The notes under the pieces: generated by a model
What the model was told of the DNA's origin: nothing
What the model saw: the letters and a program-made list of their open reading frames with translations, nothing else
The model's database searches: none
Shown here: positions 1 through 64,000 of the stretch, one piece after another
Layout of the letters: each line of letters starts with the position of its first letter
How positions within the stretch are numbered: position 1 is the stretch's first letter
Program-made: the position numbers and the translations under genes
Source of the DNA: Candidatus Woesearchaeota archaeon
GTDB lineage: Archaea > Nanobdellota > Nanobdellia > SCGC-AAA011-G17 > GW2011-AR18
Length of the DNA stretch: 64,000 nt
Reading direction: 5' to 3'
NCBI GenBank assembly: GCA_018302235.1
Contig: JAGVZW010000033.1
Span: 434-64,433, forward strand

Positions 1-345
1 TGAATAAGACCATACTGGCATGCTTGGTGCAGAAGGGACGCTTGGAGCTGGTGCTGACATTGCACATAAATCTGCAGTGAATCCATTCCAATAATCACAT
101 TCGTCATGTGTCCAACCTGTGCCTAATGCGTCACATTCGTCATGTGTTAATTGTTCACAAAAAACACTAGAAGAACACCCTGTTTCTCTTACATATCTAT
201 TCCATATATCACAGTCGTCATGTGTTATACCTAAACCTAATGCATCACATTCATTATGTGTGTACTGTTCACAAGGTAAAGCTGTTACTGTTACTATTCC
301 TGTTATTAATACTAATACAAACACAAACAATTTTTTTATACTCAT
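1..345 (-). CDS. Secreted cysteine-rich repeat protein, 5' partial. The start codon is at 345 and the ORF runs off the window start.
   Basis: The reverse strand reads GGAGGT, 8 nt, then ATG (complement of 343..345). It encodes MSIKKLFVFVLVLITGIVTVTA as a signal peptide, followed by repeated ..THD(E/D)CD..WN.. cysteine-rich modules. The frame stays open to position 1. It is absent from the ORF track because no stop lies inside the window. Confidence 0.45.
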   Translation of the reverse strand, partial: MSIKKLFVFVLVLITGIVTVTALPCEQYTHNECDALGLGITHDDCDIWNRYVRETGCSSSVFCEQLTHDECDALGTGWTHDECDYWNGFTADLCAMSAPAPSVPSAPSMPVWSYS

Positions 346-463
346 TTTTTAAACCTCCTTTAAATTTTTCGGCGATTCGTTAAAAGAATAATATATTTTA
401 CGGCATGTACATTATAGAACAATAATTAGATTTATATTATTTATATTTTCAATAAAAATAAAA

Positions 464-2101
464 ATGGATTCACTTAAAAGTAAGTATATAGTTTTTTGGT
501 TGACAAGTATATTAATAATTCTTATACTACTTAATATAACCTTAAACAAAAGAATTGGTTTTATTGATATAAACGCAGGATCTGGACTATTAAATGAATT
601 ACATTTTTATTGGATAATTTGTTATCTAATGATTATTATAATTACAATATATTTTATATTTAAATCTCGAAATAAATTAATATTTATAATAAATATAATA
701 ATACTTACTTTAGTCTTATTTGGAACCCCTATTTTAATAGAAGAATTACCAAGAGATCATGACAGCTATTGGCATATGAGCAATACTATAACTGTTGTAG
801 AAGAAAAAACAATAGATATAGACTTAGAAGCATCATCTAATAGATTATTAACTTATAATAAAAATTTTAATAAAGACTATTTAACAAAAAATTCTGGTGG
901 ACCTTTAATATATGCAACCCTTTACTTACTATCTGGTATAGAAATAGACAAGTTTATTAGATATGTACCGCTAATACTTGTACTTCTCATAAATATTACA
1001 TTATATATTTTTTTCAAAACATTATTCAATGAACAAAATGCTCAAATAGCTACAATTATCGCTATTCTATCAAATATCTACATACATTTTCATTTTGCAC
1101 CTGCAACACTAGGTATTTTTTTTATACTTTTAATATTTTGGAGTATTAATAAGGAAATAAGAAAAAATTTAATAATTATTATAATAGTTGGGTCTGCTAT
1201 TTTACTTATAAATATTCCAAGCTATATAATAATAATTTTAACAAGTCTATTTTTATTTTTAATTGGTGTTATAAAAAAGGAAAAACCTAAAATAGATGTA
1301 ATATGTATTTTAATTTTGACATTATTAGGAATATTATATTTATCACATAATAATTATTTCTCTAATTTGGTTTTAAAAGGTATAATAGAAAAAATTTTAC
1401 AAAAAGGTATTCAGGAAGCAAATTTTGGATTAATAACAATTAATAGATATATCAGAATATGTATTTTATCTATTATGGTTTTTATTTCACTATATGTTAT
1501 TTATAAGATTTTGAAAGAAAAAAAGAAACTAAATATAATTTTAAGTTTGTTTTTAACAAGTTTTATAATATTTATATTTACTGTGTTTATTTCAGGAAAT
1601 TTTAATTTAGATGATAGGGCTTATCTTGTGTTTATATGGGGCTTTACAATTGGAAGTCTTGCACTGTATAATATGAATAAAAGAAAATTATTTTTAACTT
1701 TAATTATATTTTTAGCTGTAATTAATGGATTAACTTTGTATGCAAATGAAAATCTATATCTTGTGAATAAATCTGTAACAGATAGTTGGAATTTTTTAGT
1801 AGATAATACTGAAGAAACAGATAAAATTTTAGCGTCATTGGATTATTACCCAACCTTTCTATATAAAAGAGATCGACCAAGACAAACAGAATTTCAATTT
1901 ACAGAGATAGACAATGATTTTCTTATAAACAAAAAATATAGAAACTATAATTATTTTAATTTTAATTCTAAAATACAATATGTGCAAAAATCAAAAAATT
2001 TAGAAGAAAATTATTTAGAATTAATGTCTATTATAAGTGAAAACAATAATAAGATTTACACTAATAAAGATTCAGAAATATATCAGCTTATAGCGTCATA
2101 A
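464..2101 (+). CDS. Polytopic integral membrane protein, possibly a membrane glycosyl/mannosyltransferase-like protein.
   Basis: 545 aa with roughly 12 or more hydrophobic segments and a long C-terminal soluble tail. It sits convergent and overlapping with a GT4 glycosyltransferase gene. No diagnostic motif was recognised. Confidence 0.35.
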   Translation: MDSLKSKYIVFWLTSILIILILLNITLNKRIGFIDINAGSGLLNELHFYWIICYLMIIIITIYFIFKSRNKLIFIINIIILTLVLFGTPILIEELPRDHDSYWHMSNTITVVEEKTIDIDLEASSNRLLTYNKNFNKDYLTKNSGGPLIYATLYLLSGIEIDKFIRYVPLILVLLINITLYIFFKTLFNEQNAQIATIIAILSNIYIHFHFAPATLGIFFILLIFWSINKEIRKNLIIIIIVGSAILLINIPSYIIIILTSLFLFLIGVIKKEKPKIDVICILILTLLGILYLSHNNYFSNLVLKGIIEKILQKGIQEANFGLITINRYIRICILSIMVFISLYVIYKILKEKKKLNIILSLFLTSFIIFIFTVFISGNFNLDDRAYLVFIWGFTIGSLALYNMNKRKLFLTLIIFLAVINGLTLYANENLYLVNKSVTDSWNFLVDNTEETDKILASLDYYPTFLYKRDRPRQTEFQFTEIDNDFLINKKYRNYNYFNFNSKIQYVQKSKNLEENYLELMSIISENNNKIYTNKDSEIYQLIAS

Positions 2102-3219
2102 TATTTTTTTAAATATGCTTCTTTAGAAAAATATTTTTTATAAATTTCTATACATTCTTTTTTTCTTATTTTTTCAATTTTTTTTAGATCTCTAAAAAAA
2201 TTATTTTTTGTAAAATATGGTTTATCTTTGAATTTTTCTATAATTTCAGGAATCCCACCATAATTGCTGCCAAAAACAGGTACACCATAACTCAATGATT
2301 CTAGGGCAACTAAAGGCATATTTTCAGGCCATTTTGAGGGCAGAAGTAATGCCTTAGCATTTTTTAATACGGAATATTTTTTTTTACCCTCTATCCAGCC
2401 AATGAAAAAAATATTTTTATCTAGCTTTTTTTTAATTTTGTTTTCTAAGGTTCCACTCCCAGCTATAATTAATTTTTTATTTGTTTCCTTAAATAAATCA
2501 ATTAAATCTAATATACCTTTATGATGTTCTAATGCACCCATGAATAAATAATAATTTTTAAATTTACTATGGTTGGTTTTTTTAGGATTTGAAACAAAAT
2601 TTAAAATTGTTTTTACTTTAAAATTTTTTAATCTTTTAGCCATAAATTCAGATGGGGCAATAACGAGATCTAAATCATCCAAAGCTATTTTAAATCTATT
2701 GAAATGTCTAAAAAATTGATATGGTTTTTTATGTTTAAAACAGCAGAAAAAACAATTTTTATCTAATTTACATTCCTTAAATTCCCTTAATAAATCATAT
2801 TTAGGACAAATAAGCCAATAGTCATGGGCTGTATAGATATTTTTATAATTACCTATTTTTTTTAATATATTCCATCCCAATAAAGATATATTATGGTGGT
2901 GGACAATATCTGGTTTTATTTCTTTCACTAATCTTCCAAATTCTATTAATATTTTTTTTGAACTTCCAAATGTATAATTTCTAAAACATTGATATCTAAA
3001 AAATTTTGTTTTGATCCTATGTACAATTACTTTATTATCTTTTATATTTTTATTAGAATAATCCTTTTTTTTAAATCTATATGAGTCAACTAAAGTGAAA
3101 ACATGTATTTCATGTCCCTCTTTAATTAAAGCATCCGCAAGATATTTAACATGTAAGGCATCTCCACCTAAATGAAATGGTGGATAAAAGGTGCTTGTAA
3201 ATAATATTTTCATTATCAA
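2083..3219 (-). CDS. Glycosyltransferase family 4 (GT-B fold).
   Basis: N-terminal GGDALHVKYLADALIKEGHEIHVFT and C-terminal E..P.ALESLSYGVPV.G..YGGIPEII are typical GT4 motifs. Confidence 0.8.
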   Translation of the reverse strand: MIMKILFTSTFYPPFHLGGDALHVKYLADALIKEGHEIHVFTLVDSYRFKKKDYSNKNIKDNKVIVHRIKTKFFRYQCFRNYTFGSSKKILIEFGRLVKEIKPDIVHHHNISLLGWNILKKIGNYKNIYTAHDYWLICPKYDLLREFKECKLDKNCFFCCFKHKKPYQFFRHFNRFKIALDDLDLVIAPSEFMAKRLKNFKVKTILNFVSNPKKTNHSKFKNYYLFMGALEHHKGILDLIDLFKETNKKLIIAGSGTLENKIKKKLDKNIFFIGWIEGKKKYSVLKNAKALLLPSKWPENMPLVALESLSYGVPVFGSNYGGIPEIIEKFKDKPYFTKNNFFRDLKKIEKIRKKECIEIYKKYFSKEAYLKKYYDAIS

Positions 3220-3450
3220 AGTTAATTACAAAATATTTAAAAAACTAATTATTAATTATAAATCAACTTTAAATACTATATTCACTATAATTTAAAGAAT
3301 GTATGAAATCCCTCAAATACTTGAATCGAAAGAAAATGTAATTTTATAATGGAAAACCCGAATATGTTCCCTATATGATTTATATAACGGATTCTCCCCC
3401 TTTAAAATGAGATGAAAAATTGTTTTTATTACAATTTATTTTAAATTTTA

Positions 3451-4263
3451 TTAAAATAATTGTATTAAACCTAAGGAAATAAAACATGCTACTGATAAAA
3501 ATGGCATTGCTGGATAAAATTTCTTTTTTTCTCCAAAAATAAATAAAAGTAATAAAGCTATACTTGTAATTAAAGAAGTAATAATTGCACTAAATATACC
3601 ATATTTTAATAAAATTACACCAGAGAAAAGCAAAGTAAAACCTATATCCCCTCCACCTAAAATTGCCTCTTTAGTAAACACTTTTTTATCCTCTTTTTTC
3701 TTTTTTCCATAGGGGATTAATAGACCTGTAAATATCTTAGCTTTATTCTGAAATTTAGCTAATTCTATCATATGTTTTGTTTTCCACACAGATATCATAT
3801 CGTATATTGATATTAAAATTAATAGCAAAGAAATAGAAAAAATATTAAAGATAGGAACAAAAAGTGCTGCTAAACCCCCATATAAAAATAGTTCTGTAAA
3901 ATTATGTATCAAGAAATTTGGCTTGGTTAATCTCCATAACGAAAGCAATACTGCCACAATCAAAGAAAGATACTGACTAAAGAATGAACTAAAACTTATA
4001 GTAAGACAAAATGTAAGACTTAAAAAAAACCAAATTTTCCAAATGAATATTGTTCTAAATTTTATCATAATTAATGCAATAATTGATGCAACTAATATGG
4101 CTATAAAGACAGGTAAATATGCAATATCTTGGGTTATCTCCATTCTTTGTATATTGAATGGTAAAACCCTTGTATTATATTCATTAATAATAGTTAAACC
4201 TATAAAATGTGTACCTATAAATAATAAAACTAAAACTAATATTACATAAAATTCATGCTTCAT
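3451..4263 (-). CDS. Presenilin/signal-peptide-peptidase homolog (A22 family intramembrane aspartyl protease).
   Basis: Multi-TM protein carrying the three A22 signature motifs in order: ISIYDMISVW (YD), LGGGDIGF (GxGD) and PAMPFLS (PAL-like). Confidence 0.65.
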   Translation of the reverse strand: MKHEFYVILVLVLLFIGTHFIGLTIINEYNTRVLPFNIQRMEITQDIAYLPVFIAILVASIIALIMIKFRTIFIWKIWFFLSLTFCLTISFSSFFSQYLSLIVAVLLSLWRLTKPNFLIHNFTELFLYGGLAALFVPIFNIFSISLLLILISIYDMISVWKTKHMIELAKFQNKAKIFTGLLIPYGKKKKEDKKVFTKEAILGGGDIGFTLLFSGVILLKYGIFSAIITSLITSIALLLLFIFGEKKKFYPAMPFLSVACFISLGLIQLF

Positions 4264-4447
4264 ATAAGATATATTTTTAAAAACTTTATATAAATGTTTA
4301 TTTTAACTTTTTAATAATTAATAAAAAACTAGATAAAAAAAAATTAGAAGAATATCTTAAAGAATTTAAAGAAAAATTTTATAATGATAAAATATATATT
4401 ATAAAGTAATATAATTCTTATAAGGACACTATCATTAAAAATACAAA

Positions 4448-5098
4448 ATGTGGATCACTCTTTCTGGTATAGATGGAACAGGTAAGAATGCCTTAAAGGA
4501 TAGATTAGAAGTCTATTACGGTGAAAAAGGCTACTCCATCTTTAATTTTAAAGTTCCATATCATACATGGGTTAAAGAGATGATAAATTTATCTGGTGGT
4601 GGAAGAAGTCATGGTGATCCTTTAACAGATGAATTAATATTTGCCGCCTCCCACAGAATAGAAAGCCCCATGATCACTACCTGGAAAAAAAAATATGATA
4701 TCTTAATCTCTAAAAGATTCTGGTTAGACCAATTTCCATACGCTGAAGTTAAGGGTCTAAAATGGGAAGAAATAAGAGAGATAACTAAAACATATGAACT
4801 AGAAAAACCTGATTTAATGTTTTTTTTAGACTGTGATGCTGAATGCGCCTTAGAAAGAAAAAATGTTTATCCACATAAGTATAAATATATAGAATTTATT
4901 CGACCATTAAGAATAAATTTTTTGAGAGTAATGGATCTTTTAAAAGACAAAAAACTTCCTGAATTAGATAACATACCATATTTTTTAATAGACGCTCACA
5001 AAAGTTTGGAAAGAGTTTATGAGGAAATAAGAGATATTATTGACTCATATATTATAGAACATAACCTCCAACCTAAAATAATAAAAGAAGAAAAATAA
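4448..5098 (+). CDS. P-loop nucleotide/nucleoside kinase, thymidylate-kinase-like.
   Basis: N-terminal ITLSGIDGTGKNAL resembles the Tmk P-loop (ITxEGxDGxGKxT). 216 aa. Confidence 0.4.
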   Translation: MWITLSGIDGTGKNALKDRLEVYYGEKGYSIFNFKVPYHTWVKEMINLSGGGRSHGDPLTDELIFAASHRIESPMITTWKKKYDILISKRFWLDQFPYAEVKGLKWEEIREITKTYELEKPDLMFFLDCDAECALERKNVYPHKYKYIEFIRPLRINFLRVMDLLKDKKLPELDNIPYFLIDAHKSLERVYEEIRDIIDSYIIEHNLQPKIIKEEK

Positions 5099-5101
5099 AT
5101 T

Positions 5102-5455
5102 TTAATCCCTTGATATTGTGTATAGCGCCTTTATCGCTACAATCGCTGCACCAGGAGCAATAAATACACTCATCAACTGGAAGAATGCACTAACTGCCTG
5201 CCAGCCAAGCAATAATGTTTCTACTACTGTAGCTAATGATTGAAAGCTTATCAAAAATGCTATTGAAGCAACCAAATACAACTTAATCTCAGCATCTGTT
5301 ATATTCAAAAACCCTACTATTGCCCCCAATATCGCCAACAACAATACACTCCATGTTGGTGTATCTGCAGCCTTCACTACAGATATTAAAAACGCAATTA
5401 CTAAACCTACAATAAAAGACCATATTCCTATTTTACTTTTTAGGTTCTTAGACAT
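5102..5455 (-). CDS. Small membrane protein (3 predicted TM segments), hypothetical.
   Basis: 117 aa, hydrophobic throughout. Confidence 0.35.
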   Translation of the reverse strand: MSKNLKSKIGIWSFIVGLVIAFLISVVKAADTPTWSVLLLAILGAIVGFLNITDAEIKLYLVASIAFLISFQSLATVVETLLLGWQAVSAFFQLMSVFIAPGAAIVAIKALYTISRD

Positions 5456-5818
5456 TTTCTAACCTCCATTATTTATATTGATATTATAAATAACAAATAC
5501 ATTTTAAATACTTTGGTTATTTTAAGTTAGTTATAAATCCAAAATTGTGGAGTCCTTAATTTATTTCTCACCTTAAATGATTTGCCTATTTATGGTAAAA
5601 TTAAACAAAAGAGGTTTGGACTCCCCTTTCTCATAATCTCATTTATAGCCTATTCTTTAAAAATACACCGAAATACCACTCTAGTGCAACCTCTAAATAA
5701 GCAAAGTAACATAGAACTCTCTTCTATTGTGTCCAGGACATTTTAATTATTATAGACCAAAAATATATGTTTTTTACGAAACACACATTCCAATTAAGGG
5801 AAGGATTGGGAGACATAA

Positions 5819-5933
5819 AAAAGTAGATGGAGGAAAAAAGCTGTAGAATTCTTTAGAAAGAAAACATATAATCGAAGATCGATAGTTGAAGCAAGTATTG
5901 GAAGTTTAAAAAGAAAATTCTGATCTAGTGTGA
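5819..5933 (+). pseudogene. Relic of a DDE transposase C-terminus (IS4/IS5-superfamily-like).
   Basis: A short open frame encodes KSRWRKKAVEFFRKKTYNRRSIVEASIGSLKRKF*. The Y-x2-R-x3-E-x6-LK pattern matches the C-terminal catalytic-E region of IS4/IS5-type transposases. In-frame stops lie immediately upstream, inside a 470-bp non-coding stretch. Confidence 0.3.
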
Positions 5934-6058
5934 ACTTTAAATCTGTTACAACAATTAAGTCAGAGATTATGGGAGAATCCTCACCCATAACTTATTGGGC
6001 AGATTTGGAACAGATTATAAACAACAAATTTATAAATAAATGTGGTTCTTCAGTAATT

Positions 6059-7123
6059 ATGGAAAAAAAATTTATATTTAATATATCTAAAAAAGATAAT
6101 TTTTCCGAATGGTATACGAATATAATTCAAAAAGCAGAATTAGCTGATCTAAGATATAATGTAAAGGGATTTATTGTATTTCAACCGTGGAGTGTTCTTT
6201 CTATGGAAAAGATGTTTAAATACTTAGAAAATGAGTTACAAAAAAAGAACCATAAACCATATTTTTTTCCTACACTAATACCTGAAAAAAATTTTAATTT
6301 AGAATCATCCCATATCAAAGGGTTTACTCCAGAGGTATTTTGGGTAACCAGCCACGGTACAAATGAACCAATTGAAGAAAAATTAGCCTTAAGACCAACA
6401 TCAGAGACTGCAATTTATCAAATGTTTTCCCTATGGATAAGAAGCCATAATGATTTGCCATATAAAATATATCAAAGAGCAAATGTATTTAGGTACGAAT
6501 CTAAAGCTACAAGGCCATTTTTAAGATCAAGAGAATTTCATTGGATAGAAGCACATTGTGCACACGAATCAGAAGAAAAGGCAATGGAGCAGGTTTACGA
6601 AGATATGGAAACAACAAAAAAGGTTTTGCATGATATCTATTGTTTACCATTTATGTTTTTTGAAAGACCAGTTTGGGATAAATTTCCTGGGGCAAAAAGA
6701 ACATTTGCTGCAGATGTTTTAAATCCTGATGGTAGGGTAGTTCAACAACCATCAACACACCTATTAAAACCTGAATTTTCAAAAGCATTTAATGTTCAAT
6801 TTAAAGATAAAGATGGCAAAGATAAATTTGTGTGGCTAACCTGTTACGGCCCAGCAGTTTCAAGAATTTTTGCAAGTATTATTTCAGTGCATGGTGATGA
6901 TAAAGGCTTGCGTTTTCCTTGGAAGATTGCGCCATTACAAGTAATAATTGTTTTAATAGAGCAAAATGAACTTCTTTTAAAAGAAGCGAAAAAGATAAAA
7001 GAAGAATTAGATAAGAAAGAAATTTCAGCTGAAATCGACAATAGTGAAAAAAGGCCAGGTGAAAAGTTTTATTTTTGGGAGATGAAAGGGGTGCCTTTAA
7101 GAGTCGAATCATTTATTCGATAA
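6059..7123 (+). CDS. proS: Prolyl-tRNA synthetase, archaeal/eukaryotic type. The frame is interrupted near the 3' end.
   Basis: FSEWYTNIIQKAELADLRYNVKGFIVFQPW and class II core motifs are present. The likely start is the internal Met at 6059 (ORF track starts at 5930). The frame stops at VESFIR*, while the expected C-terminal domain continues in the +1 frame (next feature). Confidence 0.8.
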   Translation: MEKKFIFNISKKDNFSEWYTNIIQKAELADLRYNVKGFIVFQPWSVLSMEKMFKYLENELQKKNHKPYFFPTLIPEKNFNLESSHIKGFTPEVFWVTSHGTNEPIEEKLALRPTSETAIYQMFSLWIRSHNDLPYKIYQRANVFRYESKATRPFLRSREFHWIEAHCAHESEEKAMEQVYEDMETTKKVLHDIYCLPFMFFERPVWDKFPGAKRTFAADVLNPDGRVVQQPSTHLLKPEFSKAFNVQFKDKDGKDKFVWLTCYGPAVSRIFASIISVHGDDKGLRFPWKIAPLQVIIVLIEQNELLLKEAKKIKEELDKKEISAEIDNSEKRPGEKFYFWEMKGVPLRVESFIR

Positions 7124-7370
7124 TAGTATTCTTGAGGCTAAGAATCAAACAGAGTTAAAAAAAGTTATAGATTCAGGAAAAATTGCTAGATGTGGTTTTT
7201 GTTCTGTTGAAATGAAAGGTGCAATTTGTGCAGAAAAGGTAGAGAAATATATTTTAGCTACAGTTAGAGGAACAAAATTAGAACAAGAGAATTTTTCAGA
7301 GAAAATAAGTAAATGTGTAATTTGTGGTGAGAGATCTAATCATATAGTTTACATTGCTAAAAGCTATTAA
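7101..7370 (+). CDS. proS: ProRS C-terminal zinc-binding domain segment, in a different frame from the upstream proS body.
   Basis: Open frame ESNHLFDNSILEAKNQTELKKVIDSGKIARCGFCSVEMKGAICAEKVEKYILATVRGTKLEQENFSEKISKCVICGERSNHIVYIAKSY*. The terminal Y and the Cys cluster match the archaeal ProRS C-terminal domain. Confidence 0.55.
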   Translation, partial: ESNHLFDNSILEAKNQTELKKVIDSGKIARCGFCSVEMKGAICAEKVEKYILATVRGTKLEQENFSEKISKCVICGERSNHIVYIAKSY

Positions 7371-7683
7371 ATAAACTGTTTTAAGGCTTTGATTAATAGA
7401 GGAATTTTTGTAGAAAGTCTCTATGAAAAAAATTAATTAAGAACCGAAGTATTTATTTTACAACAAAAAATGCAAATGTATACCAGACACTAATGGGATG
7501 GTAGATAAAGTTTGTATTCAATGATTTCTAGTCTTACTAATAATTATCTAACTATTCACAATGTATATTGTTATTATTCAAATAACGGAATTAAAAATGG
7601 TATATAAATCAAAACTTTGTAACCACTGTTAATGTAAGAAATGGAACAATAACAATACTTCCGCTAATAGAATTGGAACCAAT

Positions 7684-8475
7684 TTAATTTTTTATTTTTT
7701 TATAAATTGAATATGAAGCAATAGCTCCTTGACCAATAGCAACTGAGAATTGTTTAATTATACTTTTGCTGCATAAATCACCAACACAATAAATTCCTTT
7801 TATATTTGTAGAAAAATTATCATCAACTATAACTAAATTATTTTTATCAAGTTTAATCTTTAAATCTTTAATTAATATCTGTGAAGAAATTTTTTCTTCT
7901 AAAAAAACGCCATCTACTTTAATTTCTTTATTATCTTCTAAAATAATCTTATTTACAACAGTATCTCCTTTTATTTCTTTTATGTTTTTTAAAGAATAAA
8001 CCCTTGAAGCATACTTTTTAAGCAAATTTATATCATTCTTTCCTATAACTGCAACATTTAAATTTCTATATAATGGAGCATCACAAGAAACACAGTAACT
8101 TACACCTTTTCCTATAAATTTTTCTTCGCCTGGTATCTTTTTTCTTATATTTAATCCAAATGCCAAGATAATATTTTTTGTTTCTATTCTATTACTTTCA
8201 TAATAAACCACAAAATAATTTTTTATCTTCTCTATTTTTGTAACATCTTCTTCTATAATCTTTATTTTAAAATAATTTATTTGTTCTTTGAATAACCCTA
8301 CTAAATCTTTGCCATTTATTGGTTTTAAACCCAAATAATTTTCAATTAGCTGAGCTTTATTTATTGCGCCCCCTATTTCTTTGCCTATTATTAAAAAATC
8401 TAATTTATATCTAACTGCATATATAGCAGCACTTAATCCGCCAGGTCCAGCACCTATTATTACTAAATCTCTCAT
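7684..8475 (-). CDS. trxB: Thioredoxin-reductase-like FAD/NAD(P)-dependent disulfide oxidoreductase.
   Basis: DLVIIGAGPGGLSAAIYA is an FAD dinucleotide-binding motif, and CVSCD is a redox-active CxxC. Start placed at the internal Met (ORF track extends to 8556). Confidence 0.6.
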   Translation of the reverse strand: MRDLVIIGAGPGGLSAAIYAVRYKLDFLIIGKEIGGAINKAQLIENYLGLKPINGKDLVGLFKEQINYFKIKIIEEDVTKIEKIKNYFVVYYESNRIETKNIILAFGLNIRKKIPGEEKFIGKGVSYCVSCDAPLYRNLNVAVIGKNDINLLKKYASRVYSLKNIKEIKGDTVVNKIILEDNKEIKVDGVFLEEKISSQILIKDLKIKLDKNNLVIVDDNFSTNIKGIYCVGDLCSKSIIKQFSVAIGQGAIASYSIYKKIKN

Positions 8476-8562
8476 TTTAAAAAATACAATTCTTTTATAT
8501 ATAAAATCATCTATAAATCTTATAATATAAACATTTATAATATTCTTTTTAATCAAAATAAT

Positions 8563-8733
8563 ATGAAAGTTGAAAACATTACCAAAAGTGTATTGGGTTT
8601 GGTATTAATCTTTTTTGGTCTTTGGCTTATTATTAGATGGTGGTCTTCATTTTTAGTTATAGTAAAGGGCTTTTTACCATTATTTTTAGGTCTAATTGGT
8701 TTAATCTTTATATTATTAGCCTTTGAAAAGTAA
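8563..8733 (+). CDS. Small 2-TM membrane protein, hypothetical (56 aa).
   Basis: ATG at 8563 and TAA at 8731..8733. Encodes MKVENITKSVLGLVLIFFGLWLIIRWWSSFLVIVKGFLPLFLGLIGLIFILLAFEK. Not in the ORF track because it is under 60 aa. Confidence 0.3.
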   Translation: MKVENITKSVLGLVLIFFGLWLIIRWWSSFLVIVKGFLPLFLGLIGLIFILLAFEK

Positions 8734-8764
8734 GTTTTTTAAACCTTTAATTTATAATTATTAT

Positions 8765-9307
8765 ATGATATTTACTCCTACAGAGATACTTTACATATTA
8801 ATTACAATAGTTGCTATTACATATATCTTTAGCTCCGTAATAAAATTACCCTGCAGAGAGTTCAATATCAAAAAAATTGACACAGAACAAATTAAATTTG
8901 CTTTTATTATTACTGCACCAGCAATTATCTTGCATGAAATGGGCCATAAATTTATAGCCATATTCATGGGTTTAGAGGCCCATTATGAGGTATGGTTTTT
9001 AGGATTAATCATAGGTTTAATTCTAAGATTTCTAAATTTTGGTTTTATATTTTTAGCCCCCGGATATGTTACCTTTTCTACATCTTCTAATCTAGAAATT
9101 ATTCTTATTGCCGGGGCTGGTCCATTTATAAACCTAATTTTGTGGTTAATTCCATATTTCATTATCAAACATAAAAAAAATTTAACAGAAAAAACCTCAT
9201 TATTATTAGTTTATACATCAGAGATTAATAAATGGTTGTTTATATTCAATATGATACCAATACCACCATTAGACGGATCTAAAATATTATGGCCTTTATT
9301 TTCTTGA
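8765..9307 (+). CDS. Site-2-protease-like membrane metalloprotease (peptidase M50 family, short form).
   Basis: HEMGH (HExxH) lies in a TM helix and LDGSKIL is the LDG motif typical of M50/S2P. An alternative upstream start is at 8723. Confidence 0.55.
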   Translation: MIFTPTEILYILITIVAITYIFSSVIKLPCREFNIKKIDTEQIKFAFIITAPAIILHEMGHKFIAIFMGLEAHYEVWFLGLIIGLILRFLNFGFIFLAPGYVTFSTSSNLEIILIAGAGPFINLILWLIPYFIIKHKKNLTEKTSLLLVYTSEINKWLFIFNMIPIPPLDGSKILWPLFS

Positions 9308-9892
9308 CTTTTTCTTCTTTTTAACTGTTTTTTTCTTCTTGAGATTTTTTTTAGTTTTTACAGGTATAGCTTTTATTTTTGCTTTTTCAAAATTATCTAA
9401 TAATTCCTGAATTTCTTTTTTTTCTTCATTTAATTTTTGCATTCTTTTAGAACTATCATCTGGATTAAATATACTTCCACATTCTGGACATACAAAAGCA
9501 TATTCCATCGCATCCTCTATTGTCATTCTTACACATTTATTTGGACAAGAGTAATATATAACAGTTTTTTCTTTCATAATTTGTTCATCAATTATTTTTA
9601 ATTGATGCAATTTTTTTCTTTTTATTAATTCATTTATTTGATCATGTCTAAATGTCCAATAATAAATGTACCATCCCTTTTTTCTATCTTTTTTTCTTGT
9701 AAATGAAACTAAATTTTGAGAATCAAATTTATAAAGTATATTTCTAATTTGATTAATATTTATTTTTAATTTTTCACTTAATAAGAATTCACTATAATTT
9801 TCCTTATTCTTTAACAATAAATATACACTTAATCCTTCTTTTCCTACTAATTCTATAATCGCTTCTTCAATATACTTATCCATAAGATTCAT
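9296..9892 (-). CDS. tfe: Transcription factor E (TFIIE-alpha homolog).
   Basis: An N-terminal winged-helix region is followed by the zinc ribbon CPNKC..x18..CPECG and a Lys-rich tail. 198 aa. Confidence 0.7.
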   Translation of the reverse strand: MNLMDKYIEEAIIELVGKEGLSVYLLLKNKENYSEFLLSEKLKININQIRNILYKFDSQNLVSFTRKKDRKKGWYIYYWTFRHDQINELIKRKKLHQLKIIDEQIMKEKTVIYYSCPNKCVRMTIEDAMEYAFVCPECGSIFNPDDSSKRMQKLNEEKKEIQELLDNFEKAKIKAIPVKTKKNLKKKKTVKKKKKSRK

Positions 9893-10020
9893 TTTAAGTA
9901 CTTCTTTCTACTTTCTTTTATTTAAAAAGATTTGGTTCCTAGTTTTCTATTAACTTTTAAGTGATAAGAAATATTTTTAAAAGGAAATATATATTCTTCT
10001 TCAAAAGGAGATGATTAATA

Positions 10021-10536
10021 ATGGGATTATTCAGTAAGAAAAAAGAGGAAAAAATACCTGCCATTAGTTCTAATATTAAATTAGTTCAACCAAAATTAAA
10101 CATATCAGAATTTCCTGAAATACACAAAGAAGAAACACCAGTCCCTTTATATAAACCAACTTTATCTGAAATAAAAACAGAAGTTAAGGGTCAAAATTTA
10201 GAGATACCTGAAAGAAAACCAAGAATTGAACCACAAAGAATGATGCCATTTACACCCAAAATTGAACCAGAATCTTATGATTTTCCAACAGAAGATATAT
10301 CAACAAGTAGATTAACAACATCTGAAAAACCATTATTTATCAAGATTGAAAAATATAAATCAGCTATGGAAGAATTAGAAAGTTTAAAAGAAAAGATACA
10401 TACCACAGAAGAAATATTAAATTCTTTAGAAGATATAAGAAGAAAAGAAGACAGGCAAATACAAACCTGGAGAGAAGAATTAAATAAATTAAAAAATAAG
10501 TTATTGAATATTGATAAAGATTTATTTAATAATTAA
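10021..10536 (+). CDS. Hypothetical Lys/Glu-rich coiled-coil protein.
   Basis: 171 aa, charged, low complexity, no recognisable motif. Confidence 0.35.
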   Translation: MGLFSKKKEEKIPAISSNIKLVQPKLNISEFPEIHKEETPVPLYKPTLSEIKTEVKGQNLEIPERKPRIEPQRMMPFTPKIEPESYDFPTEDISTSRLTTSEKPLFIKIEKYKSAMEELESLKEKIHTTEEILNSLEDIRRKEDRQIQTWREELNKLKNKLLNIDKDLFNN

Positions 10537-10538
10537 TA

Positions 10539-10958
10539 ATGAAAAAAAAGAAAACAGTTAAACAAGAGATAACAGGAATACATATTAAAATAGATAGGCC
10601 CATAGAGGTTAGAAAGCAGATTTTAAAATATGCAATAGAAGTAGCACAACTTCTTAAATCATACGAAGATTATAAAGAATTACATCATAAAAAAGATCAA
10701 ATATATTCTAATCTATCAGATAATTTTTATGAAATAAAGGATTTAGAAAAAAAATTAACAAGAGGACATTCACTTCCAACATTAAAACAATTAGGCTTTG
10801 AAGAAAAACCCACAGAAAAAGAACATATAATAGAAACAACACAGGAAATTAAAATAGAAACTAAACAAATTATTACAGAAAAACCAAAAGGTGATTCTGA
10901 AATTGAAAGATTAAAAAACGAATTAAAAGATATAGAAAATCAATTAAAACATCTATAA
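10539..10958 (+). CDS. Hypothetical Lys/Glu-rich coiled-coil protein.
   Basis: 139 aa, begins 3 nt after the preceding ORF, charged and helical. Confidence 0.35.
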   Translation: MKKKKTVKQEITGIHIKIDRPIEVRKQILKYAIEVAQLLKSYEDYKELHHKKDQIYSNLSDNFYEIKDLEKKLTRGHSLPTLKQLGFEEKPTEKEHIIETTQEIKIETKQIITEKPKGDSEIERLKNELKDIENQLKHL

Positions 10959-10960
10959 AT

Positions 10961-11560
10961 TTATCTGCTTGAATCAGCTTGTCTTTCCAATTCTAATTTT
11001 TTAGTTATAGCTTGACTGCCTTGATCACACCTGTAAGCCTTCATAATCTCATCAGCTAAACATCTTTCTATTCTTTTCTTTTTATTAAATGAAGCACTAT
11101 AAGATCCTTGCACCATTTGTCTTAATACCAAATCAATTCGCCTTTGAGGGCTGCATTCAACAGCTTGTGGATATCTTGCTCCCCCATATTCTATAGCAGT
11201 AATCTCTTCGCGAGGAGCAGCATTTTCTACAGCCTTAATAAAAATTTCAATAGGATTAACCTTCATTTCCTTTTCAATAATATCAAAAGATTTTATTATT
11301 AAACAATAAACAGTATTATATTTTCCTGTACACTTGCCAGATGTTATTTTATGTTTTTTTCCCCTATGACCTGGAACCATCATTTTGTTTATTAATCTCT
11401 CTATAATATTATATTTGCTCTTCCAGAATCTATTGGAAGCATTTCTTCCACACCGTTTTGGAATATATACCTGATCTAAATTAATATAATCCCTTAATCC
11501 AACATCATTAACTTGTATTTGGGAAGTATCCCATCTGCCAAACAATTTTATTTCATTCAT
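10961..11560 (-). CDS. rps7: 30S ribosomal protein S7 (uS7).
   Basis: 199 aa, archaeal S7-like N-terminus (KLFGRWD), downstream of S12 in the conserved cluster. Confidence 0.85.
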   Translation of the reverse strand: MNEIKLFGRWDTSQIQVNDVGLRDYINLDQVYIPKRCGRNASNRFWKSKYNIIERLINKMMVPGHRGKKHKITSGKCTGKYNTVYCLIIKSFDIIEKEMKVNPIEIFIKAVENAAPREEITAIEYGGARYPQAVECSPQRRIDLVLRQMVQGSYSASFNKKKRIERCLADEIMKAYRCDQGSQAITKKLELERQADSSR

Positions 11561-11991
11561 CTTCTACCTTTTTCTATTTTTCCCTTTAATAAAGCATCTA
11601 AACTCTGATCATTAACCTTTATTATCCTCCATCTTACACACGGAATATCACCCATAGCCCTACCCATTTTACCCCCAATACATTCTATAAGAACCTCATC
11701 GTGTTCTGTAATAAACCTTTGTGCATTATCTCCAGGAATAAAAGCAGTTACTTGTTTGCTATTCTTTATTAACTGAATTTTTGCACACTTCCTCATTGCA
11801 GAATTTGGTTGTTTTGCTTCTCTTTGTATCTTTTCTAAAACAATACCCTTAGCTTGACTACTCCCTTGTAAAGGATCTGATCTAATCTTAGAATTATTAA
11901 TCCTTTTAATAAACCATTTAGAGCTTTTTTTACTTTTTTTTCTTCTACTCACTAATTTATTTCCAGTGTATAAGCCATTACTTTTATTCAT
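11557..11991 (-). CDS. rps12: 30S ribosomal protein S12 (uS12).
   Basis: PNSAMRKCAKIQL...VTAFIPGDNAQRFITEHDEVLIECIGG is the S12 signature. Confidence 0.9.
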   Translation of the reverse strand: MNKSNGLYTGNKLVSRRKKSKKSSKWFIKRINNSKIRSDPLQGSSQAKGIVLEKIQREAKQPNSAMRKCAKIQLIKNSKQVTAFIPGDNAQRFITEHDEVLIECIGGKMGRAMGDIPCVRWRIIKVNDQSLDALLKGKIEKGRR

Positions 11992-12398
11992 TTTATCTTT
12001 ATATCCTCAATATCATCATAATATTTTTTAACAAGATCAATAATCCATTTTATATTTTCTCTACTTCTTCCATAAATCTTGCCCTTTATCCTATTATCCT
12101 GGACATAAATCTCTATTATATTGCCTTCTTTTTGTATATTATCTACTTTTAAAGGGTATAATAAGTTATTAATAAACTTTACTACATTCTTAGAAAAGGC
12201 TATTAATATTATTTTTTTCTTAAGTATTTCCTCCATTCTTTTTAAATTGGAATTATCCCTACCCAATGCCCTTTTTATATGCCCTTCTTCCACTATAAAC
12301 ATTAATTTATCCTCTTTTTTTATACAGTCTTTTATGTTTGCCCCAGTCATACTTTCAAACAAATTAATTGTTTGTATTGTTTCTAAGTTTAATTTCAT
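11988..12398 (-). CDS. nusA: Archaeal NusA-like KH-domain protein.
   Basis: 136 aa, KH-like GxxG region (ALGRDNSNLKRME), at the canonical position between rpl30e and rps12. Confidence 0.7.
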   Translation of the reverse strand: MKLNLETIQTINLFESMTGANIKDCIKKEDKLMFIVEEGHIKRALGRDNSNLKRMEEILKKKIILIAFSKNVVKFINNLLYPLKVDNIQKEGNIIEIYVQDNRIKGKIYGRSRENIKWIIDLVKKYYDDIEDIKIK

Positions 12399-12400
12399 TT

Positions 12401-12652
12401 TTATTCAAAATAAATTACACCAATAGAAAATCTTTTCTTGCATATAATCCCAATATCTTTATTATTCTCATCAAGTAATATTAATTTAACACCCATAATC
12501 CTACAAATATCCTCAATCTCTTTTTTTCTATGGTAAGTTTGTGCTGCATATACGCGCTTACATTTTCCTGTTTTTATAGATTTTATAGTCTTATTAAACC
12601 CGTAATATGCCTTTTTATTCTTCAAATCCTTTTTTAGATCAATTAAACTCAT
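12401..12652 (-). CDS. rpl30e: 50S ribosomal protein L30e.
   Basis: 83 aa L30e/L7Ae-fold protein at the canonical position between rpoA'' and nusA. Confidence 0.7.
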   Translation of the reverse strand: MSLIDLKKDLKNKKAYYGFNKTIKSIKTGKCKRVYAAQTYHRKKEIEDICRIMGVKLILLDENNKDIGIICKKRFSIGVIYFE

Positions 12653-13778
12653 CTTTATCCTCTGTCAAATTTCTCATAATTAATTGTGGCAATCCAGTTC
12701 CTAATGGAATTGGCTGATTTAAAATAACATTTTCTATAACACTATTTAATTCATCAACCTCTCCAATCAGACTAGCATTTAAAATATGTTTTATTGGGGT
12801 CTCAAATGCTGCCCTAGCTAAAACACTTTCTTTTTCCCCAGCTATTCCAGTTCTTGTAACCCCCTTTATTTCACCATTTCTTGTCATTATGTCAGCTAAA
12901 AGCATAATATGCCTTATATCAATAGATAAACCCTGTCCATCTAAAACCTTTTGTATTTCTACAATAATAGCATTTCTAGCTGCTTCTATACCTAAAACCT
13001 CACTAATTTCATAAATATTATTACTTGTAGTCCTCTCATGATCTATTTCCTCTAATTGTAATGCATCTTTTAAATTACTTCCAGCACAATATATTATATA
13101 TTCATCCTCATCATTTTTTACAGGTAACACCCTAGTTATACCCTTTAATCCACTTATTTTAATCCTTTTAATCTTTTCTTTTAATCTATAGATCTCAGAT
13201 AAAGTTATCTCTTCTTTAGATTTACAGTTAAATCCCTCTTTTGTCTCTTTCATATTTACATTTTTTAAACTATGTTTCAATATATCCAATAAATCCTTTT
13301 CTTTTAAACCGTAATCCTTCATAGTTCTTTTATCAAATTCAGCCTCTATTTGCAATTTAGCAATATTAATAGTAATCTCTTTTAAAATATCTTGCATTTT
13401 TGTTTCTTTTATATTCTCTGCAATTTTTTTTACAGTTTCAACGTTTTTTGAGTATTTTGGCTTGAGATACAAATCCATTCTAGGTGTGCTTGGTGTTTTT
13501 CTTGCATCTAATACCTCAATTAGTCTAGATAATCCTGTTGTAACACTCATCTCAGCAACACCAGCAAAATGAAATGTATCTAAAACCATCTGAGTACTAG
13601 GTTCACCAAAAGATTCCGCAGTGATAACCCCAATAGCCTCACCAGGGTCAATTTTAGAACCAATATATACATCCTCTAATCTTTTCATAAATTCCTTCTC
13701 TTGTTTTATATTCATTTTATATCTTTTAACTAATTCCTTAGCCTCTTTAAGGAGATGATCAGGTAACATTCTTATCAA
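12639..13778 (-). CDS. rpoA2: DNA-directed RNA polymerase subunit A''.
   Basis: 379 aa with a conserved trigger-loop region, immediately downstream of rpoA'. Confidence 0.9.
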   Translation of the reverse strand: MIRMLPDHLLKEAKELVKRYKMNIKQEKEFMKRLEDVYIGSKIDPGEAIGVITAESFGEPSTQMVLDTFHFAGVAEMSVTTGLSRLIEVLDARKTPSTPRMDLYLKPKYSKNVETVKKIAENIKETKMQDILKEITINIAKLQIEAEFDKRTMKDYGLKEKDLLDILKHSLKNVNMKETKEGFNCKSKEEITLSEIYRLKEKIKRIKISGLKGITRVLPVKNDEDEYIIYCAGSNLKDALQLEEIDHERTTSNNIYEISEVLGIEAARNAIIVEIQKVLDGQGLSIDIRHIMLLADIMTRNGEIKGVTRTGIAGEKESVLARAAFETPIKHILNASLIGEVDELNSVIENVILNQPIPLGTGLPQLIMRNLTEDKDEFN

Positions 13779-16323
13779 CCCCCACTACCTCTTTAGCTAT
13801 CCTTTCAACATTAATCTTTCCACCCCATGTTTTAGAAACATCTAAACTATCTTCCCCGTATTGAAATTGAATTATATTTCCCTTTCCATCCCTTACAGAA
13901 TAATCATATTCTACCCTTAAATCCTGCAATGCACTAGATAATCTTCTATATAAGTACCCTGATTTTGGAGTTCTTAATGCAGTATCCATAAGCGAATCCC
14001 TTCCAGTCATAGCATGCATAAAAAATTCAGATGGAATTAATCCATCCCTATAACCTCTTTTTATATAGCCCTTAGAAGAAGGCTGTAAATCTCCCCTACT
14101 AAAAATAGTTAAAACCCTATCCTTATAACCATTAGCTATTCTTTTTCCTCTCAAAGCTTGTTGTCCAACACACGCAGCCATTTGAGCTAAATTAATAATA
14201 TTACCCTTTGCACCTGAATTTGCCATAATAACTACAGGATTGCTTTGATTTACATTTTCAGCAATTAACTGTCCAACCTTATTTCTTGATTTGTTCAATA
14301 TCTCCATAATCTTTATCTCTACTGTTTCTTCAAGAGCTAAGCCAGGTAATGGTTCTAATTCCCCATTATTATATTGCTCTATATATTGCAACACCTTCTT
14401 TTCTGCATTTGAAATGATCTCTATATTTTTTTCTTTAACATGTTCAGGTAGATCAACATTTGTACTAGAGATAGAAAACCCCTCTCGCAATAAAATTTCA
14501 ATACCCAATCTAAATATTTGTCCTAAAATTTCAATTCCAGTTTCTTGATTATATTTAGCAAAAACTGCTCTTATTAATGTACCTTTCTCATTACCTATTG
14601 TATTATTATCAATATATCCTTTTATAATATTCCCATTCTTAATCACTAATTCTTCTTTAAGTTTAGTAATCCCTATAAAATCAAAATCCGATGGCAATAA
14701 CATACTAAATATCTCAATGCCCTTTACTTTATTTTTTAAATTTAAAAATTTTTCAGGCTTATTCACACCTATCGAATACAAAATTTCTATTGCATCTTCC
14801 CTATTATATTCTAATTCTTTAGTAAGCAAATAATTCCCAGTAACTGAATCTGTATCACATCCAATAATATTCAAACCATTTTTAGGTGTTATAATTTGGT
14901 TTTTTACATCCATCAACATCTCAACCTCAACCCTTGCCTCTTCTATTTGAGGTATATGAAGATTCATTTCATCACCATCAAAATCAGCGTTATATGGATT
15001 ACAAACCGCGGGATTCAACCTAAAAGATTTTCCAGGAAGGACCTTTATTCTATGCCCCATAATACTCATTCTATGTAATGAAGGCTGTCTGTTAAATATT
15101 GCAATATCATTATCCATTAAATGCCGTTCTACCTGATAGCCAGGCTGTAATTCTTCTAATAATTGTTCTTGTGTTTCCTCTGTTATCTTTTTTTTCTTAT
15201 TATCTGGTCGAATAACATAATTGCTTCCAGGATATTTTTCTGGACCATTTTCTACAAATTTTTTCATTCTTTTAAGGTTCCATTCTGTTACTCTCTCTGG
15301 TATGGTTAACTCCATAGCCACTTCTTTAGGTATTCCAACCTCATTTAATTCTAATTTTGGATCTGGAGAAATTACTGTCCTTGCAGCATAATTTACCCTC
15401 TTGCCAACTAAATTATTTCTAAACCTACCTTCTTTACTTTTTATTCTCTCACTTAATGTTTTCAGAGCCTGACCACTCCTATGTCTTGCTGGAGGGACCT
15501 GACTTATCTCATTATCAAAATATGTAGTAACATGATATTGTAATAAATCCCATAAATCCTCCACAATAACCTCTGGTGCACCAGCATTAATATTCTCAAA
15601 CAATCTTTGATTAATCCTAACAATATCACTTAATTTATGGGTTAAATCATCCTCACTTCTTTCCCCAGTTTCTAATGTAATAGATGGTCTAATAGTTACA
15701 GGAGGAACAGGTAATATCTCCAAAATTGCCCATTCAGGTCTTGCTTTCGAAGGGTCCAATCCAATTAAAGAGACAGTAAACTCACTAATCTTTTCCAATC
15801 TTAATTTAATTTCGATTATTGATAATTTTTTATCATTCTCTAAGAATGTTGATGGTTTTTCTATTTTAACACTATATTGCTTAGCTTGACAATGTGGACA
15901 TTTCTTAACATTTCTAGCACTTGTTATTAATGATCTTATATGCTTTTTCATCTCACTTTTAGTTATAACGTTTTCTTTCTTCTTTATTTTTTTTTCATCT
16001 AATAATATTTCACCACATTCCCTACATGTAGCCCTTAAGAAAGCTAGAACCATATCTATATATTTTATGTGTAATAGCGGCCTTGCTAATTCAATATATC
16101 CAAAATGACCATTACACTCCTTTAATTTTCCACCGCAAGTTTTACATCTTAATCCAGGATCTATAACACCCAACCTAATATCCATTAACCCCCCATCAAC
16201 AGGATAACCCTCTTTATCATATAATTCAGGGGTTACAACCTTAACACTAGCCATTTTTTTAACTAATTCAGGACTCAACATCCCAAATTCTATGGCCTTA
16301 ATTTTTTTATAATATTCTCTCAT
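13759..16323 (-). CDS. rpoA1: DNA-directed RNA polymerase subunit A'.
   Basis: 854 aa with NADFDGDEMNLH, the catalytic Mg-binding motif, and N-terminal zinc-binding Cys clusters. Confidence 0.95.
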   Translation of the reverse strand: MREYYKKIKAIEFGMLSPELVKKMASVKVVTPELYDKEGYPVDGGLMDIRLGVIDPGLRCKTCGGKLKECNGHFGYIELARPLLHIKYIDMVLAFLRATCRECGEILLDEKKIKKKENVITKSEMKKHIRSLITSARNVKKCPHCQAKQYSVKIEKPSTFLENDKKLSIIEIKLRLEKISEFTVSLIGLDPSKARPEWAILEILPVPPVTIRPSITLETGERSEDDLTHKLSDIVRINQRLFENINAGAPEVIVEDLWDLLQYHVTTYFDNEISQVPPARHRSGQALKTLSERIKSKEGRFRNNLVGKRVNYAARTVISPDPKLELNEVGIPKEVAMELTIPERVTEWNLKRMKKFVENGPEKYPGSNYVIRPDNKKKKITEETQEQLLEELQPGYQVERHLMDNDIAIFNRQPSLHRMSIMGHRIKVLPGKSFRLNPAVCNPYNADFDGDEMNLHIPQIEEARVEVEMLMDVKNQIITPKNGLNIIGCDTDSVTGNYLLTKELEYNREDAIEILYSIGVNKPEKFLNLKNKVKGIEIFSMLLPSDFDFIGITKLKEELVIKNGNIIKGYIDNNTIGNEKGTLIRAVFAKYNQETGIEILGQIFRLGIEILLREGFSISSTNVDLPEHVKEKNIEIISNAEKKVLQYIEQYNNGELEPLPGLALEETVEIKIMEILNKSRNKVGQLIAENVNQSNPVVIMANSGAKGNIINLAQMAACVGQQALRGKRIANGYKDRVLTIFSRGDLQPSSKGYIKRGYRDGLIPSEFFMHAMTGRDSLMDTALRTPKSGYLYRRLSSALQDLRVEYDYSVRDGKGNIIQFQYGEDSLDVSKTWGGKINVERIAKEVVGVDKNVT

Positions 16324-18125
16324 TAAAACTTTCCTCCTAAAATAATTTTAGGATAAACACATAATGCCTTTAGTTCATCGATTAGTAATTTAAAAGCATA
16401 TGATACCTCTATAGAAGATATTTTTACCTTAGAACCACATTTAGGACAACTCTCTTTATCCTTATAATTATCATAAACAGCCCACATACCACATTCCTCA
16501 CAAACGTAAATTACAGTCTTGTCAGAATCAAATCTTTCTTTTAATACCATAGCAGCCCCATGAGCAACAAAACAATCCTTCTCCATCTCGCCAATCCTTA
16601 AACCACCACCCTGTAATCTTCCTTCTATAGGTTGTCTTGTTAATAGTTGAATCTTACCAGATGCCCTTGCATGTAATTTATTTGCAACCATATGTTTAAG
16701 TTTTAAATAATAAATATTTCCAATATATATCCTAGCAGGATAAACCTTACCAGTGATCCCATTGTACATAAGTTCAGTACCATCATCCTTGAAACCCATT
16801 TTTAATAAGTTTTCTTTCAAATCACTTTCCGGAGTCACATCGAAAGCAGTGCCATCAACAAATTCTCCACTTAATGCACTAACCTTACCTGCAATTATCT
16901 CAATTAAATGAGATATTGTCATTCTCGAAGGAATACCAAAAGGTGAGAATAAAATATCAGGCACAATACCAGATACTGTAAAAGGCATATCTTCCGTTTT
17001 TACTATATAACTAATAACTCCTTTTTGACCATGTCGTGAAGCAAACTTATCCCCAACCTCAGGAATCCTCTGTTCTCTCAGCCTTACCTGTACTAATCTA
17101 TTCCCCTCTTCATTTTCTGTTAGTAATACACTATCAACAACACCCTTTTCTCCATGTTTTAAAGCAACAGAACTCTCTCTCTTTACATTAGCAGCTATAC
17201 TAAACTCTTCAAACTCACCTAAAAATCTTGGAGGACTAACCTTACCAACTAATACATCATCAGCCTTTATCTTTGCACCCTCATAAATTACACCGTCATC
17301 TTCTAAAAATTTATAATCCTTTTCTGCCCTATATCCCTTAACCTCTTTATCAGGTATAGTGAATTCATCCATTAAACCCCCCTGATATCTTTTTTCTTCA
17401 GAAGAAAACGGTTTAAAAAAAGTGGATCTTCCAAAACCCCTATCAACTGAACCCTTATTCACAATAATAGCATCAGACATATTATAGCCCTCATAACTCA
17501 TAATTGCAATAACAACATTTTGTCCAGAGGGATGTTTATCATAATTAAAAATATCATGCATAAATGTTTTTGTCAATGGTATTTGGGGATAATGTAATAT
17601 ATTTACATCAGTATCCATTCTTAACAAAAAATTAGATGAGTATAAACCCAACGATTGTTTTAAAATTTTTGTTCCCCTTATTAGTCTTGAACTGCCACCA
17701 TAATTTGAATATGGCACTAAAGACGTGCATAAACCCAATATTGCTACAGGTGATATCTCTATATGTGTATGGTCTTTATTTAAATTATTTTCATCTAGAG
17801 CAATATAACAATTTTCTTCCTCAGCAGCATCTACGTATTCAATTATTCCTTCTTTTAGTAAATCCTTCCATTTTAGTAAGCCTTTATCTATAGCATCAAT
17901 ATGTTCCTTTTTAAACAAAGATGCTCCATTCTTAACAATTATTAATGGCCGTCTTGCTCTACCTTTAGATGTATTAAGATAAATAGAATTATATTTTTCT
18001 TCATAATAATAATTCAATTCATTAGGTAATATACTTTTCCTTCTTTCTTCTTTTATTTTGTTAATAAAAGTATCTCCATTATCTACCTCCCCAATGTATT
18101 TTTCATTTAAAAATATATCTACCAT
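16323..18125 (-). CDS. rpoB1: DNA-directed RNA polymerase subunit B' (C-terminal part of the split B subunit).
   Basis: 600 aa with conserved GQKG...ISHLIE and a C-terminal zinc ribbon CEECG..x14..CPKCG. Confidence 0.9.
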   Translation of the reverse strand: MVDIFLNEKYIGEVDNGDTFINKIKEERRKSILPNELNYYYEEKYNSIYLNTSKGRARRPLIIVKNGASLFKKEHIDAIDKGLLKWKDLLKEGIIEYVDAAEEENCYIALDENNLNKDHTHIEISPVAILGLCTSLVPYSNYGGSSRLIRGTKILKQSLGLYSSNFLLRMDTDVNILHYPQIPLTKTFMHDIFNYDKHPSGQNVVIAIMSYEGYNMSDAIIVNKGSVDRGFGRSTFFKPFSSEEKRYQGGLMDEFTIPDKEVKGYRAEKDYKFLEDDGVIYEGAKIKADDVLVGKVSPPRFLGEFEEFSIAANVKRESSVALKHGEKGVVDSVLLTENEEGNRLVQVRLREQRIPEVGDKFASRHGQKGVISYIVKTEDMPFTVSGIVPDILFSPFGIPSRMTISHLIEIIAGKVSALSGEFVDGTAFDVTPESDLKENLLKMGFKDDGTELMYNGITGKVYPARIYIGNIYYLKLKHMVANKLHARASGKIQLLTRQPIEGRLQGGGLRIGEMEKDCFVAHGAAMVLKERFDSDKTVIYVCEECGMWAVYDNYKDKESCPKCGSKVKISSIEVSYAFKLLIDELKALCVYPKIILGGKF

Positions 18126-19622
18126 TTATTTCACCTTTAAACCGTATGTTTCTAATTGTTTAATTATATTATTTTCATTTATTTCACTACAAGAAACATC
18201 ACATAATAAAGCCATATTTTTTCTCAATCCAATAGGTGTTCCCTCTGGGGTTTCAATTGGACATAACCTCCCCCAATGGGTTGAATGCAATGCCCTTGCT
18301 TCAAAATTTTCTTGAGTAGAAGTTAATAAACTAACTATCCTATGTAAATGAGAATTAGCAGCTAAAGCATTAGTTCTATCAATATTCTGGCTAATTCCCT
18401 TTCTGCCCCCAGTCCATGTTCCAGTAGCCAAAGAACTTTTGATATTAGAAGTTAATAATTCATCTCTAATAATTATCTTTATAGATTGAAATTTTCCCCT
18501 CTTCACTAATCTTTGAAAATTATACATTATATCTTGAACTAATGATTTTAAATTAGTTCTAACTAAGTCCTCTAATAAATCACCACTTAATTTTAATCTT
18601 TTATTCATGTAATGATCCTTATCTGGAAAATCATTTTTATTTTCAATATGAGATAACATCAAAAATTTTTTTAGAATCTTACATAAATTAAATATCTTTA
18701 TATTTCTTGAATCGGGTGTAACCCCTAAGTGCGGCATAAAATATCTGTCTAATTGTTCTTTACTTCTTTCTATTTTTATCTCTCTAGGTTGTGTTATACC
18801 CATCTTTTTCCCTAAGATTTCCAATGCATCATCTTGATTTTTTATTTCTGCACTCTCATATAAATTAACTAAAAGAATATCATTTAATGATTCATTTCCT
18901 TCACATATAGACCTCATTATATCTTGTTCCTTAGACATACCCAATCCCTTTAAAAGATTTATTACTGGTATTTTATTGAAGCGTGTAAACGTTAAATAGA
19001 TAATACCATCTTTCATTAATTCAAATGTATGTGGTATTCTATAACTTCCAATCTCTGAAAATAATCTACCAACAAAGATATCAGAATCATCCCTTTCCTC
19101 AATAAAGAGTTTATTTGAAGCTAAATCTTCTACTGTAATAAGCACTCTTTCATTACCATTAATTATAAAATATCCCCCCTGATCATATGGATCCTCGCCT
19201 TTTTCTATTAATTCTTCTTTTTTTAATCCATATAAATGACAATATTTTGATTTAATCATGATAGGGATTTTTCCTATTAAAGATGTAAAATTTTCTCTTT
19301 GAATATCATCAACATAAGCGCTTACCTCTAGATAAATAGGTGCAGAATAAGTTAAATTTCTTAATCTCGTTTCAGCAGGAGTTATCTCTCTTTTACTCCC
19401 ATCTGCCTCTATTATAGAGGGTTTTTCTATCCATATTTTTTTTAGTCTTATTATAAAGCTTTCAACCTCTTGTGGAATTATAGTGGGAATAATGTCTCCA
19501 ATTTCATCCACAAGTTTTTGCATACCTTTATCCATAAAATTATTAAAACTTCTTAAATTAGCACTACCAAAAGGATTCTCTTGAAAATAACTGTTTATAA
19601 TCTTTTTATAACCATCAACCAT
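18126..19622 (-). CDS. rpoB2: DNA-directed RNA polymerase subunit B'' (N-terminal part of the split B subunit).
   Basis: 498 aa, ends directly adjacent to the rpoB' start. Split rpoB is characteristic of certain archaeal lineages. Confidence 0.9.
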   Translation of the reverse strand: MVDGYKKIINSYFQENPFGSANLRSFNNFMDKGMQKLVDEIGDIIPTIIPQEVESFIIRLKKIWIEKPSIIEADGSKREITPAETRLRNLTYSAPIYLEVSAYVDDIQRENFTSLIGKIPIMIKSKYCHLYGLKKEELIEKGEDPYDQGGYFIINGNERVLITVEDLASNKLFIEERDDSDIFVGRLFSEIGSYRIPHTFELMKDGIIYLTFTRFNKIPVINLLKGLGMSKEQDIMRSICEGNESLNDILLVNLYESAEIKNQDDALEILGKKMGITQPREIKIERSKEQLDRYFMPHLGVTPDSRNIKIFNLCKILKKFLMLSHIENKNDFPDKDHYMNKRLKLSGDLLEDLVRTNLKSLVQDIMYNFQRLVKRGKFQSIKIIIRDELLTSNIKSSLATGTWTGGRKGISQNIDRTNALAANSHLHRIVSLLTSTQENFEARALHSTHWGRLCPIETPEGTPIGLRKNMALLCDVSCSEINENNIIKQLETYGLKVK

Positions 19623-19857
19623 TAACTACCACCCGATAAAAGATCGTTTCTTTAGCTGTATAACTCATTCTCTTTATTTTTATGATATCTCCCACCTTCA
19701 AATCATTAATATGTTTGATTCCAGGATCACTAATTCTTATATAAGCCAATTTTACCCTATCAATATTGTATTTTTTAAGTAATTCTGACTTTTCATCATC
19801 AGTTAATTTAGTACTTTCAGGTACCCATCTATGCTTTAATATATTAAATTCAGTCAT
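19615..19857 (-). CDS. rpoH: RNA polymerase subunit H (Rpb5 homolog).
   Basis: MTEFNILKHRWVPESTKLTDDEKSELLKKYNIDRVKLAYIRISDPGIKHINDLKVGDIIKIKR. Start placed at the internal Met, because the longer ORF-track start would overlap tRNA-Lys. Confidence 0.8.
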   Translation of the reverse strand: MTEFNILKHRWVPESTKLTDDEKSELLKKYNIDRVKLAYIRISDPGIKHINDLKVGDIIKIKRMSYTAKETIFYRVVVNG

Positions 19858-19876
19858 TTTTTTTCTATTATAGGTG

Positions 19877-19980
19877 CGGGCCGGACGTGATATACACAAA
19901 CACTGAAACACAGTATTAGTTTTGAACACGCGACCACCTGATTAAAAGTCAGGTGCTCCACCAAGCTGAGCTACCGGCCC
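19877..19980 (-). tRNA. tRNA-Lys (anticodon UUU) with a ~30-nt insertion inside the T-loop.
   Basis: Manual fold: GGGCCGG/CCGGCCC acceptor stem, GCTC/GAGC D-stem, CCTGA/TCAGG anticodon stem with loop CTTTTAA, T-stem GCGTG/CACGT. The T-loop is 37 nt instead of 7 (TTCAAAA plus about 30 nt). Confidence 0.6.
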
Positions 19981-19986
19981 ACCAAT

Positions 19987-20074
19987 CGCCCTGACCGGGA
20001 CTTCCAGTATCCTTTTGAACCCGGGTTGAAGCCTCGACAGGGCTTCGTGCTAGACCGGTCTACACCATCAGGGC
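19987..20074 (-). tRNA. tRNA-Asp (anticodon GUC) with a ~13-nt insertion inside the T-loop.
   Basis: Manual fold: GCCCTGA/TCAGGGC acceptor stem, GTGT/GCAC D-stem, AAGCC/GGCTT anticodon stem with loop CTGTCGA, T-stem CCGGG/CCCGG enclosing a 20-nt loop TTCAAAAGGATACTGGAAGT. Confidence 0.6.
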
Positions 20075-20277
20075 ATAGATCCTCCTAAAAGGGATTTTTT
20101 GTAAAAAAATTGATTATCAGCCACTATTGAAGATGTTACTGCTACCATTTTAGAAGAGACTCCATAAATTGCAAATACTTCTTATTTATAAAGGTTATGT
20201 TTTAAATTTTGAAAACACAAAATTTTACAATTAGTAAGTAGGATTAAGCTTATATAAAATAGATAAATAAAGCACAC

Positions 20278-20943
20278 ATGGAAAAAACAAAATATTATGG
20301 GATATATACTAAACAAAATAAAAAGATAAAATACTATACTGAGAATTTAACACCTGGGATTAGCTTTTTTGGAGAAAAATTAATTAAAGAAAATGATAAA
20401 GAATACAGAGAAACCAATATTAGAAGATCAAAATTATTTGCTGCAGTTAGTAAACATATATCCAATCTTTTTTTAAAAAAAAATAATATTGTATTATACC
20501 TGGGAGCATCACATGGATATACCCCAAGTTTTATTTCAGATATTGTCTCAGAAGGCTATGTTTTTTGCTTAGATTTTGCTCCAAGAGTTGTTAGAGATCT
20601 AGTAGCTGTATGCGAGAAAAGAGAGAATATGATACCTATTTTAGCAGATGCAAAAAAAATAGATGAGTACAAAGATAGAATAGATGAAGTTGATATTATT
20701 TATCAGGATATTGCACAAAAAAACCAAGTTGAAATTTTATTTAAAAATCTAGAATTTTTAAAAGATAAAGGCTATGTCTTATTTACTGTAAAAGCAAGAT
20801 CAATCGATGTAACTAAACATCCAAAACAAATTTTTATAGAAGTAGAAAAAAAATTATGTAAAAACTTGAAAATAATTGATTATAAAATATTAGATCCATA
20901 TGAAAAAGATCATTGTTTTTTTGTTTGTCAAAAAATTAATTAG
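20278..20943 (+). CDS. flpA: Fibrillarin-like rRNA/tRNA 2'-O-methyltransferase.
   Basis: ILYLGASHGYTPSFISDIV and VFCLDFAPRVVRDL..A.KRENMIPILADA are fibrillarin SAM-MTase motifs. Confidence 0.85.
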   Translation: MEKTKYYGIYTKQNKKIKYYTENLTPGISFFGEKLIKENDKEYRETNIRRSKLFAAVSKHISNLFLKKNNIVLYLGASHGYTPSFISDIVSEGYVFCLDFAPRVVRDLVAVCEKRENMIPILADAKKIDEYKDRIDEVDIIYQDIAQKNQVEILFKNLEFLKDKGYVLFTVKARSIDVTKHPKQIFIEVEKKLCKNLKIIDYKILDPYEKDHCFFVCQKIN

Positions 20944-21295
20944 ATTTAAATATTTTTTGATATTTATATTTTTTATGATTAGATATTTAACCTTTTTAGA
21001 TGTGAAGAATAGAAGGTCTGAGTTAGAATATAAACTTAAGGAAATGGTTATAGAAATAAATATAATTAAAGAAAATCCAAAAAAAGATAGAAAGCAAGTT
21101 GAGGCTTTATTAAGTGGAGCTTATATTTTACGTAGGTTATTAAAAAGGCGTTCTATTGACATAGAAGAATTATATGAAGAATTCGTAAAAGAATATGGAT
21201 TTAATGACAAAAAAATTTTTTATGATGGGGCTGAAATGGTTAATAACCTCTTAAAAGAAGGTACCTATGTTACTGGAAGATTTATTTCGCAATAA
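20900..21295 (+). CDS. Hypothetical protein. The true start is probably an internal Met.
   Basis: 131-aa ORF overlapping the flpA 3' end. No motif recognised. Confidence 0.3.
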   Translation: MKKIIVFLFVKKLIRFKYFLIFIFFMIRYLTFLDVKNRRSELEYKLKEMVIEINIIKENPKKDRKQVEALLSGAYILRRLLKRRSIDIEELYEEFVKEYGFNDKKIFYDGAEMVNNLLKEGTYVTGRFISQ

Positions 21296-22466
21296 TTTCT
21301 ATTACATCTAAATGCTTTAATATATAATCCTTGCCTATTGTCTTTTTATTTTTAACATCTATAGCTCTAATAAAATTTTTTCCTAAATCGGTATGTAGTT
21401 TGTAAGCAAAGTCTAGAGCAGTAGAATTTTGAGGCATTAAAAAACAATCTGGTAGAATTCTTCCTTGAGAGTCCTCTAATTTATTCACGCCCCCTGGAAA
21501 GACAGCAATATATTTTAAAAAATCAAAAATTGCTGTATTTAATATATTTTGTACACCACTTGTATTATATCTTTCCAAAATATCTTTTTTAATAAAATCT
21601 AATGCCTTAATCTGTTTTTCTGATAAATCTCTTGATATAACCTTAAAATTATTTTCTCCTGGGATATATTTAATTAAATTTTTCTTAGCAGCCTCCCGTA
21701 ATGCAAGCTCTGATTCTGCTGAACATGAAATTATCAAGTAATTTGAAAATTCTTTTCTTGCTCTTTCTAAGTTTTTTTCTGAACCAACAATATCTATTTT
21801 ATTTGCAGCTATTATCATTGGTTTTGATTTTTCTCTTAATTTTTTACTTAAAGAAAATAAAAGGGTGTCATCCCACTTTGTAGGGTCATCTGGAAATTGC
21901 TTAATTGTTTCTTTTACATCCTCTTCTGTTACCTTTAATCCAGATAATTGTTTAGCTATTGATTTATACACCTCTGATTGTTCTTGCTTTATCAGCCTAG
22001 CGAACCTATCCCAACCCTTTTTTAATATTCCATAATACCAAATATTTAATTCTTCTTCAAGGAATTTTATTGTATTTAAAGGGTCATAAGATAATACTGG
22101 AACTGATTCTCCATTTTCATTTGTTGATCCTGAAATGTCCACTATATGGATCAAAATATCTGCATTTCTTAGATCATCTAAGAAGGCATTACCTTGCCCC
22201 TTACCCTCTGATGCCCCGGGAACTAAACCTGCAACATCCATTAAGTCTATTGGAACAAATCTATTATGATCATTACAATAACCTTGTCTAGGATTACATT
22301 GTGTTTTAAAGAATTGATCAGCACAAAGTATTTTTACATATCCCACAGCATGATTTGGTTTTATTGTTGTAAAGGGGTAATTAGCAATCTCTACATTAGC
22401 CAAGGTTGCAGCCTTAAAAAATGTAGATTTTCCTGCCGATGGCGCCCCTATAAACCCAACAATCAT
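21282..22466 (-). CDS. ychF: YchF/OLA1-family Obg-like ATPase/GTPase with a C-terminal TGS domain.
   Basis: GFIGAPSAGKSTFF (G1), ANYPFTTIKPNHAVGYV, and DVAGLVPGASEGKGQGNAFLDDLRNADILIHIVD. Confidence 0.8.
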   Translation of the reverse strand: MIVGFIGAPSAGKSTFFKAATLANVEIANYPFTTIKPNHAVGYVKILCADQFFKTQCNPRQGYCNDHNRFVPIDLMDVAGLVPGASEGKGQGNAFLDDLRNADILIHIVDISGSTNENGESVPVLSYDPLNTIKFLEEELNIWYYGILKKGWDRFARLIKQEQSEVYKSIAKQLSGLKVTEEDVKETIKQFPDDPTKWDDTLLFSLSKKLREKSKPMIIAANKIDIVGSEKNLERARKEFSNYLIISCSAESELALREAAKKNLIKYIPGENNFKVISRDLSEKQIKALDFIKKDILERYNTSGVQNILNTAIFDFLKYIAVFPGGVNKLEDSQGRILPDCFLMPQNSTALDFAYKLHTDLGKNFIRAIDVKNKKTIGKDYILKHLDVIEIIAK

Positions 22467-22485
22467 CTTATAATGATATAAATAT

Positions 22486-23067
22486 TTATTTAATTCTCCT
22501 CAAATTAGCCCTTGAACTTGGTCTAGCCTTTTCATAACCCTGGCCCTTACCACCCAATCCCCGTGATTTTCTACCAGCAGAGGTTTTTCCTCTTAAAACC
22601 CGATAACTATGTTTATTGGAACAAATCCAATTTAATTCCTTAGAAGATTTAATCCCAGGATGATGCGGATCAATTAAAATGACCTCATACCATGCATAGA
22701 TAGCATCTTTTCCCACTTTATAAGAATTTAATACCTCTAAATTCTTATAATATTTCTGTGTTCTTTCCTCTGCGACCCACTGATAGTTCTTTCCTAATAC
22801 TAATTTCAAAGAACTAGCCTTTGATGTCCTACCCCTTACTCCTGAAGAAGGATGTCTTTTTCCTCCCCTCTTAACCCTCACTCTAACAAGAATTATACCT
22901 TGTTTTGCTCTATATCCCTTAGCCCTTGCAGCCAATGGATTAGTTGGATATTCTATTCTAAAGATACTTGGCTCTTTTCTCCATACAATTTTTCTTTGTC
23001 TATTTAGAATAATAATATTTTTAGGTCTTTTTCTTAATATTTCTTTTAAATATTTTTGATATCCCAT
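22486..23067 (-). CDS. rpl15e: 50S ribosomal protein L15e.
   Basis: RAKGYRAKQGIILVRVRVKRGGKRHP is a hallmark L15e segment. Confidence 0.85.
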   Translation of the reverse strand: MGYQKYLKEILRKRPKNIIILNRQRKIVWRKEPSIFRIEYPTNPLAARAKGYRAKQGIILVRVRVKRGGKRHPSSGVRGRTSKASSLKLVLGKNYQWVAEERTQKYYKNLEVLNSYKVGKDAIYAWYEVILIDPHHPGIKSSKELNWICSNKHSYRVLRGKTSAGRKSRGLGGKGQGYEKARPSSRANLRRIK

Positions 23068-23202
23068 TTTTACTCCAATTCAGGTTTTTAAGCCTACATT
23101 TTTATATTTAAAAAAAGAAGAAATTTATAAGCTTTATGTTATTTGAAGCAATCAAATAACATAATATAAATATTTATAAAATATTAAAATGTATAATTAA
23201 AT

Positions 23203-23343
23203 ATGGATGAAGAAAAAGAGGTTATGTGGCAATGTATAAGGTGTGAATGTATAACATATAGTTATGAAAAACCAGATTATTGTAAAAATTGTAATGCTTA
23301 TACAGGAGATATTGTACTTTTAGAAGACTCAGAAGAATCTTGA
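23203..23343 (+). CDS. Small zinc-ribbon protein (46 aa).
   Basis: MDEEKEVMWQCIRCECITYSYEKPDYCKNCNAYTGDIVLLEDSEES contains a CxxC...CxxC pair. Below the ORF-track size cutoff. Confidence 0.35.
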   Translation: MDEEKEVMWQCIRCECITYSYEKPDYCKNCNAYTGDIVLLEDSEES

Positions 23344-23556
23344 ATTTCTTTGGCTGTACAAAATTTTTTTCTTTTCCAATAAAAATGGCATTTTTCTTTA
23401 AACAATTTCCATTTTAAACAATTATTACAATACATAAAATTCTTAAAAATCAGCTATAAATAAAGGTTTAGTTACTACTAATAAATAGCGAAAGCTTTAT
23501 AAATAAGTTATATTTGTATTATCTAATAAAAGTAGTGAAATTAGGAGAAAATTGAA

Positions 23557-24342
23557 ATGATTGTATCTGATGCTGTAATAAAAAAAATAAGAAGTTCATT
23601 TGATCTGAATATATACGAGGCTAAGGAATGGCTTGCACTTTTATCAAAAGGAATAGCTACAGCAGGAGAATTGTCTGAAATATCCAGTGTGCCAAGATCA
23701 AGGAGTTATGATGTATTAGAATCATTAGAGAAAAGAGGCTTTGTTATCATGAAACTTGGAAGGCCTATAAGATATATTGCTGTTAAACCCTCAGATATTC
23801 TTGAAAGAATAAAGAAAGATATAAAAATCCAAGCAGACTCTGAGATTAAATCTTTGGGTGAAATAGAACAATCTGATTCTTTTAAAGAATTAAATCTATT
23901 ATTTAATAATGGTATAGAAAATATAAATCCTAGTGATATTATGGGTGTATTAAAGGGAAGAACTAATATATATTCTCATTTAAATTCCTTATTTGCTAAG
24001 GCTAAAAAAGAAATAATCATTGTGACTTCGCAAAAAGCTCTAAATAGAAAATTAGACAAATTTAGTTTTATATTAAAGAATTTAAAGAATAAAGGTGTAT
24101 ATATTAGAATAGCGGCGCCTTTTAATGATAAGAATTTAGCCAAAGAATATTCACTTTTTGCAAAAATAAAAGATATTGATATGAAGGCAAGATTCTTTAT
24201 TATAGACAACAAGGATTTGTTATTTTTGACTACAAATGAAGATGATATTCATGAAAAATCTGAGATTGCTTTATGGATAAATTCAGAATTTTTTGTTAAT
24301 TCGTTAAAAGAACTTTTTGAGACTAGCTGGAAGGGAAAATGA
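23557..24342 (+). CDS. TrmB-family transcriptional regulator.
   Basis: GELSEISSVPRSRSYDVLESLEKRGFV matches the TrmB winged-helix signature (SKVPRSRVYDVLESLE.KG). Confidence 0.75.
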   Translation: MIVSDAVIKKIRSSFDLNIYEAKEWLALLSKGIATAGELSEISSVPRSRSYDVLESLEKRGFVIMKLGRPIRYIAVKPSDILERIKKDIKIQADSEIKSLGEIEQSDSFKELNLLFNNGIENINPSDIMGVLKGRTNIYSHLNSLFAKAKKEIIIVTSQKALNRKLDKFSFILKNLKNKGVYIRIAAPFNDKNLAKEYSLFAKIKDIDMKARFFIIDNKDLLFLTTNEDDIHEKSEIALWINSEFFVNSLKELFETSWKGK

Positions 24343-24370
24343 TTTTTGTTTTAATTTTTAGAGGTATTAA

Positions 24371-24658
24371 ATGTTAAAAACATTGTTATATGCTACGGGA
24401 TTAAGTGTATTTATTAGCTGTTGTTCTCATAATTCACTCTCTGATAGGGTTTTTTTAAAAGAAAGAGAGATAGGTACAGTCGAAATGGATTATTCTAATA
24501 AGACGTGTATGGTTTATTATGAATCTGGACCTATGATTATGAATCTAGGAATAAGAAATATACCAAGATCTCTTTGTGATGTATTTTACAATACAATAAA
24601 AAAGGACATAGAAAAAAGAGAAATTCCAAGTTTAATTCCTACGTTAAAAAAAGATTAA
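24371..24658 (+). CDS. Small secreted/lipoprotein-like hypothetical protein.
   Basis: N-terminal signal with a Cys cluster (LSVFISCCS). 95 aa. Confidence 0.3.
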   Translation: MLKTLLYATGLSVFISCCSHNSLSDRVFLKEREIGTVEMDYSNKTCMVYYESGPMIMNLGIRNIPRSLCDVFYNTIKKDIEKREIPSLIPTLKKD

Positions 24659-24665
24659 AAAATTT

Positions 24666-25220
24666 TTATCTAAAAATTAAAGAAATTAAATCTGTAAAAA
24701 TAATCTTGATATAACCAAGCCAAGGTATTCTAAAGACTGCCTTTCCATACACTTTTTTTATATTTAATTCATCTTGTCTAGAATCTGCATTATTATCACC
24801 CTTGGTTCTATAGGTTTTATCTTCATTTATTTTTATTACTCTATGAATTATTGGTTTGCTTGCTGCTCCTTGGAATACAATGACATCTCCAATTTTAACC
24901 TTAGATCTCCCCCATAAAACCATTATATCCCCTTTATTAAAACCGTTTTTGAATCTAAAACCTTTAAATTCCTCTTTTGTAATATTTATGTTTTCATAGT
25001 AATTACCATTTTCTCCCCACCATTTTTCAAAACTATTTTCGTGTTGCATGCTACCTGAAACTACAGCTACAACAGGAAAATCAGTATTAAAAACAAAACC
25101 CAATCCTGGATAAATAACAAATTTAACCAGAATTATAGCAACAATAACGTTTAAAATCCATCCTAAAACTGAATCATCACTCCAAAAAATATCCCATAAT
25201 TTCTTTAAGTATTTATTCAT
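24666..25220 (-). CDS. Signal peptidase I, archaeal/ER type (S26B).
   Basis: Contains VVSGSMQHE (Ser nucleophile), GDVIVF, IIHRV (catalytic His) and TKGDNNADSRQDE, which is the archaeal SPase pattern. Confidence 0.75.
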   Translation of the reverse strand: MNKYLKKLWDIFWSDDSVLGWILNVIVAIILVKFVIYPGLGFVFNTDFPVVAVVSGSMQHENSFEKWWGENGNYYENINITKEEFKGFRFKNGFNKGDIMVLWGRSKVKIGDVIVFQGAASKPIIHRVIKINEDKTYRTKGDNNADSRQDELNIKKVYGKAVFRIPWLGYIKIIFTDLISLIFR

Positions 25221-25266
25221 CTATAGATAAAAAAAGAAAAGAATTAATAAAGGTATGGTTTAAAAT

Positions 25267-26655
25267 TTAATGTGCTTTTTCCATTCTATAAAAAAAATAA
25301 TTTTTCATGATTTTTAAAAAATAATTTATCCCTAGTTTAGTCTCATACGGATTTTTTATAATAAATAAAAGGTTATTATATAACCAAAAGGGATTAAAAT
25401 ATAGATTTCTATAGGCTTTTTTTCTAATTTTATTAAGTTCTTTAATAGATAATTCACATAAACTTATTAATGCTTCATCTTGATATAATTTTTTCCAATT
25501 TATATCCCTACTATATTTTTCATAAAGTTTTGTACCTGGATAAGGAACTGCTATATTGAATTGTGCGCTGTTTGGCTTTAACTTTTTAACAAATTTTATT
25601 GTTTCATTGGCTGTATTTTTATTTTCACCAGGCAGGCCAAAAATAAAGGCACAATAGGTTTTTATTCCTATTATTTTACAAAAATTTATTGCTTTTTCTA
25701 TGTCTTTAAGATTTATACCTTTATTACAAATATCTAATATTTTTTGTGAGCCAGACTCACATCCAAAACTTATTCCAGCACAACCAGCTCTTTTCATTTC
25801 ATTTAATAGTTCATAATCTATTAGATTTACCCGTGTATTGCAGTACCATTTAATATTCAAATATTTTAGATTATTACAAATCTCTAAAACTCTTTTTCTA
25901 TCCAGTGTAAATGTTTCATCAAAAAATGAGATTAATTGCACCCCATAATCTTTTAAAACTTTAATTTCATTAATAACTAGATCTACACTTTTTGTTTTAA
26001 GATGTGTATTAGCTACATTACAAAAATTACATTTATAAGGACAACCCTTACTGGTATATATTATTGAAAATATTTCATTCGTGTTTGCATTTATTTTATA
26101 AAAATTAAAATTTTTAAGTAGATTATATGCTGGAATTCCTAAGGAATCATAATCAAAGCCATTTCTTATGTATTCATTATGAAAAATTTTTTTATTTTTT
26201 TTATACGCTATTCCTTTAATATTTGAATAATTTTGAAAATTAGTAAATAAATCTTTAATAACCACCTCATAATCTCCTGTAATAAATATATCTAAATCTG
26301 CTTCCTTCATAATCTCCTTCCATAACGTTTTTAGAGTGAAGCATATTCCTATAATTATACCTTCTGGATTTTTTTTTCTAAATCTGTTTGTAATTTTAAG
26401 ATCATGATCAAATGTTGTTGGAGTAAATCTAAATATAAGAATATTATAGCCATCTAGTTTTATATCTTTAAATCTTAGATTTTCTCCGTTTGCATCTATT
26501 AGTGTTACATCATGTTTTAATTCTATTAATATTTTACCTATTTGAAGTAAAGAATAAGGTGGGATAATTGAATTTCTCTCTATAATTTCGCATCTTTCTT
26601 CTCTTATTATTGGAATCCCATTAACCCTTGGAGGGTTTACTAAAAGTATTTTCAT
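25267..26655 (-). CDS. B12-binding-domain radical SAM protein.
   Basis: N-terminal cobalamin-binding-like Rossmann region plus the CPYKCNFC (CxxxCxxC) radical SAM cluster. Confidence 0.7.
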   Translation of the reverse strand: MKILLVNPPRVNGIPIIREERCEIIERNSIIPPYSLLQIGKILIELKHDVTLIDANGENLRFKDIKLDGYNILIFRFTPTTFDHDLKITNRFRKKNPEGIIIGICFTLKTLWKEIMKEADLDIFITGDYEVVIKDLFTNFQNYSNIKGIAYKKNKKIFHNEYIRNGFDYDSLGIPAYNLLKNFNFYKINANTNEIFSIIYTSKGCPYKCNFCNVANTHLKTKSVDLVINEIKVLKDYGVQLISFFDETFTLDRKRVLEICNNLKYLNIKWYCNTRVNLIDYELLNEMKRAGCAGISFGCESGSQKILDICNKGINLKDIEKAINFCKIIGIKTYCAFIFGLPGENKNTANETIKFVKKLKPNSAQFNIAVPYPGTKLYEKYSRDINWKKLYQDEALISLCELSIKELNKIRKKAYRNLYFNPFWLYNNLLFIIKNPYETKLGINYFLKIMKNYFFYRMEKAH

Positions 26656-26700
26656 AATAAAGTGGAATTATGAAATATATTAAAAACTAATTGTTTAGAA

Positions 26701-29202
26701 TTAAGATATATCTCCTATCATATATTTATTAAATATTACTTTATCTAAAATAAAAACCATTGATGATATCATTATTATTAAGAACCAATGACTAATAAAT
26801 AACGGTGTTGTTTTAAATAAATTTGATAATAAATACACTACAACTAGTTGAAGCAAAAACGAAATAGCTATTGTCATTAAAAGATATTTGTTCTCAAAAA
26901 AATCTTTAAATTTCTCTATTGTTGTATAATTAAATGCATTAAAAAGTTGAAATAATACTAGACAAGAAAAAGCTGCGGTTTGGGCATAGATTAAGGAATA
27001 TTTTCTAAAATATGTAAATATAAATAAAACACCTATTGTTAGTATAGAAGATTGTATAATGATTCTCAATAAATTTTTATTGTTGATTATAGGCTCTTTT
27101 GGATTACGTGGAGGAATATTCATTATGGATGAAGGGGCTTTATCCATTCCTAATGCTATTGCGGGCAAACCATCTGTTAGGAGATTTACCCATAATATTT
27201 GAATTGCAATTAATGGTAAAGGCAACCCGAGAATTAATGATAAAAAGATTACCAATACTTCTCCAAGATTACAGGAAAATAAAAATAATATAAATTTTTT
27301 AATATTAGTATATATTGTACGACCTTCTTTAACTGCCTCTACAATAGATGAAAAATTGTTATCTAATATGATTATGTCTGATGACTGTTTAGCAACATCA
27401 GTGCCTGAACCAACTGCTGCCCCAATATCTGCTTTTTTTAATGATGTGGCATCATTTACACCATCTCCAGTCATTGCTACTATTTCCCCTTGTTCTTGCA
27501 AAAGTTCTAAAATTTCTCTTTTATGCTTGGGAGAAACCCTTGCTATAATGTTTGTTGTTTTTAATTTTTTAATTAATTCTTTTCTTGAAAGCCTGTCTAT
27601 TTCATCGCCATTTAAACTATCCCCTATAATTCCAACTTCTTTTGCTATTGCTTTTGCTGTTAACTCATAATCTCCTGTAAGCATTATTATTCTTATTCCT
27701 GCTTTTTTACAAAGAGAAATTGCATCTTTTACCTCTTTTCTTGGCGGATCAATCATCCCAATTAAACCAACGAAAATGAGTTCTTTTTCTGTTGTGGTAG
27801 AATAAGCTAATGCTAATACCCTTAATGCATTATTAGCCATTCTGTTGTAATTTTTAAAAATTTCTTGTTTTGTTTTATTGTCTAAATCTTTTATTTTATT
27901 ATTTATTAATATTTTTTTTGAATTTTTTAAAATAAATTCTGGTGCGCCCTTGATGTGGATTATTTCTTTATTATTAATTAAATTTATTGTTGACATATAT
28001 TTTTTTTCAGAAGAAAATGGCACTTCATTTATTCTTTTATAATCTTTATTATAATTGAATTGCTTTATAAAAGAAATTAATGCTTTTTCTGTGGGATCTG
28101 AAATATAATTATTACATAATTTTGCAATTCTTAATAGTATTTCTATATTTGCCTCTGATGGCTTTAAAACCCTATTATTAGCATAGATTTCTGTTACTGT
28201 CATTTCGTTTTTTGTTAATGTTCCTGTTTTATCTGTACAAATTAATGTTGTTGATCCTAATGTTTCTACTGCATATAATTTTCTAATTAAAATGTTCTTT
28301 TTTATCATTTTTTGGGTACCAATTGCTAAAGAGATTGTTACTATGGCTGGTAGGCCTTCAGGAATTGCTGCAACTATCAAGGCCATTGTTGTCATGAATA
28401 TTGTAAAAAATGAATAATTTAGAAAAAAATAGCCTACGATCAGAATAAATAGACAAATAAATAATATAGAAATAGTAATATATTTTCCTAAATCTTTTAA
28501 TTTTTTTTGTAATGGGGTTAATGTATCTTTTATATTTTGAACTTCTTCCGCTATTTTTCCTAATTCAGTTTCCATATTCGTTGCTGTTACTATAGCTATA
28601 GCATGCCCTAAAACAACAGATGTACCCATAAAAACCATGTTTCTTTGTTTTTGTAAAATCAAATTTTTTGGCAATTTTTCTGCTGTTTTTTCTACTGATA
28701 TTGATTCTCCTGTCAGGGTTGATTCATTAAGTTTTAGTGAAAAAGAAGATAAAATTCTTGCATCTGCTGGAATGTTTGCACCTTCACTTAAAATGATAAT
28801 ATCTCCTGGAACAAGAAATTTTGCTTCTATTTCTTTTTGGTTATTGTTTCTTAAAACTATAGCTTTTGGGGTTGTCAATCTTTTTAATGCTTCTAATGAT
28901 TTTTCTGCTTTATACTCTTGTATAAAACCTAAAACTGAATTTAAGATAAGTATTGTGGTTATAATAATTCCATCTGTATACTCTTTTAATAAAAATGAGA
29001 TCAATGCTGCAACTATTAAGATATAGATTATATAACTCTTAAATTGTGATAAAAATATCTTTAATTTGGACAAATACTTTGTTCTTTTTAATTCATTAAG
29101 TCCATATTTTTCTAATCTTTTTTGTGCTTCTTTCTCTGATAATCCTGATTCTTTACTACTTAATCTTATTATAGCCTCTTTTTCTGATAAAGTATAATAC
29201 AT
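26701..29202 (-). CDS. P-type cation-transporting ATPase, type II (Ca2+-ATPase-like).
   Basis: Contains DKTGTLT, TGD and GDGVNDA, with 10 TM segments. 833 aa. Confidence 0.9.
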   Translation of the reverse strand: MYYTLSEKEAIIRLSSKESGLSEKEAQKRLEKYGLNELKRTKYLSKLKIFLSQFKSYIIYILIVAALISFLLKEYTDGIIITTILILNSVLGFIQEYKAEKSLEALKRLTTPKAIVLRNNNQKEIEAKFLVPGDIIILSEGANIPADARILSSFSLKLNESTLTGESISVEKTAEKLPKNLILQKQRNMVFMGTSVVLGHAIAIVTATNMETELGKIAEEVQNIKDTLTPLQKKLKDLGKYITISILFICLFILIVGYFFLNYSFFTIFMTTMALIVAAIPEGLPAIVTISLAIGTQKMIKKNILIRKLYAVETLGSTTLICTDKTGTLTKNEMTVTEIYANNRVLKPSEANIEILLRIAKLCNNYISDPTEKALISFIKQFNYNKDYKRINEVPFSSEKKYMSTINLINNKEIIHIKGAPEFILKNSKKILINNKIKDLDNKTKQEIFKNYNRMANNALRVLALAYSTTTEKELIFVGLIGMIDPPRKEVKDAISLCKKAGIRIIMLTGDYELTAKAIAKEVGIIGDSLNGDEIDRLSRKELIKKLKTTNIIARVSPKHKREILELLQEQGEIVAMTGDGVNDATSLKKADIGAAVGSGTDVAKQSSDIIILDNNFSSIVEAVKEGRTIYTNIKKFILFLFSCNLGEVLVIFLSLILGLPLPLIAIQILWVNLLTDGLPAIALGMDKAPSSIMNIPPRNPKEPIINNKNLLRIIIQSSILTIGVLFIFTYFRKYSLIYAQTAAFSCLVLFQLFNAFNYTTIEKFKDFFENKYLLMTIAISFLLQLVVVYLLSNLFKTTPLFISHWFLIIMISSMVFILDKVIFNKYMIGDIS

Positions 29203-29274
29203 ATTACTAAAATATTTTGTTTATTTTTAAAAGTATGCAAAACCTTTTTAAATAAATAATGAAATAAAAAAGTA

Positions 29275-29898
29275 ATGAAAAAACATGAAGTATATGAAAC
29301 TATAATTGCAGTCGCTAAAGACATAGCTAAGACTAAAGAGGGGGCATTGTTTCTTATCACAAGACCTACTAGGGTTAGGGGGTTATATAAGTCATTGTTT
29401 CCACAAGTGCATAAGAATTTTCTTATTAATAAAAAAGGAGCAAATAAAGTTATTGAAAAACTAGCAACATTAGATGGGGCAGTGATTATCTCAGAGGATG
29501 GTTATTTGCGCGCATATGGAGTTAAATTAACTAAATCTAAACCAGTACATGGCCATGGCACTAAACATGCAGCTGCTTCTGGAATGACATCACATATAAA
29601 AGATTCTACTGCTGTTTTGATTAGTGAAGAAGATCATCTTATTCGGGTGTTTCAAAATGGTAAATGTATTTTAGAGATGGATGAAAAAGAAAAACCAAAG
29701 GTTTTACAAGATAAAATAATTGCATTTATTTCAGATGGAGATACTGCTTTATTAACTGCTGCGGGTGTATCTACAGCAATACTTGGAACTGCTGCTTTGG
29801 GACCTTTAGTTATTGTAGGTGGTACATATTTAGCTATTAAGACTGCAGGCGGAGTAATAAAAAAAAGTTGGGATTCAATAATAAAAAAAAGAAATTAA
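29275..29898 (+). CDS. dacZ: Diadenylate cyclase (DAC domain, DacZ-like c-di-AMP synthase).
   Basis: LDGAVIISEDG and GHGTKHAAASG..AVLISEEDHLIRVF match the DAC-domain DGA and GTRHRAA blocks. Hydrophobic C-terminal tail. Confidence 0.65.
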   Translation: MKKHEVYETIIAVAKDIAKTKEGALFLITRPTRVRGLYKSLFPQVHKNFLINKKGANKVIEKLATLDGAVIISEDGYLRAYGVKLTKSKPVHGHGTKHAAASGMTSHIKDSTAVLISEEDHLIRVFQNGKCILEMDEKEKPKVLQDKIIAFISDGDTALLTAAGVSTAILGTAALGPLVIVGGTYLAIKTAGGVIKKSWDSIIKKRN

Positions 29899-31205
29899 AC
29901 ATGATAATATTTGAATCCCAAATCTTTTAATTCTTTTTCATTATATAATGCTCTATAATCTCCAAAAAATGGATTCTCTTGCATCTTATTTTTAATATTT
30001 GGTAGATCTAAACTTCTAAATATATCCCATTCTGTAGCTATAATTAGTGCGCTAGAGCCCTCTGTTGCTTGGTTTTCGTTTTCTGCATAATTAATTTTAT
30101 CTCCAAATTCTTTTTTAGTTTCTTCCATTGCTTTTGGATCATAAACAGTTATATCTGCATTTAACTCCAACAGAATTTTTATTAATCTATGTGCTGGTGA
30201 ATCTCTTGTATCTGAAACATTTGCTTTAAAGGCTGTCCCAAGAATTGTTATTTTTTTATTCTCTAGAGAATTAAAATGTTCTAAAAGATCTTTAATTAAA
30301 TGCTCTGTATGTGATTTATTCGAGTTTATTATTTCTTGAAGTAATGTTGAACCTGGCAATTCTTTTTGTTTAGATAAAAAAGTTAAAGCTTGTATGTCTT
30401 TTGAAAAACAACTGCCACCAAAACCAAGACTTGGATGTAAGAACTTTTGTCCTATCCTTCTGTCTTTTCCAACAGCTTTCATTATTTCTCGTGTATTAGC
30501 ATTATACTTTCTAGCAATTTGAGAGATTACATTAGTTATTGCTACTCTAGCTGCCAAATGTGTATTAGATGCGTACTTTGCTAAAGATGCTTCTTTTGGT
30601 CCAATAAAAATAATCTCTGCTTGATTTAATGCATATGGCCTAAATAATTTTTGCACTAGGCCTTTGGCTATTTCAGACTTAATCCCTACTATAATCCTAT
30701 CTGGATTTGAAAAATCTTTTATTGCTGTTCCCTCAGCTAATGTTTCTGGACAACAACCAATCTCATAATCATATTTTATATTGTTGTTTTTTTCTATTTC
30801 TTTTATTTCTTCTTCTATAATATCTAGTGCTTCTGGAGGAGAAGTAGATTTATTCAAAATTAAACAAAAATTTTGTGGATTTAAATTTTCTCCTATTGTT
30901 CTTGAAATTTGTTTTATGTATCTTAAGTCTACACAACCATCTTCATCTGCTGGAGTTCCAACTGTAATAAATAAAATATCTTTATCCTTGATTGCTTCAT
31001 CTGGTCTAGTAGAATATGTTGTTTTATTCTTATTTTTTATGATTAATTCCTGTAAGCCTGGTTCATAGATCGGACAAATCTGATTTTTCAATGAATTTAT
31101 TTTATTTTCATCTATATCATAGAAAGAAACATCATTACCTAAATTTGCTAGACAATTTCCTGTAACTAGACCAACCCACCCTGTTCCCAGAACACCAATT
31201 TTCAT
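29895..31205 (-). CDS. UDP-glucose/GDP-mannose 6-dehydrogenase-family NDP-sugar dehydrogenase.
   Basis: N-terminal GVLGTGWVGL Rossmann motif and the catalytic GFGGSCFSKD motif. Confidence 0.85.
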   Translation of the reverse strand: MKIGVLGTGWVGLVTGNCLANLGNDVSFYDIDENKINSLKNQICPIYEPGLQELIIKNKNKTTYSTRPDEAIKDKDILFITVGTPADEDGCVDLRYIKQISRTIGENLNPQNFCLILNKSTSPPEALDIIEEEIKEIEKNNNIKYDYEIGCCPETLAEGTAIKDFSNPDRIIVGIKSEIAKGLVQKLFRPYALNQAEIIFIGPKEASLAKYASNTHLAARVAITNVISQIARKYNANTREIMKAVGKDRRIGQKFLHPSLGFGGSCFSKDIQALTFLSKQKELPGSTLLQEIINSNKSHTEHLIKDLLEHFNSLENKKITILGTAFKANVSDTRDSPAHRLIKILLELNADITVYDPKAMEETKKEFGDKINYAENENQATEGSSALIIATEWDIFRSLDLPNIKNKMQENPFFGDYRALYNEKELKDLGFKYYHV

Positions 31206-31324
31206 AATTATTTGCTCTGTACAGAATAAATAAAGATTATTGTGAATTCAGTTATATTTTTATTTAGAAAAATATTAAATAAAAAGAAAATTATATAAAC
31301 TGTTAATTCTTTTCTAGAGACTAG

Positions 31325-32788
31325 ATGGAAAATCAATTAATAAAGGAAAGAAAACAGAAACTAGAGGAAATTAAAAGATTAAAGATTAATCCGTATCCTC
31401 ATAATTTTAACAAAACAACAGATATTCAAAATGTAATTAATTCTTATTCATCCATTAAATCTGAAGAAAAATCAAAAGACATATTTTCAATTGCTGGAAG
31501 AATAATTTTAGAAAGGAATATGGGCAAGGCTACTTTTTTGAACATCCAAGATCAAACTAATTCACTACAATTATATTTAAATCAACAAGAAACTAAAAAC
31601 TATGAATTAATAAAATTTTTAGACATTGGCGATATTATTGGAACTAGTGGGTACCCATTTAAAACAAAAAAAGGAGAATTAACTTTATTCGTAAAGGAAT
31701 TAACAATATTAACTAAATCATTAAGACCACTTCCAGAGAAATTTCATGGTTTAAAGGATCAAGAATTAATTTATAGACATAGGTATCTTGATTTAATTAC
31801 AAACCCAGAATCAAAAAATAAGTTTTTAATAAGAACAAAAATGATTCAGACTTTTAGGGAATTTTTAGACTCTAGAGGTTTTATAGAAGTAGAGACTCCC
31901 ACTTTACAGCCATTATATGGTGGAGCAAATGCAAAACCATTCAAAACATATTACAATGCTTTAAAAAGAGATTTCTATCTAAGGGTTTCAAATGAGTTAT
32001 ATCTAAAAAGATTATTAGTTGGGGGATTTGAAAAAGTCTATGAATTTGTTAAGGATTTTAGAAATGAAGATATTGATACTACCCATGTTCCAGAATTTAC
32101 ACAAATAGAGTTCTATGAGGCATATAAGGATTATATTCATGCAATGGAAATGTATGAACAATTAATAGAATACACGGCAAAAAAGGTTTTGGGAACAATA
32201 GAGGTAATATATCAAGGGAATAAAATCTCTTTAAAAACACCCTGGAAAAGAATATCTATGGTAGATGCTATAAAAAAATATGCTAAATTTGATGTGAATA
32301 AAAAAACAAGAAAAGAATTAACAGATTTTCTAGAAAAAAATAATATAGAATATGAAAAAGAATTGTTAGATGGTATGTTAATAAAATTAATCTTCGAAGA
32401 AACTTGCGAAAAACATTTGATTCAACCAACCTTTATCATAGATCACCCTATAGAAACAACACCCCTGTGCAAACCAAAAGAATTGAACCAAAAATTTGTA
32501 GAGAGGTTTGAGCCTTATATTGCATGTATGGAGGTAGGAAACGCATATTCAGAATTAAATGATCCTATTCTACAAAGAAGATTATTTGAAGAACAAGAGG
32601 AACGTGGTCGTGGTGGAGAAAAAGAAACCCATCCATTAGATGAAGACTTTTTAGAAGCAATGGAAACAGGAATGCCCCCAACTACTGGTGTAGGAATTGG
32701 TTTTGATAGATTAGTAATGATCTTTACAAATTCAGAATCGATTAGAGATGTAATTCTATTCCCACCAATGAAGCCTAAAACAAATTAA
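31325..32788 (+). CDS. lysS: Lysyl-tRNA synthetase, class II.
   Basis: N-terminal OB anticodon-binding domain and class II motifs (FEPYIACMEVGNAYSELNDP, GMPPTTGVGIGFDRLVMIFTNSESIRDVILFP). Confidence 0.9.
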   Translation: MENQLIKERKQKLEEIKRLKINPYPHNFNKTTDIQNVINSYSSIKSEEKSKDIFSIAGRIILERNMGKATFLNIQDQTNSLQLYLNQQETKNYELIKFLDIGDIIGTSGYPFKTKKGELTLFVKELTILTKSLRPLPEKFHGLKDQELIYRHRYLDLITNPESKNKFLIRTKMIQTFREFLDSRGFIEVETPTLQPLYGGANAKPFKTYYNALKRDFYLRVSNELYLKRLLVGGFEKVYEFVKDFRNEDIDTTHVPEFTQIEFYEAYKDYIHAMEMYEQLIEYTAKKVLGTIEVIYQGNKISLKTPWKRISMVDAIKKYAKFDVNKKTRKELTDFLEKNNIEYEKELLDGMLIKLIFEETCEKHLIQPTFIIDHPIETTPLCKPKELNQKFVERFEPYIACMEVGNAYSELNDPILQRRLFEEQEERGRGGEKETHPLDEDFLEAMETGMPPTTGVGIGFDRLVMIFTNSESIRDVILFPPMKPKTN

Positions 32789-32861
32789 TTTTATTGAGAA
32801 AAACAATAACACAAGTTTGCACCATTAGTTCTAAATGATCTAAGAAACATTTGTAGAGGAT

Positions 32862-33122
32862 ATGTCTAGACTTATTAGTGGAGAGATTGATAGTGTTAAT
32901 AAAAAAATAGATGCTCTTGAAACCTCTCTAGATGGCCAAATGCAGGGTTTAAAAACTGGTTTAGAAGGTAGAATGTATGGTTTAGAAGGTCAAATGCAGG
33001 GTTTAAGAGATCAATATCATGCGCTTGAAAATAGAATGATAGCAGTAGAAACTAAAATGGATATTATACTCAATAGAACAGACATATTGAAAGGCAATAT
33101 GAAACTATTACACGCTATTTAA
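32862..33122 (+). CDS. Small coiled-coil protein with internal GLxGQMQGL repeats, hypothetical.
   Basis: 86 aa, repeats LDGQMQGLKTGLEGRMYGLEGQMQGL. Confidence 0.3.
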   Translation: MSRLISGEIDSVNKKIDALETSLDGQMQGLKTGLEGRMYGLEGQMQGLRDQYHALENRMIAVETKMDIILNRTDILKGNMKLLHAI

Positions 33123-33286
33123 AAATACTTATGAAAAGAACCGCTAATAAAAACATAGGTTTTAAATGTTCAAAAAAAAATAACTAATTCTAAAAAATTC
33201 CGAATTAAGAACAAATAAAAAGACTCGGTTATTATTATGAACTTATTAGATTCAATAGAAACAAACCATTATTTTAATTAAAAAAA

Positions 33287-33838
33287 TTAAAATTTCACCT
33301 TAACATTTTTTCTTTCTTCTTCTGTTGCCTCGAACATCTCTTTTTTAACAAAATGCATCATTCCAGCTATTAAACTATTCGGGAATACCTCTATCTTTGT
33401 ATTAAATTCCATAACCATGTCATTATAATGCTGTCTTGCATAACCAATCTTATTCTCAGTTCCAGCTAATTCCTCTTGCAACTGCATAAAATTCTCATTT
33501 GCTTTCAATTGTGGATAATTCTCAGCTACAGCAAATAGTGTTTTTAATGTTCCTTCTAACATATTCTCAGCATTTGCCTTTCCCTCTACACCCTTAGCAC
33601 TCATTAATGATGTTCTTGCCTTTGTTACATTCTCTAACACATCTTTCTCATGCTTCATATATCCCTTTACTGTCTCAATTAAATTTGGAATTAGATCTGC
33701 CCTTCTCTTCAATTGTACATCTATTTGTGCCCAAGCATTCTCCACCTGATTTTTTAGCCTTATTAAACTATTAAATAACCAAATTACTATTAAAATTAAT
33801 ACTGCTAAAACAATAAGTATAATCCATATAGCTTCCAT
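33287..33838 (-). CDS. LemA-family membrane protein.
   Basis: N-terminal TM helix, then [18 protein letters not shown]...[11 protein letters not shown], typical of LemA. Confidence 0.75.
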
Positions 33839-33873
33839 TTTAAACCTCCAAATTACTCATATGAATTAAATTT

Positions 33874-34470
33874 TTAAGCTTTTCTATTTAAAATCTTCAT
33901 TCTTATTGATTCATAAGATTCCATACCATTTATTATCTGACCATTTATAAACAAATACGGAGTTGCAGTTATACCTAACCCTCTAGCATCCATATAATCC
34001 CTTTCTACAAAAGACATCATTCTTCTAGCATCTAAACATGATTCAAATTGAAATTTATTTATATTTAATCCCTCAGCTATAATTATAAAATTCTCTGTAG
34101 TAAAATTATATTGGTTTTCCAACAAAACATCTACATAATTAAAATAGCCCTCATCCCCCTTTTGTTCCCTAAAACATCTAGTTGCCTCAGCTGCCCTCTG
34201 CGAAGATTCACTTAAAGCATAATCCTTTACATAAAGACTTACAATTCCAGTTTGAACAAATTCATTTACTATCTTCTGGAATTTATTCCTAAAAAAATCC
34301 CTAGTATCTTCTGAGCTATAATCTACAAAAATAAAGATCTTAGTATCAGCATCACCCTTGACAGGAGAATTATCTCTTCTTATAACAATCTCTTCTTCAA
34401 CTTGTGGATATAAAAGATATATAATAGCTATAATCAAAATTACAATTATTAGAGCTTTAAAAATTTTCAT
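33874..34470 (-). CDS. DsbA-like thioredoxin-fold protein lacking the CxxC motif.
   Basis: N-terminal TM anchor. KIFIFVDYSSEDT sits where DsbA-like proteins carry F.D..CP.C, and the C-terminus has ATPYLFINGQ (cf. TPTFFINGK). Confidence 0.4.
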   Translation of the reverse strand: MKIFKALIIVILIIAIIYLLYPQVEEEIVIRRDNSPVKGDADTKIFIFVDYSSEDTRDFFRNKFQKIVNEFVQTGIVSLYVKDYALSESSQRAAEATRCFREQKGDEGYFNYVDVLLENQYNFTTENFIIIAEGLNINKFQFESCLDARRMMSFVERDYMDARGLGITATPYLFINGQIINGMESYESIRMKILNRKA

Positions 34471-34485
34471 ATATTAAAAAATAAT

Positions 34486-37400
34486 TTATAATTTAAAACG
34501 TTTTCTTTTTAACACAAAATAAATTCCAACAATTAGTAAAATCCCAAGAATTGCTATTATTATAGGCCATAACAAAGATGTTTCTTCTTCAATCTGTTCT
34601 TCTTGAACCTCTTCTTGTGCTTCCTTTTCCTCTGTTATTGTAGGTATCTCACTAATAATTTGTTCTTTAATCGTTTGTATCCTCAATAATGCTGTATTAT
34701 TTTGTATATTATCCAAACCAACACTAAGATCATAAAAATTATCTGCATTTAAATTAAATTTTTTAGTTTCTCCTATATAAATTACTGCCTCAATAGGCTC
34801 ACTTTGTACAAGAATCTTAACATTATCATCATTAATCTCTTTTACAGTTACAGTATGTGTAGCACCCTCAAAAATAAATTCAACAATATCCCCATCATTA
34901 AAATATTGTAGAATTCCTTGTTCTAATTTCTCATTTGTTACTGTAGTTTTTGTAGTTCCGGTTGGAGTACTACTCCCACCCCCACTTGAACTTGAAGTGG
35001 TAGATAAAGATTCTCTATATGATGAAAATTCACAATATGGTATCTTCCAAACACAATTAATTGAATCCAATAGAGTTGCTTCTGCAGTTTTATCCACACA
35101 ATTTGCACCAGCATCATCACAATGATACAATGTATCACAAACCCCTGTAAATGGTATTTTTAATTTACAGACCTCTGGATGTAAATTACCTATTATTTTA
35201 TCCCTTGTAGCAGAAGTTAATCCCAAAATATTACTATCACTTATTATATCTGCTCCCCCATCAATTGATCTGACCTTATCATTTAAAGCAGTCATTGTTA
35301 AACTAGCATTAATAAATTCAAAATATACACTACTATCATTCTTTGCCATCTTTATATTAACCAACCTTCCATCTGTATAATTTGTTTTCATCCCTGAATT
35401 AGTTCCACATACTTGACCCTGTATATGCTCATATACCCCATTCTGATCTAAATCATACGAAATTACCCAAGCAGAAGTTGTTTTTATTCTTGCCACAAAA
35501 TTACAATATGGACATGTTGCATTAGTAACTGTTATTATCGAACTACATTGACTTACAGCACAATGTGAATCAGTATCACAAACCTTTATCTTATAATAAT
35601 ATCCTGTTTGATTAGAGAGACTAAAATTCAAAGCATTAGTTCCATTATATAAATTTGCAGTATGCCACAACTTATAATCCCTAACATCACTACTTACTAA
35701 ACCTATATCTCTTACTGTTGAATTCACAGTCAAACATCTTGAATAATTAGAATAAAATTCAACTGTACCATTAGTTGGTTTATTTGTATCATACATTATT
35801 AATGCTGAATCTGGATATTCCTCTAATTTTACCCCTAAGACTTGTGGTGATCTAGCATCTGTATATCCTGGAGAATTAACCCCTAAATTTGTGCATGCTG
35901 ATGAAAATTCACAATCCCAATCATAACAATCTAGTGTATTATCACCATCATCATCTACACCATTAAAGCAATCCTCATACTTTACATAACCATTCTTCAA
36001 GATATCCTCAAATTTCGCTACATTAGCTCCATAAGAAAACATACTATCTATCTCAAAATCAATAGTACCTGGTGTAAACCATATTGGTCCAATAGAATCA
36101 CTAACTACTGAAATATTTTCATATAAACCTGCTGTTGAAACATAAATCCTTATTTCTTCAGATGAATTATACAATGTAGGAAATCTAGCTAATTCTGATT
36201 TTTCTACAGCAACCATAGGCCCGCTTATCTCTGAGCACATCTTAGTCTTCCATGTAGTTAGTTTAATATCAGTAGCAGCCCAAGCATTATCATCACATTT
36301 ATACGCTGTTGTAGATTCTATTGATTTGCTATTATTCACATCCCATGTTGAAGTATATTTAAATCTAAATTCATATCCTGTTTTTGTTGTGTCATTTGTA
36401 AGTGCACATCCCCCTGTTGCCAAACCATCTGTATCTAAATATACATAAAGCTTTATAGTATCATTCCCATTACCAACTTTATCAGCACCATAAATATACG
36501 CTGGAAGTTTTTCTTTATTACATATTGAAGAATTAGAGAAATCCCTAACCTTTACACCATATCCAAAGGCATTTACCATATCCTTCACTCCAATATTGCA
36601 TATATCTATACTTCCTGCAATAGTAGTCTCATTACAATCATCATACCCTAATGGCATCATTATACCGCTTTCCATTCCAGTAAATATTTCATTCATAAAT
36701 CCAGGATTACACCATCCAGTCATCCATTTGCACCCAAACCCACAACCAGCCTGTGCAGTTTGATTATAACATGTGGGTTCACAAGTTCCCCATGCAGTAA
36801 CATTACAATAAAGATTATTATTACACTCTGTTTCCCAATCTGTTGGATTAGCCCATTTTTGTAATGTACTATTCATCCAACATTGATCCATAATATTAGT
36901 ACACCAACCATATCCTGATTCATTATTCCACCAACAATTATTTGTTGCATTGCATCCCCCCCCTGCAGGTGATAAATACATCCAACAACTACTATTAGTC
37001 CAGTCTACATCACAAAAAGGCATAGGTTCTGGGAACCATCCACATGTAAGATTAATATGTGTTTTATTTGTGCATAAACTTTGATTACCATCATATTTAT
37101 AACAATTAGAACCTGCAGCAGTAGCTACTCCACCTGCACCCATAGTCGATGCACTTGAAAATCCCCCATATTTAGGATCACACCACCCAGATTCCTTCCA
37201 TGTACATCCAGATGTAGCCTGACAACCCCCTTGATTGTACATATTTGAGGCTGAAGAACATGTTTCTAGATCCTCTTCCTGACACCATCCATTTTGATCC
37301 TTCCATTGACAACCACCTTGTGCATTACAAACAGATGATGAACTCTGATTACCTAACAAAAAACACCTTGGTTCACAAAAAGTATATGTCCAATCAGAAC

Positions 37401-40347
37401 GCCAAAAACATAAGGAATTTCCATTAGCATCAAATTGATTCGCACATGCAGCAGTAGTACTAGCACTCCAACATTTCTCAGTTGGATTTGCACACCATCC
37501 ACCCCATGTATCATTCCTCCACCAACAATCTGCATCAACACAAGTAGAATTAGAATAATATTGCCAGCAATTAGCACTATAATTTACCTCACAATGTGGA
37601 GTACTATACGAATCTACATACCAATTACATCCATCTGTATTATTACAGTTTGTTGATGTTGTATACATCCAGCAATTCTTTGGTTTAAAATTATTATGAT
37701 CACACCATCCACCAGCACCAGTACACCATGTTGTAGTATTACCCGTACCTAAACACCAAGAATCCGCAGTCCAATTACAACCATTTCCAGAAGCTGCATC
37801 ACAATTAGCCTTACTTAAACCCATACATAACTGAGTTTGACTCCAATCCTCTTCACACCAAGAATAACCAGTACCATTCTGCCATAAACATTGTGTACGT
37901 GAATTACAATAAGTTTCATTCGTATCATACTTCCAACACTGCGAACCTGGAGAATCACACCAAGTCCCCCACTTATCAACAACCCACTCACAACTATTAG
38001 TTTCACACGTTGCTTGCGTTACCCATCCAGAACATTCACCCCCAATAAAACCGCAATAACTATCTGAATAACAAGCACTGTCCATACAATCTATCAATTG
38101 ATTATTATTATTATCTGACCCATCCCAACAAATCTCTCCACTCTCTCCTACATTTGAAGAACAATATCCATCACTTGATGTTCCCTCCCACTTACAAGCC
38201 CCACTAGTATTTGAAACATCAGCTCTACCTAAACCCTGACAATCTGACTGTGTATAACACCTATCACAAGCATCTAAACATGTTTTATCCCCTTTTTTTA
38301 AACAATAACCACCTATAGTCATAGAAGTGTCTACCACCCATTTACAACCACCAGCACCAGAGTTTGCATTACTATTCTCACAATAACTTCCTGGTCTCTT
38401 TGTTGTATCATTACTAAGCGGATCTCCCATATATGTACATGCCCCACAATCAACATTACAATCCACTACAACATTATTTTTATATTGATATTTAGTTTTA
38501 CAATAGCCAATATTATTAGATGCTCTTGTATCAGCCTCAAACTCACAAATCCCTAAAAGAGAATTTCTGCACGCAGAATCAGCATTAGTCGCATTTACAG
38601 TATTCCCATCGCTATCTTCATATTCACAACCATAACAAGCCTTATCACAACTTACATCACCTCCAAACTTACTCTCACATCTTCCAGTAGGAACAGAAAT
38701 ATTACCCTCACAATAACTCTCAGTAATCCAATTTCCTCCAGTAAATTCACAAGTTCTCTTGTTAGTCAACTTATTCAGGCTTTGAGATGTATTCCCAAAG
38801 ATATCTGCTGCATCTACCAAGCATCTCTCTGTTGTATTATCCCATTTACAAGGCATATACCATGGATCACCACTAATCTGTTCACATAAAGATTTATCAG
38901 TATAAGAACTATAATCCTCACAAAAATTTGCACCCGCTGGTGGTGCTGACATCTGATCCCAACATGTTGTAATCAATTTGTTTGCAGTACAATTATTATA
39001 TTGCCAAGAGCAACACGATGATAACACAGATATACTATTACATAAATTTGAATCATTTATATAACTACACTTTATTCCATTACCTGTAATATTAATTCCA
39101 TAATTGTTGGTTAATGTATTGCATTTTTCACTAGAATAATTACAACCCAATGTCAAATTACAATTTGTTTGATTCATATCAAAAACATAACATCCAGGAT
39201 TCCATTCCTCAAATATTGTAGTAGAACTATTTGTTAATGTCCAATTTGGCGTCTGACAGCTACCACCTACACCTAGGTTATTTAGATCAGTATACACCCA
39301 CCAACAATAAGATGTTGCAGAACAATCATATTGTGTTGTTTTATTCGCACAACCTGTTGTCGTATAATCTTTATAACACCACCCTGGATTAGTAGCATTT
39401 GTAGCATTAGAATAATCATTCCATTGACAATTCATACTATAGGTATTGTTCTCACATGCACTTGCATTTCCCCCCTTTGCACCATCCCAACTCCAACATT
39501 GAGCCTCTTCGCAATAAGATGTTGATTGAGAAGATTTCCAATAACAATTAGTCATATTAGTACATGTATTATTAGCAGTAAAAGTCCAACAATCCTGCGT
39601 TGTACAATAATTACTACTCCATTTACAACTTAAATTATAGGTATTATTCACACACGCTGTCTGATTAGTCCAATCATAAACATAACATGCTGGTTCCTGA
39701 CACCAATTATTTCTCCATGCACAATTGATTTCATCTGTCACAGACGCACATGCTGTCTGATTAGTATAACTTGAACACCATCTCTCTTGACAAAGATTAG
39801 CACTCCATGTACAATTTTTACCATTCCATGATTTGCCTGCATTACACGTTGATTGAGTAGTATAATCAATACCACAATTTCTATAATCACACTTTCCCCA
39901 ACTACAACTTGTTGTATTTAAACATGAAGCTCTTGTCGTCTGTGCTGAACAATCTGCAGACCATAAAAGGTTATTATTATAACAACTCTCACTCCATTTA
40001 CATCCTAGATTCCTTGAATTATTTTCACATGTATTCTGATTTGTTCCATATAAATCATAACATGATGCCGTACCACAATAATTAGTGGTCTTGGAACCCA
40101 CCCAAGTACAATTTTTTCCAGTAATTACAGTATTTGTACATTCATTTTGTGAGCCTAGATTCCAACAAGCCAATTCTGTACAGTATTTTCCCCCAGAATA
40201 CTGCTTCCAAATACAAGCATTAGCAGCAGTACAACTTGCATTATTAGTCTCAGTATACAACCAACAATTTGCACCATATATTGACTTAATAAAAACAAAA
40301 ACTAAAAAAAATATTAAAAGATAAATGTATATATTATTTTTCTTCAT
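34486..40347 (-). CDS. Giant (1953 aa) secreted, C-terminally membrane-anchored, Cys/Trp-rich repeat surface protein.
   Basis: Signal peptide MKKNNIYIYLLIFFLVFVFIKSIYG. Dozens of ~30-aa modules of the form C-[WY]-x(4-6)-N-x-[ST]-x-C-x(4-8)-C-x-W-x(4-8)-C. Very dense N-x-S/T sequons. A Ser/Thr-rich linker (SSSGGGSSTPTGTTKTT), an acidic stretch, a C-terminal TM helix and a KRKRFKL tail. Confidence 0.8.
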   Translation of the reverse strand: MKKNNIYIYLLIFFLVFVFIKSIYGANCWLYTETNNASCTAANACIWKQYSGGKYCTELACWNLGSQNECTNTVITGKNCTWVGSKTTNYCGTASCYDLYGTNQNTCENNSRNLGCKWSESCYNNNLLWSADCSAQTTRASCLNTTSCSWGKCDYRNCGIDYTTQSTCNAGKSWNGKNCTWSANLCQERWCSSYTNQTACASVTDEINCAWRNNWCQEPACYVYDWTNQTACVNNTYNLSCKWSSNYCTTQDCWTFTANNTCTNMTNCYWKSSQSTSYCEEAQCWSWDGAKGGNASACENNTYSMNCQWNDYSNATNATNPGWCYKDYTTTGCANKTTQYDCSATSYCWWVYTDLNNLGVGGSCQTPNWTLTNSSTTIFEEWNPGCYVFDMNQTNCNLTLGCNYSSEKCNTLTNNYGINITGNGIKCSYINDSNLCNSISVLSSCCSWQYNNCTANKLITTCWDQMSAPPAGANFCEDYSSYTDKSLCEQISGDPWYMPCKWDNTTERCLVDAADIFGNTSQSLNKLTNKRTCEFTGGNWITESYCEGNISVPTGRCESKFGGDVSCDKACYGCEYEDSDGNTVNATNADSACRNSLLGICEFEADTRASNNIGYCKTKYQYKNNVVVDCNVDCGACTYMGDPLSNDTTKRPGSYCENSNANSGAGGCKWVVDTSMTIGGYCLKKGDKTCLDACDRCYTQSDCQGLGRADVSNTSGACKWEGTSSDGYCSSNVGESGEICWDGSDNNNNQLIDCMDSACYSDSYCGFIGGECSGWVTQATCETNSCEWVVDKWGTWCDSPGSQCWKYDTNETYCNSRTQCLWQNGTGYSWCEEDWSQTQLCMGLSKANCDAASGNGCNWTADSWCLGTGNTTTWCTGAGGWCDHNNFKPKNCWMYTTSTNCNNTDGCNWYVDSYSTPHCEVNYSANCWQYYSNSTCVDADCWWRNDTWGGWCANPTEKCWSASTTAACANQFDANGNSLCFWRSDWTYTFCEPRCFLLGNQSSSSVCNAQGGCQWKDQNGWCQEEDLETCSSASNMYNQGGCQATSGCTWKESGWCDPKYGGFSSASTMGAGGVATAAGSNCYKYDGNQSLCTNKTHINLTCGWFPEPMPFCDVDWTNSSCWMYLSPAGGGCNATNNCWWNNESGYGWCTNIMDQCWMNSTLQKWANPTDWETECNNNLYCNVTAWGTCEPTCYNQTAQAGCGFGCKWMTGWCNPGFMNEIFTGMESGIMMPLGYDDCNETTIAGSIDICNIGVKDMVNAFGYGVKVRDFSNSSICNKEKLPAYIYGADKVGNGNDTIKLYVYLDTDGLATGGCALTNDTTKTGYEFRFKYTSTWDVNNSKSIESTTAYKCDDNAWAATDIKLTTWKTKMCSEISGPMVAVEKSELARFPTLYNSSEEIRIYVSTAGLYENISVVSDSIGPIWFTPGTIDFEIDSMFSYGANVAKFEDILKNGYVKYEDCFNGVDDDGDNTLDCYDWDCEFSSACTNLGVNSPGYTDARSPQVLGVKLEEYPDSALIMYDTNKPTNGTVEFYSNYSRCLTVNSTVRDIGLVSSDVRDYKLWHTANLYNGTNALNFSLSNQTGYYYKIKVCDTDSHCAVSQCSSIITVTNATCPYCNFVARIKTTSAWVISYDLDQNGVYEHIQGQVCGTNSGMKTNYTDGRLVNIKMAKNDSSVYFEFINASLTMTALNDKVRSIDGGADIISDSNILGLTSATRDKIIGNLHPEVCKLKIPFTGVCDTLYHCDDAGANCVDKTAEATLLDSINCVWKIPYCEFSSYRESLSTTSSSSGGGSSTPTGTTKTTVTNEKLEQGILQYFNDGDIVEFIFEGATHTVTVKEINDDNVKILVQSEPIEAVIYIGETKKFNLNADNFYDLSVGLDNIQNNTALLRIQTIKEQIISEIPTITEEKEAQEEVQEEQIEEETSLLWPIIIAILGILLIVGIYFVLKRKRFKL

Positions 40348-40474
40348 TCATAAAACCTCTTTTTCTTATTAACAACATTAAATAATCTTTAATATATAAA
40401 TATTTTTATTTTATAAAATTAAATTGTGGTATAGGGATAACAATCTTTAAAAATTATTAATACAAAAGAATAGA

Positions 40475-40888
40475 ATGGAAGATTGTATCTTTTGTAAAAT
40501 TATTAATAAAGAAATAAAAGCAGCAACTGTTTATGAAGATAAACATACATATGCCTTTTTAGATATTAGACCAGCTTCAGAAAAAGGAGGACATACATTA
40601 GTTATGCCTAAAAAACATTATGAATTAATCACTGACATCCCAGATGAAGAAATAAAACACTTATCTTTAACATTAAAAAAAATATCATCTGCATTACTTA
40701 AATTCAGTCAAGGACTTAATATCCTACAAAATAATAAAAAAATTGCTGGTCAGTATATTAAACATATTCACTTCCACCTAATTCCAAGATTTGAGAATGA
40801 TAATATTACAATAGAAAAATGGAAAGCAAACGAATATAAAAATGGAGAAATAGAAAAGATTCAAAATAAAATTAAATTATTATTCTAA
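40475..40888 (+). CDS. HIT-family (histidine triad) nucleotide hydrolase.
   Basis: HIHFHLIP is the HxHxHxx motif. 137 aa. Confidence 0.85.
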   Translation: MEDCIFCKIINKEIKAATVYEDKHTYAFLDIRPASEKGGHTLVMPKKHYELITDIPDEEIKHLSLTLKKISSALLKFSQGLNILQNNKKIAGQYIKHIHFHLIPRFENDNITIEKWKANEYKNGEIEKIQNKIKLLF

Positions 40889-41266
40889 ACATCTCCCATT
40901 TTCACAACCATTAGAGCACCAAATCACCGAATTCAAAACATCATTATTATAACAATAAAATTCTTTTAAATTATTATTATTAACACAAATATCTGATTCA
41001 CTTTGAGATTCACAGTCTTTCAAAGATTTCAAACAGGTTTCAGAGTAAGCATAAACTGTTCCCTTTTTATTTACATTATAATACTTTCTATCAAAATATT
41101 GTGATGGCTTATCAGTATCTATGCATCCCTTTTGTACACTAAATTCTATAGATTTTCCTGTAAAAATCTCCTGTGATAGATTTGGCTTAAACTTTAATAG
41201 TATAAAAAAAATAGCTACAATTATAATCAAAACTACTAAAGTTCCTGCAAACCCTCTTTTATTCAT
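40880..41266 (-). CDS. Small secreted/anchored Cys-rich protein, hypothetical.
   Basis: N-terminal TM/signal segment and 8 Cys in a 128-aa protein. Confidence 0.35.
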   Translation of the reverse strand: MNKRGFAGTLVVLIIIVAIFFILLKFKPNLSQEIFTGKSIEFSVQKGCIDTDKPSQYFDRKYYNVNKKGTVYAYSETCLKSLKDCESQSESDICVNNNNLKEFYCYNNDVLNSVIWCSNGCENGRCLE

Positions 41267-41302
41267 TAAAATAAGAATACATTGATACTTAAAAAAATTT
41301 CC

Positions 41303-41320
41303 GTTAAATTTAAGTATAAT
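41303..41320 (+). promoter_or_regulatory. Putative archaeal TATA box (with BRE) for tRNA-Met.
   Basis: AAGTATAATTA is centred about 26 nt upstream of tRNA position 1. Confidence 0.35.
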
Positions 41321-41340
41321 TATCTTTTCATTGAATCATT

Positions 41341-41452
41341 GCCTCACTAGCTCAGCCTGGTTAGAGCGCCACTCTCATATGTTTGAGAAATGAAGCATTA
41401 GCTAATGAACTAAGAAAGGTGGAGGTCGGGGGTTCAAATCCCCCATGAGGCA
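41341..41452 (+). tRNA. tRNA-Met (anticodon CAU) with a 37-nt intron at the canonical 37/38 position.
   Basis: Manual fold: acceptor GCCTCAC..ATGAGGC, D-arm GCTC/GAGC, anticodon stem CCACT/GGTGG with CTCATA followed by the intron (41380..41416), T-arm GGGGG TTCAAAT CCCCC. Confidence 0.7.
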
Positions 41453-41466
41453 AAGCTTTAAATAGA

Positions 41467-42075
41467 ATGATTATTTTGAAATATATAATGAAAGAAATAA
41501 TTATTATTTGTTTATTATTTATATCATCTTGTGTAACACCATCAGAGGATTTGAATCTAGTTCCACCTATAGCAGAACCCAAATCTGATTTTGTTTGCAA
41601 TGAACCATATATTCAAGTGGGTTCCGAATGTTGTCTAGATCAAAATAAAAATAAAATCTGCGATAGGGATGAAATAATAGAAGAAGAGAATAATATAGTT
41701 GAATGTAATTTAATAAATCCATTTACGTGTAGATACGCAAAAATCGAAGATAATAAAATTATAATAAGTTTAAAATTCTTAAACCCAGAAATAGCATTCA
41801 TAAAAACGATATCATTTCCATCATTAGATTGTACAGTACATTTCAATGCCCCTGAATCAGAATGGATTAAAGATCCTTTAACAGATTATTCATATATACT
41901 TCCATTAAAAGAAACAGAACTTGAGATTCCCTGTGAGATTACAGAGGATTATGTAAATACTGATTGGGAAATAAGCTACATAATATACGATGATGGTGTT
42001 CCATATAATGATGGATTAAGATATTTATATGATAAAGAAGATAAAACCTATGGAACATTATTAGCTGAGTTATAA
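41467..42075 (+). CDS. Secreted Cys-rich lipoprotein-like protein, hypothetical.
   Basis: MKEIIIICLLFISSCVTPSEDL is a lipobox-like signal. 10 Cys. Confidence 0.4.
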   Translation: MIILKYIMKEIIIICLLFISSCVTPSEDLNLVPPIAEPKSDFVCNEPYIQVGSECCLDQNKNKICDRDEIIEEENNIVECNLINPFTCRYAKIEDNKIIISLKFLNPEIAFIKTISFPSLDCTVHFNAPESEWIKDPLTDYSYILPLKETELEIPCEITEDYVNTDWEISYIIYDDGVPYNDGLRYLYDKEDKTYGTLLAEL

Positions 42076-42094
42076 AATAGCAAAAAAAGAATAA

Positions 42095-43522
42095 TTAGTT
42101 TAACATAGCTTTTTTAATAAATATATGAGCATTATACAACTTTTCACATTTTATTTCATAATCCTTTATGTCTATTTTTTTAGAAAATATTGGACAATTA
42201 ACTACTAAAGTCTCTGCTTCTCCACCTTCAAATGCAACATTTATCCCCTTAATTTTAACTAATTTATCAACATCCTTTTCAGTAATTATTCTACCCAACC
42301 AAGATTTATCCAAACCATCACAAGCTACCTTGGTTATAATAAATTCAAAACCATTTCTAATTACCTCTCTTATCTCTTTTTCCTGATCCATATGCCATAA
42401 TGGTGAAAATATCTTTAAACCTAAAGAATCACAAATCTCTTCAATTCTTTTTCTTTGATAATCACTAAAAAGACCGCCATGTACTACCCCATCTATATGA
42501 TATTTTTTTTTAGCTAATTTTAACACTATTTTTAAATCCTCTAATTCCTTTTCTTTTTCACCCCAAGTTTCTTGTATAATTAAAGGAATACCTAAAGAAT
42601 CTGCCTGTAATCTAACTAAATCTATAGTTGGTGTATGATACATAAAAGAATCTTTATTTTTACTTTTAATTGTAACTAAACATTCAATCTTATAATTTTG
42701 TTTCATCATTACATACATTGCATAAATACTGTCCTTGCCACCACTAACTAATGCACCTAATCTTAAATTATAAGAATAATATTTCTTTAAATAACCTGAA
42801 ATATCTCTTTTTCCTGATTTTTTTAATGCCTTATGAAAATTAGAACCATATTGGGCAGCCCTTTTCTTTCTATTATATATCTCTTTTTTTAAACCCAAAT
42901 CCTTTCCTATTTCTCTCAAAATTAATTTATTATTCTTCTCATTAATCTTATATTTTCCATCAATATTTAAAACAAATTCAATTAATTTCTTATCTAAAAA
43001 TGGTAGTCTTAATTCTAAATTATTATACATAGTTATTACATCATCTCTATATAAATCTCTCTCATACATCTTTAACAAACCACTTAAACATTCTTTATTT
43101 ATATCATTAGAATTTTTATGTCTTTCATAACCAGCAAATATCTCTTCAGAACCCAAACCAGAGAAAATTACCTTACAACCATCTTTTCTTGCTTGTTCAC
43201 ATGCTACAAAGAAAGGCAAAGCTACACCAACCTTAGTAACATTTGTATCTTCAATCAATGGAATTATCTTTTCTAAATATGGTTTAATATCTTTAATTTC
43301 TATTACTTTCAAATCTAAATTTAACTCTTTAGCTACTTTTTTAGCAAAAATTACATCTTCAGCTTCTTTAATATTTTCACTATAAAAACCAGAAACATAA
43401 CAAGTAAAATCAACATTAAATTCCTTTAAAATCACAGCTAAAATTGTAGAATCTATTCCACCAGAAAACAGTAAACCTAATTTCTTTTTAGGTATTCTTT
43501 TTTTTACAGCTTCAAACAACAA
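42095..43522 (-). CDS. Asparagine-synthetase-type PP-loop synthetase domain fused to a Dph6/MJ0570-like PP-loop ATPase domain.
   Basis: N-terminal LGLLFSGGIDST with GYERH...RDD...LELRLPFLD is the AsnB C-domain pattern. The C-terminal half has a second PP-loop, ALVSGGKDSIYAM, resembling diphthine-ammonia ligase (Dph6) type ATP-binding domains. The apparent start codon is TTG. Confidence 0.65.
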   Translation of the reverse strand: MLFEAVKKRIPKKKLGLLFSGGIDSTILAVILKEFNVDFTCYVSGFYSENIKEAEDVIFAKKVAKELNLDLKVIEIKDIKPYLEKIIPLIEDTNVTKVGVALPFFVACEQARKDGCKVIFSGLGSEEIFAGYERHKNSNDINKECLSGLLKMYERDLYRDDVITMYNNLELRLPFLDKKLIEFVLNIDGKYKINEKNNKLILREIGKDLGLKKEIYNRKKRAAQYGSNFHKALKKSGKRDISGYLKKYYSYNLRLGALVSGGKDSIYAMYVMMKQNYKIECLVTIKSKNKDSFMYHTPTIDLVRLQADSLGIPLIIQETWGEKEKELEDLKIVLKLAKKKYHIDGVVHGGLFSDYQRKRIEEICDSLGLKIFSPLWHMDQEKEIREVIRNGFEFIITKVACDGLDKSWLGRIITEKDVDKLVKIKGINVAFEGGEAETLVVNCPIFSKKIDIKDYEIKCEKLYNAHIFIKKAMLN

Positions 43523-43985
43523 TCTTTCTTGGGTTTAGCTCAATCATTTCTTTAAATACTTTTTTTTCTGAAGCAAACATAAATCCATCTTTATTTGTGT
43601 ACCATAAAGGTTTTATTCCTAAAATATCTCTTGCTAAAATTACCTTATCATCTTTAATTAAAGCAAAGGCATAAGATCCATCTAATTCATCTAAATCTAA
43701 TCCTTTATCTACAAAATAAAATAATAGTTCAGCATCATTTTTAGCCTTGAGATTATATTTTCTATTCAATTCTTCCCAATTATAAATCTCACAATTAGCA
43801 ACAAACCTATTCTTTATTGGCTGTTCAACAAAACCCACAATTGAATGAAGTAAATGGCCTATTGAATAGTTTATATTAGAATAAACTTTTTTCCCATCTA
43901 AACCTCTATATTTTATTATTTCTAAACCCTTTTCAACTAATTCTTTATGATTTTTTCTATTGAATACTCCAATTATTCCACACAT
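43512..43985 (-). CDS. Class II (Ntn) glutamine amidotransferase domain of asparagine synthetase.
   Basis: MCGIIGVF has the N-terminal catalytic Cys. RGLDG, NCEIYN, GSYAFAL, ARDILGIKPLWY and FMFASEKK match the AsnB GATase domain. It overlaps the next ORF by 11 nt in another frame. Confidence 0.7.
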   Translation of the reverse strand: MCGIIGVFNRKNHKELVEKGLEIIKYRGLDGKKVYSNINYSIGHLLHSIVGFVEQPIKNRFVANCEIYNWEELNRKYNLKAKNDAELLFYFVDKGLDLDELDGSYAFALIKDDKVILARDILGIKPLWYTNKDGFMFASEKKVFKEMIELNPRKIVV

Positions 43986-44168
43986 AAGAAATTAATGAAT
44001 AAAAACCATTAAAAAAGTAACTTTTCTTATTAGGCAATACTTAAAATGGTAGAGCAAAAAGTATTTGCTCTTCATTAAACATATATTTTAAGGGTCAAAT
44101 ATTAATTTAAAACTATTTTTTCTAAAACCATCACAACTTTTATATATTTTATTAAAATGGTTTTTTAA

Positions 44169-45905
44169 ATGAAAACAAAATATAGAACCCATACTTGTGG
44201 GCAATTAAATAAAAATGATTTAAATAAAGAAGTTACATTAGCTGGATGGGTTCAAGCTAGAAGAGATCACGGTGGATTAATTTTCATAGATTTAAGGGAT
44301 AGATATGGTTCAACACAAATAGTTTTTAATCCTGATTTTAATGATTTTAAATTAGCAGAATCTCTAAGAAGAGAATATTGTATCCAAATAAAAGGCAAAG
44401 TAAAATTAAGACCTAAAGGCATGATTAATAATAATCTCTCTACTGGGGATATAGAGGTTGAGGTAAATGAAGTAAATCTATTAAATAAATCAGAAGTTCC
44501 ACCATTTGAGATTGATGAAAGGATAGAAATTAATGAAGATTTAAGATTAAAATACAGATATTTAGATTTAAGAAGAAAAAATATGTTAAAAAACCTAGAG
44601 TTAAGGTATAGAATGACTCAAATTGTAAGAAATTTTTTAGATAAACATAATTTTATTGACGTTGAAACCCCTTGTTTAACTAAATCAACCCCAGAAGGTG
44701 CAAGAGATTATCTTGTTCCATCAAGAGTTAATCCAAAACAATTTTATGCTTTACCACAATCACCCCAATTATTCAAACAAATTTTAATGATCTCAGGTTA
44801 TGACAGATATTATCAAATTGTTAGGTGTTTTAGAGATGAGGATCTAAGAGCTGATAGACAGCCAGAATTTACTCAGATAGATATTGAAATGGCCTTTATT
44901 GAAGAAGAAGATATTCAAAATATTGTTGAAGGTATAATGAAGGAATTATTTAAAGAATTCAAAAATAAAGACTTAAAATTACCATTAAAAAGAATAAGTT
45001 TTCATCAAGCAATAGAAACCTATGGTTCTGATAAACCAGATTTAAGATTCAATTTAGAATTAATTGACGTTGATGAGATAGTAAAAAAAAGTGATTTCAA
45101 TATATTTAAAACATCAGAATTAGTTAAGGCAATTAGTTTAGAAAAAGAAATTTCTAGAAAAGATTTAGATGAAATAACTGGCTGGGCCATGAGAAATGGT
45201 GCCAGAGGCTTAGCATGGATTAAAGTTAATGATGGAAAATATGATGGAGCTGTTGTAAAATATTTTAAAGAAAAAGAGTTAAAAGAATTAACAAAAAAAT
45301 TAAATGTTAAAAATGGAGTAATATTTTTTGTTGCAGATAAAAGAAAAACCGTTAATGAAGTTTTAGGAAGATTGAGAAATTATTTAGCTGAAAAATATAA
45401 ATTAATTGATGAAAATAAAGATGAATTATTTTGGGTAGTTGATTTTCCATTATTTGAGTATTCAGAGGATGAACAAAGATGGGTTTCAGTACATCATCCA
45501 TTTACTCAACCACATCCAGATCAAGTTAAAAAGATGACTACTGACCCGGGAAATGTTAGATCTAGGGGTTATGACTTAGTTTGGAATGGTAATGAGATAG
45601 CTGGTGGTTCAATAAGAATCCATGGACAAGAAATGCAATCAGATGTGTTTAAGTCATTAGGGATATCAGAAGAAGAGGCTAAAATCAAATTTAGTTTTTT
45701 ATTAGATGCCTTAAAATTTGGCGCACCACCACATGGAGGAATAGCTTTTGGTTTAGATAGATTAACTATGCTATTTGCTAAAACTAATTCAATAAGAGAT
45801 GTTATTGCTTTTCCTAAGAATAAAGATGCAGTTTGTTTAATGACAAATGCTCCTTCTCCAGTAACAGATTCTCAATTGAAAGAATTACATATTAAATTAA
45901 GATAA
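44169..45905 (+). CDS. aspS: Aspartyl-tRNA synthetase, bacterial type (with GAD insertion domain).
   Basis: THTCGQLNKNDLNKEVTLAGWVQARRDHGGLIFIDLRDRYG is a bacterial AspRS N-terminus. 578 aa, class II motifs, C-terminal GGIAFGLDRL. Confidence 0.9.
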   Translation: MKTKYRTHTCGQLNKNDLNKEVTLAGWVQARRDHGGLIFIDLRDRYGSTQIVFNPDFNDFKLAESLRREYCIQIKGKVKLRPKGMINNNLSTGDIEVEVNEVNLLNKSEVPPFEIDERIEINEDLRLKYRYLDLRRKNMLKNLELRYRMTQIVRNFLDKHNFIDVETPCLTKSTPEGARDYLVPSRVNPKQFYALPQSPQLFKQILMISGYDRYYQIVRCFRDEDLRADRQPEFTQIDIEMAFIEEEDIQNIVEGIMKELFKEFKNKDLKLPLKRISFHQAIETYGSDKPDLRFNLELIDVDEIVKKSDFNIFKTSELVKAISLEKEISRKDLDEITGWAMRNGARGLAWIKVNDGKYDGAVVKYFKEKELKELTKKLNVKNGVIFFVADKRKTVNEVLGRLRNYLAEKYKLIDENKDELFWVVDFPLFEYSEDEQRWVSVHHPFTQPHPDQVKKMTTDPGNVRSRGYDLVWNGNEIAGGSIRIHGQEMQSDVFKSLGISEEEAKIKFSFLLDALKFGAPPHGGIAFGLDRLTMLFAKTNSIRDVIAFPKNKDAVCLMTNAPSPVTDSQLKELHIKLR

Positions 45906-45966
45906 AATATTTACAAAGACTAACTGAATATATAATTCCTAAAATCCCAGTAAAACTCAAAATGTA

Positions 45967-47172
45967 TTAAATAAAATATAAAAATAAATTAGCAATTAAA
46001 TGCGCTAATATTGGATAAAAAATACTTCCTTTTCTAGCTAAATAGCCCATAAACAAAGAAAATATAAATAGAGCAATAAAATAAAGAATTACAAATAAAT
46101 AATCATTATAATATGAAAAAATTGTTTTTAAAAATAAAAAATGGATCGAAGCAAACAATAATGATTGTAATATTTGTGCTTTTTTAAAAGAAAATGATTT
46201 TTCACTTAATTTTAAAAGAATTAATCTAAACATATTTTCTTCTGTGATTGCAATAAATATTGGAGCAAATATGAAACTAAAATTTATGGGTTCTTTAATA
46301 ATATAAAATACATAACCAAGACAAAAGCCAAATAACAAAGATAGTAATATATTTTTTAAATTAAAAATAAAATTAAATTCTAATTTAAAAAACCTAACTA
46401 GATATATCGAAATTATTGTTAATAAAATTAGAATTATTTGATCTATAAAAGGAATATATTTTTCTAACAAAAAACCAATAAAACCAAAAAATAAATATAA
46501 GAATATTATTGCATTAATAGCTAAAATAAAATCATCTCTATATTCCTTTAAACCTATTAATTCCCTATAAAATACAAAATTAAAGATTAAACTTACTATT
46601 AAAAATGAAAAGAGAATAATTATTGAATTATTAATTAGATTTATAATTCCTATAGCTAATAATACAACACTAAACCCATATATTATAATTAATTTATTAT
46701 TTAATAAATCTTTTAAAATATTTCTGGCTAAATATCTACAACTAAAATAAGTGAAGATAAAAAAACCACCTAAATAAAATAAGATATCTAATAAAAATAA
46801 AAAAATAAGTAAAAAAACCATAATATAATCATTACTTTCTATAAAAAATAGAATTCCATTAAAATAATAATTTACAATAGAATAAATATAATTCCAGAGA
46901 AATATTCCTAAAAATACAAGGCTTCCTAAAAACAAAGAACTTATTAAAATATCCCTAAATTTTCTAATTAGTAAAAGAAAAACAAATATTAAAATAAGAA
47001 TAACAAATAATGTTTCAAAATTAAAGAAACTTACGGATGACAATTTATACGTTAAGAAATCAACACCAATTATACCTCCTGAAGATATAATCGCCTTTTG
47101 ATTCACCCACGGAACAAACAAAAAACAGAGAATAGATATAACTATGCAGCAGATTAAAATGTATCTTTTCAA
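45967..47172 (-). CDS. CPBP-family (CAAX protease/Abi) intramembrane metalloprotease with a long N-terminal membrane extension.
   Basis: TEENMFRLILL (EExxxR), LFASIHF (FxxxH) and ILAHLIANLF (HxxxN). Confidence 0.6.
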   Translation of the reverse strand: MKRYILICCIVISILCFLFVPWVNQKAIISSGGIIGVDFLTYKLSSVSFFNFETLFVILILIFVFLLLIRKFRDILISSLFLGSLVFLGIFLWNYIYSIVNYYFNGILFFIESNDYIMVFLLIFLFLLDILFYLGGFFIFTYFSCRYLARNILKDLLNNKLIIIYGFSVVLLAIGIINLINNSIIILFSFLIVSLIFNFVFYRELIGLKEYRDDFILAINAIIFLYLFFGFIGFLLEKYIPFIDQIILILLTIISIYLVRFFKLEFNFIFNLKNILLSLLFGFCLGYVFYIIKEPINFSFIFAPIFIAITEENMFRLILLKLSEKSFSFKKAQILQSLLFASIHFLFLKTIFSYYNDYLFVILYFIALFIFSLFMGYLARKGSIFYPILAHLIANLFLYFI

Positions 47173-47302
47173 ACCATTTATAAAATCCCCTATTTTAACA
47201 TCAAAAACAACAAAACAGCAAAATAGAATAGGAATAATTAATAAAAATAAAACACCTAATCCACTTAAGATGTAAATAATTGTGGTTAAAATATTAATTG
47301 AT

Positions 47303-47941
47303 TCAGATTGAAAATGTTCTATTAAGCTTAAATGTAAGTTTTCTACCGAGAATATTTAATATCTTAATTTTCTCACTCTTTAAGTCTTTAATAGCATAAA
47401 TTAGCGCCACAATAAATAAAGATTTGTCTAAAGATACCATGAACCATTGATTAACTAAACCAAACAAATATTGTGAAAATGCAAATAAAATTATAAAGAT
47501 TGAAAAAAACCTTAACCATAAGTTATTCTTTAAATAATTAGTTTTCTTAATTAAATTTGTTACTGCATAAACAACAGATAATTCTTTAATATTATTTTTT
47601 TTAGAGAAATAAAATGCTATTATTATTAGTATACTAGTACCTAATATCAAAGAAATATAACTAATTAATGTAGAATATATAGAAATATCTTTTTCTATAA
47701 AAGGAAGAAAGGTATCAATAACTAAAATATAAAATCCAAATAGAATTAACCAGTCTAATTTTTTATTCTTCGTACCTATGATAAAATTTGTTGGACTTAA
47801 CCTTAACCAAAAACAAAATAATAAAATTGCTGTTAATAATTTATCAATAATATTAAATGAACCTGGTAAAAGATTAAAAAAATCAAGAAAACCAAGGCAC
47901 AAAAGAAACAATTTAAAAATAATATCTAAATATTTATTCAT
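47303..47941 (-). CDS. Polytopic membrane protein, hypothetical.
   Basis: 212 aa with 6 or more hydrophobic segments. Confidence 0.35.
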   Translation of the reverse strand: MNKYLDIIFKLFLLCLGFLDFFNLLPGSFNIIDKLLTAILLFCFWLRLSPTNFIIGTKNKKLDWLILFGFYILVIDTFLPFIEKDISIYSTLISYISLILGTSILIIIAFYFSKKNNIKELSVVYAVTNLIKKTNYLKNNLWLRFFSIFIILFAFSQYLFGLVNQWFMVSLDKSLFIVALIYAIKDLKSEKIKILNILGRKLTFKLNRTFSI

Positions 47942-47971
47942 ATTTTTAAAAAATACTAAAAAATTAAAAAA

Positions 47972-48762
47972 CTATTGTTTCTTTGTAAATATAATAATTG
48001 CAATTATACCTAATATTATAATAAATACAAAGATTATTGTTGTTAATGAAAACCCCCAAATAACAGTATGAGATGATACCCCTGCTATTGAATTCGAATT
48101 TGCTATTGGTTTATCAGAAAATGTACTTGTTGAAACAACCTCTCCTGCTTCAAGATTATTAAAATTATATTTTATAACGGGATCATTTTCAATTATTTCA
48201 GTATTATCTGGCAAAACTAATTCTGATGCATCTGCTACATCTTCTTTTGGAATCTCAATTATTATATCTAAATCACCATCTTCAGGCATGACATATGTTT
48301 CTTTTAATTCATAAAATTCTTTACTTTCTCCATTTTTATTAATACCTACATGTGTAATTAACTCTTTTTTTTCTGCATTAACTGGTCTTTCTTTTTCTAA
48401 ATTAAAAATTGCTGTTTCTAAACCTTTATTTGGTTTTTCTTGAAGTTTTTTAGTTAAAATAATTAAAGCTCTATCCCTTCCTTTGTCCTCTAATTTTTCT
48501 TCTTTTAATACAAAAGTTTCTGCATCTTCATCAATAAATTTTTTAGCAGCTTTTTTTTCATCTTTATCATCCTTGTCTTCTACTTCATCTTTATCATCCT
48601 TGTCTTCTACTTCATCTTTATCATCCTTGTCTTCTACTTCATCTTTATCATCCTTTTGTCTTCCTTGTCATCTTCAGATTCATTTGAACCAGCAAAGACT
48701 AAAGAAAAAAAACTAATTAAAAAAAATACTATAATAACACTAGAGATTATTTTTTTATACAT
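47972..48762 (-). pseudogene. Acidic-repeat, C-terminally anchored secreted protein gene disrupted by frameshifts.
   Basis: ATG at 48762 encodes a signal peptide MYKKIISSVIIVFFLISFFL and then stops. A second frame encodes SLVFAGSNESEDDKEDK. A third frame (48667..47972) carries four DDKDEVEDK repeats, then ...MPEDGD... and a C-terminal TM helix. The shifts lie at a T7 run and inside the 27-nt repeat array. Confidence 0.4.
48558..48675. repeat. 27-nt tandem repeat, about 4 copies, with the last copy degenerate.
   Basis: Unit tcatctttatcatccttgtcttctact. On the coding strand this encodes DDKDEVEDK. Confidence 0.8.
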
Positions 48763-48887
48763 ATATATATTAAGAGAAACCCATATATAAATATATAAGC
48801 AATGATTATATGTATTTAGTTTTTTATAAAAGAACTATCAATATGTCATAAATATGTAAAGAAATATTTAAATAGCTTCTTTTTTTC

Positions 48888-49013
48888 AAGAACTTAAGCG
48901 AGGGTGCCGGAGTGGCCAAACGGGGTAGAATTATATTGTCTTAAAACACTATAATACCCATACTCAAGTTTGAAAAATAATCATTGAGTCATCTACTGGC
49001 TTAGTGCCTACGC
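48888..49013 (+). tRNA. Class-II-type (Leu/Ser-like) tRNA 5' portion with a long anticodon-loop intron. The 3' T-stem and acceptor strand were not found.
   Basis: GCGAGGG acceptor 5' strand, CCG/CGG D-stem with loop GAGTGGCCAAA, anticodon stem GTAGA...TCTAC separated by about 62 nt, a long variable arm GGCTTAGTGCC, and GCAGG TTCGAAT. No CCTGC or CCCTCGC complement follows. Confidence 0.35.
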
Positions 49014-49256
49014 AGGTTCGAATTTCTTAAAAAATACAATTCATTTTTATAAACCTCATAAGTCATTAAAGCAGAAAAAATTAGAGATAAAACTGCTAAA
49101 GAAATATAAAGGTGTTTATGATATCTTATTCTTCTTGGATCTTTTATATCCTTATAAATTGTTGTAGCTAATCCAAGACACTCCTCTTCTAGTTCTTTTT
49201 TTAATTCATGCATAATTATCAAAAAATTAGGTTATTAAAATAGTTTACGCTTAGAA

Positions 49257-50748
49257 TTCACTGGTGTATTAAGTGGGCTTTTTTAAGAATAAAATATATG
49301 AAATATATGGAATATGGTAAAGTTTATATAGTTCTTATATTGCATATATTTATGCAAATAAGATATAATCCATTTAATCCTCAACAACCAGCAAAACCTC
49401 ATTTTTTTGTTGGAAGAGAACAGGAAGTAAAATGTTTTGAAAATTTTTTAGGTCAAACTATTTACAATTCTCCTATGAATATGACCATTACAGGAGATAG
49501 AGGAATGGGTAAAACATCAATATTAAATAAATTTGAAGAGATAGCAGATAATCAAAGAGCCTTAGTAGTTAATGTTTCTAATTATGAGGGTAATGTAAAA
49601 GATGTAATTGAACTATCTGAATTCCTAATTACAAATATTCAAAGAGAAATAATAAGTCGTAATCCTATTTCAAAAAAAATTAATGAATTTGGAAAATGGG
49701 TTAGTTCATTTAAAGCAAGAATAGAAGTAAAAGGAATTACAATAGCTTTAGAAAAGAAACAAATAGTTGAATATATTTTAAGAGAAAAATTAGAAGAAAT
49801 ATGGAAAAATGTTAAAGAAATGTATACATCTATTGTAATTTTAATTGATGAAGCCGAAAGTTTAGAAAATATGGATGGTTTAACTTTTTTAAGAGAAGTT
49901 TTTCAAAAAGTACAATCAAATTCAAATTATATGATTGTTTTAGCAGGAAAATTTAACTTTCCTGAAAAAATGTCAGAACAATTTTCTCCTTTAAATCGCT
50001 TTTTTCCTGCAGAAAGATTAAGAAGATTAACTGAAAAAGATGTTTCAAATTATTTAGAAAATAGATTAAATGATACTGAGGTTAATATTGACAAAGAAGC
50101 CATATATAATTTATTTAAAAAATCAGAAGGACATCCGTATGTTTTAGTTTGTATTGGTTTTTTAGTTTTCGATTCTTTAAAAACTAATGAAATGGCTATT
50201 AATTCAGATGTTGTAGAAAGAAGTATTTGGAAAATTAGAGGGAAATTATCTCAAGATTTTTTTACTCCTATGTTTTATCCTTTATCACCACAAGCAAAAA
50301 GAATAATATGTAAAATCGCTAAAGAAATTAAAGGTTTAAAATTTACAATGAATGAAGCTACTTTAATAACTAATATGCCTAATAATCAACTTTCTGGTTA
50401 TTTTGGAGAATTTTTAAAAAGAGGAATACTTACAAAACCAAGTAGAGGTGTATATTGGATATTTCATACACAATTTAAAGAATATTTAATACATAATTCG
50501 GATAAATTTAATTAGATTCTTTTTCAATAATAATCTTTCCTTTTTCAAATACAATCTTTAATTCTTTGTCTATTAACCCACTCTCTTCTATTATTCTTTT
50601 AGGAAGATTAATTCTATATCTAAAATACTTATTATTATTAATCTCTTTGTCAAATGCTTTTAAAATTTTCATAAATGGTTTAGATATCAGAAGTTTTTAA
50701 AGTGTTCCGGTTTCCGAATTATTTAAGCCCACTTAATGCACCAGTGAA
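49257..50748. mobile_element. Putative transposon-like insertion: 24-bp terminal inverted repeats flanked by an 8-bp direct repeat (GCTTAGAA), carrying one ATPase gene.
   Basis: Left end TTCACTGGTGTATTAAGTGGGCTT (49257..49280). Right end AAGCCCACTTAATGCACCAGTGAA (50725..50748), its reverse complement with 1 mismatch. GCTTAGAA lies immediately outside both ends (49249..49256 and 50749..50756). Confidence 0.5.
49298..50515 (+). CDS. AAA+ ATPase of the archaeal ATPase (Arch_ATPase/ORC-like) family.
   Basis: FFVGREQEV...MTITGDRGMGKTSIL is Walker A and ILIDEAESL is Walker B, with a C-terminal wH-like region. Confidence 0.6.
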   Translation: MKYMEYGKVYIVLILHIFMQIRYNPFNPQQPAKPHFFVGREQEVKCFENFLGQTIYNSPMNMTITGDRGMGKTSILNKFEEIADNQRALVVNVSNYEGNVKDVIELSEFLITNIQREIISRNPISKKINEFGKWVSSFKARIEVKGITIALEKKQIVEYILREKLEEIWKNVKEMYTSIVILIDEAESLENMDGLTFLREVFQKVQSNSNYMIVLAGKFNFPEKMSEQFSPLNRFFPAERLRRLTEKDVSNYLENRLNDTEVNIDKEAIYNLFKKSEGHPYVLVCIGFLVFDSLKTNEMAINSDVVERSIWKIRGKLSQDFFTPMFYPLSPQAKRIICKIAKEIKGLKFTMNEATLITNMPNNQLSGYFGEFLKRGILTKPSRGVYWIFHTQFKEYLIHNSDKFN

Positions 50749-50789
50749 GCTTAGAAATATTTAAATCTCTTTTTAATTTATATTTTGTA

Positions 50790-51440
50790 ATGAAATCATT
50801 ATACTGTAATGGAAAATATTATTTATGGAAAGAAGGAGATCTGCACACTAAAGACGGATTTCTAAAAGAAGCAGACATAAAGAATAAAACATCCGCAGAA
50901 TCAAATATAGAAAAAAAATTTTATATATTCGAGCCATCTTTTAATGATTTATTAAAAAAAATACATAGAGGACCACAAATACCCCTACAAAAAGATATTT
51001 TACAGTTATTAAATTATATTAATAAAGATTCTATTGTCTTAGAAGCAGGCACTGGTTGCGGCTGTGTAGCTTTAAACCTAGCTAGATTTGTAAAAAAAGT
51101 AATAACCTATGAAAGAAATAAAGAATACATTAAAATAGCCAAAAAAAATTTTAATTTATTCAATATAAACAACATTGAAGTAATAAATAAAGATATTTTT
51201 GAAGGGATAGAAGAAAAAAACATAGATATGATTTTTTTTGATTTAGAAGAACCATATAAACTACTAAATGAGGCAAATAAATCATTAAAACAGGGAGGAT
51301 ATCTAATTATCTACTTACCAAATATTCCACAAATACAAGATGTAATTAGAGAGAATAATAATTTTATTCATGAAAAAACTATTGAAATTTTAGAGATGAT
51401 TGGTCATACTGGATTTTTAAATATATTTAGAAAAATATAG
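50790..51440 (+). CDS. Class I SAM-dependent methyltransferase, TrmI (tRNA m1A MTase)-like.
   Basis: VLEAGTGCGCVALNLARFVKKVITYERNKEYIKIAKKNF resembles the TrmI/GCD14 SAM-binding block. Confidence 0.5.
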   Translation: MKSLYCNGKYYLWKEGDLHTKDGFLKEADIKNKTSAESNIEKKFYIFEPSFNDLLKKIHRGPQIPLQKDILQLLNYINKDSIVLEAGTGCGCVALNLARFVKKVITYERNKEYIKIAKKNFNLFNINNIEVINKDIFEGIEEKNIDMIFFDLEEPYKLLNEANKSLKQGGYLIIYLPNIPQIQDVIRENNNFIHEKTIEILEMIGHTGFLNIFRKI

Positions 51441-51488
51441 TTTTTAAAGATAAAAAAGATTTATATTTTAGTTCTGTGTTGAAAAGAT

Positions 51489-52607
51489 ATGGAAAAGAAA
51501 TATTCCTCCCATCACGATACTAAAAAATATGCATGGGATTTTGCAAGAGAAAGATTTGGAAGTAAAGATGATGAAATTACTAAAGTAGAAACGTTAAGTT
51601 TATCTAGAAAAGATGAGAGTAAAAAAGATTCTGGTATTTTGAATGTTAAAACTAAAGATCAATTAAGTCAAGTGCATGAGAGTAATATTAAAGAAGAACC
51701 TCATATTTTAAAACCTTGGTATAAATTAATAGAACGGCTTACATATAGAAAAAAGAATAACGAGCTTACAAAAATTGATGAAAATTCTTTTAAAAGAATT
51801 GTAAAGATTGGATCAGTATTTATTGAAATCAATGACCGTACTGCTTATAACAGAGCTTTATATGAAAGAGGAAATAATTTTGGACTAGAAGAGCGTTTTT
51901 TGAAAAAACATTTTAAAGGTATTAGTTTTGCTGCTGCAACTACTGCTTTAACTATAGGAGTATTTACATTATATAATAGATTTAAATCTTCAATTGACGA
52001 TCATTTTCAAGTAAAAACCCCTATTAGCTATCAAATTAAAGAGCTTGAAGATGATTTAGAGGGAATCGTTGAAGATTATAAACCCAGAGAAATTGAAGTT
52101 GTTGAAACTAAACCAATTAAAGTTGTTGAAACTAAACCAATTAAAGTTGTTGAAACTAAACCAATTAAAGTTGTTGAAACTAAACCAATTAAAGTTGTTG
52201 AAACTAAACCCAGAGAAGAGATTAGAAAAAATGGGATGTATAGTGTTGATTTTTCAAGAACAAGTTTTAGAAATGGAAGAATAATAAGCACTACTGAATC
52301 TAATAAAATAATGCGGTTTTCAGAATATCATGGAACTCCTTATAAAGGGGAGGGCGATGAATTAAAATTGCGGATAAATAAAGATGGAACATCTTATCAA
52401 ATAAGATCTGAAACGAAAAAAGCTAGGAACTATTTTGTTATATGTTATGATACAAATGGTAATTTTATTGGGACTAAAAATGGAAATATTTCTAATGAGG
52501 ATGTAGTTCAAATACCTAAGGAAACAAGATATACTGATACTATGCTATTAAATGAAAAAGGAATAAGTATTGCATCACATATCAGTTACCAAAATATTGT
52601 TTTATAA
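51489..52607 (+). CDS. Hypothetical protein with a single TM segment and a VETKPIKV tandem-repeat region.
   Basis: 372 aa with a TM helix at GISFAAATTALTIGVFTLY. Four to five in-frame VVETKPIK repeats are encoded by a 24-nt tandem array. Confidence 0.45.
   Translation: MEKKYSSHHDTKKYAWDFARERFGSKDDEITKVETLSLSRKDESKKDSGILNVKTKDQLSQVHESNIKEEPHILKPWYKLIERLTYRKKNNELTKIDENSFKRIVKIGSVFIEINDRTAYNRALYERGNNFGLEERFLKKHFKGISFAAATTALTIGVFTLYNRFKSSIDDHFQVKTPISYQIKELEDDLEGIVEDYKPREIEVVETKPIKVVETKPIKVVETKPIKVVETKPIKVVETKPREEIRKNGMYSVDFSRTSFRNGRIISTTESNKIMRFSEYHGTPYKGEGDELKLRINKDGTSYQIRSETKKARNYFVICYDTNGNFIGTKNGNISNEDVVQIPKETRYTDTMLLNEKGISIASHISYQNIVL
52098..52211. repeat. 24-nt perfect tandem repeat (4.75 copies) flanked by aaacccagagaa.
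   Basis: Unit gttgttgaaactaaaccaattaaa, in frame within the 51489..52607 CDS. Confidence 0.85.
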
Positions 52608-52794
52608 TTCGTGTAAGAAGAAAATTTTCTAAAAAACATGTTAAATCTTATGAGCTTCTACAATTAAAATACTTCCTTCGAATTTTGATATAGTTATTTT
52701 TACTGAAAATTAATTATTAAGTTTAACTATTGTGTTTATAAATGAATATTTATTATTCACAAAATTTAAATATAAAAAATTTAGTAACTAAAGA

Positions 52795-53346
52795 ATGAAA
52801 AGATTAATACTGTTATTTATATTAATGTTAATGATAGCAAGTTGTAGTATTCAAAAAAATGATGGTTTTATAAAAATAAAAAATGTACTCTTAGAGGAAA
52901 AAAATAATACAACTAATATTATTGAAGAAAAAGAAACTAAACCAAAAGTAGTTACAACTGAAGATCTAAACAGTGAAGATGAAGAAGAGGATAATAATGA
53001 TGAAGATGATAACGAAGAAGAAGAAACTAAATTAACAACAGATAAAAACGAAATTACTGTAAAAACACCAGATGGAGATTTAAAAATTGTTATGAACAAT
53101 GCAAATGAATGGTGTATAGGAGGGTCAATCTGGGATTATACAGTACCCAGTTCAAAAGGAACAAGCTATGTAAAGGGAAAAGTAACTGGCATAATCACTG
53201 ATAACAATGAATTAAATGGTCTATGTGAGATATTCTATAGTATAAAGAATCCAGATGGAACTACATCAGAAATATACAATTATTTTAATAAAAGCAATGA
53301 TATCCTATATGCTAAAGATTTGAATGGAACACTTTATAAAAAATGA
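52795..53346 (+). CDS. Secreted lipoprotein-like protein with an acidic (D/E-rich) region, hypothetical.
   Basis: MKRLILLFILMLMIASCS is a lipobox-like signal. It has a poly-acidic stretch EDEEEDNNDEDDNEEEE and two Cys in the C-terminal domain. Confidence 0.4.
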   Translation: MKRLILLFILMLMIASCSIQKNDGFIKIKNVLLEEKNNTTNIIEEKETKPKVVTTEDLNSEDEEEDNNDEDDNEEEETKLTTDKNEITVKTPDGDLKIVMNNANEWCIGGSIWDYTVPSSKGTSYVKGKVTGIITDNNELNGLCEIFYSIKNPDGTTSEIYNYFNKSNDILYAKDLNGTLYKK

Positions 53347-53720
53347 TTAACCTTATTTTTTTCTTTTAAATTAGCAAAGGTTGCTCCCACATCAATTATA
53401 TATTTGCCTTCATCTAACATATAGACTATAGGCTCCTTTTTAAATAATTTAGCTATATCCAATTCAAATTTACCTGATTTTGTAATATTGATTGAAGCCA
53501 AATCTAACACTATAAGCTTATCATCTGAATTAATCCCTAATATATCCAATACATCTTTTTCTATATTCTCCTTTTCTTCTAAAGAAAGATTATGAATATT
53601 CTTTTCAGTTTTAGACTTGATAAAAAAAAAGAATTTTCCACCACAACCATTACATCCCTTAAGTATTTCATCTGAACCATCTTCAAATATTCTGTCGCAT
53701 TTTACACATTGATGTGGCAT
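53334..53720 (-). CDS. Zinc-ribbon protein conserved in archaea, hypothetical.
   Basis: N-terminal CVKC..x13..CNGCG Cys4 ribbon. Last gene of the GTPase operon. May correspond to the DUF2072-type Zn-ribbon family, recalled from memory and uncertain. Confidence 0.4.
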   Translation of the reverse strand: MPHQCVKCDRIFEDGSDEILKGCNGCGGKFFFFIKSKTEKNIHNLSLEEKENIEKDVLDILGINSDDKLIVLDLASINITKSGKFELDIAKLFKKEPIVYMLDEGKYIIDVGATFANLKEKNKVNHFL

Positions 53721-53722
53721 AT

Positions 53723-54118
53723 TTAATACTTCCTTTTTCTTCTATCTAATGTTAGAAGTTCAATTTTAAATGGATCTTTTTTTATTTCTTTAACTATTGT
53801 AGCTGGTCCAACAATAGTTAAACCATTTGATCTACCCAATAAAAAATTAGCAATTTTTAATCTGATCCTCTCAAATAATTCCTGATTTTGTTTAATGTTA
53901 TCAATACTGCATATCTCGATCCCCTTAAATTTTTTATCTATTTCCTCCATTGTTTTAGTTATTAATTCTGCCTCTTCATTAGGATCTAATTTTCCCTCTA
54001 TTAAAATTATCTTATCCTCTTTTACACTCCTTAAAATCTTTTTTAATTTTTCTTCTGTATTCAAATTTCCAAGTTCATGATATGGGATATATTGTAACGT
54101 TAACAATTTTTTGTTCAC
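53723..54118 (-). CDS. Conserved archaeal hypothetical protein, possibly DUF2073-like.
   Basis: 131 aa, overlaps the upstream GTPase stop by 4 nt and lies 3 nt upstream of the Zn-ribbon gene. Confidence 0.35.
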   Translation of the reverse strand: MNKKLLTLQYIPYHELGNLNTEEKLKKILRSVKEDKIILIEGKLDPNEEAELITKTMEEIDKKFKGIEICSIDNIKQNQELFERIRLKIANFLLGRSNGLTIVGPATIVKEIKKDPFKIELLTLDRRKRKY

Positions 54119-56136
54119 CTCTTTTTCACCATTTCAAATACCTTATCATAAAATTCCTCCATGTTTAAGCCCTTTTCAGCTGATATGCCTATAACAGAAT
54201 ATTGAGGAAATGCATCTTCTATTTTTTTTACATCAGATTTCTTTAAATCTGTTTTATTAGCTACAATTAAAACTGGAATATCCCTTGCAGCTAAATTACC
54301 TATAATTGTTATATTTACTTGATTATATGGATTTCTAGTTGAATCTAATACAATTAAAACACAATCCATATCATCCAACCATTTTATTGCATCTATAATC
54401 CCCTTTGTAGCCTCTTTCGCCCTTTCTTTTGCTTCATCTATCTTCATTTTAAATTTAAGAAAATCCTCATAATCAATCTTTGTAGCGATTCCTGGTGTAT
54501 CAACTAGATTAAAACTTAATTCCTTTCCCTTTGAATTAATAGTGATTTTTTCCTTCATATTTATTTCCCTTGTTTCATGTGGAATAGAAGATACTGTTCC
54601 CATATCTTCCCCTAACCAATCCTGACATATTCTATTTGCAATGCTAGTATTATGAGCGATCAGGCCATTAGAAATAATAAAGGTATGTGTATCTTCAATT
54701 GTTAAATCATAAATATAATCATTATATTCTTCTTGAGTTATTTCTTTAATTTCATCCCACAAGTTATCTGAATTAGTTAAAGTCTTTATAATTTTATTAT
54801 TTAATACTCTAGACATTTTCTCTAATCTATGATATGATATTCTATTATCTCTGTACATTCTAGCAATATGTTTATTATCTAAATAAAATTCTTCTTCTTT
54901 TAATTTCTCTTGTTTTCTTATATTTTCCAATAAACCCATAATAGGCAAATAAAACTTATTTCTTTTTAAACAACATTTGGATAGTTTATCTAATCTTTCA
55001 GCTTTATATTTTATTCTAAAACCAATTTTTTCTTTAAACAATCTGTGATTATCACTTCCAAATATAAATAAACTCCAGTAGGCTTGACCATTAATTAATT
55101 TTGATCTAAATCTCCCTACAATCCCAAATCTATTTAAAAGTAATTGAACTTGTTCTACCAAAATTTTACTTTTGGTACTATATTCAATCTGATTGCTAGA
55201 ATTTTTAGTTAATTTAGAAACATAACCCCCCATATCAAATAAAATTTGTAATAATTTTGCTGTTAAATTATCAGGTAAACCCATAAATTGTGAAGGAATT
55301 TGTTTATTACCTGAAAGAGATGGTTTGAAATTTAAACTTTTTTCTAAAAAATCAGTTAATGTTCTTGAATTTAATTCTCTTTCAGGCACACCATTATTTA
55401 TTCTTTTAATGGCTTCTAAATTGAATAATTTTTTTGTTAAATAATCAAAATGATTTAATGCGTATTCGTCTGAATTACTAAATTTAATCACGCTTTTTGT
55501 ATAATATGCTTCTGTAATTAGATAACCTATAAAACTAACTAAATCTTCATCTATGTAAGAAGGTATAATTATCTCTTTTTGATTATGAAATTTAGATATT
55601 ATTTGTATCATATTGCCATTAACGTTGAAACAATTTTCAGTAATTAATTTGGGTAACATAATGTTTGTTGCTAAGGATAACTTTTTTGCAATAGCAATAG
55701 ATTCATTAGCCTTTAAACCTCCAGTTCTTATATTCTCTACGCCATTATTTGAAAGCCTGATTAATGGATGTTCTGGTGTAACTCTTATTTGTCTACCCGC
55801 TTTAGTTAAAATATTATATATTTTTCCTTTATATTTTTGAGCATAAACAAAACTCACTCGTTTTGGAATTATTTTTAAGGTTTGTGTATTAAAACTTGGT
55901 ATGATTAAATTTTTAGATCTTACATCAATATATATTTCATTAAATGAATTATTATGGTTTACGCTATCAAATATTTCTTTTATTGTTTTAATTTCTCCAT
56001 TCATTAATACAATTTTAGTTTCTGGTGTAACACATTTTCCGCTGTTCGGTGGCCCATAAAGTCCTAATTTTATATTCTTCTTTTTATTAAAAATTGACCT
56101 TAAATTAAAAAAGAAAACCTTAAGCTTACGAATCAT
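54115..56136 (-). CDS. Small Ras/Era-like GTPase interrupted by an intein in the P-loop. The mature extein is about 211 aa.
   Basis: Extein motifs are GLYGPPNSGK|...|TSI (G1, split), DTPG (G3), NKTD (G4) and SAEK (G5). The intervening 462 aa begin with Cys and end with HN, followed by Thr. Confidence 0.65.
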   Translation of the reverse strand: MIRKLKVFFFNLRSIFNKKKNIKLGLYGPPNSGKCVTPETKIVLMNGEIKTIKEIFDSVNHNNSFNEIYIDVRSKNLIIPSFNTQTLKIIPKRVSFVYAQKYKGKIYNILTKAGRQIRVTPEHPLIRLSNNGVENIRTGGLKANESIAIAKKLSLATNIMLPKLITENCFNVNGNMIQIISKFHNQKEIIIPSYIDEDLVSFIGYLITEAYYTKSVIKFSNSDEYALNHFDYLTKKLFNLEAIKRINNGVPERELNSRTLTDFLEKSLNFKPSLSGNKQIPSQFMGLPDNLTAKLLQILFDMGGYVSKLTKNSSNQIEYSTKSKILVEQVQLLLNRFGIVGRFRSKLINGQAYWSLFIFGSDNHRLFKEKIGFRIKYKAERLDKLSKCCLKRNKFYLPIMGLLENIRKQEKLKEEEFYLDNKHIARMYRDNRISYHRLEKMSRVLNNKIIKTLTNSDNLWDEIKEITQEEYNDYIYDLTIEDTHTFIISNGLIAHNTSIANRICQDWLGEDMGTVSSIPHETREINMKEKITINSKGKELSFNLVDTPGIATKIDYEDFLKFKMKIDEAKERAKEATKGIIDAIKWLDDMDCVLIVLDSTRNPYNQVNITIIGNLAARDIPVLIVANKTDLKKSDVKKIEDAFPQYSVIGISAEKGLNMEEFYDKVFEMVKKR
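54649..56034 (-). other. Intein (about 462 aa) with a LAGLIDADG-type homing endonuclease domain, inserted after the P-loop Lys.
   Basis: Block A is CVTPETKIVLMNGE directly after GPPNSGK. The C-terminal block is THTFIISNGLIAHN, with Thr as the +1 residue. Internal LAGLIDADG-like motifs are LVSFIGYLITEAYY and LLQILFDMGGYVS. Confidence 0.6.
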
Positions 56137-56180
56137 AATATTAAAGATAGCAGATTGTTTAAAAATATTTTGGTTAAAAT

Positions 56181-56732
56181 TTATAGACCAACAAATAAAT
56201 TATATTTCTCGTTACCATCTAATTCTAAAAGTATTCTTTTCACAATAATCTTCTCTGGATCTGGAATAGATGTTACCCTCTGTTTTAGATCAAAAAAGCT
56301 TTCAAATCTCTTCTCCTTTCTAGCATCCAAAATCTCCAACATATGTTTCTTTCCAATACCAGGTAATAATTCTAAATAATGTCTTCTCATATTTATTGGA
56401 CCAGCCTGATTAAAAAAATCCAAGAATTTACTAGAATTTTTTTCTATTAAATCCTTTAATACAAATTCAAGTTCATTTCTCGCTGTCTGAGTCAACTTAG
56501 ACAAAGGAACCTTTCCAACTATATGATGGATTTGATCCCTTTTTCCATCCCCAATATAAACCTTTTGATACGGCTGCAAAAAAACATCTTCCTTTGGCAC
56601 TAATTCTAAAAGAACAAGATAAGTTTCACCTATAGCTTGAGCTATAGGATTTCTTTTGTGCAGTGGTTTGTTTTCGTAGGGGTATCCATGTTTTAAAAAA
56701 TCCAATATTACTGCATATTCTTCCTTGCCCAT
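56181..56732 (-). CDS. DUF655/COG1491-like nucleic-acid-binding protein (OB fold plus helix-hairpin-helix).
   Basis: C-terminal HhH-like LLPGIGKKHMLEILDAR. Conserved archaeal position next to rpoF and rpl21e. Confidence 0.4.
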   Translation of the reverse strand: MGKEEYAVILDFLKHGYPYENKPLHKRNPIAQAIGETYLVLLELVPKEDVFLQPYQKVYIGDGKRDQIHHIVGKVPLSKLTQTARNELEFVLKDLIEKNSSKFLDFFNQAGPINMRRHYLELLPGIGKKHMLEILDARKEKRFESFFDLKQRVTSIPDPEKIIVKRILLELDGNEKYNLFVGL

Positions 56733-56743
56733 TTTTTTCTCCC

Positions 56744-57085
56744 TTAAACATATTTTTTCACTACTTCTTCTATTTTACTCAAATCTTCTTGTTTTAATGT
56801 AATATTGTCCCCACTAAAAAGAGATTTTATGCTCTCCTGTGTAGTTGGCATTATATCTATTATCTTAATTAAATTCTTTTCCTTTATTCTAATTAAATTC
56901 AATTCACCTAATTCTTTCTTTAATTGTTCAGCATCCTTCTTTTTTATTTTTATATTCTCATTTAACTGATCCAATACCTTTACTGATCTAAAATTTAATT
57001 CTTTTTTTTGTTTTTTAAAACCCTCTAATCTTTCTTTTATATCAATTAGAGATAAAGGAACCTCCTTTAATATTTCAATATCCAT
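56744..57085 (-). CDS. rpoF: RNA polymerase subunit Rpo4/F (Rpb4 homolog).
   Basis: 113 aa helical protein (..IKIIDIMPTTQESIKSLF..LKQEDLSKIEEVV..) overlapping the rpl21e 3' end, which is the conserved archaeal L21e-RpoF synteny. Confidence 0.55.
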   Translation of the reverse strand: MDIEILKEVPLSLIDIKERLEGFKKQKKELNFRSVKVLDQLNENIKIKKKDAEQLKKELGELNLIRIKEKNLIKIIDIMPTTQESIKSLFSGDNITLKQEDLSKIEEVVKKYV

Positions 57086-57377
57086 TTTTTATCCTCCTTA
57101 AATGTATTGGATGCACAATCATAAGTTTTTTCAAATTACCATCAATTAGCTCAATTTCATAGCATTTGCCTCTTTTTTTTAATACTGTTCCAGATTTTCC
57201 ATGAAACCTTGGATGATACATTCCCTTTTGAATCCCTGGATCAGCTAAAAAATACACCATTTCTCCAGGATTTAATATTTTATAATATTCTATAATACTA
57301 ATCTTTCCCCTTTTTCTCTTTCCCTTTGATAATTTATATCGAGTATTCTTCCTTAAACCGCCAATCTTAGTTCCCAT
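57075..57377 (-). CDS. rpl21e: 50S ribosomal protein L21e.
   Basis: SKGKRKRGKISI...DPGIQKGMYHPRFHGKSGTV is an L21e signature (QKGMPH..YHGKTG). Confidence 0.8.
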   Translation of the reverse strand: MGTKIGGLRKNTRYKLSKGKRKRGKISIIEYYKILNPGEMVYFLADPGIQKGMYHPRFHGKSGTVLKKRGKCYEIELIDGNLKKLMIVHPIHLRRIKNGY

Positions 57378-57433
57378 TCACTTTTCTAAGCAAAATAGAA
57401 TATATAAATCTTTCTGCAGTCCAAAAAATAATT

Positions 57434-58117
57434 CTATAAAATCAACCAATCAAAATTTTCTTGACCATTATCTAAAGAATATAATATACCATCATCAACA
57501 TAATTTATATATAAATCAAAATTAGTTTCCTCTATTTTGTCATAAATACAAGTAATACAGTTTCTATTGCCATTTAAAGCATAATCTTCAACAATGAAAT
57601 CAGCTATATCAAACATTTTACTGATATTTGAGTTAAGAACAACATTAAAATACCTTAAATTATATGTTTTATCAGCCTTTGTAATATCTAATTTATAATC
57701 TAAAAGAACATTTACATTTTGATTAATCTCACTATTTACTTCAAATCCATTCTCTTGAATATTATACTCTGATAAATAATAAAAATCTTTAATACAATAA
57801 TTTAATCTATAATTAATATAATTGTTTAATTCTCTATTCAAAAAATTCTCTTCTATTAAGCTAACATTATTTTTATAATAATATGGTATCTCCTCTATAA
57901 AATAACCACCGTGATCACCCAAATAAACTAATCCCTCTTTAACTGTCTGTTCCAAACAATTTTTTACATATTCATCAACTGCTTGTATATCTTGAGGAAC
58001 AATATTAACATACTTACTCTCTAAAATATAAAATTTAACATAATAAACAATACCTAAAATAATTAAAATTACTAATCCTAGAATTACAAATATAGTTACT
58101 TGTCCCCTTTTTAACAT
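57434..58117 (-). CDS. Hypothetical N-terminally anchored protein.
   Basis: 227 aa with one N-terminal TM helix. Asn/Tyr-rich. Confidence 0.3.
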   Translation of the reverse strand: MLKRGQVTIFVILGLVILIILGIVYYVKFYILESKYVNIVPQDIQAVDEYVKNCLEQTVKEGLVYLGDHGGYFIEEIPYYYKNNVSLIEENFLNRELNNYINYRLNYCIKDFYYLSEYNIQENGFEVNSEINQNVNVLLDYKLDITKADKTYNLRYFNVVLNSNISKMFDIADFIVEDYALNGNRNCITCIYDKIEETNFDLYINYVDDGILYSLDNGQENFDWLIL

Positions 58118-58281
58118 GATATAAAAAATATGTAAGAATTAATAAATTTAATTCTCATATAAAAAAACATATTTTTATTCAATAAACAATTCTGAATAAT
58201 TACTAATTCTGAGAAAATAAAACATACTTAATTACTATTAAATGACAAAAGTTTTAAATAGTTTTTTATTAGATTAAGAGA

Positions 58282-58881
58282 ATGGAAAAACGCACTGACT
58301 ATTTTGAAACAAAAAATAGGGAGTTTTATTATGAATTTAAACAAACAGAAGATAAGAAAAAACGCGAAGAATGGGTATTATTTAACAAACATCTTGTTTA
58401 TTCTATAGCAAAAAAATTTACTAATTTTAGTATATATGATGATATTATTCAAGAGGGGTATATTGGCTTAATCCATGCTGTAGATAGATATAACCCGAAT
58501 TTAGGGAATTTTAGCAGTTTCGCATACTCTGCTATAATGAGAGAAATAATTAGATATATAAGAAAAAATAGATCAATAGTACATCCCCCTATAAATAATC
58601 AGCTAAGTGTATCAAAAGACGTAGCTATTGATGATATTATAGACCTAGAAGCAGAAACAAATCCAGAAACAGTACTACAAAAAAAAGAATTGGTTGAAGA
58701 TGTTCAAAAAACATTAAAATTAACAAGTTTAAGTGATATCTTAATTAGAATAATGTATGATGAAAATACATCAATAATAGCCAGAGCATATAAAGTATCT
58801 AGAAGAGAAATGCACCAATTAGAAACTAGGGCAGTTAAAACATTTAAAAAAAGATTCGAAACACCTGAAGCCTATATTTAA
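58282..58881 (+). CDS. Sigma-70-family-like protein (regions 2 and 4) encoded in an archaeal context.
   Basis: DIIQEGYIGLIHAVDRYNPNLGNFSSFAYSAIMREIIRYIRKNRSIVHPP aligns with sigma-70 regions 2.1 to 2.4 (DLIQEGNIGLMKAVDKF..G.KFSTYA.WWIRQAI.R.I...RTIRIP). IARAYKVSRREMHQLETRAVKTFKK resembles the region 4.2 HTH (VTRERIRQIEAKALRKLR). Confidence 0.55.
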   Translation: MEKRTDYFETKNREFYYEFKQTEDKKKREEWVLFNKHLVYSIAKKFTNFSIYDDIIQEGYIGLIHAVDRYNPNLGNFSSFAYSAIMREIIRYIRKNRSIVHPPINNQLSVSKDVAIDDIIDLEAETNPETVLQKKELVEDVQKTLKLTSLSDILIRIMYDENTSIIARAYKVSRREMHQLETRAVKTFKKRFETPEAYI

Positions 58882-58906
58882 TTTTTATTCTTCAAACCAC
58901 ACCTTA

Positions 58907-61060
58907 TTAACACTGCTCAAATACCTTTTGTTTATCTTCTTCCGTAATAAATTTATATTTTACTAAAAAATCAAATGAAGCAATATAAACACCTGTATAC
59001 GGACTATATTCACATATATGTTGCTTAAATTCCATTGGCCTATTTCTAATTTTAGTTGTCATATCAGAAATATCCTCATCCCAATCAGTAGCCCCATAAG
59101 GAGTAGCATAACCATAAGCAACCTCAAAAAGTGATTCATCACTCCACCCTAAACCATCAGACAATTTTTTATTAGGATAAGCATCATTTCCCTTATGAAT
59201 ATCATACCATTCTTGTTTAAAAAGGTTTTTTTCTCCTTTTTTATATCTACTAGAATATTTTTCAATCAATGGATGTGATAGTTCATGAACTAAAAATTCA
59301 TCATCTGAAAATTTATCACTTGTTACTTCTACGACATTATTTCCTATGCACCCAACAGTAGATTCATCTGATTGATGACATGCCTTTAAAAGATCATTTT
59401 TATTATTGTAAAGAACAATTTCCTTTAAACCAACCCTCATTTCAGGAGTAGAAGAATCTAATACATCCCCTAAATAAGATAATTGATCTTTACTGTAATC
59501 TCCATTTAATTTTATATTATATTTTTTTTCTAATAATCTTTTAGAAGATTTATCAACAAAAAATTTAGGTTTAGAGATTAGATCTTCAACTAGGTTAAAA
59601 CTACCATCCTCTTCAAAATTAACAAACCCAATTCCTATATCAAACTCAAAAGGAACAGCTTTAATATTTGATTTATCATTAACGAACCGTATATCTCGAT
59701 TTGTATACGTATCAAAAATATTTGGACCGTTCTGCATTCTAAATAGTTTTGTTTTTCCACCCAATTTTGAATATAATCTAACCACTGGGTTAGGATCATA
59801 ATCTTCCATCTTTAAAGAGTAACTTTCTTTATCATCAAAATCAAATTTAACATCACCTTTAAAGAAAGAATCCTTTGTAAAATCAAGATTAAAATCACCT
59901 TTGTCCTTCGCAATATTTGTATAAACCCCCACTTCTCCAAGAGAAATATAACTAGTATCTACCCCATGTTTATTACCATCAAAAAATAATTTTGTTTCTT
60001 GTTCACTGTATACATGAATACCATTAATTACACTATCTTTTGTATAAAAAGTATTACCTTTAATCAGAATTTCACCCTTATTTAATGTATTAAACTGGTT
60101 AATCTTGACATTTTCTCCAGTAATCTTCATATCAGGTCCATTTTCAGACATAGGCAATTCTTTAAATTCAGAATCCTTTGGAGCATTTAAAGTTATTATT
60201 CCATCCTTAAATTTAACATTAGAACCTGGCGGAGCATAAAATTTAGTTCCTTTTATATTATAATCACCACCTTGATCACCAATCTTAAAATCAGCCTCAA
60301 CTAAATCACCCTTAGCATCTAAAGTAAATGTACTTTTACCGTTTTCTGTAGGAATAATATTCTTAAATTCATTATCTCCTATCTTTAAGTCCCCTTCTTT
60401 TTCTATATTAATAACATTTAAATCATTTAAAGAGCTTGAACTAACTCCATTTGGATCACCAGAAAAAGAAAGATAATCATTAGTCTCATATCCTAAAGAT
60501 TCTCCAAAATTAAGCCCAGCAGCAGAAATTAAAAAGGAAAATAAAATAAAAAATATAAACACATTTTTTCTTAAATTCCTTAAAATAAGAATTAAAATTA
60601 TTATTAAACTAAAAATTAAAATATACAATAAATATTTCTTTTCTTCAGAAACTGGTTCTTCAATTATTTTTTCTTCTTCCTTAAAATAATCCACTAAATT
60701 AATCTCTAAAATCATATCTAAAGAGTCATTATAAACAAAAATATCCAGAATATTTTTATCATATTTAACACTTAAAATACCACTATAATAATCCCTCAAA
60801 AAAGTCTCGTCAGTTCCATTTTCATAATAAAACCTAATTTCTCTATCAAATTCAAAAGAATCCATTTCAACAATATTATTACTTAAATCAAATACTTGAT
60901 AGACATAATTTCCTTCATTATCTATTACATCATAATAATTCAACCCTATAATCTCGTAATCATAAACACCATTATCATAACTAATATTTATATCTAAATA
61001 TTCTCCAGCGTTAACACATATAATACTAATTATAAAAATAAATATTACCTCTTTAAACAT
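58907..61060 (-). CDS. Large secreted/membrane protein with a C-terminal HExxH zincin-like region.
   Basis: Signal peptide MFKEVIFIFIISIICVNAG. A mid-protein hydrophobic stretch. The C-terminal part has FLVHELSHPLIEKYS (HExxH) and downstream E/D residues. Confidence 0.4.
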   Translation of the reverse strand: MFKEVIFIFIISIICVNAGEYLDINISYDNGVYDYEIIGLNYYDVIDNEGNYVYQVFDLSNNIVEMDSFEFDREIRFYYENGTDETFLRDYYSGILSVKYDKNILDIFVYNDSLDMILEINLVDYFKEEEKIIEEPVSEEKKYLLYILIFSLIIILILILRNLRKNVFIFFILFSFLISAAGLNFGESLGYETNDYLSFSGDPNGVSSSSLNDLNVINIEKEGDLKIGDNEFKNIIPTENGKSTFTLDAKGDLVEADFKIGDQGGDYNIKGTKFYAPPGSNVKFKDGIITLNAPKDSEFKELPMSENGPDMKITGENVKINQFNTLNKGEILIKGNTFYTKDSVINGIHVYSEQETKLFFDGNKHGVDTSYISLGEVGVYTNIAKDKGDFNLDFTKDSFFKGDVKFDFDDKESYSLKMEDYDPNPVVRLYSKLGGKTKLFRMQNGPNIFDTYTNRDIRFVNDKSNIKAVPFEFDIGIGFVNFEEDGSFNLVEDLISKPKFFVDKSSKRLLEKKYNIKLNGDYSKDQLSYLGDVLDSSTPEMRVGLKEIVLYNNKNDLLKACHQSDESTVGCIGNNVVEVTSDKFSDDEFLVHELSHPLIEKYSSRYKKGEKNLFKQEWYDIHKGNDAYPNKKLSDGLGWSDESLFEVAYGYATPYGATDWDEDISDMTTKIRNRPMEFKQHICEYSPYTGVYIASFDFLVKYKFITEEDKQKVFEQC

Positions 61061-61477
61061 AGTTTTAAAAATAAAAACTATAATATAAATTTAATCTTAT
61101 TTTAGAGCGTATTTAACCGAAAAATAACATTAATATGTTTTTTTCTAGACTTAAGAACAAAGTTAGAAGAAATAAAAATACTTGAAATTTTAAATGAATG
61201 GAAAAAAAAAATAATATTAAGTTTATTCCATTATGGAAATGGTTATTGTTAAATGAATAAATTTTATTTACAAGAATCAACTAAAAGCATTATTTCAATA
61301 AGATATTTTTCCATATAAAAAAAATATTAGGAAATTACACATCGTCAAATAAAAGAAAATATATATTAACAATAATAGAGATATTATATCACAAAATAAT
61401 TACAATACTAAGATAATAGATAGCTTACTGAAATCAAAGAATTATATTTAGGTCCAGTCAAAAATAATTCTATAAAA

Positions 61478-62221
61478 TTAAATAATATTCTTAATTTCTT
61501 TAAATATAACAGCAAAATTAGGAACTATAGAAACATAATCCTTCAATTCATTTGACCATAAATTTTCCATATCTTTAATCTTTAATAAAAAAGACTTAGA
61601 ATCATATTTTTGATTATAATATTTTAATTTTTTATTAATCAGACTAATATCAAATTTAACACCTTTTCTTAATAAAAAATAAAAATCAAATATGTCTCTT
61701 GGTTTGCTTCTATTCATTATTGTTCTTACCTTTTCAGCCATAATTTCTCTCTCATCCATTACTAAAATATTATATGGTCTCAAATCAGAATAAACAGGAA
61801 ATATTTCAATTAATTTAGGATCTAACAAAATACTCTCTCGTAAACTGATGTCTAATCGAAGAGTACATAAACTAACTAAACTATTTACATATAAAGGCCC
61901 TTTTATCTTAAAAATAAAATTTTTTCCCAAATTTTTAACTTCTTCAAATTTAGTCTCATATCCAAAATCAGTTAAAGAATTAGCTATCTTAGAAATTAAA
62001 CTAATATCAAAATCTTTTGTTTGTGTAAAATCCAAATCTATACTAAACCTATTCAAACCATAAATCTTCTGCATAGCAGTTCCACCCTTAAAAATTAATT
62101 CATTAGAAAAATATTGTGACAAAAAGATTAAAAATAAATGTTGTAAATAATCCTTTTCGACTTGTGCTAAATTAAATCCTATAACTGAACAATATTTATT
62201 TAATTCATTTTTAGTTATCAT
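61478..62221 (-). CDS. AbiEii/DUF1814-family nucleotidyltransferase (type IV toxin-antitoxin / abortive-infection toxin).
   Basis: IFKGGTAMQKIYGLNRFSIDLDF matches the conserved DUF1814 N-terminal block (GGTAL...RFSxDxDF). Confidence 0.65.
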   Translation of the reverse strand: MITKNELNKYCSVIGFNLAQVEKDYLQHLFLIFLSQYFSNELIFKGGTAMQKIYGLNRFSIDLDFTQTKDFDISLISKIANSLTDFGYETKFEEVKNLGKNFIFKIKGPLYVNSLVSLCTLRLDISLRESILLDPKLIEIFPVYSDLRPYNILVMDEREIMAEKVRTIMNRSKPRDIFDFYFLLRKGVKFDISLINKKLKYYNQKYDSKSFLLKIKDMENLWSNELKDYVSIVPNFAVIFKEIKNII

Positions 62222-62916
62222 TCCAATACCTCATTAATATTTAATCTCCATCTAACTGAGTTATTTTTGCTTTTTTTCAAATAAGGATTCAAAAGATCAT
62301 ATCTATTGTTAATTTTTACCTTTTTTGATATATCAATACTAATCAAATCCAATAAAAACCCCAATCTTTTTAACAAAACAATAGAATTCATCAGTAAAGC
62401 ATATTTTAATAATTTTTCAATATCAATTTTATTTTTTAAAACCTCAAAAGTCTCAGAAATTGGACAAAATTTAGGTAGATATAAAGAATCAATTATAGCT
62501 TTTTCTAACTCTGCAACAAATAAATAATTCTTTTTATAAATCATCTTTCTATAGCCAAAAACATTTTTTAAAACAACAAAATTAATAGTCATCTTATTAA
62601 AAATTAAAGATTTTTTTGGTTTAGAAGAAACAATATAAATAGTCTTAGGAATTTGTGTAGTCAAACCATAAATAGAGTAGGCACTAATAAAAGAGATATA
62701 TGACGGAAAAATCAAATTAGAAGCAACCTCATAAGGTTCATCAGATAGAGTATATTTATTTTTTTCTATCTCCGTAATAATATTCCTTTTTTTTAGTCTA
62801 TATATATACAAACGACTATACTCTTTATTTTTATTAATAATCTTAGAGATATCATTTAATGTTAGAACTGAAGTTTTCATAGTTTCAATTTTTTTTAAAA
62901 AATCAAGTGCTTGCAT
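62218..62916 (-). CDS. AbiEi-like antitoxin/transcriptional regulator partner of AbiEii.
   Basis: 232 aa. Its stop overlaps the AbiEii start by 4 nt. The N-terminal region is wHTH-like. Confidence 0.45.
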   Translation of the reverse strand: MQALDFLKKIETMKTSVLTLNDISKIINKNKEYSRLYIYRLKKRNIITEIEKNKYTLSDEPYEVASNLIFPSYISFISAYSIYGLTTQIPKTIYIVSSKPKKSLIFNKMTINFVVLKNVFGYRKMIYKKNYLFVAELEKAIIDSLYLPKFCPISETFEVLKNKIDIEKLLKYALLMNSIVLLKRLGFLLDLISIDISKKVKINNRYDLLNPYLKKSKNNSVRWRLNINEVLE

Positions 62917-63525
62917 AAAGATATATTATTCTTTAACTATTTAAACTTTTTTATTTAATAAAATTATCAAATAAGCTAACTATAACAAAACAAAAAGTTA
63001 AAAATAACTAATAAATTTAATAAAATTATCATTTATGATAATTATAAACAAAAATATAGTAATATAAATAGAGTACAACGACCAAAAAAAGTATCATTCT
63101 TCTTAGAAACATAGCTATGTAAGAACAAAATAAAACAATATTATAAGAATCCAAAATTTTCTTCAACTTTCTTAATAAACTCTCTAGCAACATTCAAAGA
63201 TTTTTTTACTTTTTCAAGATCTATAACTTCATTTCGTAATAAAATAACAATCTTCAATATTCATATCAAATCTTCTCCATATAAAACAATATGATTTCTC
63301 ATTATATTATCATAAAAAACCCTATCATTCCTTTTTATATTTTTCCATTTTTCTATAGACAAAACCTCTATATTTACTTCTTTTTCTAATTTTTGTTCAA
63401 TTATCTGAGTTTCTTTTAAAAAATCTAGATTATATATGAAATAGAAATTAATGGTTTATTAGAAACATTAAAAGAATTAATATTAATAACAAAAAATTTA
63501 GAAAAAAAGATAATATTCAATTCGC

Positions 63526-63927
63526 TCATGAGACTTTTTGAATATTCCTACAGAGATCACCCATTTCTGTATCATAATAAACTGCATATTGACCAAAAAC
63601 AGTTGGATCCTCCCTATCATCATCACAAAAGTAGTTCTGTACAGAGTTTACTTCCCATATTTCCAAATCTATATCCTCATGATTACATTCTAGTGTGAAG
63701 TCATCATTAGAAACATAACCCCTAACCTCAAGTTCTTCCATCACCACACTCTCCTCTAAAAGGTACAAATAAAAAACCTGCTCCCCATAAGAATGATCAT
63801 CATTAAGCTCCTGTACATTTTCTGGATACAAATAAGCTGCACGATCAGAATTTTCTACTTCATATTCCATATCATTATTCTCGTTTTTTATTTTACAACT
63901 AAAATTTCCAAAGTCATTATCATGCAT
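63526..63927 (-). CDS. Acidic hypothetical protein.
   Basis: 133 aa, rich in D/E/Y/N. No motif recognised. Confidence 0.25.
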   Translation of the reverse strand: MHDNDFGNFSCKIKNENNDMEYEVENSDRAAYLYPENVQELNDDHSYGEQVFYLYLLEESVVMEELEVRGYVSNDDFTLECNHEDIDLEIWEVNSVQNYFCDDDREDPTVFGQYAVYYDTEMGDLCRNIQKVS

Positions 63928-64000
63928 TAAATCATTATCTAAAGAAAAATATAAACCAAGATAATCATCAGAAAAATATAAATAAGCAGATTCAAAATTA

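Follow-up and report, generated by a model that had tools for sequence, protein, structure and literature searches.

A probable two-intron tRNA-Leu(CAA) gene in a Woesearchaeota-like contig and the likely artefactual loss of its 3' end

The locus described here lies on the plus strand of the window, by which we denote the whole 64,000-nt stretch of DNA that was analysed. An acceptor 5' strand (GCGAGGG, 48898-48904) is followed by T and G (U8 and G9), a D-arm with a 3-bp stem (CCG/CGG) and an 11-nt loop (GAGTGGCCAAA; in RNA, GAGUGGCCAAA), G26, and the two strands of an anticodon stem, GTAGA (48925-48929) and TCTAC (48992-48996), which are separated by exactly 62 nt. In RNA, UCUAC leads through UGGCUUAGUGCCUAC to GCAGG-UUCGAAU (GCAGG at 49012-49016 and TTCGAAT at 49017-49023), the long variable arm (TGGCTTAGTGCCTAC) reading GGC-UUAGU-GCC. 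All of the elements listed in a preliminary description of this DNA were found when the sequence was read, in the order given there, and its recognition of the 5' portion of a class II tRNA was correct, in that the window carries tRNA positions 1-60. The start that it gave (48888) was wrong: tRNA position 1 is 48898, and the preceding ten bases are promoter-proximal spacer. The 3-bp D-stem with G18 and G19, along with the long variable arm, are those of a class II tRNA-Leu, and the segment 48898-49023 probably represents positions 1-60 of a contiguous tRNA-Leu(CAA) gene of a low-GC DPANN (Woesearchaeota/Nanoarchaeia-like) archaeon (Table 1).

Table 1. Features of the tRNA locus and deletions private to the window, with their coordinates in the window.
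Feature	Position	Strand	Remarks
TATA-box-like motif (archaeal), TTTAAATA	48867..48874	+	Read from sequence; centre ~27 nt 5' of position 1
Exon 1, positions 1-30	48898..48928	+	Acceptor 5' strand, U8 G9, D-arm, G26, anticodon stem G27-G30
Intron 1 (predicted), 33 nt	48929..48961	+	Non-canonical position 30/31; top tRNA-compatible hit of BHB scan
Micro-exon ACUCAAG, positions 31-37	48962..48968	+	Anticodon CAA at 48965-48967
Intron 2 (predicted), 22 nt	48969..48990	+	Canonical position 37/38, after G37; ARAGORN intron once intron 1 removed
Exon 3, truncated, positions 38-60	48991..49023	+	A38, UCUAC, long variable arm, GCAGG, UUCGAAU
Antisense ORF, 70 aa	49001..49213	-	ATG at 49213
Deletion, 30 nt	Junction after 361		Intergenic
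Deletion, 146 nt	Junction after 7106		Frameshifts 515-aa prolyl-tRNA synthetase (ProRS); truncated form
Deletion, 173 nt	Junction after 47342		715-aa Rce1-like protein split into 212-aa and 401-aa ORFs
Deletion, 69 nt	49022..49024 (junction after 49022)	.	69 nt absent from window; tRNA 3' end removed; 1 nt microhomology
Deletion, 45 nt	Junction after 51391		In-frame; TrmI/GCD14 reduced from 231 to 216 aa
Deletion, 89 nt	Junction after 61161		Intergenic

The first 26 nt of the gene were identical to those of tRNA-Leu genes in 18 species-representative genomes (GTDB), nearly all of which are annotated as archaeal and most of which are Woesearchaeota or Nanoarchaeota MAGs. The number of chance matches to the 5' 32-mer expected in the window is zero, and the resemblance to a tRNA is far beyond chance. 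The sequence upstream of the tRNA recurs in conserved form in L027, L029, L030 and the sister species (L024), and the TTTAAATA box may be a promoter element, judging by its placement relative to that in archaeal promoters. A near-identical promoter-like sequence, AGAAATATTTAAATA, was observed before both the tRNA (48860-48886) and the TrmI gene (50753-50779). In-frame tandem repeats were also observed, with 27-nt units upstream of the tRNA (48523-48657) and 24-nt units in a 372-aa ORF (52045-52234), the copy number of the latter varying between assemblies to give 372-aa or 348-aa products.

Neither CCTGC nor CCCTCGC follows T60 in the window, as had been noted previously, and AT-rich sequence stands there instead. 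The acceptor stem is represented by its 5' strand GCGAGGG alone, with neither the complement for its seven base pairs nor A73, and the GCAGG-UUCGAAU of the T-arm has no 3' strand; the suggestion that the gene is disrupted therefore holds for the window sequence. Having lost the discriminator and the 3' strands of both the T-stem and the acceptor stem, the window locus is unable to make a functional tRNA, and could at most yield a non-functional transcript lacking the acceptor 3' strand. Searches for the missing strand (CCUGY-CCCUCGC-A), conducted exactly, with up to three mismatches and with tolerance of G-U pairs, retrieved nothing beyond chance matches on either strand of the 64-kb window; the matches at 11210 (minus strand) and 59900 (plus strand) were rejected as chance occurrences in ORFs, the latter lying within a 717-aa minus-strand ORF. 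No tRNA was called at the locus by ARAGORN, either by default or with introns of up to 3 kb, or by the Rfam tRNA model, either at the gathering threshold or at E<=10, and MFE folding of 48898-49030 and 48898-49260 gave no significant structure beyond intron hairpins (z = -1.8 and -0.5, respectively). The sole tRNA detected in the window is located at 41341-41452 (plus strand; Rfam, 48 bits). When read by hand, it has the anticodon CAT (Met or Ile2), a canonical intron of ~37 nt and a C7/A66 acceptor mismatch, and it was miscalled as Ser(cga) by ARAGORN with introns enabled.

The complete gene was found in other assemblies. The 128-aa OapC-like product of a neighbouring gene is encoded on ~50 blocks of public assemblies, with contigs from the Rifle aquifer that include JGI C687J... 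contigs, ENA MEGAHIT assemblies and ANAN16-1 scaffolds. The comparators (L001-L006, L008 and L029) represent at least eight samples and three assembly sources, the tRNA region being covered by seven of the eight retrieved contigs and by one further JGI contig, L029. Among the Rifle samples that yielded L001-L008 are JGI 3300002104/3300002105, ERZ27254836 and ERZ4903070. Seven contigs were 100% identical to window 48700-49320, or to the part of it that they cover, save for a difference of 69 nt; L029 has a few mismatches relative to the same segment and also carries the 69 nt. This piece consists of (T)CCTGTCCCTCGCA, which holds tRNA positions 61-73, and 56 nt of downstream flank (ATATTCTTCACATGATTCCATACAAGAATCAGTTATTTGTTCTAATGAATTTGAT), such that the 13 tRNA nucleotides missing from the window are CCTGT-CCCTCGC-A and the window junction reads GGTTCGAAT/TTCTTAAAA (also written GGTTCGAAT/TTCTTAAAAAATAC). 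The intact gene is 139 nt long (in L002 it lies in 14720-14870, minus strand); its acceptor CCCTCGC-A pairs 7/7 with GCGAGGG (L002 and others), and the T-stem 3' strand CCUGU forms four Watson-Crick pairs and one G-U pair. A complete contiguous gene with identical introns and a different downstream flank is also encoded by the sister species L024 (DATDVT010000039.1; ~90% identity). Also in the window, 54115-56136 (minus strand) encodes a GTPase (MMR_HSR1) split by an intein that bears a LAGLIDADG endonuclease domain, and the OapB and OapC genes follow it.

The tail is thus missing from the window because this record is without 69 bases that other assemblies carry, and since T60 is directly continued by the 3' T-stem strand, the acceptor strand and A73 in eight contigs and in L024, the gene is contiguous. 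Several proposals in the preliminary description can be settled on this basis. A search for a matching 3' half (CCTGC-CCCTCGC) found none in the 64-kb window; the 3' end is present, contiguously, in conspecific contigs. The A-rich sequence after T60 does exist, but it is ordinary downstream flank moved adjacent by the 69-nt deletion, and a very long insertion in the T-loop is not supported, in that positions 61-73 directly follow T60 in the intact loci. The Rfam tRNA model missed the intact gene in L002 too.

The 62 nt between the anticodon-stem strands had been taken for a single long anticodon-loop intron, which was not upheld: they comprise two BHB introns and a 7-nt micro-exon (Table 1). 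In the BHB scan, a motif was defined as a 4-bp helix with a 3-nt bulge at each end, on opposite strands, each bulge being cut after its second nucleotide. Intron 1 has this geometry: the central helix is GGGU/ACCC, the bulges read AGA and AUA, the inner helix (AUUAUA/UAUAAU) has 6 bp and the outer helix 1 bp. Its excision joins G30 to A31, exposing ...GUAGA-CUCAAG. At intron 2, which occupies the canonical position, C32-A35 pair with UGAG near the intron 3' end (CUCA/UGAG), and the inner helix is weak in the window species. It had been correctly pointed out that a UAU anticodon is unfit for a class II body; removal of both introns gives the anticodon CAA, and so resolves the conflict. The anticodon arm after splicing reads GUAGA / CUCAAGA / UCUAC, a 5-bp stem and a 7-nt loop with a Leu anticodon.

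The splicing model was tested on the intact sequence taken from a conspecific contig. ARAGORN identified the doubly spliced 84-mer as tRNA-Leu(CAA), with a class II variable arm and A73, and when either intron was removed singly it detected the remaining one as an intron. The unspliced intact gene, under a one-intron assumption, was miscalled as Ile(TAT), which is the same UAU/class II conflict that had been met in the preliminary description, and the window's truncated version gave no ARAGORN call. Both introns are predicted to be spliced out of a tRNA-Leu(CAA) precursor. The micro-exon was unchanged in L002, L024, L012 and L028, and agrees with the intron-less tRNA-Leu(CAA) of L025, which has the same 84-nt length and two differences outside the anticodon stem. 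In the more distant homologues L012 and L028, introns of unrelated sequence occupy both of the same sites, and U28 is replaced by C28, accompanied by A42 to G42 and, in the strand of intron 1 with which position 28 pairs, by an A to G change; this covariation at position 28 rests on three distinct sequences, with L012 and L028 needing one extra unpaired nucleotide. Intron 1 of both fits a relaxed BHB only; the L028 motif at the intron-2 site is both strict and strong, its central helix spanning 4 bp and its inner helix 10 bp. Among other Woesearchaeota/Nanoarchaeota MAGs (L009, L013-L020, L022 and L026), tRNA-Leu genes with the same 26-nt 5' end were observed to have no intron, a canonical intron only, a short intron after position 26-27, or two introns, a variety indicating that introns have been gained and lost rapidly in a single tRNA family.

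On established knowledge of archaeal tRNA splicing, the intact gene would be transcribed from the TATA-like promoter at about -27, after which the splicing endonuclease would recognise the two BHB motifs and excise the introns of 33 and 22 nt. Ligation of exons of 30, 7 and 47 nt would then produce an 84-nt class II tRNA with A73, and end processing and CCA addition would complete the tRNA-Leu(CAA).

An antisense ORF overlaps the tRNA gene (Table 1). In intact assemblies it is 93 aa long (L002 14481-14762) and crosses the segment deleted from the window, its C-terminal 7 to 20 codons and stop (up to 63 nt) overlapping the 3' part of the tRNA gene; public gene calls have placed the 93-aa ORF on an unrecognised tRNA gene. 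Pfam gave no hit for the antisense ORF, and the indexed assemblies have no record of its 70-aa version. A role for it in the function of the tRNA is improbable, and the 93-aa ORF is likely to be spurious, or at least mis-extended.

The gap in the tRNA is one of six deletions private to the window (Table 1), the junctions of which are clean, with microhomology of 0-3 nt. Relative to the best comparators there were 0-3 substitutions over ~60 kb, and window 7107-39898 contained zero deletions. None of three deletion-specific products (the 216-aa TrmI, the 70-aa ORF and the 212-aa Rce1 fragment) is on record in the indexed assemblies, whereas intact neighbouring products are listed in ~50 blocks, and a 35-mer spanning the tRNA junction had 0 matches in JGI metagenome contigs. 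Of 19 true contig ends of other assemblies, 8 lie no further than ~100 nt from one of the six sites, where ~0.4 would be expected (binomial probability ~1e-9). At the tRNA, the sequences of co-occurring relatives are identical for ~160 nt, beginning in the promoter region and ending at T-loop position 59, and diverge both upstream of this stretch and from T-loop position 60 onward, which is a visible reason for assemblies to break there. Medium-sized deletions, the near absence of point changes and a frameshifted ProRS together fit an artefact much better than a living lineage. From these sequence comparisons, the 69-nt deletion would probably have arisen artefactually, in assembly, at a scaffolding gap or mis-join, or in the processing of the sequence, and the truncated state is most probably not biological. 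A search for a motif shared by the borders of the six deletions found that two of the deleted segments end in AATTTGAT and the others do not, which was taken as coincidence.

The 69-nt deletion could instead be a real allele, that of a sub-lineage with a tRNA-Leu(CAA) pseudogene and five other deletions in the same decaying or defective genome, in which UUG would be read by tRNA-Leu(UAA) wobble. This is unlikely, though some observations favour it: clean junctions with 0-3 nt of microhomology are as replication slippage or end-joining would leave them, breaks of other contigs at the same sites are what strain-level indel bubbles would give and would equally arise were a true strain with the deletion present alongside the others in the same samples, and tRNA-Leu(CAA) is dispensable in principle where a UAA isoacceptor exists. 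Nonetheless, six deletions of 30-173 nt alongside so few substitutions do not form a spectrum that natural mutation would give, genes are frameshifted by two of the six, including ProRS, which is normally essential and single-copy, and neither the three deletion-specific products nor the tRNA junction occurs in any indexed public assembly. It is very improbable that the six deletions are all genuine and are the signature of a degenerating sub-lineage that coexists with the rest of the DPANN population, lacks tRNA-Leu(CAA) and has ProRS and the Rce1-like protein frameshifted; if true, such a sub-lineage could persist only if complemented by co-infecting sister cells or by a host, or through a second gene copy. 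Expression of the promoter-bearing fragment of positions 1-60, and its use in trans, is less likely still.

The preliminary description had proposed a split tRNA, of the Nanoarchaeum-like kind, or a permuted one, in which positions 1-60 would be joined through a BHB at 59/60 to a separate 3' piece ending in CCUGUCCCUCGCA. Such a reading could draw on the intact promoter-like box, on a lineage that clearly tolerates non-canonical introns, and on the T-loop site 59/60, known in Archaea and red algae as a position of non-canonical introns and permutation junctions. The prediction of a split at 59/60, its leader ending in CGAA-NN, was abandoned when the intact loci came to light. In the window there is no CGAA-NN leader motif, no second copy of the 5' part and no 3' half with a complementary leader, the 3' piece being absent upstream and downstream on both strands of the 64 kb. 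The sequence after T60 is exactly the flank found 69 nt downstream in the intact locus and not a dedicated trailer, and the region upstream, where a permuted gene would have its 3' segment, is an AT-rich conserved promoter region without CCTGY-CCCTCGC. The arrangement is not common to the population, in that eight other contigs and the sister species have the gene contiguous, and the split and permuted readings, which have scarcely any probability left, are effectively refuted by the intact conspecific loci.

Downstream of the tRNA lies an inverted-repeat element of 1,492 bp (49257-50748), with 24-nt terminal inverted repeats matching at 23/24 positions and a perfect 8-bp target-site duplication (GCTTAGAA) at 49249-49256 and 50749-50756. 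Its unoccupied site is present in L024 (...TAGTTTACGTTTAGAAATATTTAAATC...), and the element is a genuine insertion. Within 49257-50748 it encodes a STAND-like NTPase of 405 aa (AAA_16/ATPase_2) and an ORF of 54 aa, and nothing recognisable as a transposase. In another Woesearchaeota contig, L014 (JAZDKJ010000012.1, ~5068-5300), the last 18 nt of a tRNA-Leu(GAG) gene (CGAACCTCGTCCCTCGCA) were observed to be repeated ~85 nt downstream, which looks like an att-type repeat from an integrated element. The partial tRNA in the window might by the same token be the att remnant that marks one border of an integrated mobile element, a view consistent with the att-like duplication in L014, with the transposon-like element, its inverted repeats and target-site duplication lying 230 nt downstream, and with the differences that separate the window lineage from L024 immediately 3' of the tRNA. 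This too is extremely improbable: such remnants are duplicated segments, yet no second copy of any tRNA part exists in the window (the 5' exon occurs once only, even at 3 mismatches), what the window retains is a promoter-bearing 5' part in the orthologous place, the 8-bp duplication belongs to the inverted-repeat element and is distant from the tRNA, and assemblies with the same element keep an intact tRNA.

The value of the locus is mainly cautionary, in that an exotic-looking "half tRNA" comes down to a 69-nt gap in one particular record, and is settled in one step by comparison with conspecific assemblies. Other findings in the window near 361, 7106, 47342, 51391 and 61161 deserve the same suspicion. 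The gene also illustrates how two-intron DPANN tRNAs go unnoticed: even when intact it is missed by the Rfam tRNA model and by ARAGORN in default mode, it is mislabelled Ile(UAU) under a one-intron assumption, and a spurious 93-aa antisense ORF is called instead. Missed two-intron tRNAs contribute to the "incomplete tRNA sets" reported for such genomes, which point to unidentified disrupted tRNAs (PMC5829648).

Amongst known systems, tRNA pseudogenes and scaffold-gap artefacts in MAGs resemble the window locus in the clean internal loss at a point where de Bruijn-graph assemblies break, and differ in that the artefact mechanism is here deduced from sequence comparison. Circularly permuted tRNA genes occur in Cyanidioschyzon merolae (PMC3978253). 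Thermofilum pendens is a further case. The window locus breaks in the T-loop, which is a known permutation junction; it differs from permuted genes in that no 3' segment precedes the 5' segment in the window, where the upstream sequence is the conserved promoter region. The split tRNAs of Nanoarchaeum equitans, Caldivirga maquilingensis and the Desulfurococcales (PMC2237900, PMC4390854) likewise present a promoter-bearing 5' fragment with no 3' partner nearby; theirs, however, have a dedicated trailer complementary to the leader of the 3' half and are fixed in the species, whereas here a displaced downstream flank follows the fragment and conspecific assemblies are contiguous.

The closest likeness is to the multiple-intron archaeal tRNAs with non-canonical BHB introns of Thermoproteales, ARMAN/Micrarchaeota and other DPANN (PMC4090602, PMC4033280, PMC5829648). 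As in those genes, one intron is canonical (37/38) and one non-canonical in the anticodon stem, both with BHB geometry and with a short micro-exon between them, and standard tRNA finders miss or mislabel the gene; the differences are that the host here is a Woesearchaeota-like groundwater archaeon of ~26% GC, and that the gene in the window is also truncated. DPANN, including Woesearchaeota, show a marked rise in disrupted tRNA genes with non-canonical and multiple introns, and DPANN lineages, Woesearchaeota being among those surveyed, have EndA variants with an inserted loop (PMC5829648). The window copy lacks the complete acceptor stem and T-stem of a multi-intron archaeal class II tRNA, whilst the intact form has them and qualifies as one; multi-intron DPANN tRNAs are already known, and the intact gene is an instance of the known disrupted-tRNA phenomenon of these archaea.

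Follow-up and report, generated by a model that had tools for sequence, protein, structure and literature searches.

A Probable Transposase-Less Copy of an IS6-like Transposon Family Found in DPANN Archaea

Results

A Transposon Copy in the Analysed Window

We found that a unit of 1492 bp, measured from terminal inverted repeat (TIR) to TIR, very probably (a probability of roughly 0.85) represents an IS6-like family of DDE transposons that is widespread among DPANN archaea. This copy has no transposase gene. The unit lies in a 64 kb stretch of DNA, which we call the window. The insertion is a real transposon copy, now non-autonomous. The IS6-like family to which it belongs has apparently been undescribed until now and is common in tiny DPANN archaea. 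These archaea have tiny genomes and are thought to be heavily reliant on gene exchange, and to our knowledge their transposons have barely been described. The features of the unit are as follows, in window coordinates.

49249..49256, no strand: left copy of the 8-bp target-site duplication (TSD), GCTTAGAA; abuts the left TIR directly and equals 50749-50756
49257..49280, plus strand: left TIR (TIR-L), of the 'end B' type, TTCACTGGTGTATTAAGTGGGCTT; pairs with TIR-R as an inverted repeat
49281..49293, plus strand: sub-terminal 'end B' remnant (TTTTTAAGAAT...); common to the transposase-distal end of locus L024 and to L016 in pairwise alignments
49319..49333, plus strand: probable TATA-box promoter of the ATPase gene, AAAGTTTATATAGTT; nucleotides conserved upstream of the ATPase in L011 and L039
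49352..50515, plus strand: ATPase gene, STAND/Orc-like P-loop NTPase; 387 aa from the conserved Met
50508..50672, minus strand: putative AbrB/MazE-fold (swapped-hairpin) gene, 54 aa; convergent with the ATPase gene, with an 8-nt overlap
50691..50701, minus strand: TATA box of the AbrB-like gene promoter, TTTAAAAACTT on the minus strand; recurs in the ends of relatives
50705..50718, no strand: operator-like palindrome TTCCGGTTTCCGAA, a degenerate TTCGG-N3-CCGAA
50725..50748, minus strand: right TIR (TIR-R), of the 'end A' type; reverse complement of TIR-L with one mismatch
50749..50756, no strand: right TSD copy, GCTTAGAA; abuts TIR-R

The two TIRs are 24 nt long and 96% complementary, and their sole mismatch, C versus T, is at position 11. 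The T at this position of TIR-L was found in no other copy; the others have C and, once, G. When up to three mismatches were allowed (<=3), the window contained only these two copies of the TIR, and dinucleotide-preserving shuffles contained 0 (n = 100). An earlier reading made from the sequence alone (the sequence-only reading) had placed the repeats at 49257-49280 and 50725-50748, and these coordinates are exact. It had also interpreted the octamer directly outside both repeats as an 8-bp target-site duplication, and we confirmed the exact direct repeat GCTTAGAA. By itself, the octamer is not rare, with 3 occurrences in the window versus about 3 expected. Its evidential value is its exact placement, abutting both TIRs. 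According to our composition-based estimate, the chance of an 8/8 match at both junctions is about 1e-4. The right TSD copy is located just upstream of the TATA box of a tRNA methyltransferase gene at 50790.

A tRNA-like sequence (48898-49027) is separated from the element by 230 nt. The neighbouring tRNA gene had been described as incomplete, and this is so: its 3' end is absent from the window. The proximity of tRNA and element is not general, since the sole tRNA that Rfam gave over the loci, in L039, is unrelated and lies some 870 nt away from the TIR. ARAGORN found no tRNA in the window or in any locus, because the program misses intron-bearing archaeal tRNAs. A tRNA-targeted integrative element was ruled out, because an integrase is absent and the duplication does not derive from a tRNA. 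We also rejected snoRNA- and miRNA-like Rfam matches inside the element, as they are far below gathering scores and lie within coding sequence.

The Same Termini at Other Loci

The sequence-only reading had proposed a search for further copies of the inverted repeat. Scans for exact 20-mer matches detected the terminus CACTGGTGCATTAAGTGGGC at 11 other loci examined (about 10 distinct sites, unrelated to one another; 9 metagenome and 2 genome loci) in other DPANN archaeal genomes. The shared terminus is 20-23 nt long. The flanks are unrelated and diverge exactly at its outer edge, so that their homology stops at the outer TTCACTGG. Over 21-23 nt, TIR-R shows no difference from the ends in L013-L016 and L019-L023. 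These sequences are transposon ends and occur at many unrelated sites. Viral contigs gave no TIR match.

A transposase with matching inverted repeats, which the sequence-only reading had advised looking for elsewhere, does exist, namely in L015, L021, L024 and L039. A complete element of 4.9 kb is present in L024; it has both TIRs, is flanked by the 8-bp duplication GTTTATAG and carries a transposase and passengers. The L022 locus contains a second transposase-less TIR-bounded element of 5.2 kb with the direct repeat GGGGTATAG (8 or 9 bp). In L015, the TIR is followed by an AbrB-like gene and then by a 303-aa Zn-ribbon DDE protein. In the transposase-bearing loci L015, L026 and L033, no partner TIR was recognisable above the AT-rich background. 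A possible degenerate direct-orientation TIR near the stop codon of the transposase gene (tnp) in L015, and another in L011, were judged to be due to chance.

The L039 locus, which is the nearest relative of the window copy, carries a transposase, an ATPase 78% identical to that of the window, an AbrB-like gene and a TIR; its transposase-distal end is within 68 nt of the contig end. Positions 49289-50752 of the window have 78% nucleotide identity to L039, and TIR-L of the window stands where L039 has the tnp promoter and gene. The TIR and about 13 nt of the window's left end are shared with end B of L024 and L016. The homology of the ATPase module to L039 and L011 begins at 49289, and this places the junction between end B and the ATPase promoter at 49281..49293.

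The elements have a swappable accessory slot with differing contents: a minimal STAND-like ATPase, a 1403-aa surface protein, or a GHKL ATPase together with a STAS-like partner that is similar to the N-terminal part of DISARM DrmA. More than 900 transposase clusters of the family are present in the public protein collection that was searched.

Transposases of the Relatives

We found no transposase homologue within the 64 kb window. The sequence-only reading was thus right that this genuine transposon-type insertion has no transposase of its own. For the DDE protein of L015, IS6 is the best family (NCBIfam 2.5e-18, full model), with a score of 66.5 bits versus a curated IS6 cutoff of 125. Its score against Pfam DDE_Tnp_IS240 is 27.1 bits (cutoff 27). 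IS6 was the best NCBIfam match for all 26 of the 26 family transposases tested (best E 1.5e-23), and IS1 was second best. Because the scores are below the curated cutoff and IS1 also matches, the assignment to the IS6 family is approximate. The CxxC..CxxC motif and the residues D123, D189, E231 and R238 are invariant in the family transposases. A PDB sequence search with the transposase gave no significant match.

The AbrB-like Gene and Its Operator

The inverted repeats had been thought to bracket a single gene. It turned out that they enclose a further, minus-strand ORF of 54 aa (50508-50672), which is kept in relatives. In this transposon family, the AbrB-like gene is the constant gene adjoining end A. 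Its homologues adjoin the TIR in L015, L021, L023, L014, L024 and L039, and the ATPase in L011 and L041. A profile of eight AbrB-like sequences matches MazE/PemI chains with E of 0.006-0.008. The matches of the protein to TIGR01439 AbrB (E 0.014) and PF04014 (E 0.08-0.16) are weak and below cutoffs, and the homologue in L026 has a weak precomputed MazE_antitoxin match. Judging by these sequence similarities, the 54-aa protein is a putative AbrB/MazE-like DNA-binding protein. The dN/dS of its gene is 0.2-0.33. Taken together, the two genes of the element are intact, with dN/dS of 0.13-0.33, and both are under purifying selection. The idea of a MITE-like element fails here, as the unit is 1.5 kb long and carries two such genes.

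In 8 element ends, a box of the TTTAAAAACTT type is found, always with the same spacing to the TIR and the same spacing to the start codon. The palindrome TTCCGGTTTCCGAA is the sole match to the TTCGG-N3-CCGAA motif in the 64 kb of the window. The density of this motif is 0.76 per kb in element regions versus 0.03 per kb in the window. In relatives, copies of TTCGG-N3-CCGAA bracket the TATA boxes of the abrB and tnp promoters. The AbrB-like protein, as the presumed binding partner of these operators, probably represses the promoters of the element through them.

The ATPase Gene

The ATPase ORF opens at 49298, and the homologues begin at an internal Met at 49352. The conservation upstream of this gene suggests that the AAAGTTTATATAGTT box acts as its promoter. 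The protein is a minimal STAND/Orc-like P-loop NTPase with a C-terminal winged helix. Its closest folds are the archaeal ATPases PAB2304 (PDB 2qen) and SSO1545 (PDB 2fna), together with STAND/Orc proteins. PAB2304 and SSO1545 are archaeal ATPase_2 (PF01637) proteins whose sequence identity to the window ATPase is only 14-17%, and we know of no established function for these two proteins either. The Pfam ATPase_2 score of the window ATPase is 28.5 bits, under the gathering cutoff of 33.2, and a PDB sequence search with it gave no significant match. For the ATPase and the AbrB-like protein, PADLOC produced marginal matches only, to mad8 (E about 1e-3) and PDC-S27 (E about 8e-3), and PHROGs gave no convincing phage assignment.

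The pair of ATPase and AbrB-like genes is seen again in L039, L041 and the P0010 contig, within a transposase-bearing relative or next to one. This speaks against reading the ATPase as arbitrary cargo. The gene pair is also present in L011, there without the terminal repeats. Because the pair recurs with the transposase in relatives, the window element is best read as a transposase-deleted derivative. The ATPase is probably an accessory passenger of a regulatory or defence type that stands outside the transposition machinery.

Discussion

Origin of the Window Copy

In the plan of the family, end A consists of the TIR, an operator-flanked TATA promoter and the small putative AbrB/MazE-fold gene. 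The middle is variable, with a transposase and/or accessory genes, and the TIR of end B closes the far side. Of this plan, the window copy retains end A including the AbrB-like gene, the accessory ATPase gene and, from end B, no more than about 37 nt. It is best read as a transposase-less derivative of an L039-like transposon, in which this end of about 37 nt is fused to the ATPase promoter. Insertion would have occurred by staggered DDE strand transfer into GCTTAGAA. In the ISfinder sense, transposition exclusively by way of cointegrates is a criterion of the IS6/IS26 family, and an IS6-type enzyme would here imply a replicative cointegrate and its subsequent resolution by recombination. The window copy would now be movable only with a cognate transposase supplied in trans.

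The insertion site was identical (100%) in 10 of the 10 population contigs examined, which come from several samples, and the P0001 look-up gave 22 of 22 population contigs at the window locus. Exact 20-mer TIR scans found no second site of the window derivative, and in these scans the junction of end B and ATPase was seen solely at the window locus. The nearest orthologue of the flanking methyltransferase outside the population is only 53-58% identical, so there is no nucleotide-level empty site for comparison. For the window's 216-aa methyltransferase, we found no exact sequence on record. The reconstructed empty site would read ...AAAATAGTTTACGCTTAGAAATATTTAAATCTC....

The sequence-only reading had favoured mobilisation in trans. 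Only one site is known, identical in the 10 population contigs examined, and a transposase lost in place once the unit had inserted would leave an indistinguishable structure. The chances fall not far short of even that the element is a true mobile insertion cassette, a 1.5-kb unit that had already lost its transposase on arrival and was carried to this site by one supplied in trans. The left end has been cut to a near-minimal terminus of about 37 nt, but two nearly perfect TIRs and a complete TSD remain, as would be expected if only the ends required in cis were retained. The transposase-less L022 element is a second unit of this kind, and a cognate transposase with identical TIRs is present in the same metagenome (L015, from Ga0209542). 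However, the GC content of L015 is 32% versus about 26% for the genome of the window. Therefore, L015 probably comes from another organism and is doubtful as a trans source, and the window itself offers no other. The scans revealed no second copy of the end-B/ATPase junction, and internal deletion after insertion yields an identical structure.

It is considerably less likely that the ATPase, with the AbrB-like protein, belongs to the working transposition machinery, as a DNA-binding AAA+/STAND-type target selector or regulator that partners the IS6-like transposase; the window element would then be a remnant of this machinery rather than a carrier of cargo. Such a partnership would resemble that of IstB, MuB, TnsC and TniB with their DDE transposases. 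We consider it improbable that the ATPase is an NTP-dependent DNA-binding target selector or immunity factor and the AbrB-like protein an end- or promoter-binding regulator of the IS6-like transposase. If this were true, the elements would represent a three-gene archaeal transposon class with an IS6-type DDE enzyme, a P-loop helper and a regulator; in the window copy, the catalyst would have been lost and the other two components left as a remnant. We found no specific sequence or structure relationship of the window ATPase to the helper ATPases IstB, MuB, TnsC and TniB. Among the loci compared, ATPase and transposase do not co-occur obligately: L015, L024, L026 and L033 have the transposase without the ATPase, and L040, L042 and L050 have the ATPase without the transposase. 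The possibility that the ATPase is the mobility function, which had been raised from the sequence, is therefore not favoured: many transposase copies lack the ATPase, other cargo occupies the same slot, and the closest folds are PAB2304, SSO1545 and STAND/Orc proteins.

Very little speaks for two independent IS insertions that flanked a resident ATPase/AbrB pair and formed a composite, later decayed to bare ends. IS6-family elements do often form compound structures (PMC7986276), and the ATPase/AbrB pair also occurs without TIRs in L011. However, a single 8-bp duplication common to the two outer junctions would not result from independent insertions, and IS6 compound transposons hold direct rather than inverted IS copies (PMC7986276). 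In addition, the AbrB-like gene and its promoter belong to end A in 8 independent ends, so the AbrB-like side is not resident DNA. Least credible of all is that no insertion took place, the inverted repeat being a conserved regulatory palindrome or a pair of terminators on either side of a resident ATPase operon and the GCTTAGAA repeat a coincidence, as the lack of polymorphism in 22 of 22 population contigs and the commonness of the octamer alone might suggest: the same 20-23-nt sequence is found at unrelated loci in other genomes beside a DDE transposase, other loci carry independent 8-bp duplications, and L011 has the gene pair without the repeats. A conserved regulatory palindrome with no other copies was what the sequence-only reading had named as evidence against a transposon, and the transposon interpretation withstands it by virtue of the copies at unrelated loci.

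The finding in the window leads to a large family of transposons. Its members share conserved ends of 24 nt, a duplication of 8 bp, a built-in AbrB/MazE-like regulator that has an operator motif of its own, and a swappable slot. The elements are a concrete vehicle by which accessory or defence-type genes can spread from one DPANN lineage to another. In annotation, such elements can be recognised by two markers, the 24-mer and the operator motif.

Comparison with Known Systems

Like miniature inverted-repeat elements (MITEs), the window element is non-autonomous, TIR-bounded and flanked by a TSD. Unlike MITEs, which are typically shorter than about 0.6 kb and non-coding, it is 1492 bp long, has two intact genes and is single-copy.

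Mobile insertion cassettes (MICs) are defined by trans mobilisation and usually have several copies. MICs and transporter IS derivatives likewise have IS-type TIRs and a TSD around coding DNA without a transposase, a concept mentioned in PMC4337579 and PMC5444012. A cognate transposase sharing the TIRs, as expected for a MIC, is found in L015, L021, L024 and L039. Movement of the cassette itself is not seen for the window element, which has one site in the exact 20-mer scans, identical in all population contigs examined. In contrast to MICs, its 'passengers' are also present in autonomous relatives, and so the window element may be a simple deletion derivative.

The adjacency of a DDE transposase and a P-loop ATPase, known from transposons with an AAA+ helper (IS21 IstA/IstB, Mu MuA/MuB, Tn7 TnsB/TnsC and Tn5053 TniA/TniB), recurs in L039, L041 and the P0010 contig, within the TIRs or next to them. 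Unlike in these helper systems, the ATPase is missing from most transposase copies and its orientation varies. Its fold is nearest to PAB2304, SSO1545, STAND and Orc proteins, and not to IstB, MuB, TnsC and TniB.

The elements resemble the IS6 family in several respects. The 8-bp target duplication, a hallmark of the family (PMC7986276), is seen in the window (GCTTAGAA) and in L024 (GTTTATAG). The TIRs of archaeal IS6 members are at least 18 bp long with G at position 7, and they often do not start with GG (PMC6807381); the TIRs of our family are also longer than 18 bp with no GG start. The end TTCACTGGTGCATTAAGTGGGCTT is 24 nt long and has G7 and G10. The end consensus T[G/T]CACTGGTGCATT, with G at positions 7 and 10, resembles the IS26 TIR GGCACTGTTGCAAA (PMC8477213), to which the window-type end TGCACTGGTGCATT has 9-10 of 14 end-anchored matches. 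The DDE(+K/R) transposases match the IS6/IS240 models best, though at scores far below the curated IS6 threshold and with a resemblance to IS1 as well, and an N-terminal zinc finger is also present in some long IS6 members. Unlike classical IS6 elements, which measure about 0.8 kb (0.7-0.9 kb) and have a single transposase ORF, the elements described here are 1.5-5.2 kb long. An additional AbrB/MazE-like gene with a separate operator system lies at one of their ends, and their accessory genes, which vary, take up 1.5-5 kb. Passengers are almost never found in classical IS6 elements. The IS6 entries of ISfinder included only one passenger-carrying member and two MITEs, and reviews name no more than a few long members and a single tIS (PMC7986276). 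Thus, the family widens the cargo range seen with IS6-type enzymes.

Terminal repeats and target-site duplication

The element measures 1492 bp between the outer edges of its terminal inverted repeats (TIRs). The following features were located in the window:

49249-49256: first target-site duplication (TSD) copy, GCTTAGAA, directly abutting the outer side of TIR-L
49257-49280: left TIR (TIR-L), TTCACTGGTGTATTAAGTGGGCTT
49298-50515: P-loop ATPase ORF
50508-50672, minus strand: 54-aa ORF, overlapping the ATPase stop by 8 nt
50725-50748: right TIR (TIR-R), reverse complement of TTCACTGGTGTATTAAGTGGGCTT with one mismatch
50749-50756: second copy of the TSD, directly abutting the outer side of TIR-R

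The 24-bp inverted repeats and the octamer just outside each of them, proposed from the sequence-only reading, were thus confirmed. The TIR is found in the window only twice, even when up to three mismatches are allowed, and 100 dinucleotide-preserving shuffles gave none. Position 11 of TIR-L is a private T. The octamer is commonplace in the window (three occurrences, about three expected), so the evidence lies in its exact placement at both junctions. Near-identical promoter segments (AGAAATATTTAAAT...) are situated at 48860-48886, before a tRNA-like fragment, and at 50753-50779, before a tRNA methyltransferase gene. The right TSD overlaps the second segment, so the insertion is immediately upstream of the TATA box. 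This TATA box stays intact, and the insertion point is 34 nt upstream of the methyltransferase gene.

The same ends at other loci and the cognate transposase

The initial reading had suggested looking for further copies of the repeat. A scan of public collections for the 20-nt TIR core CACTGGTGYATTAAGTGGGC found them at nine loci in metagenomes and two in genomes, one each in a Nanoarchaeota and a Pacearchaeota MAG, with no matches in viral contigs. Among these, L017 is the window locus itself and L019 is a duplicate of L022. With both set aside, flanking sequences show no relationship to the window and for the most part none to one another, and the similarity ends exactly at the outer TTCACTGG. 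Because it stops at this edge, the repeats behave as a mobile-element terminus and not as a host regulatory site; judging from these alignments, they are mobile-element termini. Besides the window, complete end pairs were found at two loci of the same MAG, L024 (ends 4.9 kb apart, flanked by the 8-bp GTTTATAG) and L022 (5.2 kb apart, flanked by GGGGTATAG).

Single TIRs adjoin an MNT-like nucleotidyltransferase gene with a 130-aa partner (L020, 2283-3389) and a sulfatase with an ABC transporter operon (L013, 3385-7198). No partner end was present within the 5-7 kb fetched; they may be remnants with a single end, or elements of very large size. At L014 (159-240), the element end abuts what resembles a tRNA 3' half (...CCCAGTTCGATCCTGGGCGGGGCCA), with tcaa between it and the TIR; Rfam makes no call there.

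As the initial reading stated, the insertion lacks a transposase, and no transposase homologue was found in the 64 kb window. One metagenome supplied both L015 and an allele of the window locus. In L015 a homologue of the 54-aa gene comes after the TIR, and after that a 303-aa protein that combines a CxxC..CxxC zinc ribbon with a DDE domain. NCBIfam IS6 (E = 2.5e-18, over the complete model) and Pfam DDE_Tnp_IS240 match this protein best, with IS1 second and every score below the curated cutoffs. This transposase family has 906 matches, for the most part in DPANN; IS6 was the best match in 26/26 sampled members, and the four cysteines, D123, D189, E231 and R238 are invariant.

Anatomy of the family

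Using an alignment of 15 ends, we defined two end types. End A has the TIR outermost; some 25 nt further in come an operator-flanked TATA box (TTTAAAAACTT) and a small gene starting MKIMKVLDK. This end type is carried by the window right end, L014, L015, L021, L022, L023, L024 and L039. End B is the TIR followed by TTATTCTTTAAGAAT... (L024, L016, L013), and the window left end retains about 13 nt of its sub-terminal sequence.

The middle of L015 contains the transposase only. In L024 it contains a GHKL ATPase, a DUF4325/STAS-like protein, the transposase, an Lrp/AsnC-type regulator and small ORFs, and L023 shows the same first genes. The 322-aa GHKL (HATPase_c_2) and 95-aa DUF4325/STAS-like proteins (L023, 432-1691; L024, 1619-2878) are alternative cargo in the slot adjoining the AbrB-like gene; the former matches the N-terminal region of the PADLOC DrmA (DISARM) model with E = 9e-17. 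L022 (1805-7009) is TIR-bounded and transposase-less. Its cargo is a secreted surface protein of 1403 aa (BP74_N/peptidase-C25) and a membrane protein of 262 aa, and at the right end similarity to the AbrB-like gene covers just the first 12 codons. In L039, the most telling relative, a transposase (-), an ATPase 78% identical to that of the window (+), an AbrB-like gene (-) and a TIR follow one another. L011 has the ATPase/AbrB module and a tnp promoter remnant without TIRs, and in L041 the ATPase and the AbrB-like gene accompany a degraded transposase (~30% identical).

Origin of the window copy

Window positions 49289-50752 show 78% nucleotide identity to L039. Leftward of 49289, TIR-L of the window takes the place of the operator-flanked tnp promoter and gene of L039. 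The simplest history would be that the window copy is an L039-like transposon minus the segment from the tnp promoter to near end B. A DDE transposase would have cut the target at GCTTAGAA with an 8-bp stagger. An IS6-type enzyme would act through a replicative cointegrate, which host recombination then resolves (PMC7986276). The window copy would now be mobile only with a transposase given in trans.

The transposase may have been lost before arrival, in which case the window element would be a mobile insertion cassette in the strict sense; its left end, almost reduced to the minimum, hints, if weakly, at selection for cis-required sequence only. It may also have been lost after arrival through internal deletion. 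The element is 100% identical in 10/10 fetched population contigs, all 22 contigs read in the identical-ATPase look-up sit at the window locus, and TIR scans of metagenome and genome loci did not find the end-B/ATPase junction elsewhere.

Genes carried by the element

The repeats had been thought to bracket a single gene. The ATPase stands, with homologues that begin at an internal Met (49352), and the 54-aa ORF is a second gene inside. For the ATPase, dN/dS is 0.13-0.17 and for the 54-aa gene 0.2-0.33, with dS near saturation; both are under purifying selection.

The profile of the 54-aa protein matches the MazE/PemI swapped-hairpin domain (E ~0.006), and there are weak AbrB and MazE family matches. 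These elements are enriched ~25-fold in a 13-bp palindrome, TTCGG-N3-CCGAA. Among relatives, copies of it lie on both sides of the abrB and tnp TATA boxes; the window has it once (50705-50718), in the promoter of the 54-aa gene. Since it is the one constant gene of the elements, we read the AbrB-like protein as their putative repressor.

In the ATPase fold ranking, the uncharacterised archaeal ATPases PAB2304 and SSO1545 (23.2 and 21.9) are followed by NB-ARC/STAND modules (18-19), Orc1/Cdc6 (about 17), and TnsC and MuB (14-15, the generic AAA+ level). No defence-system model claimed the protein. Homologues lie beside a HaeIII-like REase, a C5 methylase and Vsr (L050-L052), and on the P0010 contig beside GmrSD and an EcoRI-type methylase, with a transposase directly upstream. 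Because homologues adjoin restriction-modification or defence-type genes, this suggests that the ATPase family inhabits variable or defence regions. The ATPase recurs beside a transposase, even a divergent one, which speaks for a role as transposition helper; we consider that role quite unlikely in view of the fold ranking, the many transposase copies without the ATPase, the other cargo in the same slot and the distant homologues beside restriction-modification systems.

Two independent IS insertions would not give one common duplication, and end A contains the AbrB-like gene. A tRNA-targeted integrative element finds no support, since an integrase is missing, 230 nt separate the element from the end of the tRNA fragment, and tRNA adjacency is not general. 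The conserved regulatory palindrome at orthologous loci, which the initial reading named as its counter-case, is excluded, given that the insertion sites are unrelated and a transposase is linked to the ends.

Surrounding genome

The genome has ~25-27% G+C and archaeal traits, among them TATA boxes and an intron-bearing tRNA (41341-41452). The incomplete tRNA gene reported near the element was borne out. This tRNA-like fragment (48898-49027, +) stands behind a TATA box at 48867 and comprises the acceptor 5' strand (GCGAGGG), the D arm, a stem GTAGA...TCTAC around an insert of ~62 nt, a hairpin like a variable arm, and the T-stem 5' strand and T-loop GGTTCGAAT, where it stops. Nowhere in the 64 kb window is there a 3' acceptor strand CCCTCGC, and neither ARAGORN nor Rfam calls the fragment. 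Every population contig has the same sequence in the fetched flank just upstream of the element. A truncated pseudogene or a split, trans-spliced tRNA may account for the fragment.

At 48523-48673, acidic repeats are encoded by a tandem repeat of 27 nt whose sub-period is 9 nt. Its ORF product is a polymorphic repeat protein, because ORF length varies among population contigs (105, 253, 280 or 289 aa). An Rce1-like CAAX protease gene (45967-47941, -) is split into 401-aa and 212-aa ORFs, whereas the allelic contigs L001-L003 and L006 have one ORF of 715 aa; the split is either a frameshift/pseudogene or a sequence variant. At 54115-56136 (-), the L001 allele is a GTPase with an intein that contains a LAGLIDADG endonuclease domain (precomputed Pfam matches).

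Comparison with known systems

IS6 elements make an 8-bp target duplication (PMC7986276), and archaeal members have TIRs 18 bp or longer that often lack an initial GG and have G at position 7 (PMC6807381). The IS26 TIR is GGCACTGTTGCAAA (PMC8477213); the family ends T(G/T)CACTGGTGCATT match it at 9-10 of 14 end-anchored positions, including G7 and G10. We call the transposon family IS6-like, because the best matches of the transposase, the 8-bp duplication and the TIR traits fit. These elements do not suit the "single-ORF, 0.8 kb" description, and their transposases score below the curated thresholds. The window element works like an IS6-family element, and it fits the curated IS6 family only in part.

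ISfinder lists one passenger-carrying member and two MITEs in the IS6 family (PMC7986276). The window element is not a MITE, and the MITE-like reading was dropped. The passages searched of a 2026 survey of archaeal IS elements hold no description of the family (PMC13343696). In its present state the window element resembles a mobile insertion cassette, known from one site. Taken alone it is an ordinary copy, decayed or non-autonomous; what makes it interesting is that it brings to light a DPANN-wide family with a built-in AbrB-like regulator and operator and a swappable accessory slot.

Follow-up and report, generated by a model that had tools for sequence, protein, structure and literature searches.

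What is a stretch of 462 residues doing in the P-loop of a small archaeal GTPase, which protein is its host, and can it still move? These questions are raised by a gene of a Candidatus Woesearchaeota archaeon, here called arvA, which is encoded on the minus strand at 54115..56136 of the window (the whole 64,000-nucleotide stretch of DNA analysed) and was delimited from the open reading frame list and from Pfam and NCBIfam matches. Its product is 673 aa long, plus stop, and bears the automated annotation label '50S ribosome-binding GTPase'. As the identical 673-aa protein is present on at least 22 independently assembled contigs, the insertion is not an assembly artefact. Taken as a whole, the locus is best explained, and in our judgement quite probably explained correctly, as a DPANN ArvA/OapA precursor that carries a class-1 P-loop intein, is spliced to ArvA and has a decaying endonuclease.

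Anatomy of a P-loop intein

The precursor comprises an N-extein, an intein and a C-extein. The N-extein (aa 1-34; 56035..56136, minus strand) consists of a predicted N-terminal helix, strand beta1 and the P-loop as far as Lys34 (GPPNSGK, aa 28-34). The intein (aa 35-496, 462 aa; 54649..56034, minus strand), whose limits were set by HMMs, conserved blocks and comparison with an empty allele, begins immediately afterwards with Cys35 and ends in ...GLIAHN. The C-extein (aa 497-673; 54118..54648, minus strand) then resumes with Thr497 and contains the G2-G5 motifs HETR, DTPG (aa 546-549), NKTD (aa 627-630) and SAEK (aa 652-655). The intein lies between the Lys and the Thr of the Walker-A loop, GPPNSGK/T, where the slash marks the junction (Lys34/Thr35 in mature numbering), and Thr497 is both the +1 nucleophile and the P-loop Thr. 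The original prediction had described these same features, namely GPPNSGK, the initial Cys, the length of 462 aa, the AHN/Thr boundary and the DTPG, NKTD and SAEK motifs, and translation of the open reading frame agrees with it at every point.

Within the intein, three domains can be distinguished, all on the minus strand. The HINT N-terminal lobe (aa 35-185, approximate; 55582..56034) contains block A with Cys35 and block B (TPEH, aa 120-123; 55768..55779), and was placed by TIGR01445 and block alignment. The LAGLIDADG homing-endonuclease domain (aa 186-449, approximate; 54790..55581) was placed by PF14528, by its fold match and by deletion boundaries, and corresponds to the stretch that is missing from the mini-intein alleles described below. 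The HINT C-terminal lobe (aa 450-496; 54649..54789), which is matched by TIGR01443, contains block F (YDLTIEDTHTF) and block G (NGLIAHN).

In the precursor, all four intein profiles score well above their cut-offs: PF14890, Intein_splicing (95.7 bits against 35.8), PF14528, LAGLIDADG_3 (60.4 against 22.5), TIGR01445 (61.5 against 24.5) and TIGR01443 (29.2 against 15.6). Furthermore, residues C35, T120, H123, D477, T479, H484, T485, F486 and N496 are invariant across 27 homologues. The Cys nucleophile directly after the N-extein, the TxxH block B and the His-Asn terminus followed by Thr+1 are those of a class-1 intein; among relatives, the intein ends in AHN, ASN or SGN and the +1 residue is T or S. 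Joining the two exteins gives a protein of 211 aa that matches intein-free orthologues of about 210 aa at 70-81% identity and 94-100% coverage, and about 119 such proteins are colinear with it. At the DNA level, comparison of the window with an empty allele (locus L001) shows that the intein is inserted cleanly, and in frame, between the codons AAA (Lys) and ACT (Thr). The insertion as a normal domain of the GTPase is ruled out by these intein-free orthologues and by the conserved splice residues.

Structural modelling is in keeping with this anatomy. The intein model (pLDDT approximately 90) matches the fold of the TliVMA intein (7qss; target TM 0.83, E 1e-31), and the two halves of the G domain, which have pLDDT <50 in the precursor model, reach 82 when the spliced extein is modelled alone. 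The spliced product is then modelled as a complete single G domain in which GPPNSGKT, HETR, DTPG, NKTD and SAEK are all present, and an N-terminal helix is predicted at residues 3-16 (KLKVFFFNLRSIFNK), where pLDDT is <50. Judged by profiles, splice residues and empty alleles, the insertion is a canonical class-1 intein, a real but ordinary feature that splits the P-loop of a small GTPase as originally proposed.

The host GTPase and the arvABC operon

Downstream of arvA lie arvB (oapB; 131 aa; 53723..54118, minus strand), which matches PF09846 with 71.4 bits (cut-off 27), and arvC (oapC; 128 aa; 53334..53720, minus strand), a Cys4 zinc-ribbon protein (CxxC...CxxC) that matches PF09845 with 80.3 bits (cut-off 23); synteny contributes to both assignments. 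The GTG start of arvB overlaps the TGA stop of arvA, and a gap of 2 nt separates arvB from arvC. In Haloferax volcanii, the GTPase-OapB-OapC genes constitute the arvABC operon, which has been shown genetically to drive the formation of extracellular vesicles (PMC10927574), and the ArvA/OapA protein of that organism (HVO_3014) is likewise a small GTPase with one domain, whose gene directly precedes those for an OapB-family protein and an OapC zinc-ribbon protein. The operon has been reported in Nanoarchaeota and other DPANN archaea, with 256 Woesearchaeales and 163 Pacearchaeales entries in the table of ArvA homologues, and family membership is recognized by arvB (OapB) directly downstream and arvC (OapC) within two genes (PMC10927574). 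Both genes occupy these positions in the window, and both Pfam scores exceed the cut-offs. Because the OapB and OapC partners define arvABC, the host is assigned to ArvA and, by these matches and by synteny, the three genes of the operon are arvA, arvB and arvC (= oapABC), which encode the vesiculating GTPase system of archaea. The original claim of a GTPase in a conserved three-gene operon with a Zn-ribbon member is upheld, but the accompanying suggestion of a poorly characterised translation- or transcription-associated module gives way to arvABC (PF09846, PF09845). The vesicle function of ArvA has been demonstrated only in haloarchaea (H. volcanii) (PMC10927574) and, by analogy, DPANN ArvA would have the same function.

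The wider neighbourhood has to be weighed here, since DUF655, rpoF and L21e lie immediately upstream of arvA in the window, as the original prediction had noted. However, of 12 related loci only 1 has this arrangement, which is absent from the other 11; in L001, L21e, rpoF and DUF655 are also upstream, with two genes in between. On the downstream side, arvB is the next gene after arvA in all related loci whose flank is long enough, and arvC comes after it in most. In one locus (L118) arvA appears to be split, and this reflects a scaffold gap of Ns with no frameshift. The host might instead be an Era/Der/EngB-type GTPase, associated with the ribosome or translation and tied to L21e, rpoF and DUF655, rather than a vesiculating ArvA. 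The best Pfam match of the extein is indeed MMR_HSR1 ('50S ribosome-binding GTPase'), its best NCBIfam and PDB sequence matches are Der and Era, and the upstream genes in the window and, less closely, in L001 would suit such a role. Nevertheless, the equivalog scores fall far below their cut-offs (Der 56.8 against 306.7, Era 49.2 against 237, YsxC 37.1 against 124), the protein is a single G domain of 211 aa with neither a KH domain nor a second G domain, and it is the OapB and OapC partners that define arvABC and persist where the L21e, rpoF and DUF655 genes are missing, all of which makes an Era/Der-type host improbable. A PDB fold search with the extein found Era/Der/MnmE and Rab/Arl proteins about equally similar. 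In a tblastn search of the extein against plasmid records, no haloarchaeal ArvA was recovered, and the matches were to bacterial MnmE and Der only. As for the origin association implied by the name 'Oap', the nearby 405-aa ATPase is AAA_16/STAND-like and not Orc1/Cdc6, and no Orc1/Cdc6 was present among the larger open reading frames of the window that were scanned.

With the host taken to be a DPANN (Woesearchaeota- or Pacearchaeota-type) orthologue of ArvA/OapA, the arrangement of residues suggests how the precursor would mature. Because the intein separates the Walker-A Lys from the Thr, the precursor would be unable to form a GTP-binding site. After translation, Cys1 would form a thioester at the N-terminal junction and Thr+1 would attack it; the terminal Asn would then cyclise, assisted by the penultimate His. 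Ligation of the exteins would yield an ArvA of 211 aa in which the GPPNSGKT loop is intact and for which the predicted junction peptide is LGLYGPPNSGKTSIANR, and would free the 462-aa intein. From its residues, the ArvA precursor can be expected to splice in the cell. It is extremely unlikely that the insertion no longer splices and that this lineage is left with an arvA gene that is in effect dead. As a general point, gene loss does occur in DPANN archaea, whose genomes are reduced, but here the 673-codon frame is open with all catalytic splicing residues intact, the extein deviates at none of 84 conserved columns, and the partner genes arvB and arvC are likewise intact, with translational coupling.

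The state of the endonuclease

The intein had been described as a full-size homing intein with two LAGLIDADG-like blocks. Both blocks are present in a full-length domain, and the two LAGLIDADG helices adopt the characteristic alpha-beta fold, matching TliVMA, PI-PfuI, PI-PkoII and I-DmoI, but a catalytic acid is found at only one of the two motifs. Helix 1, or block C (LVSFIGYLITEAY, aa 199-211; 55504..55542, minus strand), keeps the catalytic Glu209, at whose aligned position the active TliVMA intein has its block C Asp. Helix 2, or block E (LLQILFDMGGY, aa 295-305; 55222..55254, minus strand), keeps Asp301, but its catalytic position is occupied by Gly303 (codon GGG; 55228..55230, minus strand), where TliVMA has its block E Asp and about 31 relatives have Glu or Asp. 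The window copy also has the highest number of deviations at conserved endonuclease columns among 27 sequences (eight, the next sequence having seven). At least 22 contigs carry the Gly303 allele in identical form, and a sibling allele (P0121) combines Gly303 with the in-frame loss of 31 aa from the endonuclease domain. In PhoVMA, loss of the block C and block E acids inactivates the endonuclease and their restoration rescues cleavage (PMC8966425); PhoVMA lost both acids, whereas the window intein lost that of block E only and its helix is not truncated.

Because the block E acid is Gly and substitutions at conserved endonuclease positions are the most numerous of the set, the endonuclease of the window intein has probably lost the ability to make double-strand cuts, a call of decay based on one catalytic position and a modest excess of substitutions (eight against seven). 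Nickase or residual endonuclease activity is possible. A fully active homing intein, capable of both splicing and double-strand cleavage and still invading empty arvA alleles, is unlikely but has points in its favour: the domain has its full length and is modelled with confidence in the LAGLIDADG fold, Glu209 and Asp301 are kept, and identity to relatives is about 57% in the endonuclease domain, no lower than the 54% in the N-terminal splicing lobe. The patchy distribution of alleles is also compatible with recent mobility of the family. Against these stand Gly303 itself, where relatives and TliVMA have an acid, the inactivity of PhoVMA without its block acids (PMC8966425), the leading count of changes at conserved endonuclease columns and the deletion in the sibling allele.

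Relatives, distribution and the homing cycle

About 35 public protein clusters contain ArvA inteins at the same site, as do about 10 GTDB species. In a neighbour-joining tree of the 210-aa extein protein, for which the intein-free sample was biased towards relatives of the window, 31 intein-bearing alleles form 16 groups among 119 intein-free ones, implying at least 15 changes of state. There are also four mini-inteins of 187-217 aa with Thr or Ser at +1 (five sequences, two of them identical), and these differ both in their nearest full-length relatives and in their deletion boundaries. As far as gene structures record it, the ArvA alleles together show the full homing cycle, from empty through full-size and decaying to mini-intein. 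Identity is 48-63% among ArvA inteins and at most 35% to inteins of other hosts, a sharp gap from which it follows that the ArvA inteins form an allele family of their own. No further intein of this family is present elsewhere within the 64-kb window, and the phage records and IMG/VR contigs searched for viral carriage contain only relatives of 34% identity or less, which gives no sign of a viral vector.

Inteins in such GTPases had been called unusual, and this is true in part: they are rare in ArvA, and a literature search whose scope did not extend to the supplementary tables of one survey (PMC4760082) found no paper describing them; nor does the H. volcanii study mention an intein for any ArvA (PMC10927574). 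However, inteins occur at the P-loop more often than at any other site (PMC4513877), and GTPases such as aIF2 are listed among intein hosts (PMC4760082). The archaeal P-loop inteins of aIF2/IF-2, MCM-a, RFC-S-a and DnaB-b share this hotspot (PMC4760082), although they are at most 30% identical to the ArvA intein and reside in replication or translation proteins. The top NCBIfam match is the intein-containing IF-2 model PRK14845, with an alignment that begins at the query P-loop, and the relatives in MCM, DnaB, clamp loader and V-ATPase proteins all have GK/C...HN/T or HN/S junctions, as in a V-ATPase A homologue (P0166) with its intein at GPFGSGK/C. The TliVMA and PhoVMA inteins of V-ATPase subunit A (7qss, 7qst) are the best structural matches and have a common HINT and LAGLIDADG architecture, but the host is different and sequence identity is only about 17-22%. 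The nearest relatives outside ArvA are P-loop inteins of DPANN TPR-AAA+ ATPases (30-35% identity), whose local target, YGPPGCGK/C...HN/T, is very similar to the YGPPNxGK/C...HN/T of ArvA. P-loop inteins were also found in SRP54, another GTPase, in DPANN genomes. From the TPR-AAA+ and SRP54 inteins compared (P0156-P0160, L015-L048), we infer that inteins have been transferred between these hosts and ArvA.

The ArvA intein is one of a related group at the same GK/T or GK/S position in other P-loop NTPases, and would have entered by endonuclease-mediated homing into the conserved P-loop site. The window copy is then probably a fixed, vertically inherited intein in its decay phase, kept only as its splicing is needed for ArvA. 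Alternatively, it may have become a domesticated switch whose splicing is conditional, so that a cue from the environment or the cell controls, after translation, when ArvA is activated and vesicles form. A precedent is the RadA intein of Pyrococcus horikoshii, a class-1 mini-intein of about 170 aa without an endonuclease, which has Cys1, His-Asn and Thr+1 and is inserted after the Walker-A Lys. It too lies in the P-loop of a P-loop NTPase (4e2t, 4e2u, 2lqm; PMC4513877), and its C-terminal splicing lobe matches that of the ArvA intein in sequence (E 6e-10) and fold, but its host is a recombinase ATPase and not a small GTPase. Conditional splicing has been shown for RadA, where the native exteins and the temperature control it (PMC4513877). 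A switch would also suit an allele that is fixed and identical across many samples, with strictly conserved splicing residues and a decaying endonuclease. However, an intein that is purely selfish but lies in a gene the cell needs would equally be expected to keep splicing while its endonuclease decays, most ArvA orthologues are intein-free, the closest (81% identity) included, and repeated loss and mini-intein formation speak against selection for a switch, which we regard as very unlikely. The specific version in which a signal such as host contact, temperature, redox or nucleotide level acts through splicing to time the formation of vesicles or the remodelling of membranes in a DPANN archaeon living as an episymbiont has, if anything, a slightly slimmer chance. 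If a switch did exist, the decaying endonuclease would be the sign of a selfish element turning into a regulator.

In summary, the host protein ArvA is one that was not previously described with an intein, while the type of intein is itself normal, and the current understanding of inteins and of ArvA is unchanged by the finding. The vesiculating GTPase becomes a further P-loop NTPase host that inteins have invaded, and surveys of ArvA based on length or domain content could overlook or misassign intein-bearing alleles. The compact mini-inteins of 187-217 aa, with Thr or Ser at +1, may be of interest for protein engineering. Finally, the ArvA alleles provide a natural series at a single site, comprising empty, full-size, point-inactivated and partly deleted forms and four independently formed mini-inteins, which would be useful for studying the homing cycle and the movement of inteins between P-loop sites.

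The ArvA precursor and its intein

In the 673-aa arvA precursor ORF (54115..56136, minus strand), the Walker A motif GPPNSGK occupies aa 28-34 and is followed directly by Cys35 in the translation. The insertion that begins at this cysteine is 462 aa long (54649..56034, minus strand), separates Lys34 from Thr497 and ends ...NGLIAHN at aa 496, exactly as the original prediction had placed it, with Thr497 as the +1 residue. Its deletion in silico gives a 211-aa protein in which GPPNSGK-T is restored and DTPG, NKTD and SAEK are present. The precursor matches the Pfam models Intein_splicing (E 3e-27) and LAGLIDADG_3 (E 2e-16) and, in NCBIfam, the intein splicing models for both the N and the C terminus, all well above the curated cut-offs. 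At least 22 contigs from independent assemblies carry the identical protein, and at two loci identity to the window is 100% over 3.5 kb; an assembly or sequencing artefact is thereby excluded.

When the spliced extein was used as the query, about 119 of the best 120 matches were proteins of about 210 aa that lack the insertion and are colinear with the spliced product over essentially their full length (70-81% identity). The closest is P0001 (81%), encoded in a Nanoarchaeia MAG, and, compared with this empty allele (L001) at the DNA level, the window gene has the insert placed cleanly and in frame, with the Lys codon AAA on one side and the Thr codon ACT on the other. The canonical class-1 splicing elements are complete (Cys1, block B TPEH, block F YDLTIEDTHTF, and block G AHN with Thr+1) and are invariant or nearly so in an alignment of 27 full-length homologues. 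In an AlphaFold model of the precursor, the intein has a pLDDT of about 90, and its best PDB fold match is the TliVMA intein of V-ATPase subunit A (7qss; E 1e-31, target TM 0.83), with PI-PfuI, PI-PkoII and PhoVMA among the further top matches. On this sequence evidence, the insertion is a class-1 LAGLIDADG intein of an ordinary kind, placed where inteins most typically insert, and splicing is predicted. For the N-extein and residues 498-554, the precursor model gives a pLDDT below 50, and the spliced extein modelled alone is a complete G domain (pLDDT 82). These models fit, without proving, the idea that the GTP site would form only after splicing.

The arvABC operon and its surroundings

Downstream of arvA lie arvB (53723..54118, minus strand; OapB, PF09846, 71 bits), whose GTG start overlaps the TGA stop of arvA, and arvC (53334..53720, minus strand; OapC, PF09845, 80 bits), which starts 2 nt past the end of arvB and encodes a CxxC...CxxC zinc ribbon. 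In the 12 related loci compared, arvB comes after arvA wherever the flank suffices, with arvC following in most, bearing out the expected linkage of the GTPase to two small genes. DUF655, rpoF and L21e, by comparison, lie upstream of arvA in L001 only, with two genes between, and are absent from the other 11 loci. Thus, the translation- or transcription-linked module once proposed from this neighbourhood is unsupported, and arvABC supersedes it.

The OapA-OapB-OapC operon was first noted adjoining the Haloferax volcanii replication origin and has been renamed arvABC (Mills et al., 2024; PMC10927574). Deletion of ArvA, a small GTPase, abolishes RNA-containing extracellular vesicles and its overexpression causes hypervesiculation; vesicle output is altered in arvB and arvC mutants too (PMC10927574). 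Homologues of ArvA are found in 14 archaeal phyla, including Nanoarchaeota (with 256 Woesearchaeales and 163 Pacearchaeales entries tabulated), and have arvB directly downstream in 93% and arvC within two genes in 78% (PMC10927574). Judged by its predicted proteins, the window operon is assigned to arvABC, the function of ArvA having been shown in haloarchaea only, and the resemblance to Era/Der is generic. An Era/Der-type identity is unlikely: the NCBIfam equivalog scores of the extein are all far below cut-off, and its fold matches Era/Der/MnmE and Rab/Arl equally well.

Several other window genes deserve mention. The 405-aa ATPase at 49298..50515 (plus strand) is AAA_16/STAND-like rather than Orc1/Cdc6, and hence a scan of the larger ORFs revealed no replication-origin marker beside this 'origin-associated' operon. 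A bacterial-type Sigma-70 region 2 domain is found in a 199-aa protein (58282..58881, plus strand; Pfam 2e-16) whose gene has otherwise archaeal surroundings (L21e, rpoF, RNA polymerase A'/B); L116 and L117, both identical contigs, encode it too. The 112-nt tRNA at 41341..41452 (plus strand; Rfam, 48 bits), missed by ARAGORN, is probably an intron-containing archaeal tRNA. A 372-aa ORF (51489..52607, plus strand) without a Pfam match holds five tandem VETKPIK copies with a 21-nt period, and both overlapping frames are also open as repeat ORFs. A 1953-aa ORF (34486..40347, minus strand) matches no Pfam family at E <= 1e-4, and a 475-aa protein (42095..43522, minus strand) joins an asparagine-synthase-type PP-loop domain to a diphthamide synthase (Diphthami_syn_2) domain. 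Finally, an AbiEii nucleotidyltransferase toxin of a type IV toxin-antitoxin system (61478..62221, minus strand; Pfam 4e-31) is directly preceded, with a 4-nt overlap, by an unannotated 232-aa ORF (62218..62916) that may encode its partner.

ArvA inteins and their relatives

With the whole precursor as query, the matches comprised about 27 full-length clusters (663-696 aa, 55-63% identity), four proteins of about 400 aa and several fragments, and in all of them the junction reads GPPNxGK|C ... (AHN, ASN or SGN)|(T or S). An intein profile run against 185,579 GTDB species genomes gave nine full-size ArvA inteins and one mini-intein (48-58% identity). All but one of the GTDB inteins are in Pacearchaeota, Woesearchaeota or Nanoarchaeota MAGs, where, as a rough estimate only, the share of ArvA genes with such an intein is at most a few per cent. 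The exception, L014 (CAYTDO010000020.1), is a Woese-/Pacearchaeota-type arvA(intein)-arvB-arvC locus in a MAG labelled 'uncultured Methanosarcinales', possibly through a binning error or transfer. Our literature search found no paper that connects inteins with ArvA/OapA or with any small GTPase. On this search, ArvA is a host new to the literature, though its alleles are already public and auto-annotated, two of them as 'intein/homing endonuclease/GTPase SAR1 family protein' by JGI's pipeline.

Outside ArvA, identity drops sharply, to 30-35%, and the nearest relatives are inteins of TPR-AAA+ ATPases (L015-L019; P0156-P0158), whose junction is YGPPGCGK|C...HN|T; L016-L019 are from Micrarchaeota, and L015 is labelled only 'uncultured archaeon'. 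The shared local YGPPxxGK|T suggests that the intein may have moved between the AAA+ ATPase and ArvA P-loop sites. The 25-29% tier contains numerous DPANN proteins whose junction reads GLYGxGK|C...VHN|TTT, the host of P0159 being confirmed by Pfam as SRP54. P-loop inteins of this type, 520-590 aa long, are present in 25 or more DPANN species genomes (L020-L048, L055-L058, L074, L078, L080; P0159, P0160), and the literature search found no relevant paper joining intein and SRP54. More remote relatives lie in MCM, DnaB, V-ATPase A, a clamp loader and others; searches of phage and IMG/VR sequences gave no close relative. Nearly all non-ArvA relatives share the position GK|C...HN|T/S, in line with the P-loop being the commonest intein site (PMC4513877; PMC4760082). 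The host may thus be called unusual in that ArvA was undescribed, but its insertion site is the most typical one.

Homing and its probable decay

The nearest extein relatives of the window all lack the intein, and the exteins of intein-bearing alleles are more distant (at most 74% identity). L002, the closest intein-free relative (SAMN03842439), and L117, which is window-identical and intein-bearing (SAMN03842438), have consecutive BioSample numbers, and occupied and empty alleles probably co-occur at one study site. In a neighbour-joining tree of the exteins, the 31 alleles with an intein are spread over 16 groups among 119 empty ones, so that a minimum of 15 gains or losses is needed, compared with about 28.5 when the labels are shuffled; extein and intein distances are weakly correlated (Spearman 0.26). 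The distribution is patchy, yet with some vertical signal. Each of the four mini-inteins (187-217 aa; five sequences, two identical) has its closest relative in a separate full-length lineage and differs from the others in its deletion boundaries, so the endonuclease domain was lost independently several times.

The window copy was originally taken for a full-size homing intein, and its two-block LAGLIDADG domain is indeed present. Block C retains its acid, Glu209, but block E reads LFDMGG where about 31 relatives have F/Y-D-x-(E/D)-(G/A); the Gly303 codon, GGG (55228..55230), is one base from GAG. In a HMMER alignment, Glu209 and Gly303 correspond to the block C and block E Asp residues of TliVMA, whose endonuclease is experimentally active. 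In PhoVMA these acids are missing and the endonuclease is inactive, and restoring them was shown to rescue cleavage (Beyer et al., 2022; PMC8966425). Furthermore, the window copy departs from consensus at 8 of 79 endonuclease columns (at least 90% conserved), the most among 27 sequences (next 7), compared with 2 of 53 splicing-domain and 0 of 84 extein columns. Its sibling P0121 (94% identical) also has Gly303, and its endonuclease domain is further shortened by an in-frame deletion of 31 aa. Going by these substitutions, it is fairly likely that the window copy has lost double-strand homing activity; a nickase or weak activity could conceivably be left. Its homing function is probably decaying, and the intein would then be kept only because splicing is needed for making ArvA.

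Follow-up and report, generated by a model that had tools for sequence, protein, structure and literature searches.

Gene content of the locus

The window, by which we mean the whole 64-kb stretch of DNA analysed, belongs to a Woesearchaeota (DPANN) chromosome and carries at 58282-58881 an intact gene that truly belongs to the sigma-70 family and descends from bacteria or phages. The 199-aa reading frame lies on the plus strand as originally predicted, and the peptides quoted in that prediction are present in its translation. The gene, its flanking features and the domains of its product are listed in Table 1.

Table 1 Features of the sigma-70 locus, with positions given within the window
Feature	Positions	Strand	Description and basis
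Direct repeat, left copy	57424-57450	.	27 nt, of which 19 nt exact (AAAAATAATTCTATAAAAT); overlaps the 3' end of the 227-aa gene
227-aa ORFan	57434-58117	-	Divergently transcribed; one N-terminal transmembrane helix; translation
Archaeal-type promoter	58246-58260	+	A-rich BRE-like CAAAAG, then TATA box TTTAAATA (58253-58260); sequence
Sigma-70-family gene	58282-58881	+	199 aa; monocistronic; sole plus-strand gene between two minus-strand genes; ORF, Pfam r2, TIGR02937, AF2/Foldseek
Region 1.2-like helix and sigma2 domain	58282-58590	+	aa 1-103; pLDDT 89-98; alignment to RpoD
Region 3.2-like linker	58591-58662	+	aa 104-127; short, acidic, predicted disordered; pLDDT 46-60
Divergent sigma4 domain	58663-58878	+	aa 128-199; four helices; AF2, TIGR02937 to aa 191
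T-rich tract	58882-58890	+	TTTTTATTC, directly after the TAA stop; sequence
717-aa ORFan	58907-61060	-	Convergent; signal-peptide-like N-terminus, two central transmembrane helices, HELSH near C-terminus
Direct repeat, right copy	61460-61486	.	Just downstream of the AbiEii stop
AbiEii and AbiEi	61478-62916	-	Toxin-antitoxin/abortive-infection pair (AbiEii 61478-62221, AbiEi 62218-62916); Pfam, PADLOC

The TATA box is centred 25.5 nt upstream of the sigma ATG, which implies a leaderless mRNA. Across the genes of the window, the motif TTTAWATA is enriched at -24 to -30, where 8 of its 14 exact matches fall, and counts allowing at most one mismatch reach their maximum of 14 in the -28 bin, over a background of about 1-7. 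The promoter of AbiEi is almost identical to that of the sigma gene. Judged by these elements, the sigma gene appears to be read from a canonical archaeal BRE/TATA promoter and looks natively expressed. The T-rich tract is compatible with archaeal oligo-T termination in a genome that is AT-rich anyway, and the convergent 717-aa gene ends 25 nt beyond it.

Neither flanking ORFan matched a family in Pfam, PADLOC or PHROGs. The 717-aa protein had no homologue in 72 related loci or IMG/VR; apart from a short loop it lacks a cytoplasmic part, and it is probably a surface protein. The HExxH motif previously noted in this large neighbour is indeed found, as HELSH near the C-terminus of the translation. 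The 227-aa protein likewise had no homologue in the 72 related loci, and only about 6 cytoplasmic residues precede its transmembrane helix, leaving no room for an anti-sigma domain. An anti-sigma role was rejected for both neighbours on the basis of their topology, and there is no adjacent co-transcribed anti-sigma gene, the sigma gene being monocistronic between opposite-strand genes.

The sigma gene and the two putative surface-protein ORFans form a lineage-specific three-gene block that adjoins the conserved L21e-RpoF-DUF655 cluster and is possibly bounded by the 19-27-nt direct repeat, whose copies flank 4,036 bp holding the 227-aa ORF, the sigma gene and the 717-aa ORF. A common terminator motif was rejected as the source of the repeat, which has only two exact copies in 64 kb. 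The probability of an exact repeat of at least 19 nt is 0.003, 0.013 and 0.12 under Markov models of order 1, 3 and 5, respectively, and the pair may be an insertion scar of marginal statistical significance. Adjacency and this marginal repeat suggest a possible link between the sigma gene and the 227-aa and 717-aa genes. The AbiE pair reported beside the block was confirmed by Pfam (AbiEii 109 bits) and PADLOC (AbiEii 237 bits, AbiEi 156 bits), and from its adjacency we treat it as context of the sigma gene only.

Domain architecture of the sigma protein

Profile searches with the protein gave significant matches both to sigma2 and to the family as a whole. Pfam Sigma70_r2 (PF04542) aligned to aa 35-97 at E=2e-16, its 60 bits lying well above the gathering score of 24, and NCBIfam TIGR02937 (sigma-70 family) aligned aa 27-191 to positions 2-164 of its 165 (78.5 bits against a cut-off of 42.9). 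The likeness to sigma regions 2.1-2.4, on which the original prediction was built, is far beyond chance. PHROG 351, 'RNA polymerase sigma factor', covers aa 12-191 with 78 bits, a phmmer search of the PDB matched SigA/RpoD at about 1e-11, and NCBI annotates the same protein as a sigma-70 family factor. There were no matches to Pfam r1_1, r1_2 or r3. One further candidate, the MzaA component of the MZA anti-phage system, was rejected: the similarity is confined to generic sigma2 sequence (26 bits in PADLOC, aa 31-105 against positions 434-510 of 683; 39.8 bits in NCBIfam, where the cut-off is 800), and no other Mza components are present.

The predicted region 4.2-like helix-turn-helix (HTH) is less well supported. 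Pfam Sigma70_r4 (PF04545) gave no match with the full 199-aa protein as query and, when the search was confined to the C-terminal 75 aa, stayed at 12.9 bits (E=0.081), below its cut-off of 24.1, whereas a four-helix fold and the full-length TIGR02937 alignment support the assignment of the C-terminal domain as a divergent sigma4. In the AF2 model its helices span residues 128-144, 149-158, 163-169 and 174-193 (pLDDT 60-86). Within the HTH recognition helix RREMHQLETRAVKTFKK, R174 and Q179 correspond to sigma70 R584 and Q589, and H178 replaces R588. A Foldseek search with the model retrieved sigma factors only, the alignments covering sigma2 and sigma4.

The modelled protein is compact and two-domained: a region 1.2-like helix and sigma2, a region 3.2-like linker and the divergent sigma4, with sigma3 missing. 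The linker, of about 24 aa, contains no domain-sized helices in the AF2 model and no Pfam Sigma70_r3 match, and is too short to accommodate a sigma3 domain. In the alignment to E. coli sigma70, with query residue 22 in register with sigma70 residue 370, the core-binding motif of region 2.2, DIIQEGYIGLIHAVDRY, is intact; D54, Q57 and E58 correspond to D403, Q406 and E407, and DIIQEGYIGL is aligned to DLIQEGNIGL. In place of the W433/W434 dyad the protein has S83/A84, and in place of Y430 it has F80. Conserved family positions are kept at 34 of 57, compared with 39.3±6.3 in reference sigmas, and the near-invariant positions D54, G59, G62, L63, A66, G75, F77, A81, I85 and P103 are all retained. 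The comparison of family positions thus detected no loss of sigma-defining residues and no decay.

Archaeal host and integrity of the contig

Transcription initiation in archaea depends on TBP, TFB and TFE. An archaeal RNA polymerase (RNAP) and TFE had been noted in the window together with the sigma gene, and RpoH-B''-B'-A'-A'', RpoF and TFE were all found there. RpoH, B'', B', A' and A'' are encoded with a NusA-like KH protein, S12 and S7 at 10961-19929, and TFE at 9296-9892; the window also encodes fibrillarin, L15e, RpoF, L21e, DUF655 and OapB, with L21e/RpoF lying about 900 bp from the sigma gene. The RNAP genes in the 64-kb window and its extensions are archaeal only, none being of bacterial type.

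The original prediction had raised the possibility of a chimeric contig, in which bacterial DNA is joined to archaeal sequence. The junctions on either side of the sigma gene are common to at least 8 independent assemblies at ≥99.9% identity, made from different samples with different assemblers and deposited in different sources (ENA, JGI, NCBI); the contig is therefore not chimeric. The copies, including loci L001-L008, which are ≥99.9% identical to the window, all represent one clonal population. The sigma gene has a GC content of 0.277 (window mean 0.273) and a GC3 of 0.165 (0.178), and its synonymous-codon log-likelihood of -0.802 is typical (-0.787±0.087), so that neither GC, codon usage nor assembly breaks across the region. 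Together with the archaeal promoter and the proximity of L21e/RpoF, these observations rule out an assembly or binning artefact, whose probability we regard as negligible. With its amelioration complete and its promoter of native archaeal type, the gene is not a recent arrival; it was acquired long ago and is domesticated.

Relatives and origin of the sigma gene

A word-indexed homologue search with the sigma protein returned only the query itself. The protein makes up a single 90% cluster. None of 1.84 billion representatives is more than about 35% identical to it, and its nearest relatives, at about 30-35%, are bacterial, phage or mobile-element sigmas. The profile search of relatives was dominated by bacterial primary sigmas and contained no archaeal names; the genomic contexts sampled were those of bacteria, phages or mobile elements, none of them archaeal. 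As no relative exceeds about 35% identity, the donor is left as a bacterium or a virus.

The gene was also sought in related archaeal genomes, and this search turned up no orthologue in 72 Woesearchaeota loci anchored on DUF655. One of the 72 (L035) has a sigma gene nearby, the one other Woesearchaeal sigma recovered, and it is RpoD-like and unrelated beyond family level: it is 27% identical to the sigma protein over sigma2, includes a sigma3 region and retains the W-dyad. 'DPANN sigma' thus probably comprises several independent acquisitions. The loci are too diverged (≤70% identity in a conserved protein), with L21e-RpoF-DUF655 as the only syntenic part, for the absence of the block to define an island boundary by itself. 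The original proposal of horizontal acquisition is supported by relatives that are bacterial or phage wherever their context was checked and by the sporadic occurrence of sigma genes among Woesearchaeota; transfer of a bacterial- or phage-type sigma gene to the archaeon is the only reading consistent with the data.

The sigma gene could instead be a passenger, brought in with the 4-kb block by a mobile element or a defective provirus as a compact sigma of phage/MGE type, which serves or served the element rather than the cell and may now be inert in its archaeal host. The nearest short sigmas lie on a phage-like contig and in an integrase-bearing element, PHROG 351 matches at 78 bits, BFVD matches are phage SigK/F/G-like sigmas, a direct repeat flanks the block, and AbiE and HEPN/nucleotidyltransferase modules abound around it. 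Divergent rpoS-like genes, far from known sigmas, have moreover been described on DPANN viruses and a prophage (PMC12647753). However, no integrase, capsid, terminase or replication gene occurs within ±10 kb; the sigma protein and its 717-aa neighbour lack IMG/VR matches, save for one distant phage sigma2; and the 128 matching phage records all belong to bacterial phages, at ≤35% identity. The composition is host-like, the promoter is of host type, and the repeat has P=0.12 under the order-5 model. We consider such a passenger unlikely.

Comparison with known sigma factors

Sigma-70 genes have been reported in DPANN archaea and are 'particularly prevalent in Woesearchaeota' (Castelle et al. 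2021, PMC8204110). In that study the family (fam00359) was found on bona fide Woesearchaeota contigs, mis-binning was excluded and no anti-sigma was found; the DPANN genomes that carry it also encode archaeal TBP, TFB and TFE (PMC8204110). The present gene matches this description in phenomenon, host group, lack of an anti-sigma and archaeal basal factors. Sample names in JGI and ENA place the organism of the window in the same Rifle aquifer sample series as that study, and taxon, source site and annotation of the window protein are all consistent with fam00359, the comparison being by description. With sigma-70 in Woesearchaeota published in 2021 and the protein already named by NCBI, our result is a confirmation and not a discovery. 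The rpoS-like genes of DPANN viruses, likewise compared by description, come from viral contigs of acid mine drainage (PMC12647753), whereas no viral context is present here.

By sequence, sigma2 resembles groups 1-3 (SigB/F/G-like, without the W-dyad) and not ECF sigmas. A group 1/2 (primary-like) sigma was rejected, the W-dyad being replaced by S83/A84, sigma3 absent, and r1_1 and r1_2 unmatched. The best matches among subfamily-level profiles are to group-3 sigmas (SigB/SigF/SigG, SigH, RpoH), namely TIGR02980, SigF, SigB and RpoH, and B. subtilis SigH is the best structural match. Region 2.2 is conserved in group 3 as in the sigma protein. The W-dyad, missing here, is not known from SigF, SigB or SigG either. 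Unlike group-3 sigmas, the protein scores far below every curated subfamily cut-off, lacks sigma3, has no bacterial core RNAP in view and has no anti-sigma or anti-anti-sigma partner genes beside it; with 58.2 bits against a cut-off of 234 for TIGR02980 (SigB/SigF/SigG), it resembles that subfamily without belonging to it.

ECF (group 4) sigmas share the sigma2-linker-sigma4 architecture, and TIGR02937 is itself a 'sigma70-ECF' superfamily model. Nevertheless, the nearest counterparts of sigma2, including its N-terminal helix of region 1.2 type, are in groups 1-3; the best matches include neither an ECF structure nor an ECF-specific model, and there is no cognate membrane anti-sigma. The compact phage sigmas (Bacillus phage SigF/G/K-like; PHROG 351) are similar in size (about 200 aa) and fold, but the present gene resides on the chromosome of an archaeal cell, where viral hallmark genes are absent from its surroundings, and identity to them does not exceed 35%.

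Predicted function and RNA polymerase docking

A conserved-looking sigma in a streamlined archaeal genome raises the question of whether it works with the archaeal polymerase, is an ordinary DNA-binding regulator or is aimed at a bacterial partner; the role of DPANN sigmas was already put as a question in 2021. Since the near-invariant positions, region 2.2 and a plausible HTH are kept, the protein is most likely still a working transcription protein. The best explanation overall, to which we give an even chance, is an old, domesticated sigma gene predicted to encode a gene-specific transcription regulator, the most likely role. Among the near-invariant positions retained would be the polar face by which region 2.2 docks on RNAP clamp helices. 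The regulator would bind DNA through sigma4, perhaps together with sigma2, and would touch the clamp coiled-coil of the archaeal RNAP, the site of TFE and Spt5. It would thereby modulate initiation by TBP, TFB and TFE at a limited set of genes, a small regulon that might consist of the surface-protein genes inserted with it, without replacing the basal factors.

The reading frame might, conversely, be a non-functional relic that has survived by chance because the population is small and clonal. In favour of this, the protein is an orphan whose single 90% cluster has only distant relatives, about 35% identical at most; all copies come from one clonal population with no diverged orthologue, and no partner polymerase surface is evident. 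A relic is nonetheless difficult to reconcile with 199 codons kept intact in a 25% GC genome, where stops arise easily, with a sigma2 modelled at pLDDT 98, with near-invariant residues all kept despite about 70% divergence from any relative, or with a well-placed, host-type promoter. DPANN genomes are also small and streamlined. We judge a relic to be quite unlikely.

The clamp coiled-coil of the host A' (residues 225-272) is of the ordinary archaeal type. The archaeal clamp coiled-coil, where TFE and Spt5 bind, is a structural homologue of the site that sigma occupies in bacteria. Mutational work in E. coli identified beta' R275, E295 and A302 as residues needed for sigma70 docking; in their place the host A' has I, L and H. 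Canonical docking is doubtful because A' lacks equivalents of these residues. Sites resembling the sigma70 consensus promoter were not enriched near the gene (87 counted, compared with 106±10 in shuffled sequences), although this consensus may not be that of the present sigma.

Alternatively, the protein could be a cross-domain effector that retains a bacterial core RNAP as its ancestral partner, acting on the polymerase of a bacterial host or partner cell of this DPANN symbiont, or on a bacterial-type polymerase elsewhere in the genome. The region 2.2 residues for bacterial beta' are intact and sigma positions are conserved overall, and the beta' residues that match them have no counterpart in the archaeal A'; some DPANN may, in addition, have bacterial hosts (Castelle et al.). 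Against this, the protein sequence contains no signal peptide or secretion signal, the window and its extensions hold no bacterial-type RNAP gene, and the promoter-melting W-dyad is absent, as in SigF/B/G-type sigmas. We know of no protein transfer between a DPANN archaeon and a bacterium, and hold an effector of this kind to be highly improbable.

Beyond the gene-specific regulator that we favour, sigma2 could have been kept because it docks on the archaeal clamp coiled-coil, giving a hybrid, sigma-assisted form of promoter selection or open-complex formation. We give this proposal a slim chance. If true, it would be the first functional partnership between a sigma and an archaeal RNAP, and nature's own test of the deep kinship proposed for sigma and TFB/TFE-type initiation factors. 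For such questions this gene, whose 199-aa product is compact and well folded, is an unambiguous candidate, with the sequence of the cognate A' clamp in the same window.

A two-domain sigma-70 family protein

The predicted reading frame was present exactly as claimed, beginning at the first ATG, three codons past an in-frame stop. Pfam Sigma70_r2 matched residues 35-97 (E=2e-16; 60 bits, gathering score 24), bearing out the claimed likeness to sigma-70 region 2, and NCBIfam TIGR02937 matched residues 27-191, covering nearly the entire model (78.5 bits, cut-off 42.9). PHROG 351 ('RNA polymerase sigma factor') matched with 78 bits, while phmmer against the PDB placed SigA/RpoD on top (~1e-11), followed by RpoS, SigF and RpoH. 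Scanned exhaustively with HMMER, 1.84 billion representatives yielded 12,719 members of the family at E<=1e-3. At the level of sequence, assignment to the sigma-70 family is statistically secure, and NCBI already names this same sequence correctly as 'sigma-70 family RNA polymerase sigma factor [Candidatus Woesearchaeota archaeon]'.

In the AlphaFold2 model (mean pLDDT 82), a very confident sigma2 domain with its N-terminal helix (residues 1-100, pLDDT 89-98) is followed by a disordered acidic linker (residues about 101-127) and a C-terminal domain of four helices (residues 128-199, pLDDT 60-86). The 199-aa model has no space for a sigma3 domain. Every Foldseek match was a sigma factor: in the PDB, SigH and SigA of B. 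subtilis and sigma32 and sigmaS of E. coli, and in BFVD, phage sigmas of the SigK/F/G-like type. The original prediction had also described a region 4.2-like helix-turn-helix, which is supported by fold; when the C-terminal domain was searched alone, the Pfam r4 model stayed below threshold (E=0.081). The modelled sigma4 domain is therefore probably real by fold, yet divergent. The architecture is two-domain, with a group-1-3-like sigma2, a point added by the present analysis.

Residue numbers follow the phmmer/PDB alignment, which pairs query residue 22 with residue 370 of E. coli sigma70. Region 2.2 is nearly unchanged (DIIQEGYIGLIHAVDRY in the query vs DLIQEGNIGLMKAVDKF), with D403, Q406 and E407 retained as D54, Q57 and E58. 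The W433/W434 dyad is replaced by S83/A84 and Y430 by F80; in the region 4.2 recognition helix R584 and Q589 are kept (R174 and Q179), and R588 is replaced by H178. Of the 57 most conserved columns in an alignment of 134 other family members, a reference set picked by similarity to the query, the protein keeps 34 (reference mean 39.3+-6.3; 25th percentile), together with every near-invariant family residue. Because of this retention, the protein appears free of decay, that is, of erosion of sigma-defining residues, which counts against the less favoured reading of the gene as a relic.

An archaeal contig and an old transfer

The window is archaeal along its full length. As predicted, it encodes an archaeal RNA polymerase together with TFE; fibrillarin and L15e are also present, and directly upstream of the sigma gene stand L21e, RpoF, DUF655, a GTPase that contains an intein, and OapB. 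The nearest species-level relatives, identified through the neighbouring DUF655 gene, were all Woesearchaeota or Nanoarchaeia MAGs.

Coordinates of features in the window and on related contigs
Feature	Position	Strand	Remarks
Sigma gene	58282-58881	+	199 aa
TATA box of sigma gene	58253-58260
TFE	9296-9892
RpoH-B''-B'-A'-A'', NusA-like KH protein, S12, S7	10961-19929
27-nt direct repeat	57424-57450 and 61460-61486		19 nt exact
Indel site	61161/61162		intergenic, 717-aa gene / AbiEii
89-bp insertion	L001 12881-12969		absent from window
HEPN / minimal nucleotidyltransferase pair, M48/M56 peptidase	L001 16551-17230		past window end
L035 sigma gene	L035 8313-9158	-	282 aa
tRNA-Lys(UUU)-like gene	~19872-19981	-
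More GC-rich structured sequence	20000-20060		just upstream
Intron-containing tRNA	41341-41452	+	Rfam 48 bits; anticodon CAU by Rfam alignment; 39-nt intron after anticodon loop
GTPase (MMR_HSR1/GTP_EFTU)	54115-56136	-	split by intein with LAGLIDADG homing endonuclease
OapC and OapB (origin-associated proteins)	53334-54118	-	side by side
1,953-aa ORF	34486-40347	-	no Pfam match at E<=1e-3
Tandem repeat, 24/72-nt unit	52091-52228		in-frame, about 5 copies, in ORF 51489-52607
Tandem repeat, 27-nt unit	48557-48655		in-frame, 3.7 copies
Diadenylate cyclase (DAC) domain protein, LemA, DsbA/thioredoxin-like protein	29275-29898; 33287-34470	+; -	bacterial-flavoured

Contigs from many samples encode exactly the same sigma protein, and gene order is alike on both sides of the gene in eight independent assemblies at least 99.9% identical to the window, obtained from ENA, the JGI Rifle aquifer and NCBI (GCA_036807805.1) with different assemblers. 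The sigma gene has a GC content of 0.277 (window mean 0.273+-0.038), a GC3 of 0.165 (0.178 in the window) and window-typical synonymous codon choice (-0.802 vs -0.787+-0.087). A chimeric contig is excluded, since the junctions are common to the eight assemblies and GC and codon usage show no break, and a recent transfer is excluded because composition and codon choice are host-typical. The sigma block contains an indel polymorphism of 89 bp: the insertion is present in L001-L005 and L008 by BLAST and in L006 by coordinates, seven of the eight other assemblies; L007 stops short of the site.

The sigma gene has a consensus archaeal TATA box, TTTAAATA, whose centre lies 25.5 nt 5' of the ATG, with an A-rich BRE-like stretch before it; AbiEi has a nearly identical promoter, and a T-tract follows the sigma stop codon. 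Across the 59 genes of the window, 8 of 14 exact TTTAWATA matches lie at -24 to -30, and one-mismatch matches reach a maximum of 14 in the -28 bin vs a background of about 1-7 per bin. This clustering implies that the organism uses leaderless transcripts, a pattern to which the sigma gene would conform. Sites resembling the sigma70 consensus promoter were not enriched between 50 and 64 kb (87 found vs 106+-10 in shuffles). We consider the transfer to be old and the sigma gene to be served by a native, predicted leaderless promoter.

Relatives and probable independent acquisitions

The 90% cluster of the protein holds one sequence, and its best match other than itself in the 1.84-billion-sequence scan shows 30% identity (E about 1e-14); the protein is an orphan. 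Contigs carrying its nearest short relatives comprise a phage-like replication module (L009), a bacterium with SecA and RpoD adjoining (L010), an integrase-bearing element in a Firmicute-like genome (L084) and a Firmicute LepA-HemN-HrcA-GrpE locus (L086). Searches of annotated phages and plasmids with tblastn found bacterial phages and replicons only, at <=35% identity. Among 72 related Woesearchaeota/Nanoarchaeia loci, covering +-10 kb around DUF655, RpoF is kept in 63 and L21e in 59; a sigma-like ORF occurs in one (L035), and homologues of the two ORFs flanking the window's sigma gene in none. The bacterial, phage and mobile-element relatives and this sporadic occurrence support the proposed horizontal acquisition. 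The gene might instead be a passenger of a mobile element, as the relatives on L009 and L084 would suggest, but viral hallmark genes are absent within +-10 kb of the sigma block (window and extended flanks) and IMG/VR contains neither the sigma gene nor the 717-aa gene, so that we favour this explanation less.

The L035 protein is RpoD-like, with r2, r3, r4 and an intact W-dyad, whereas the window sigma has S83/A84 and lacks sigma3; the two are 27% identical over sigma2. The closest relatives of the L035 sigma are Firmicute RpoD proteins (<=42% identity). Given this distance and these separate relatives, Woesearchaeal sigma genes look like several independent acquisitions, the window sigma being a singleton unrelated to that of L035. 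The L035 contig is Woesearchaeota-like, marine and wrongly labelled 'Methanosarcinales', with a local GC of about 0.40 at the sigma gene, slightly above the 0.32-0.38 of the rest.

Sigma-70 in Woesearchaeota is already published: such genes (fam00359) occur in DPANN and are 'particularly prevalent in Woesearchaeota', with mis-binning ruled out, no anti-sigma factors found, the mechanism called unclear and bacterial hosts for DPANN raised as a possibility (Castelle et al. 2021, PMC8204110). According to a 2025 study, DPANN viruses and a prophage carry divergent rpoS-like genes (PMC12647753). No functional study was found in the literature. New here are the two-domain build with its group-1-3-like sigma2, the old transfer and native, predicted leaderless promoter, the uneroded sigma-defining residues, the singleton status and a host clamp lacking the bacterial docking residues.

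Gene neighbourhood

The sigma gene is monocistronic, with a divergent, membrane-anchored 227-aa ORFan on one side and a convergent 717-aa ORFan on the other, the latter with a signal-peptide-like N-terminus, two transmembrane helices and a HELSH motif. Neither ORFan matched a family in Pfam, PADLOC or PHROGs, and both were rejected as anti-sigma factors, neither having a suitable cytoplasmic domain. AbiEi/AbiEii lie downstream; the HExxH protein and AbiE pair of the original prediction are both in place. The direct repeat, found in two copies only in the window, exactly brackets the 227-aa, sigma and 717-aa genes and is a possible insertion scar (chance P=0.003-0.013 under low-order Markov models, P=0.12 under order-5). 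In L001, AbiE is followed by the HEPN/nucleotidyltransferase pair and the peptidase; toxin-antitoxin/defence modules thus abound downstream of the sigma block.

Host polymerase clamp and proposed role

The host A' clamp coiled-coil (aa 225-272), aligned to E. coli beta' from MG1655, is of the ordinary archaeal/eukaryotic type. A' has I, L and H in place of beta' R275, E295 and A302, residues required for sigma70 binding according to the E. coli mutational literature. The host clamp helices thus lack the bacterial sigma-docking residues, and because of these substitutions canonical docking on the host polymerase is not supported by the alignment; another binding mode to the structurally homologous clamp element, the TFE/Spt5 site, is possible. 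We tentatively propose, with somewhat less than even confidence, that the protein acts as a gene-specific transcription regulator that would retain DNA binding and possibly contact with the clamp. This role is favoured over that of a cross-domain effector, as over the passenger and relic readings.

Other features of the window

ARAGORN reported no tRNA in the window, missing the intron-containing tRNA detected by Rfam. The tRNA-Lys(UUU)-like gene (GGGCCGGTAGCTCAGC...CTTTTAA...) has a roughly 33-nt apparent T-loop insertion, GTGTTCAAA[ACTAATACTGTGTTTCAGTGTTTGTGTATA]TCACG, before the 3' acceptor strand, and Rfam matched its 5' 58 nt only (26.9 bits vs a threshold of 29). Its overlap with the mechanical GTG start at 19929 of the rpoH ORF makes it probable that rpoH in truth begins further downstream. 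The adjacency of OapC and OapB suggests that a replication origin may be nearby, and the 1,953-aa ORF may encode a giant surface protein of a DPANN-typical kind. The copy number of the 24/72-nt repeat array differs between same-population assemblies, giving products of 372, 364, 348 or 123 aa.
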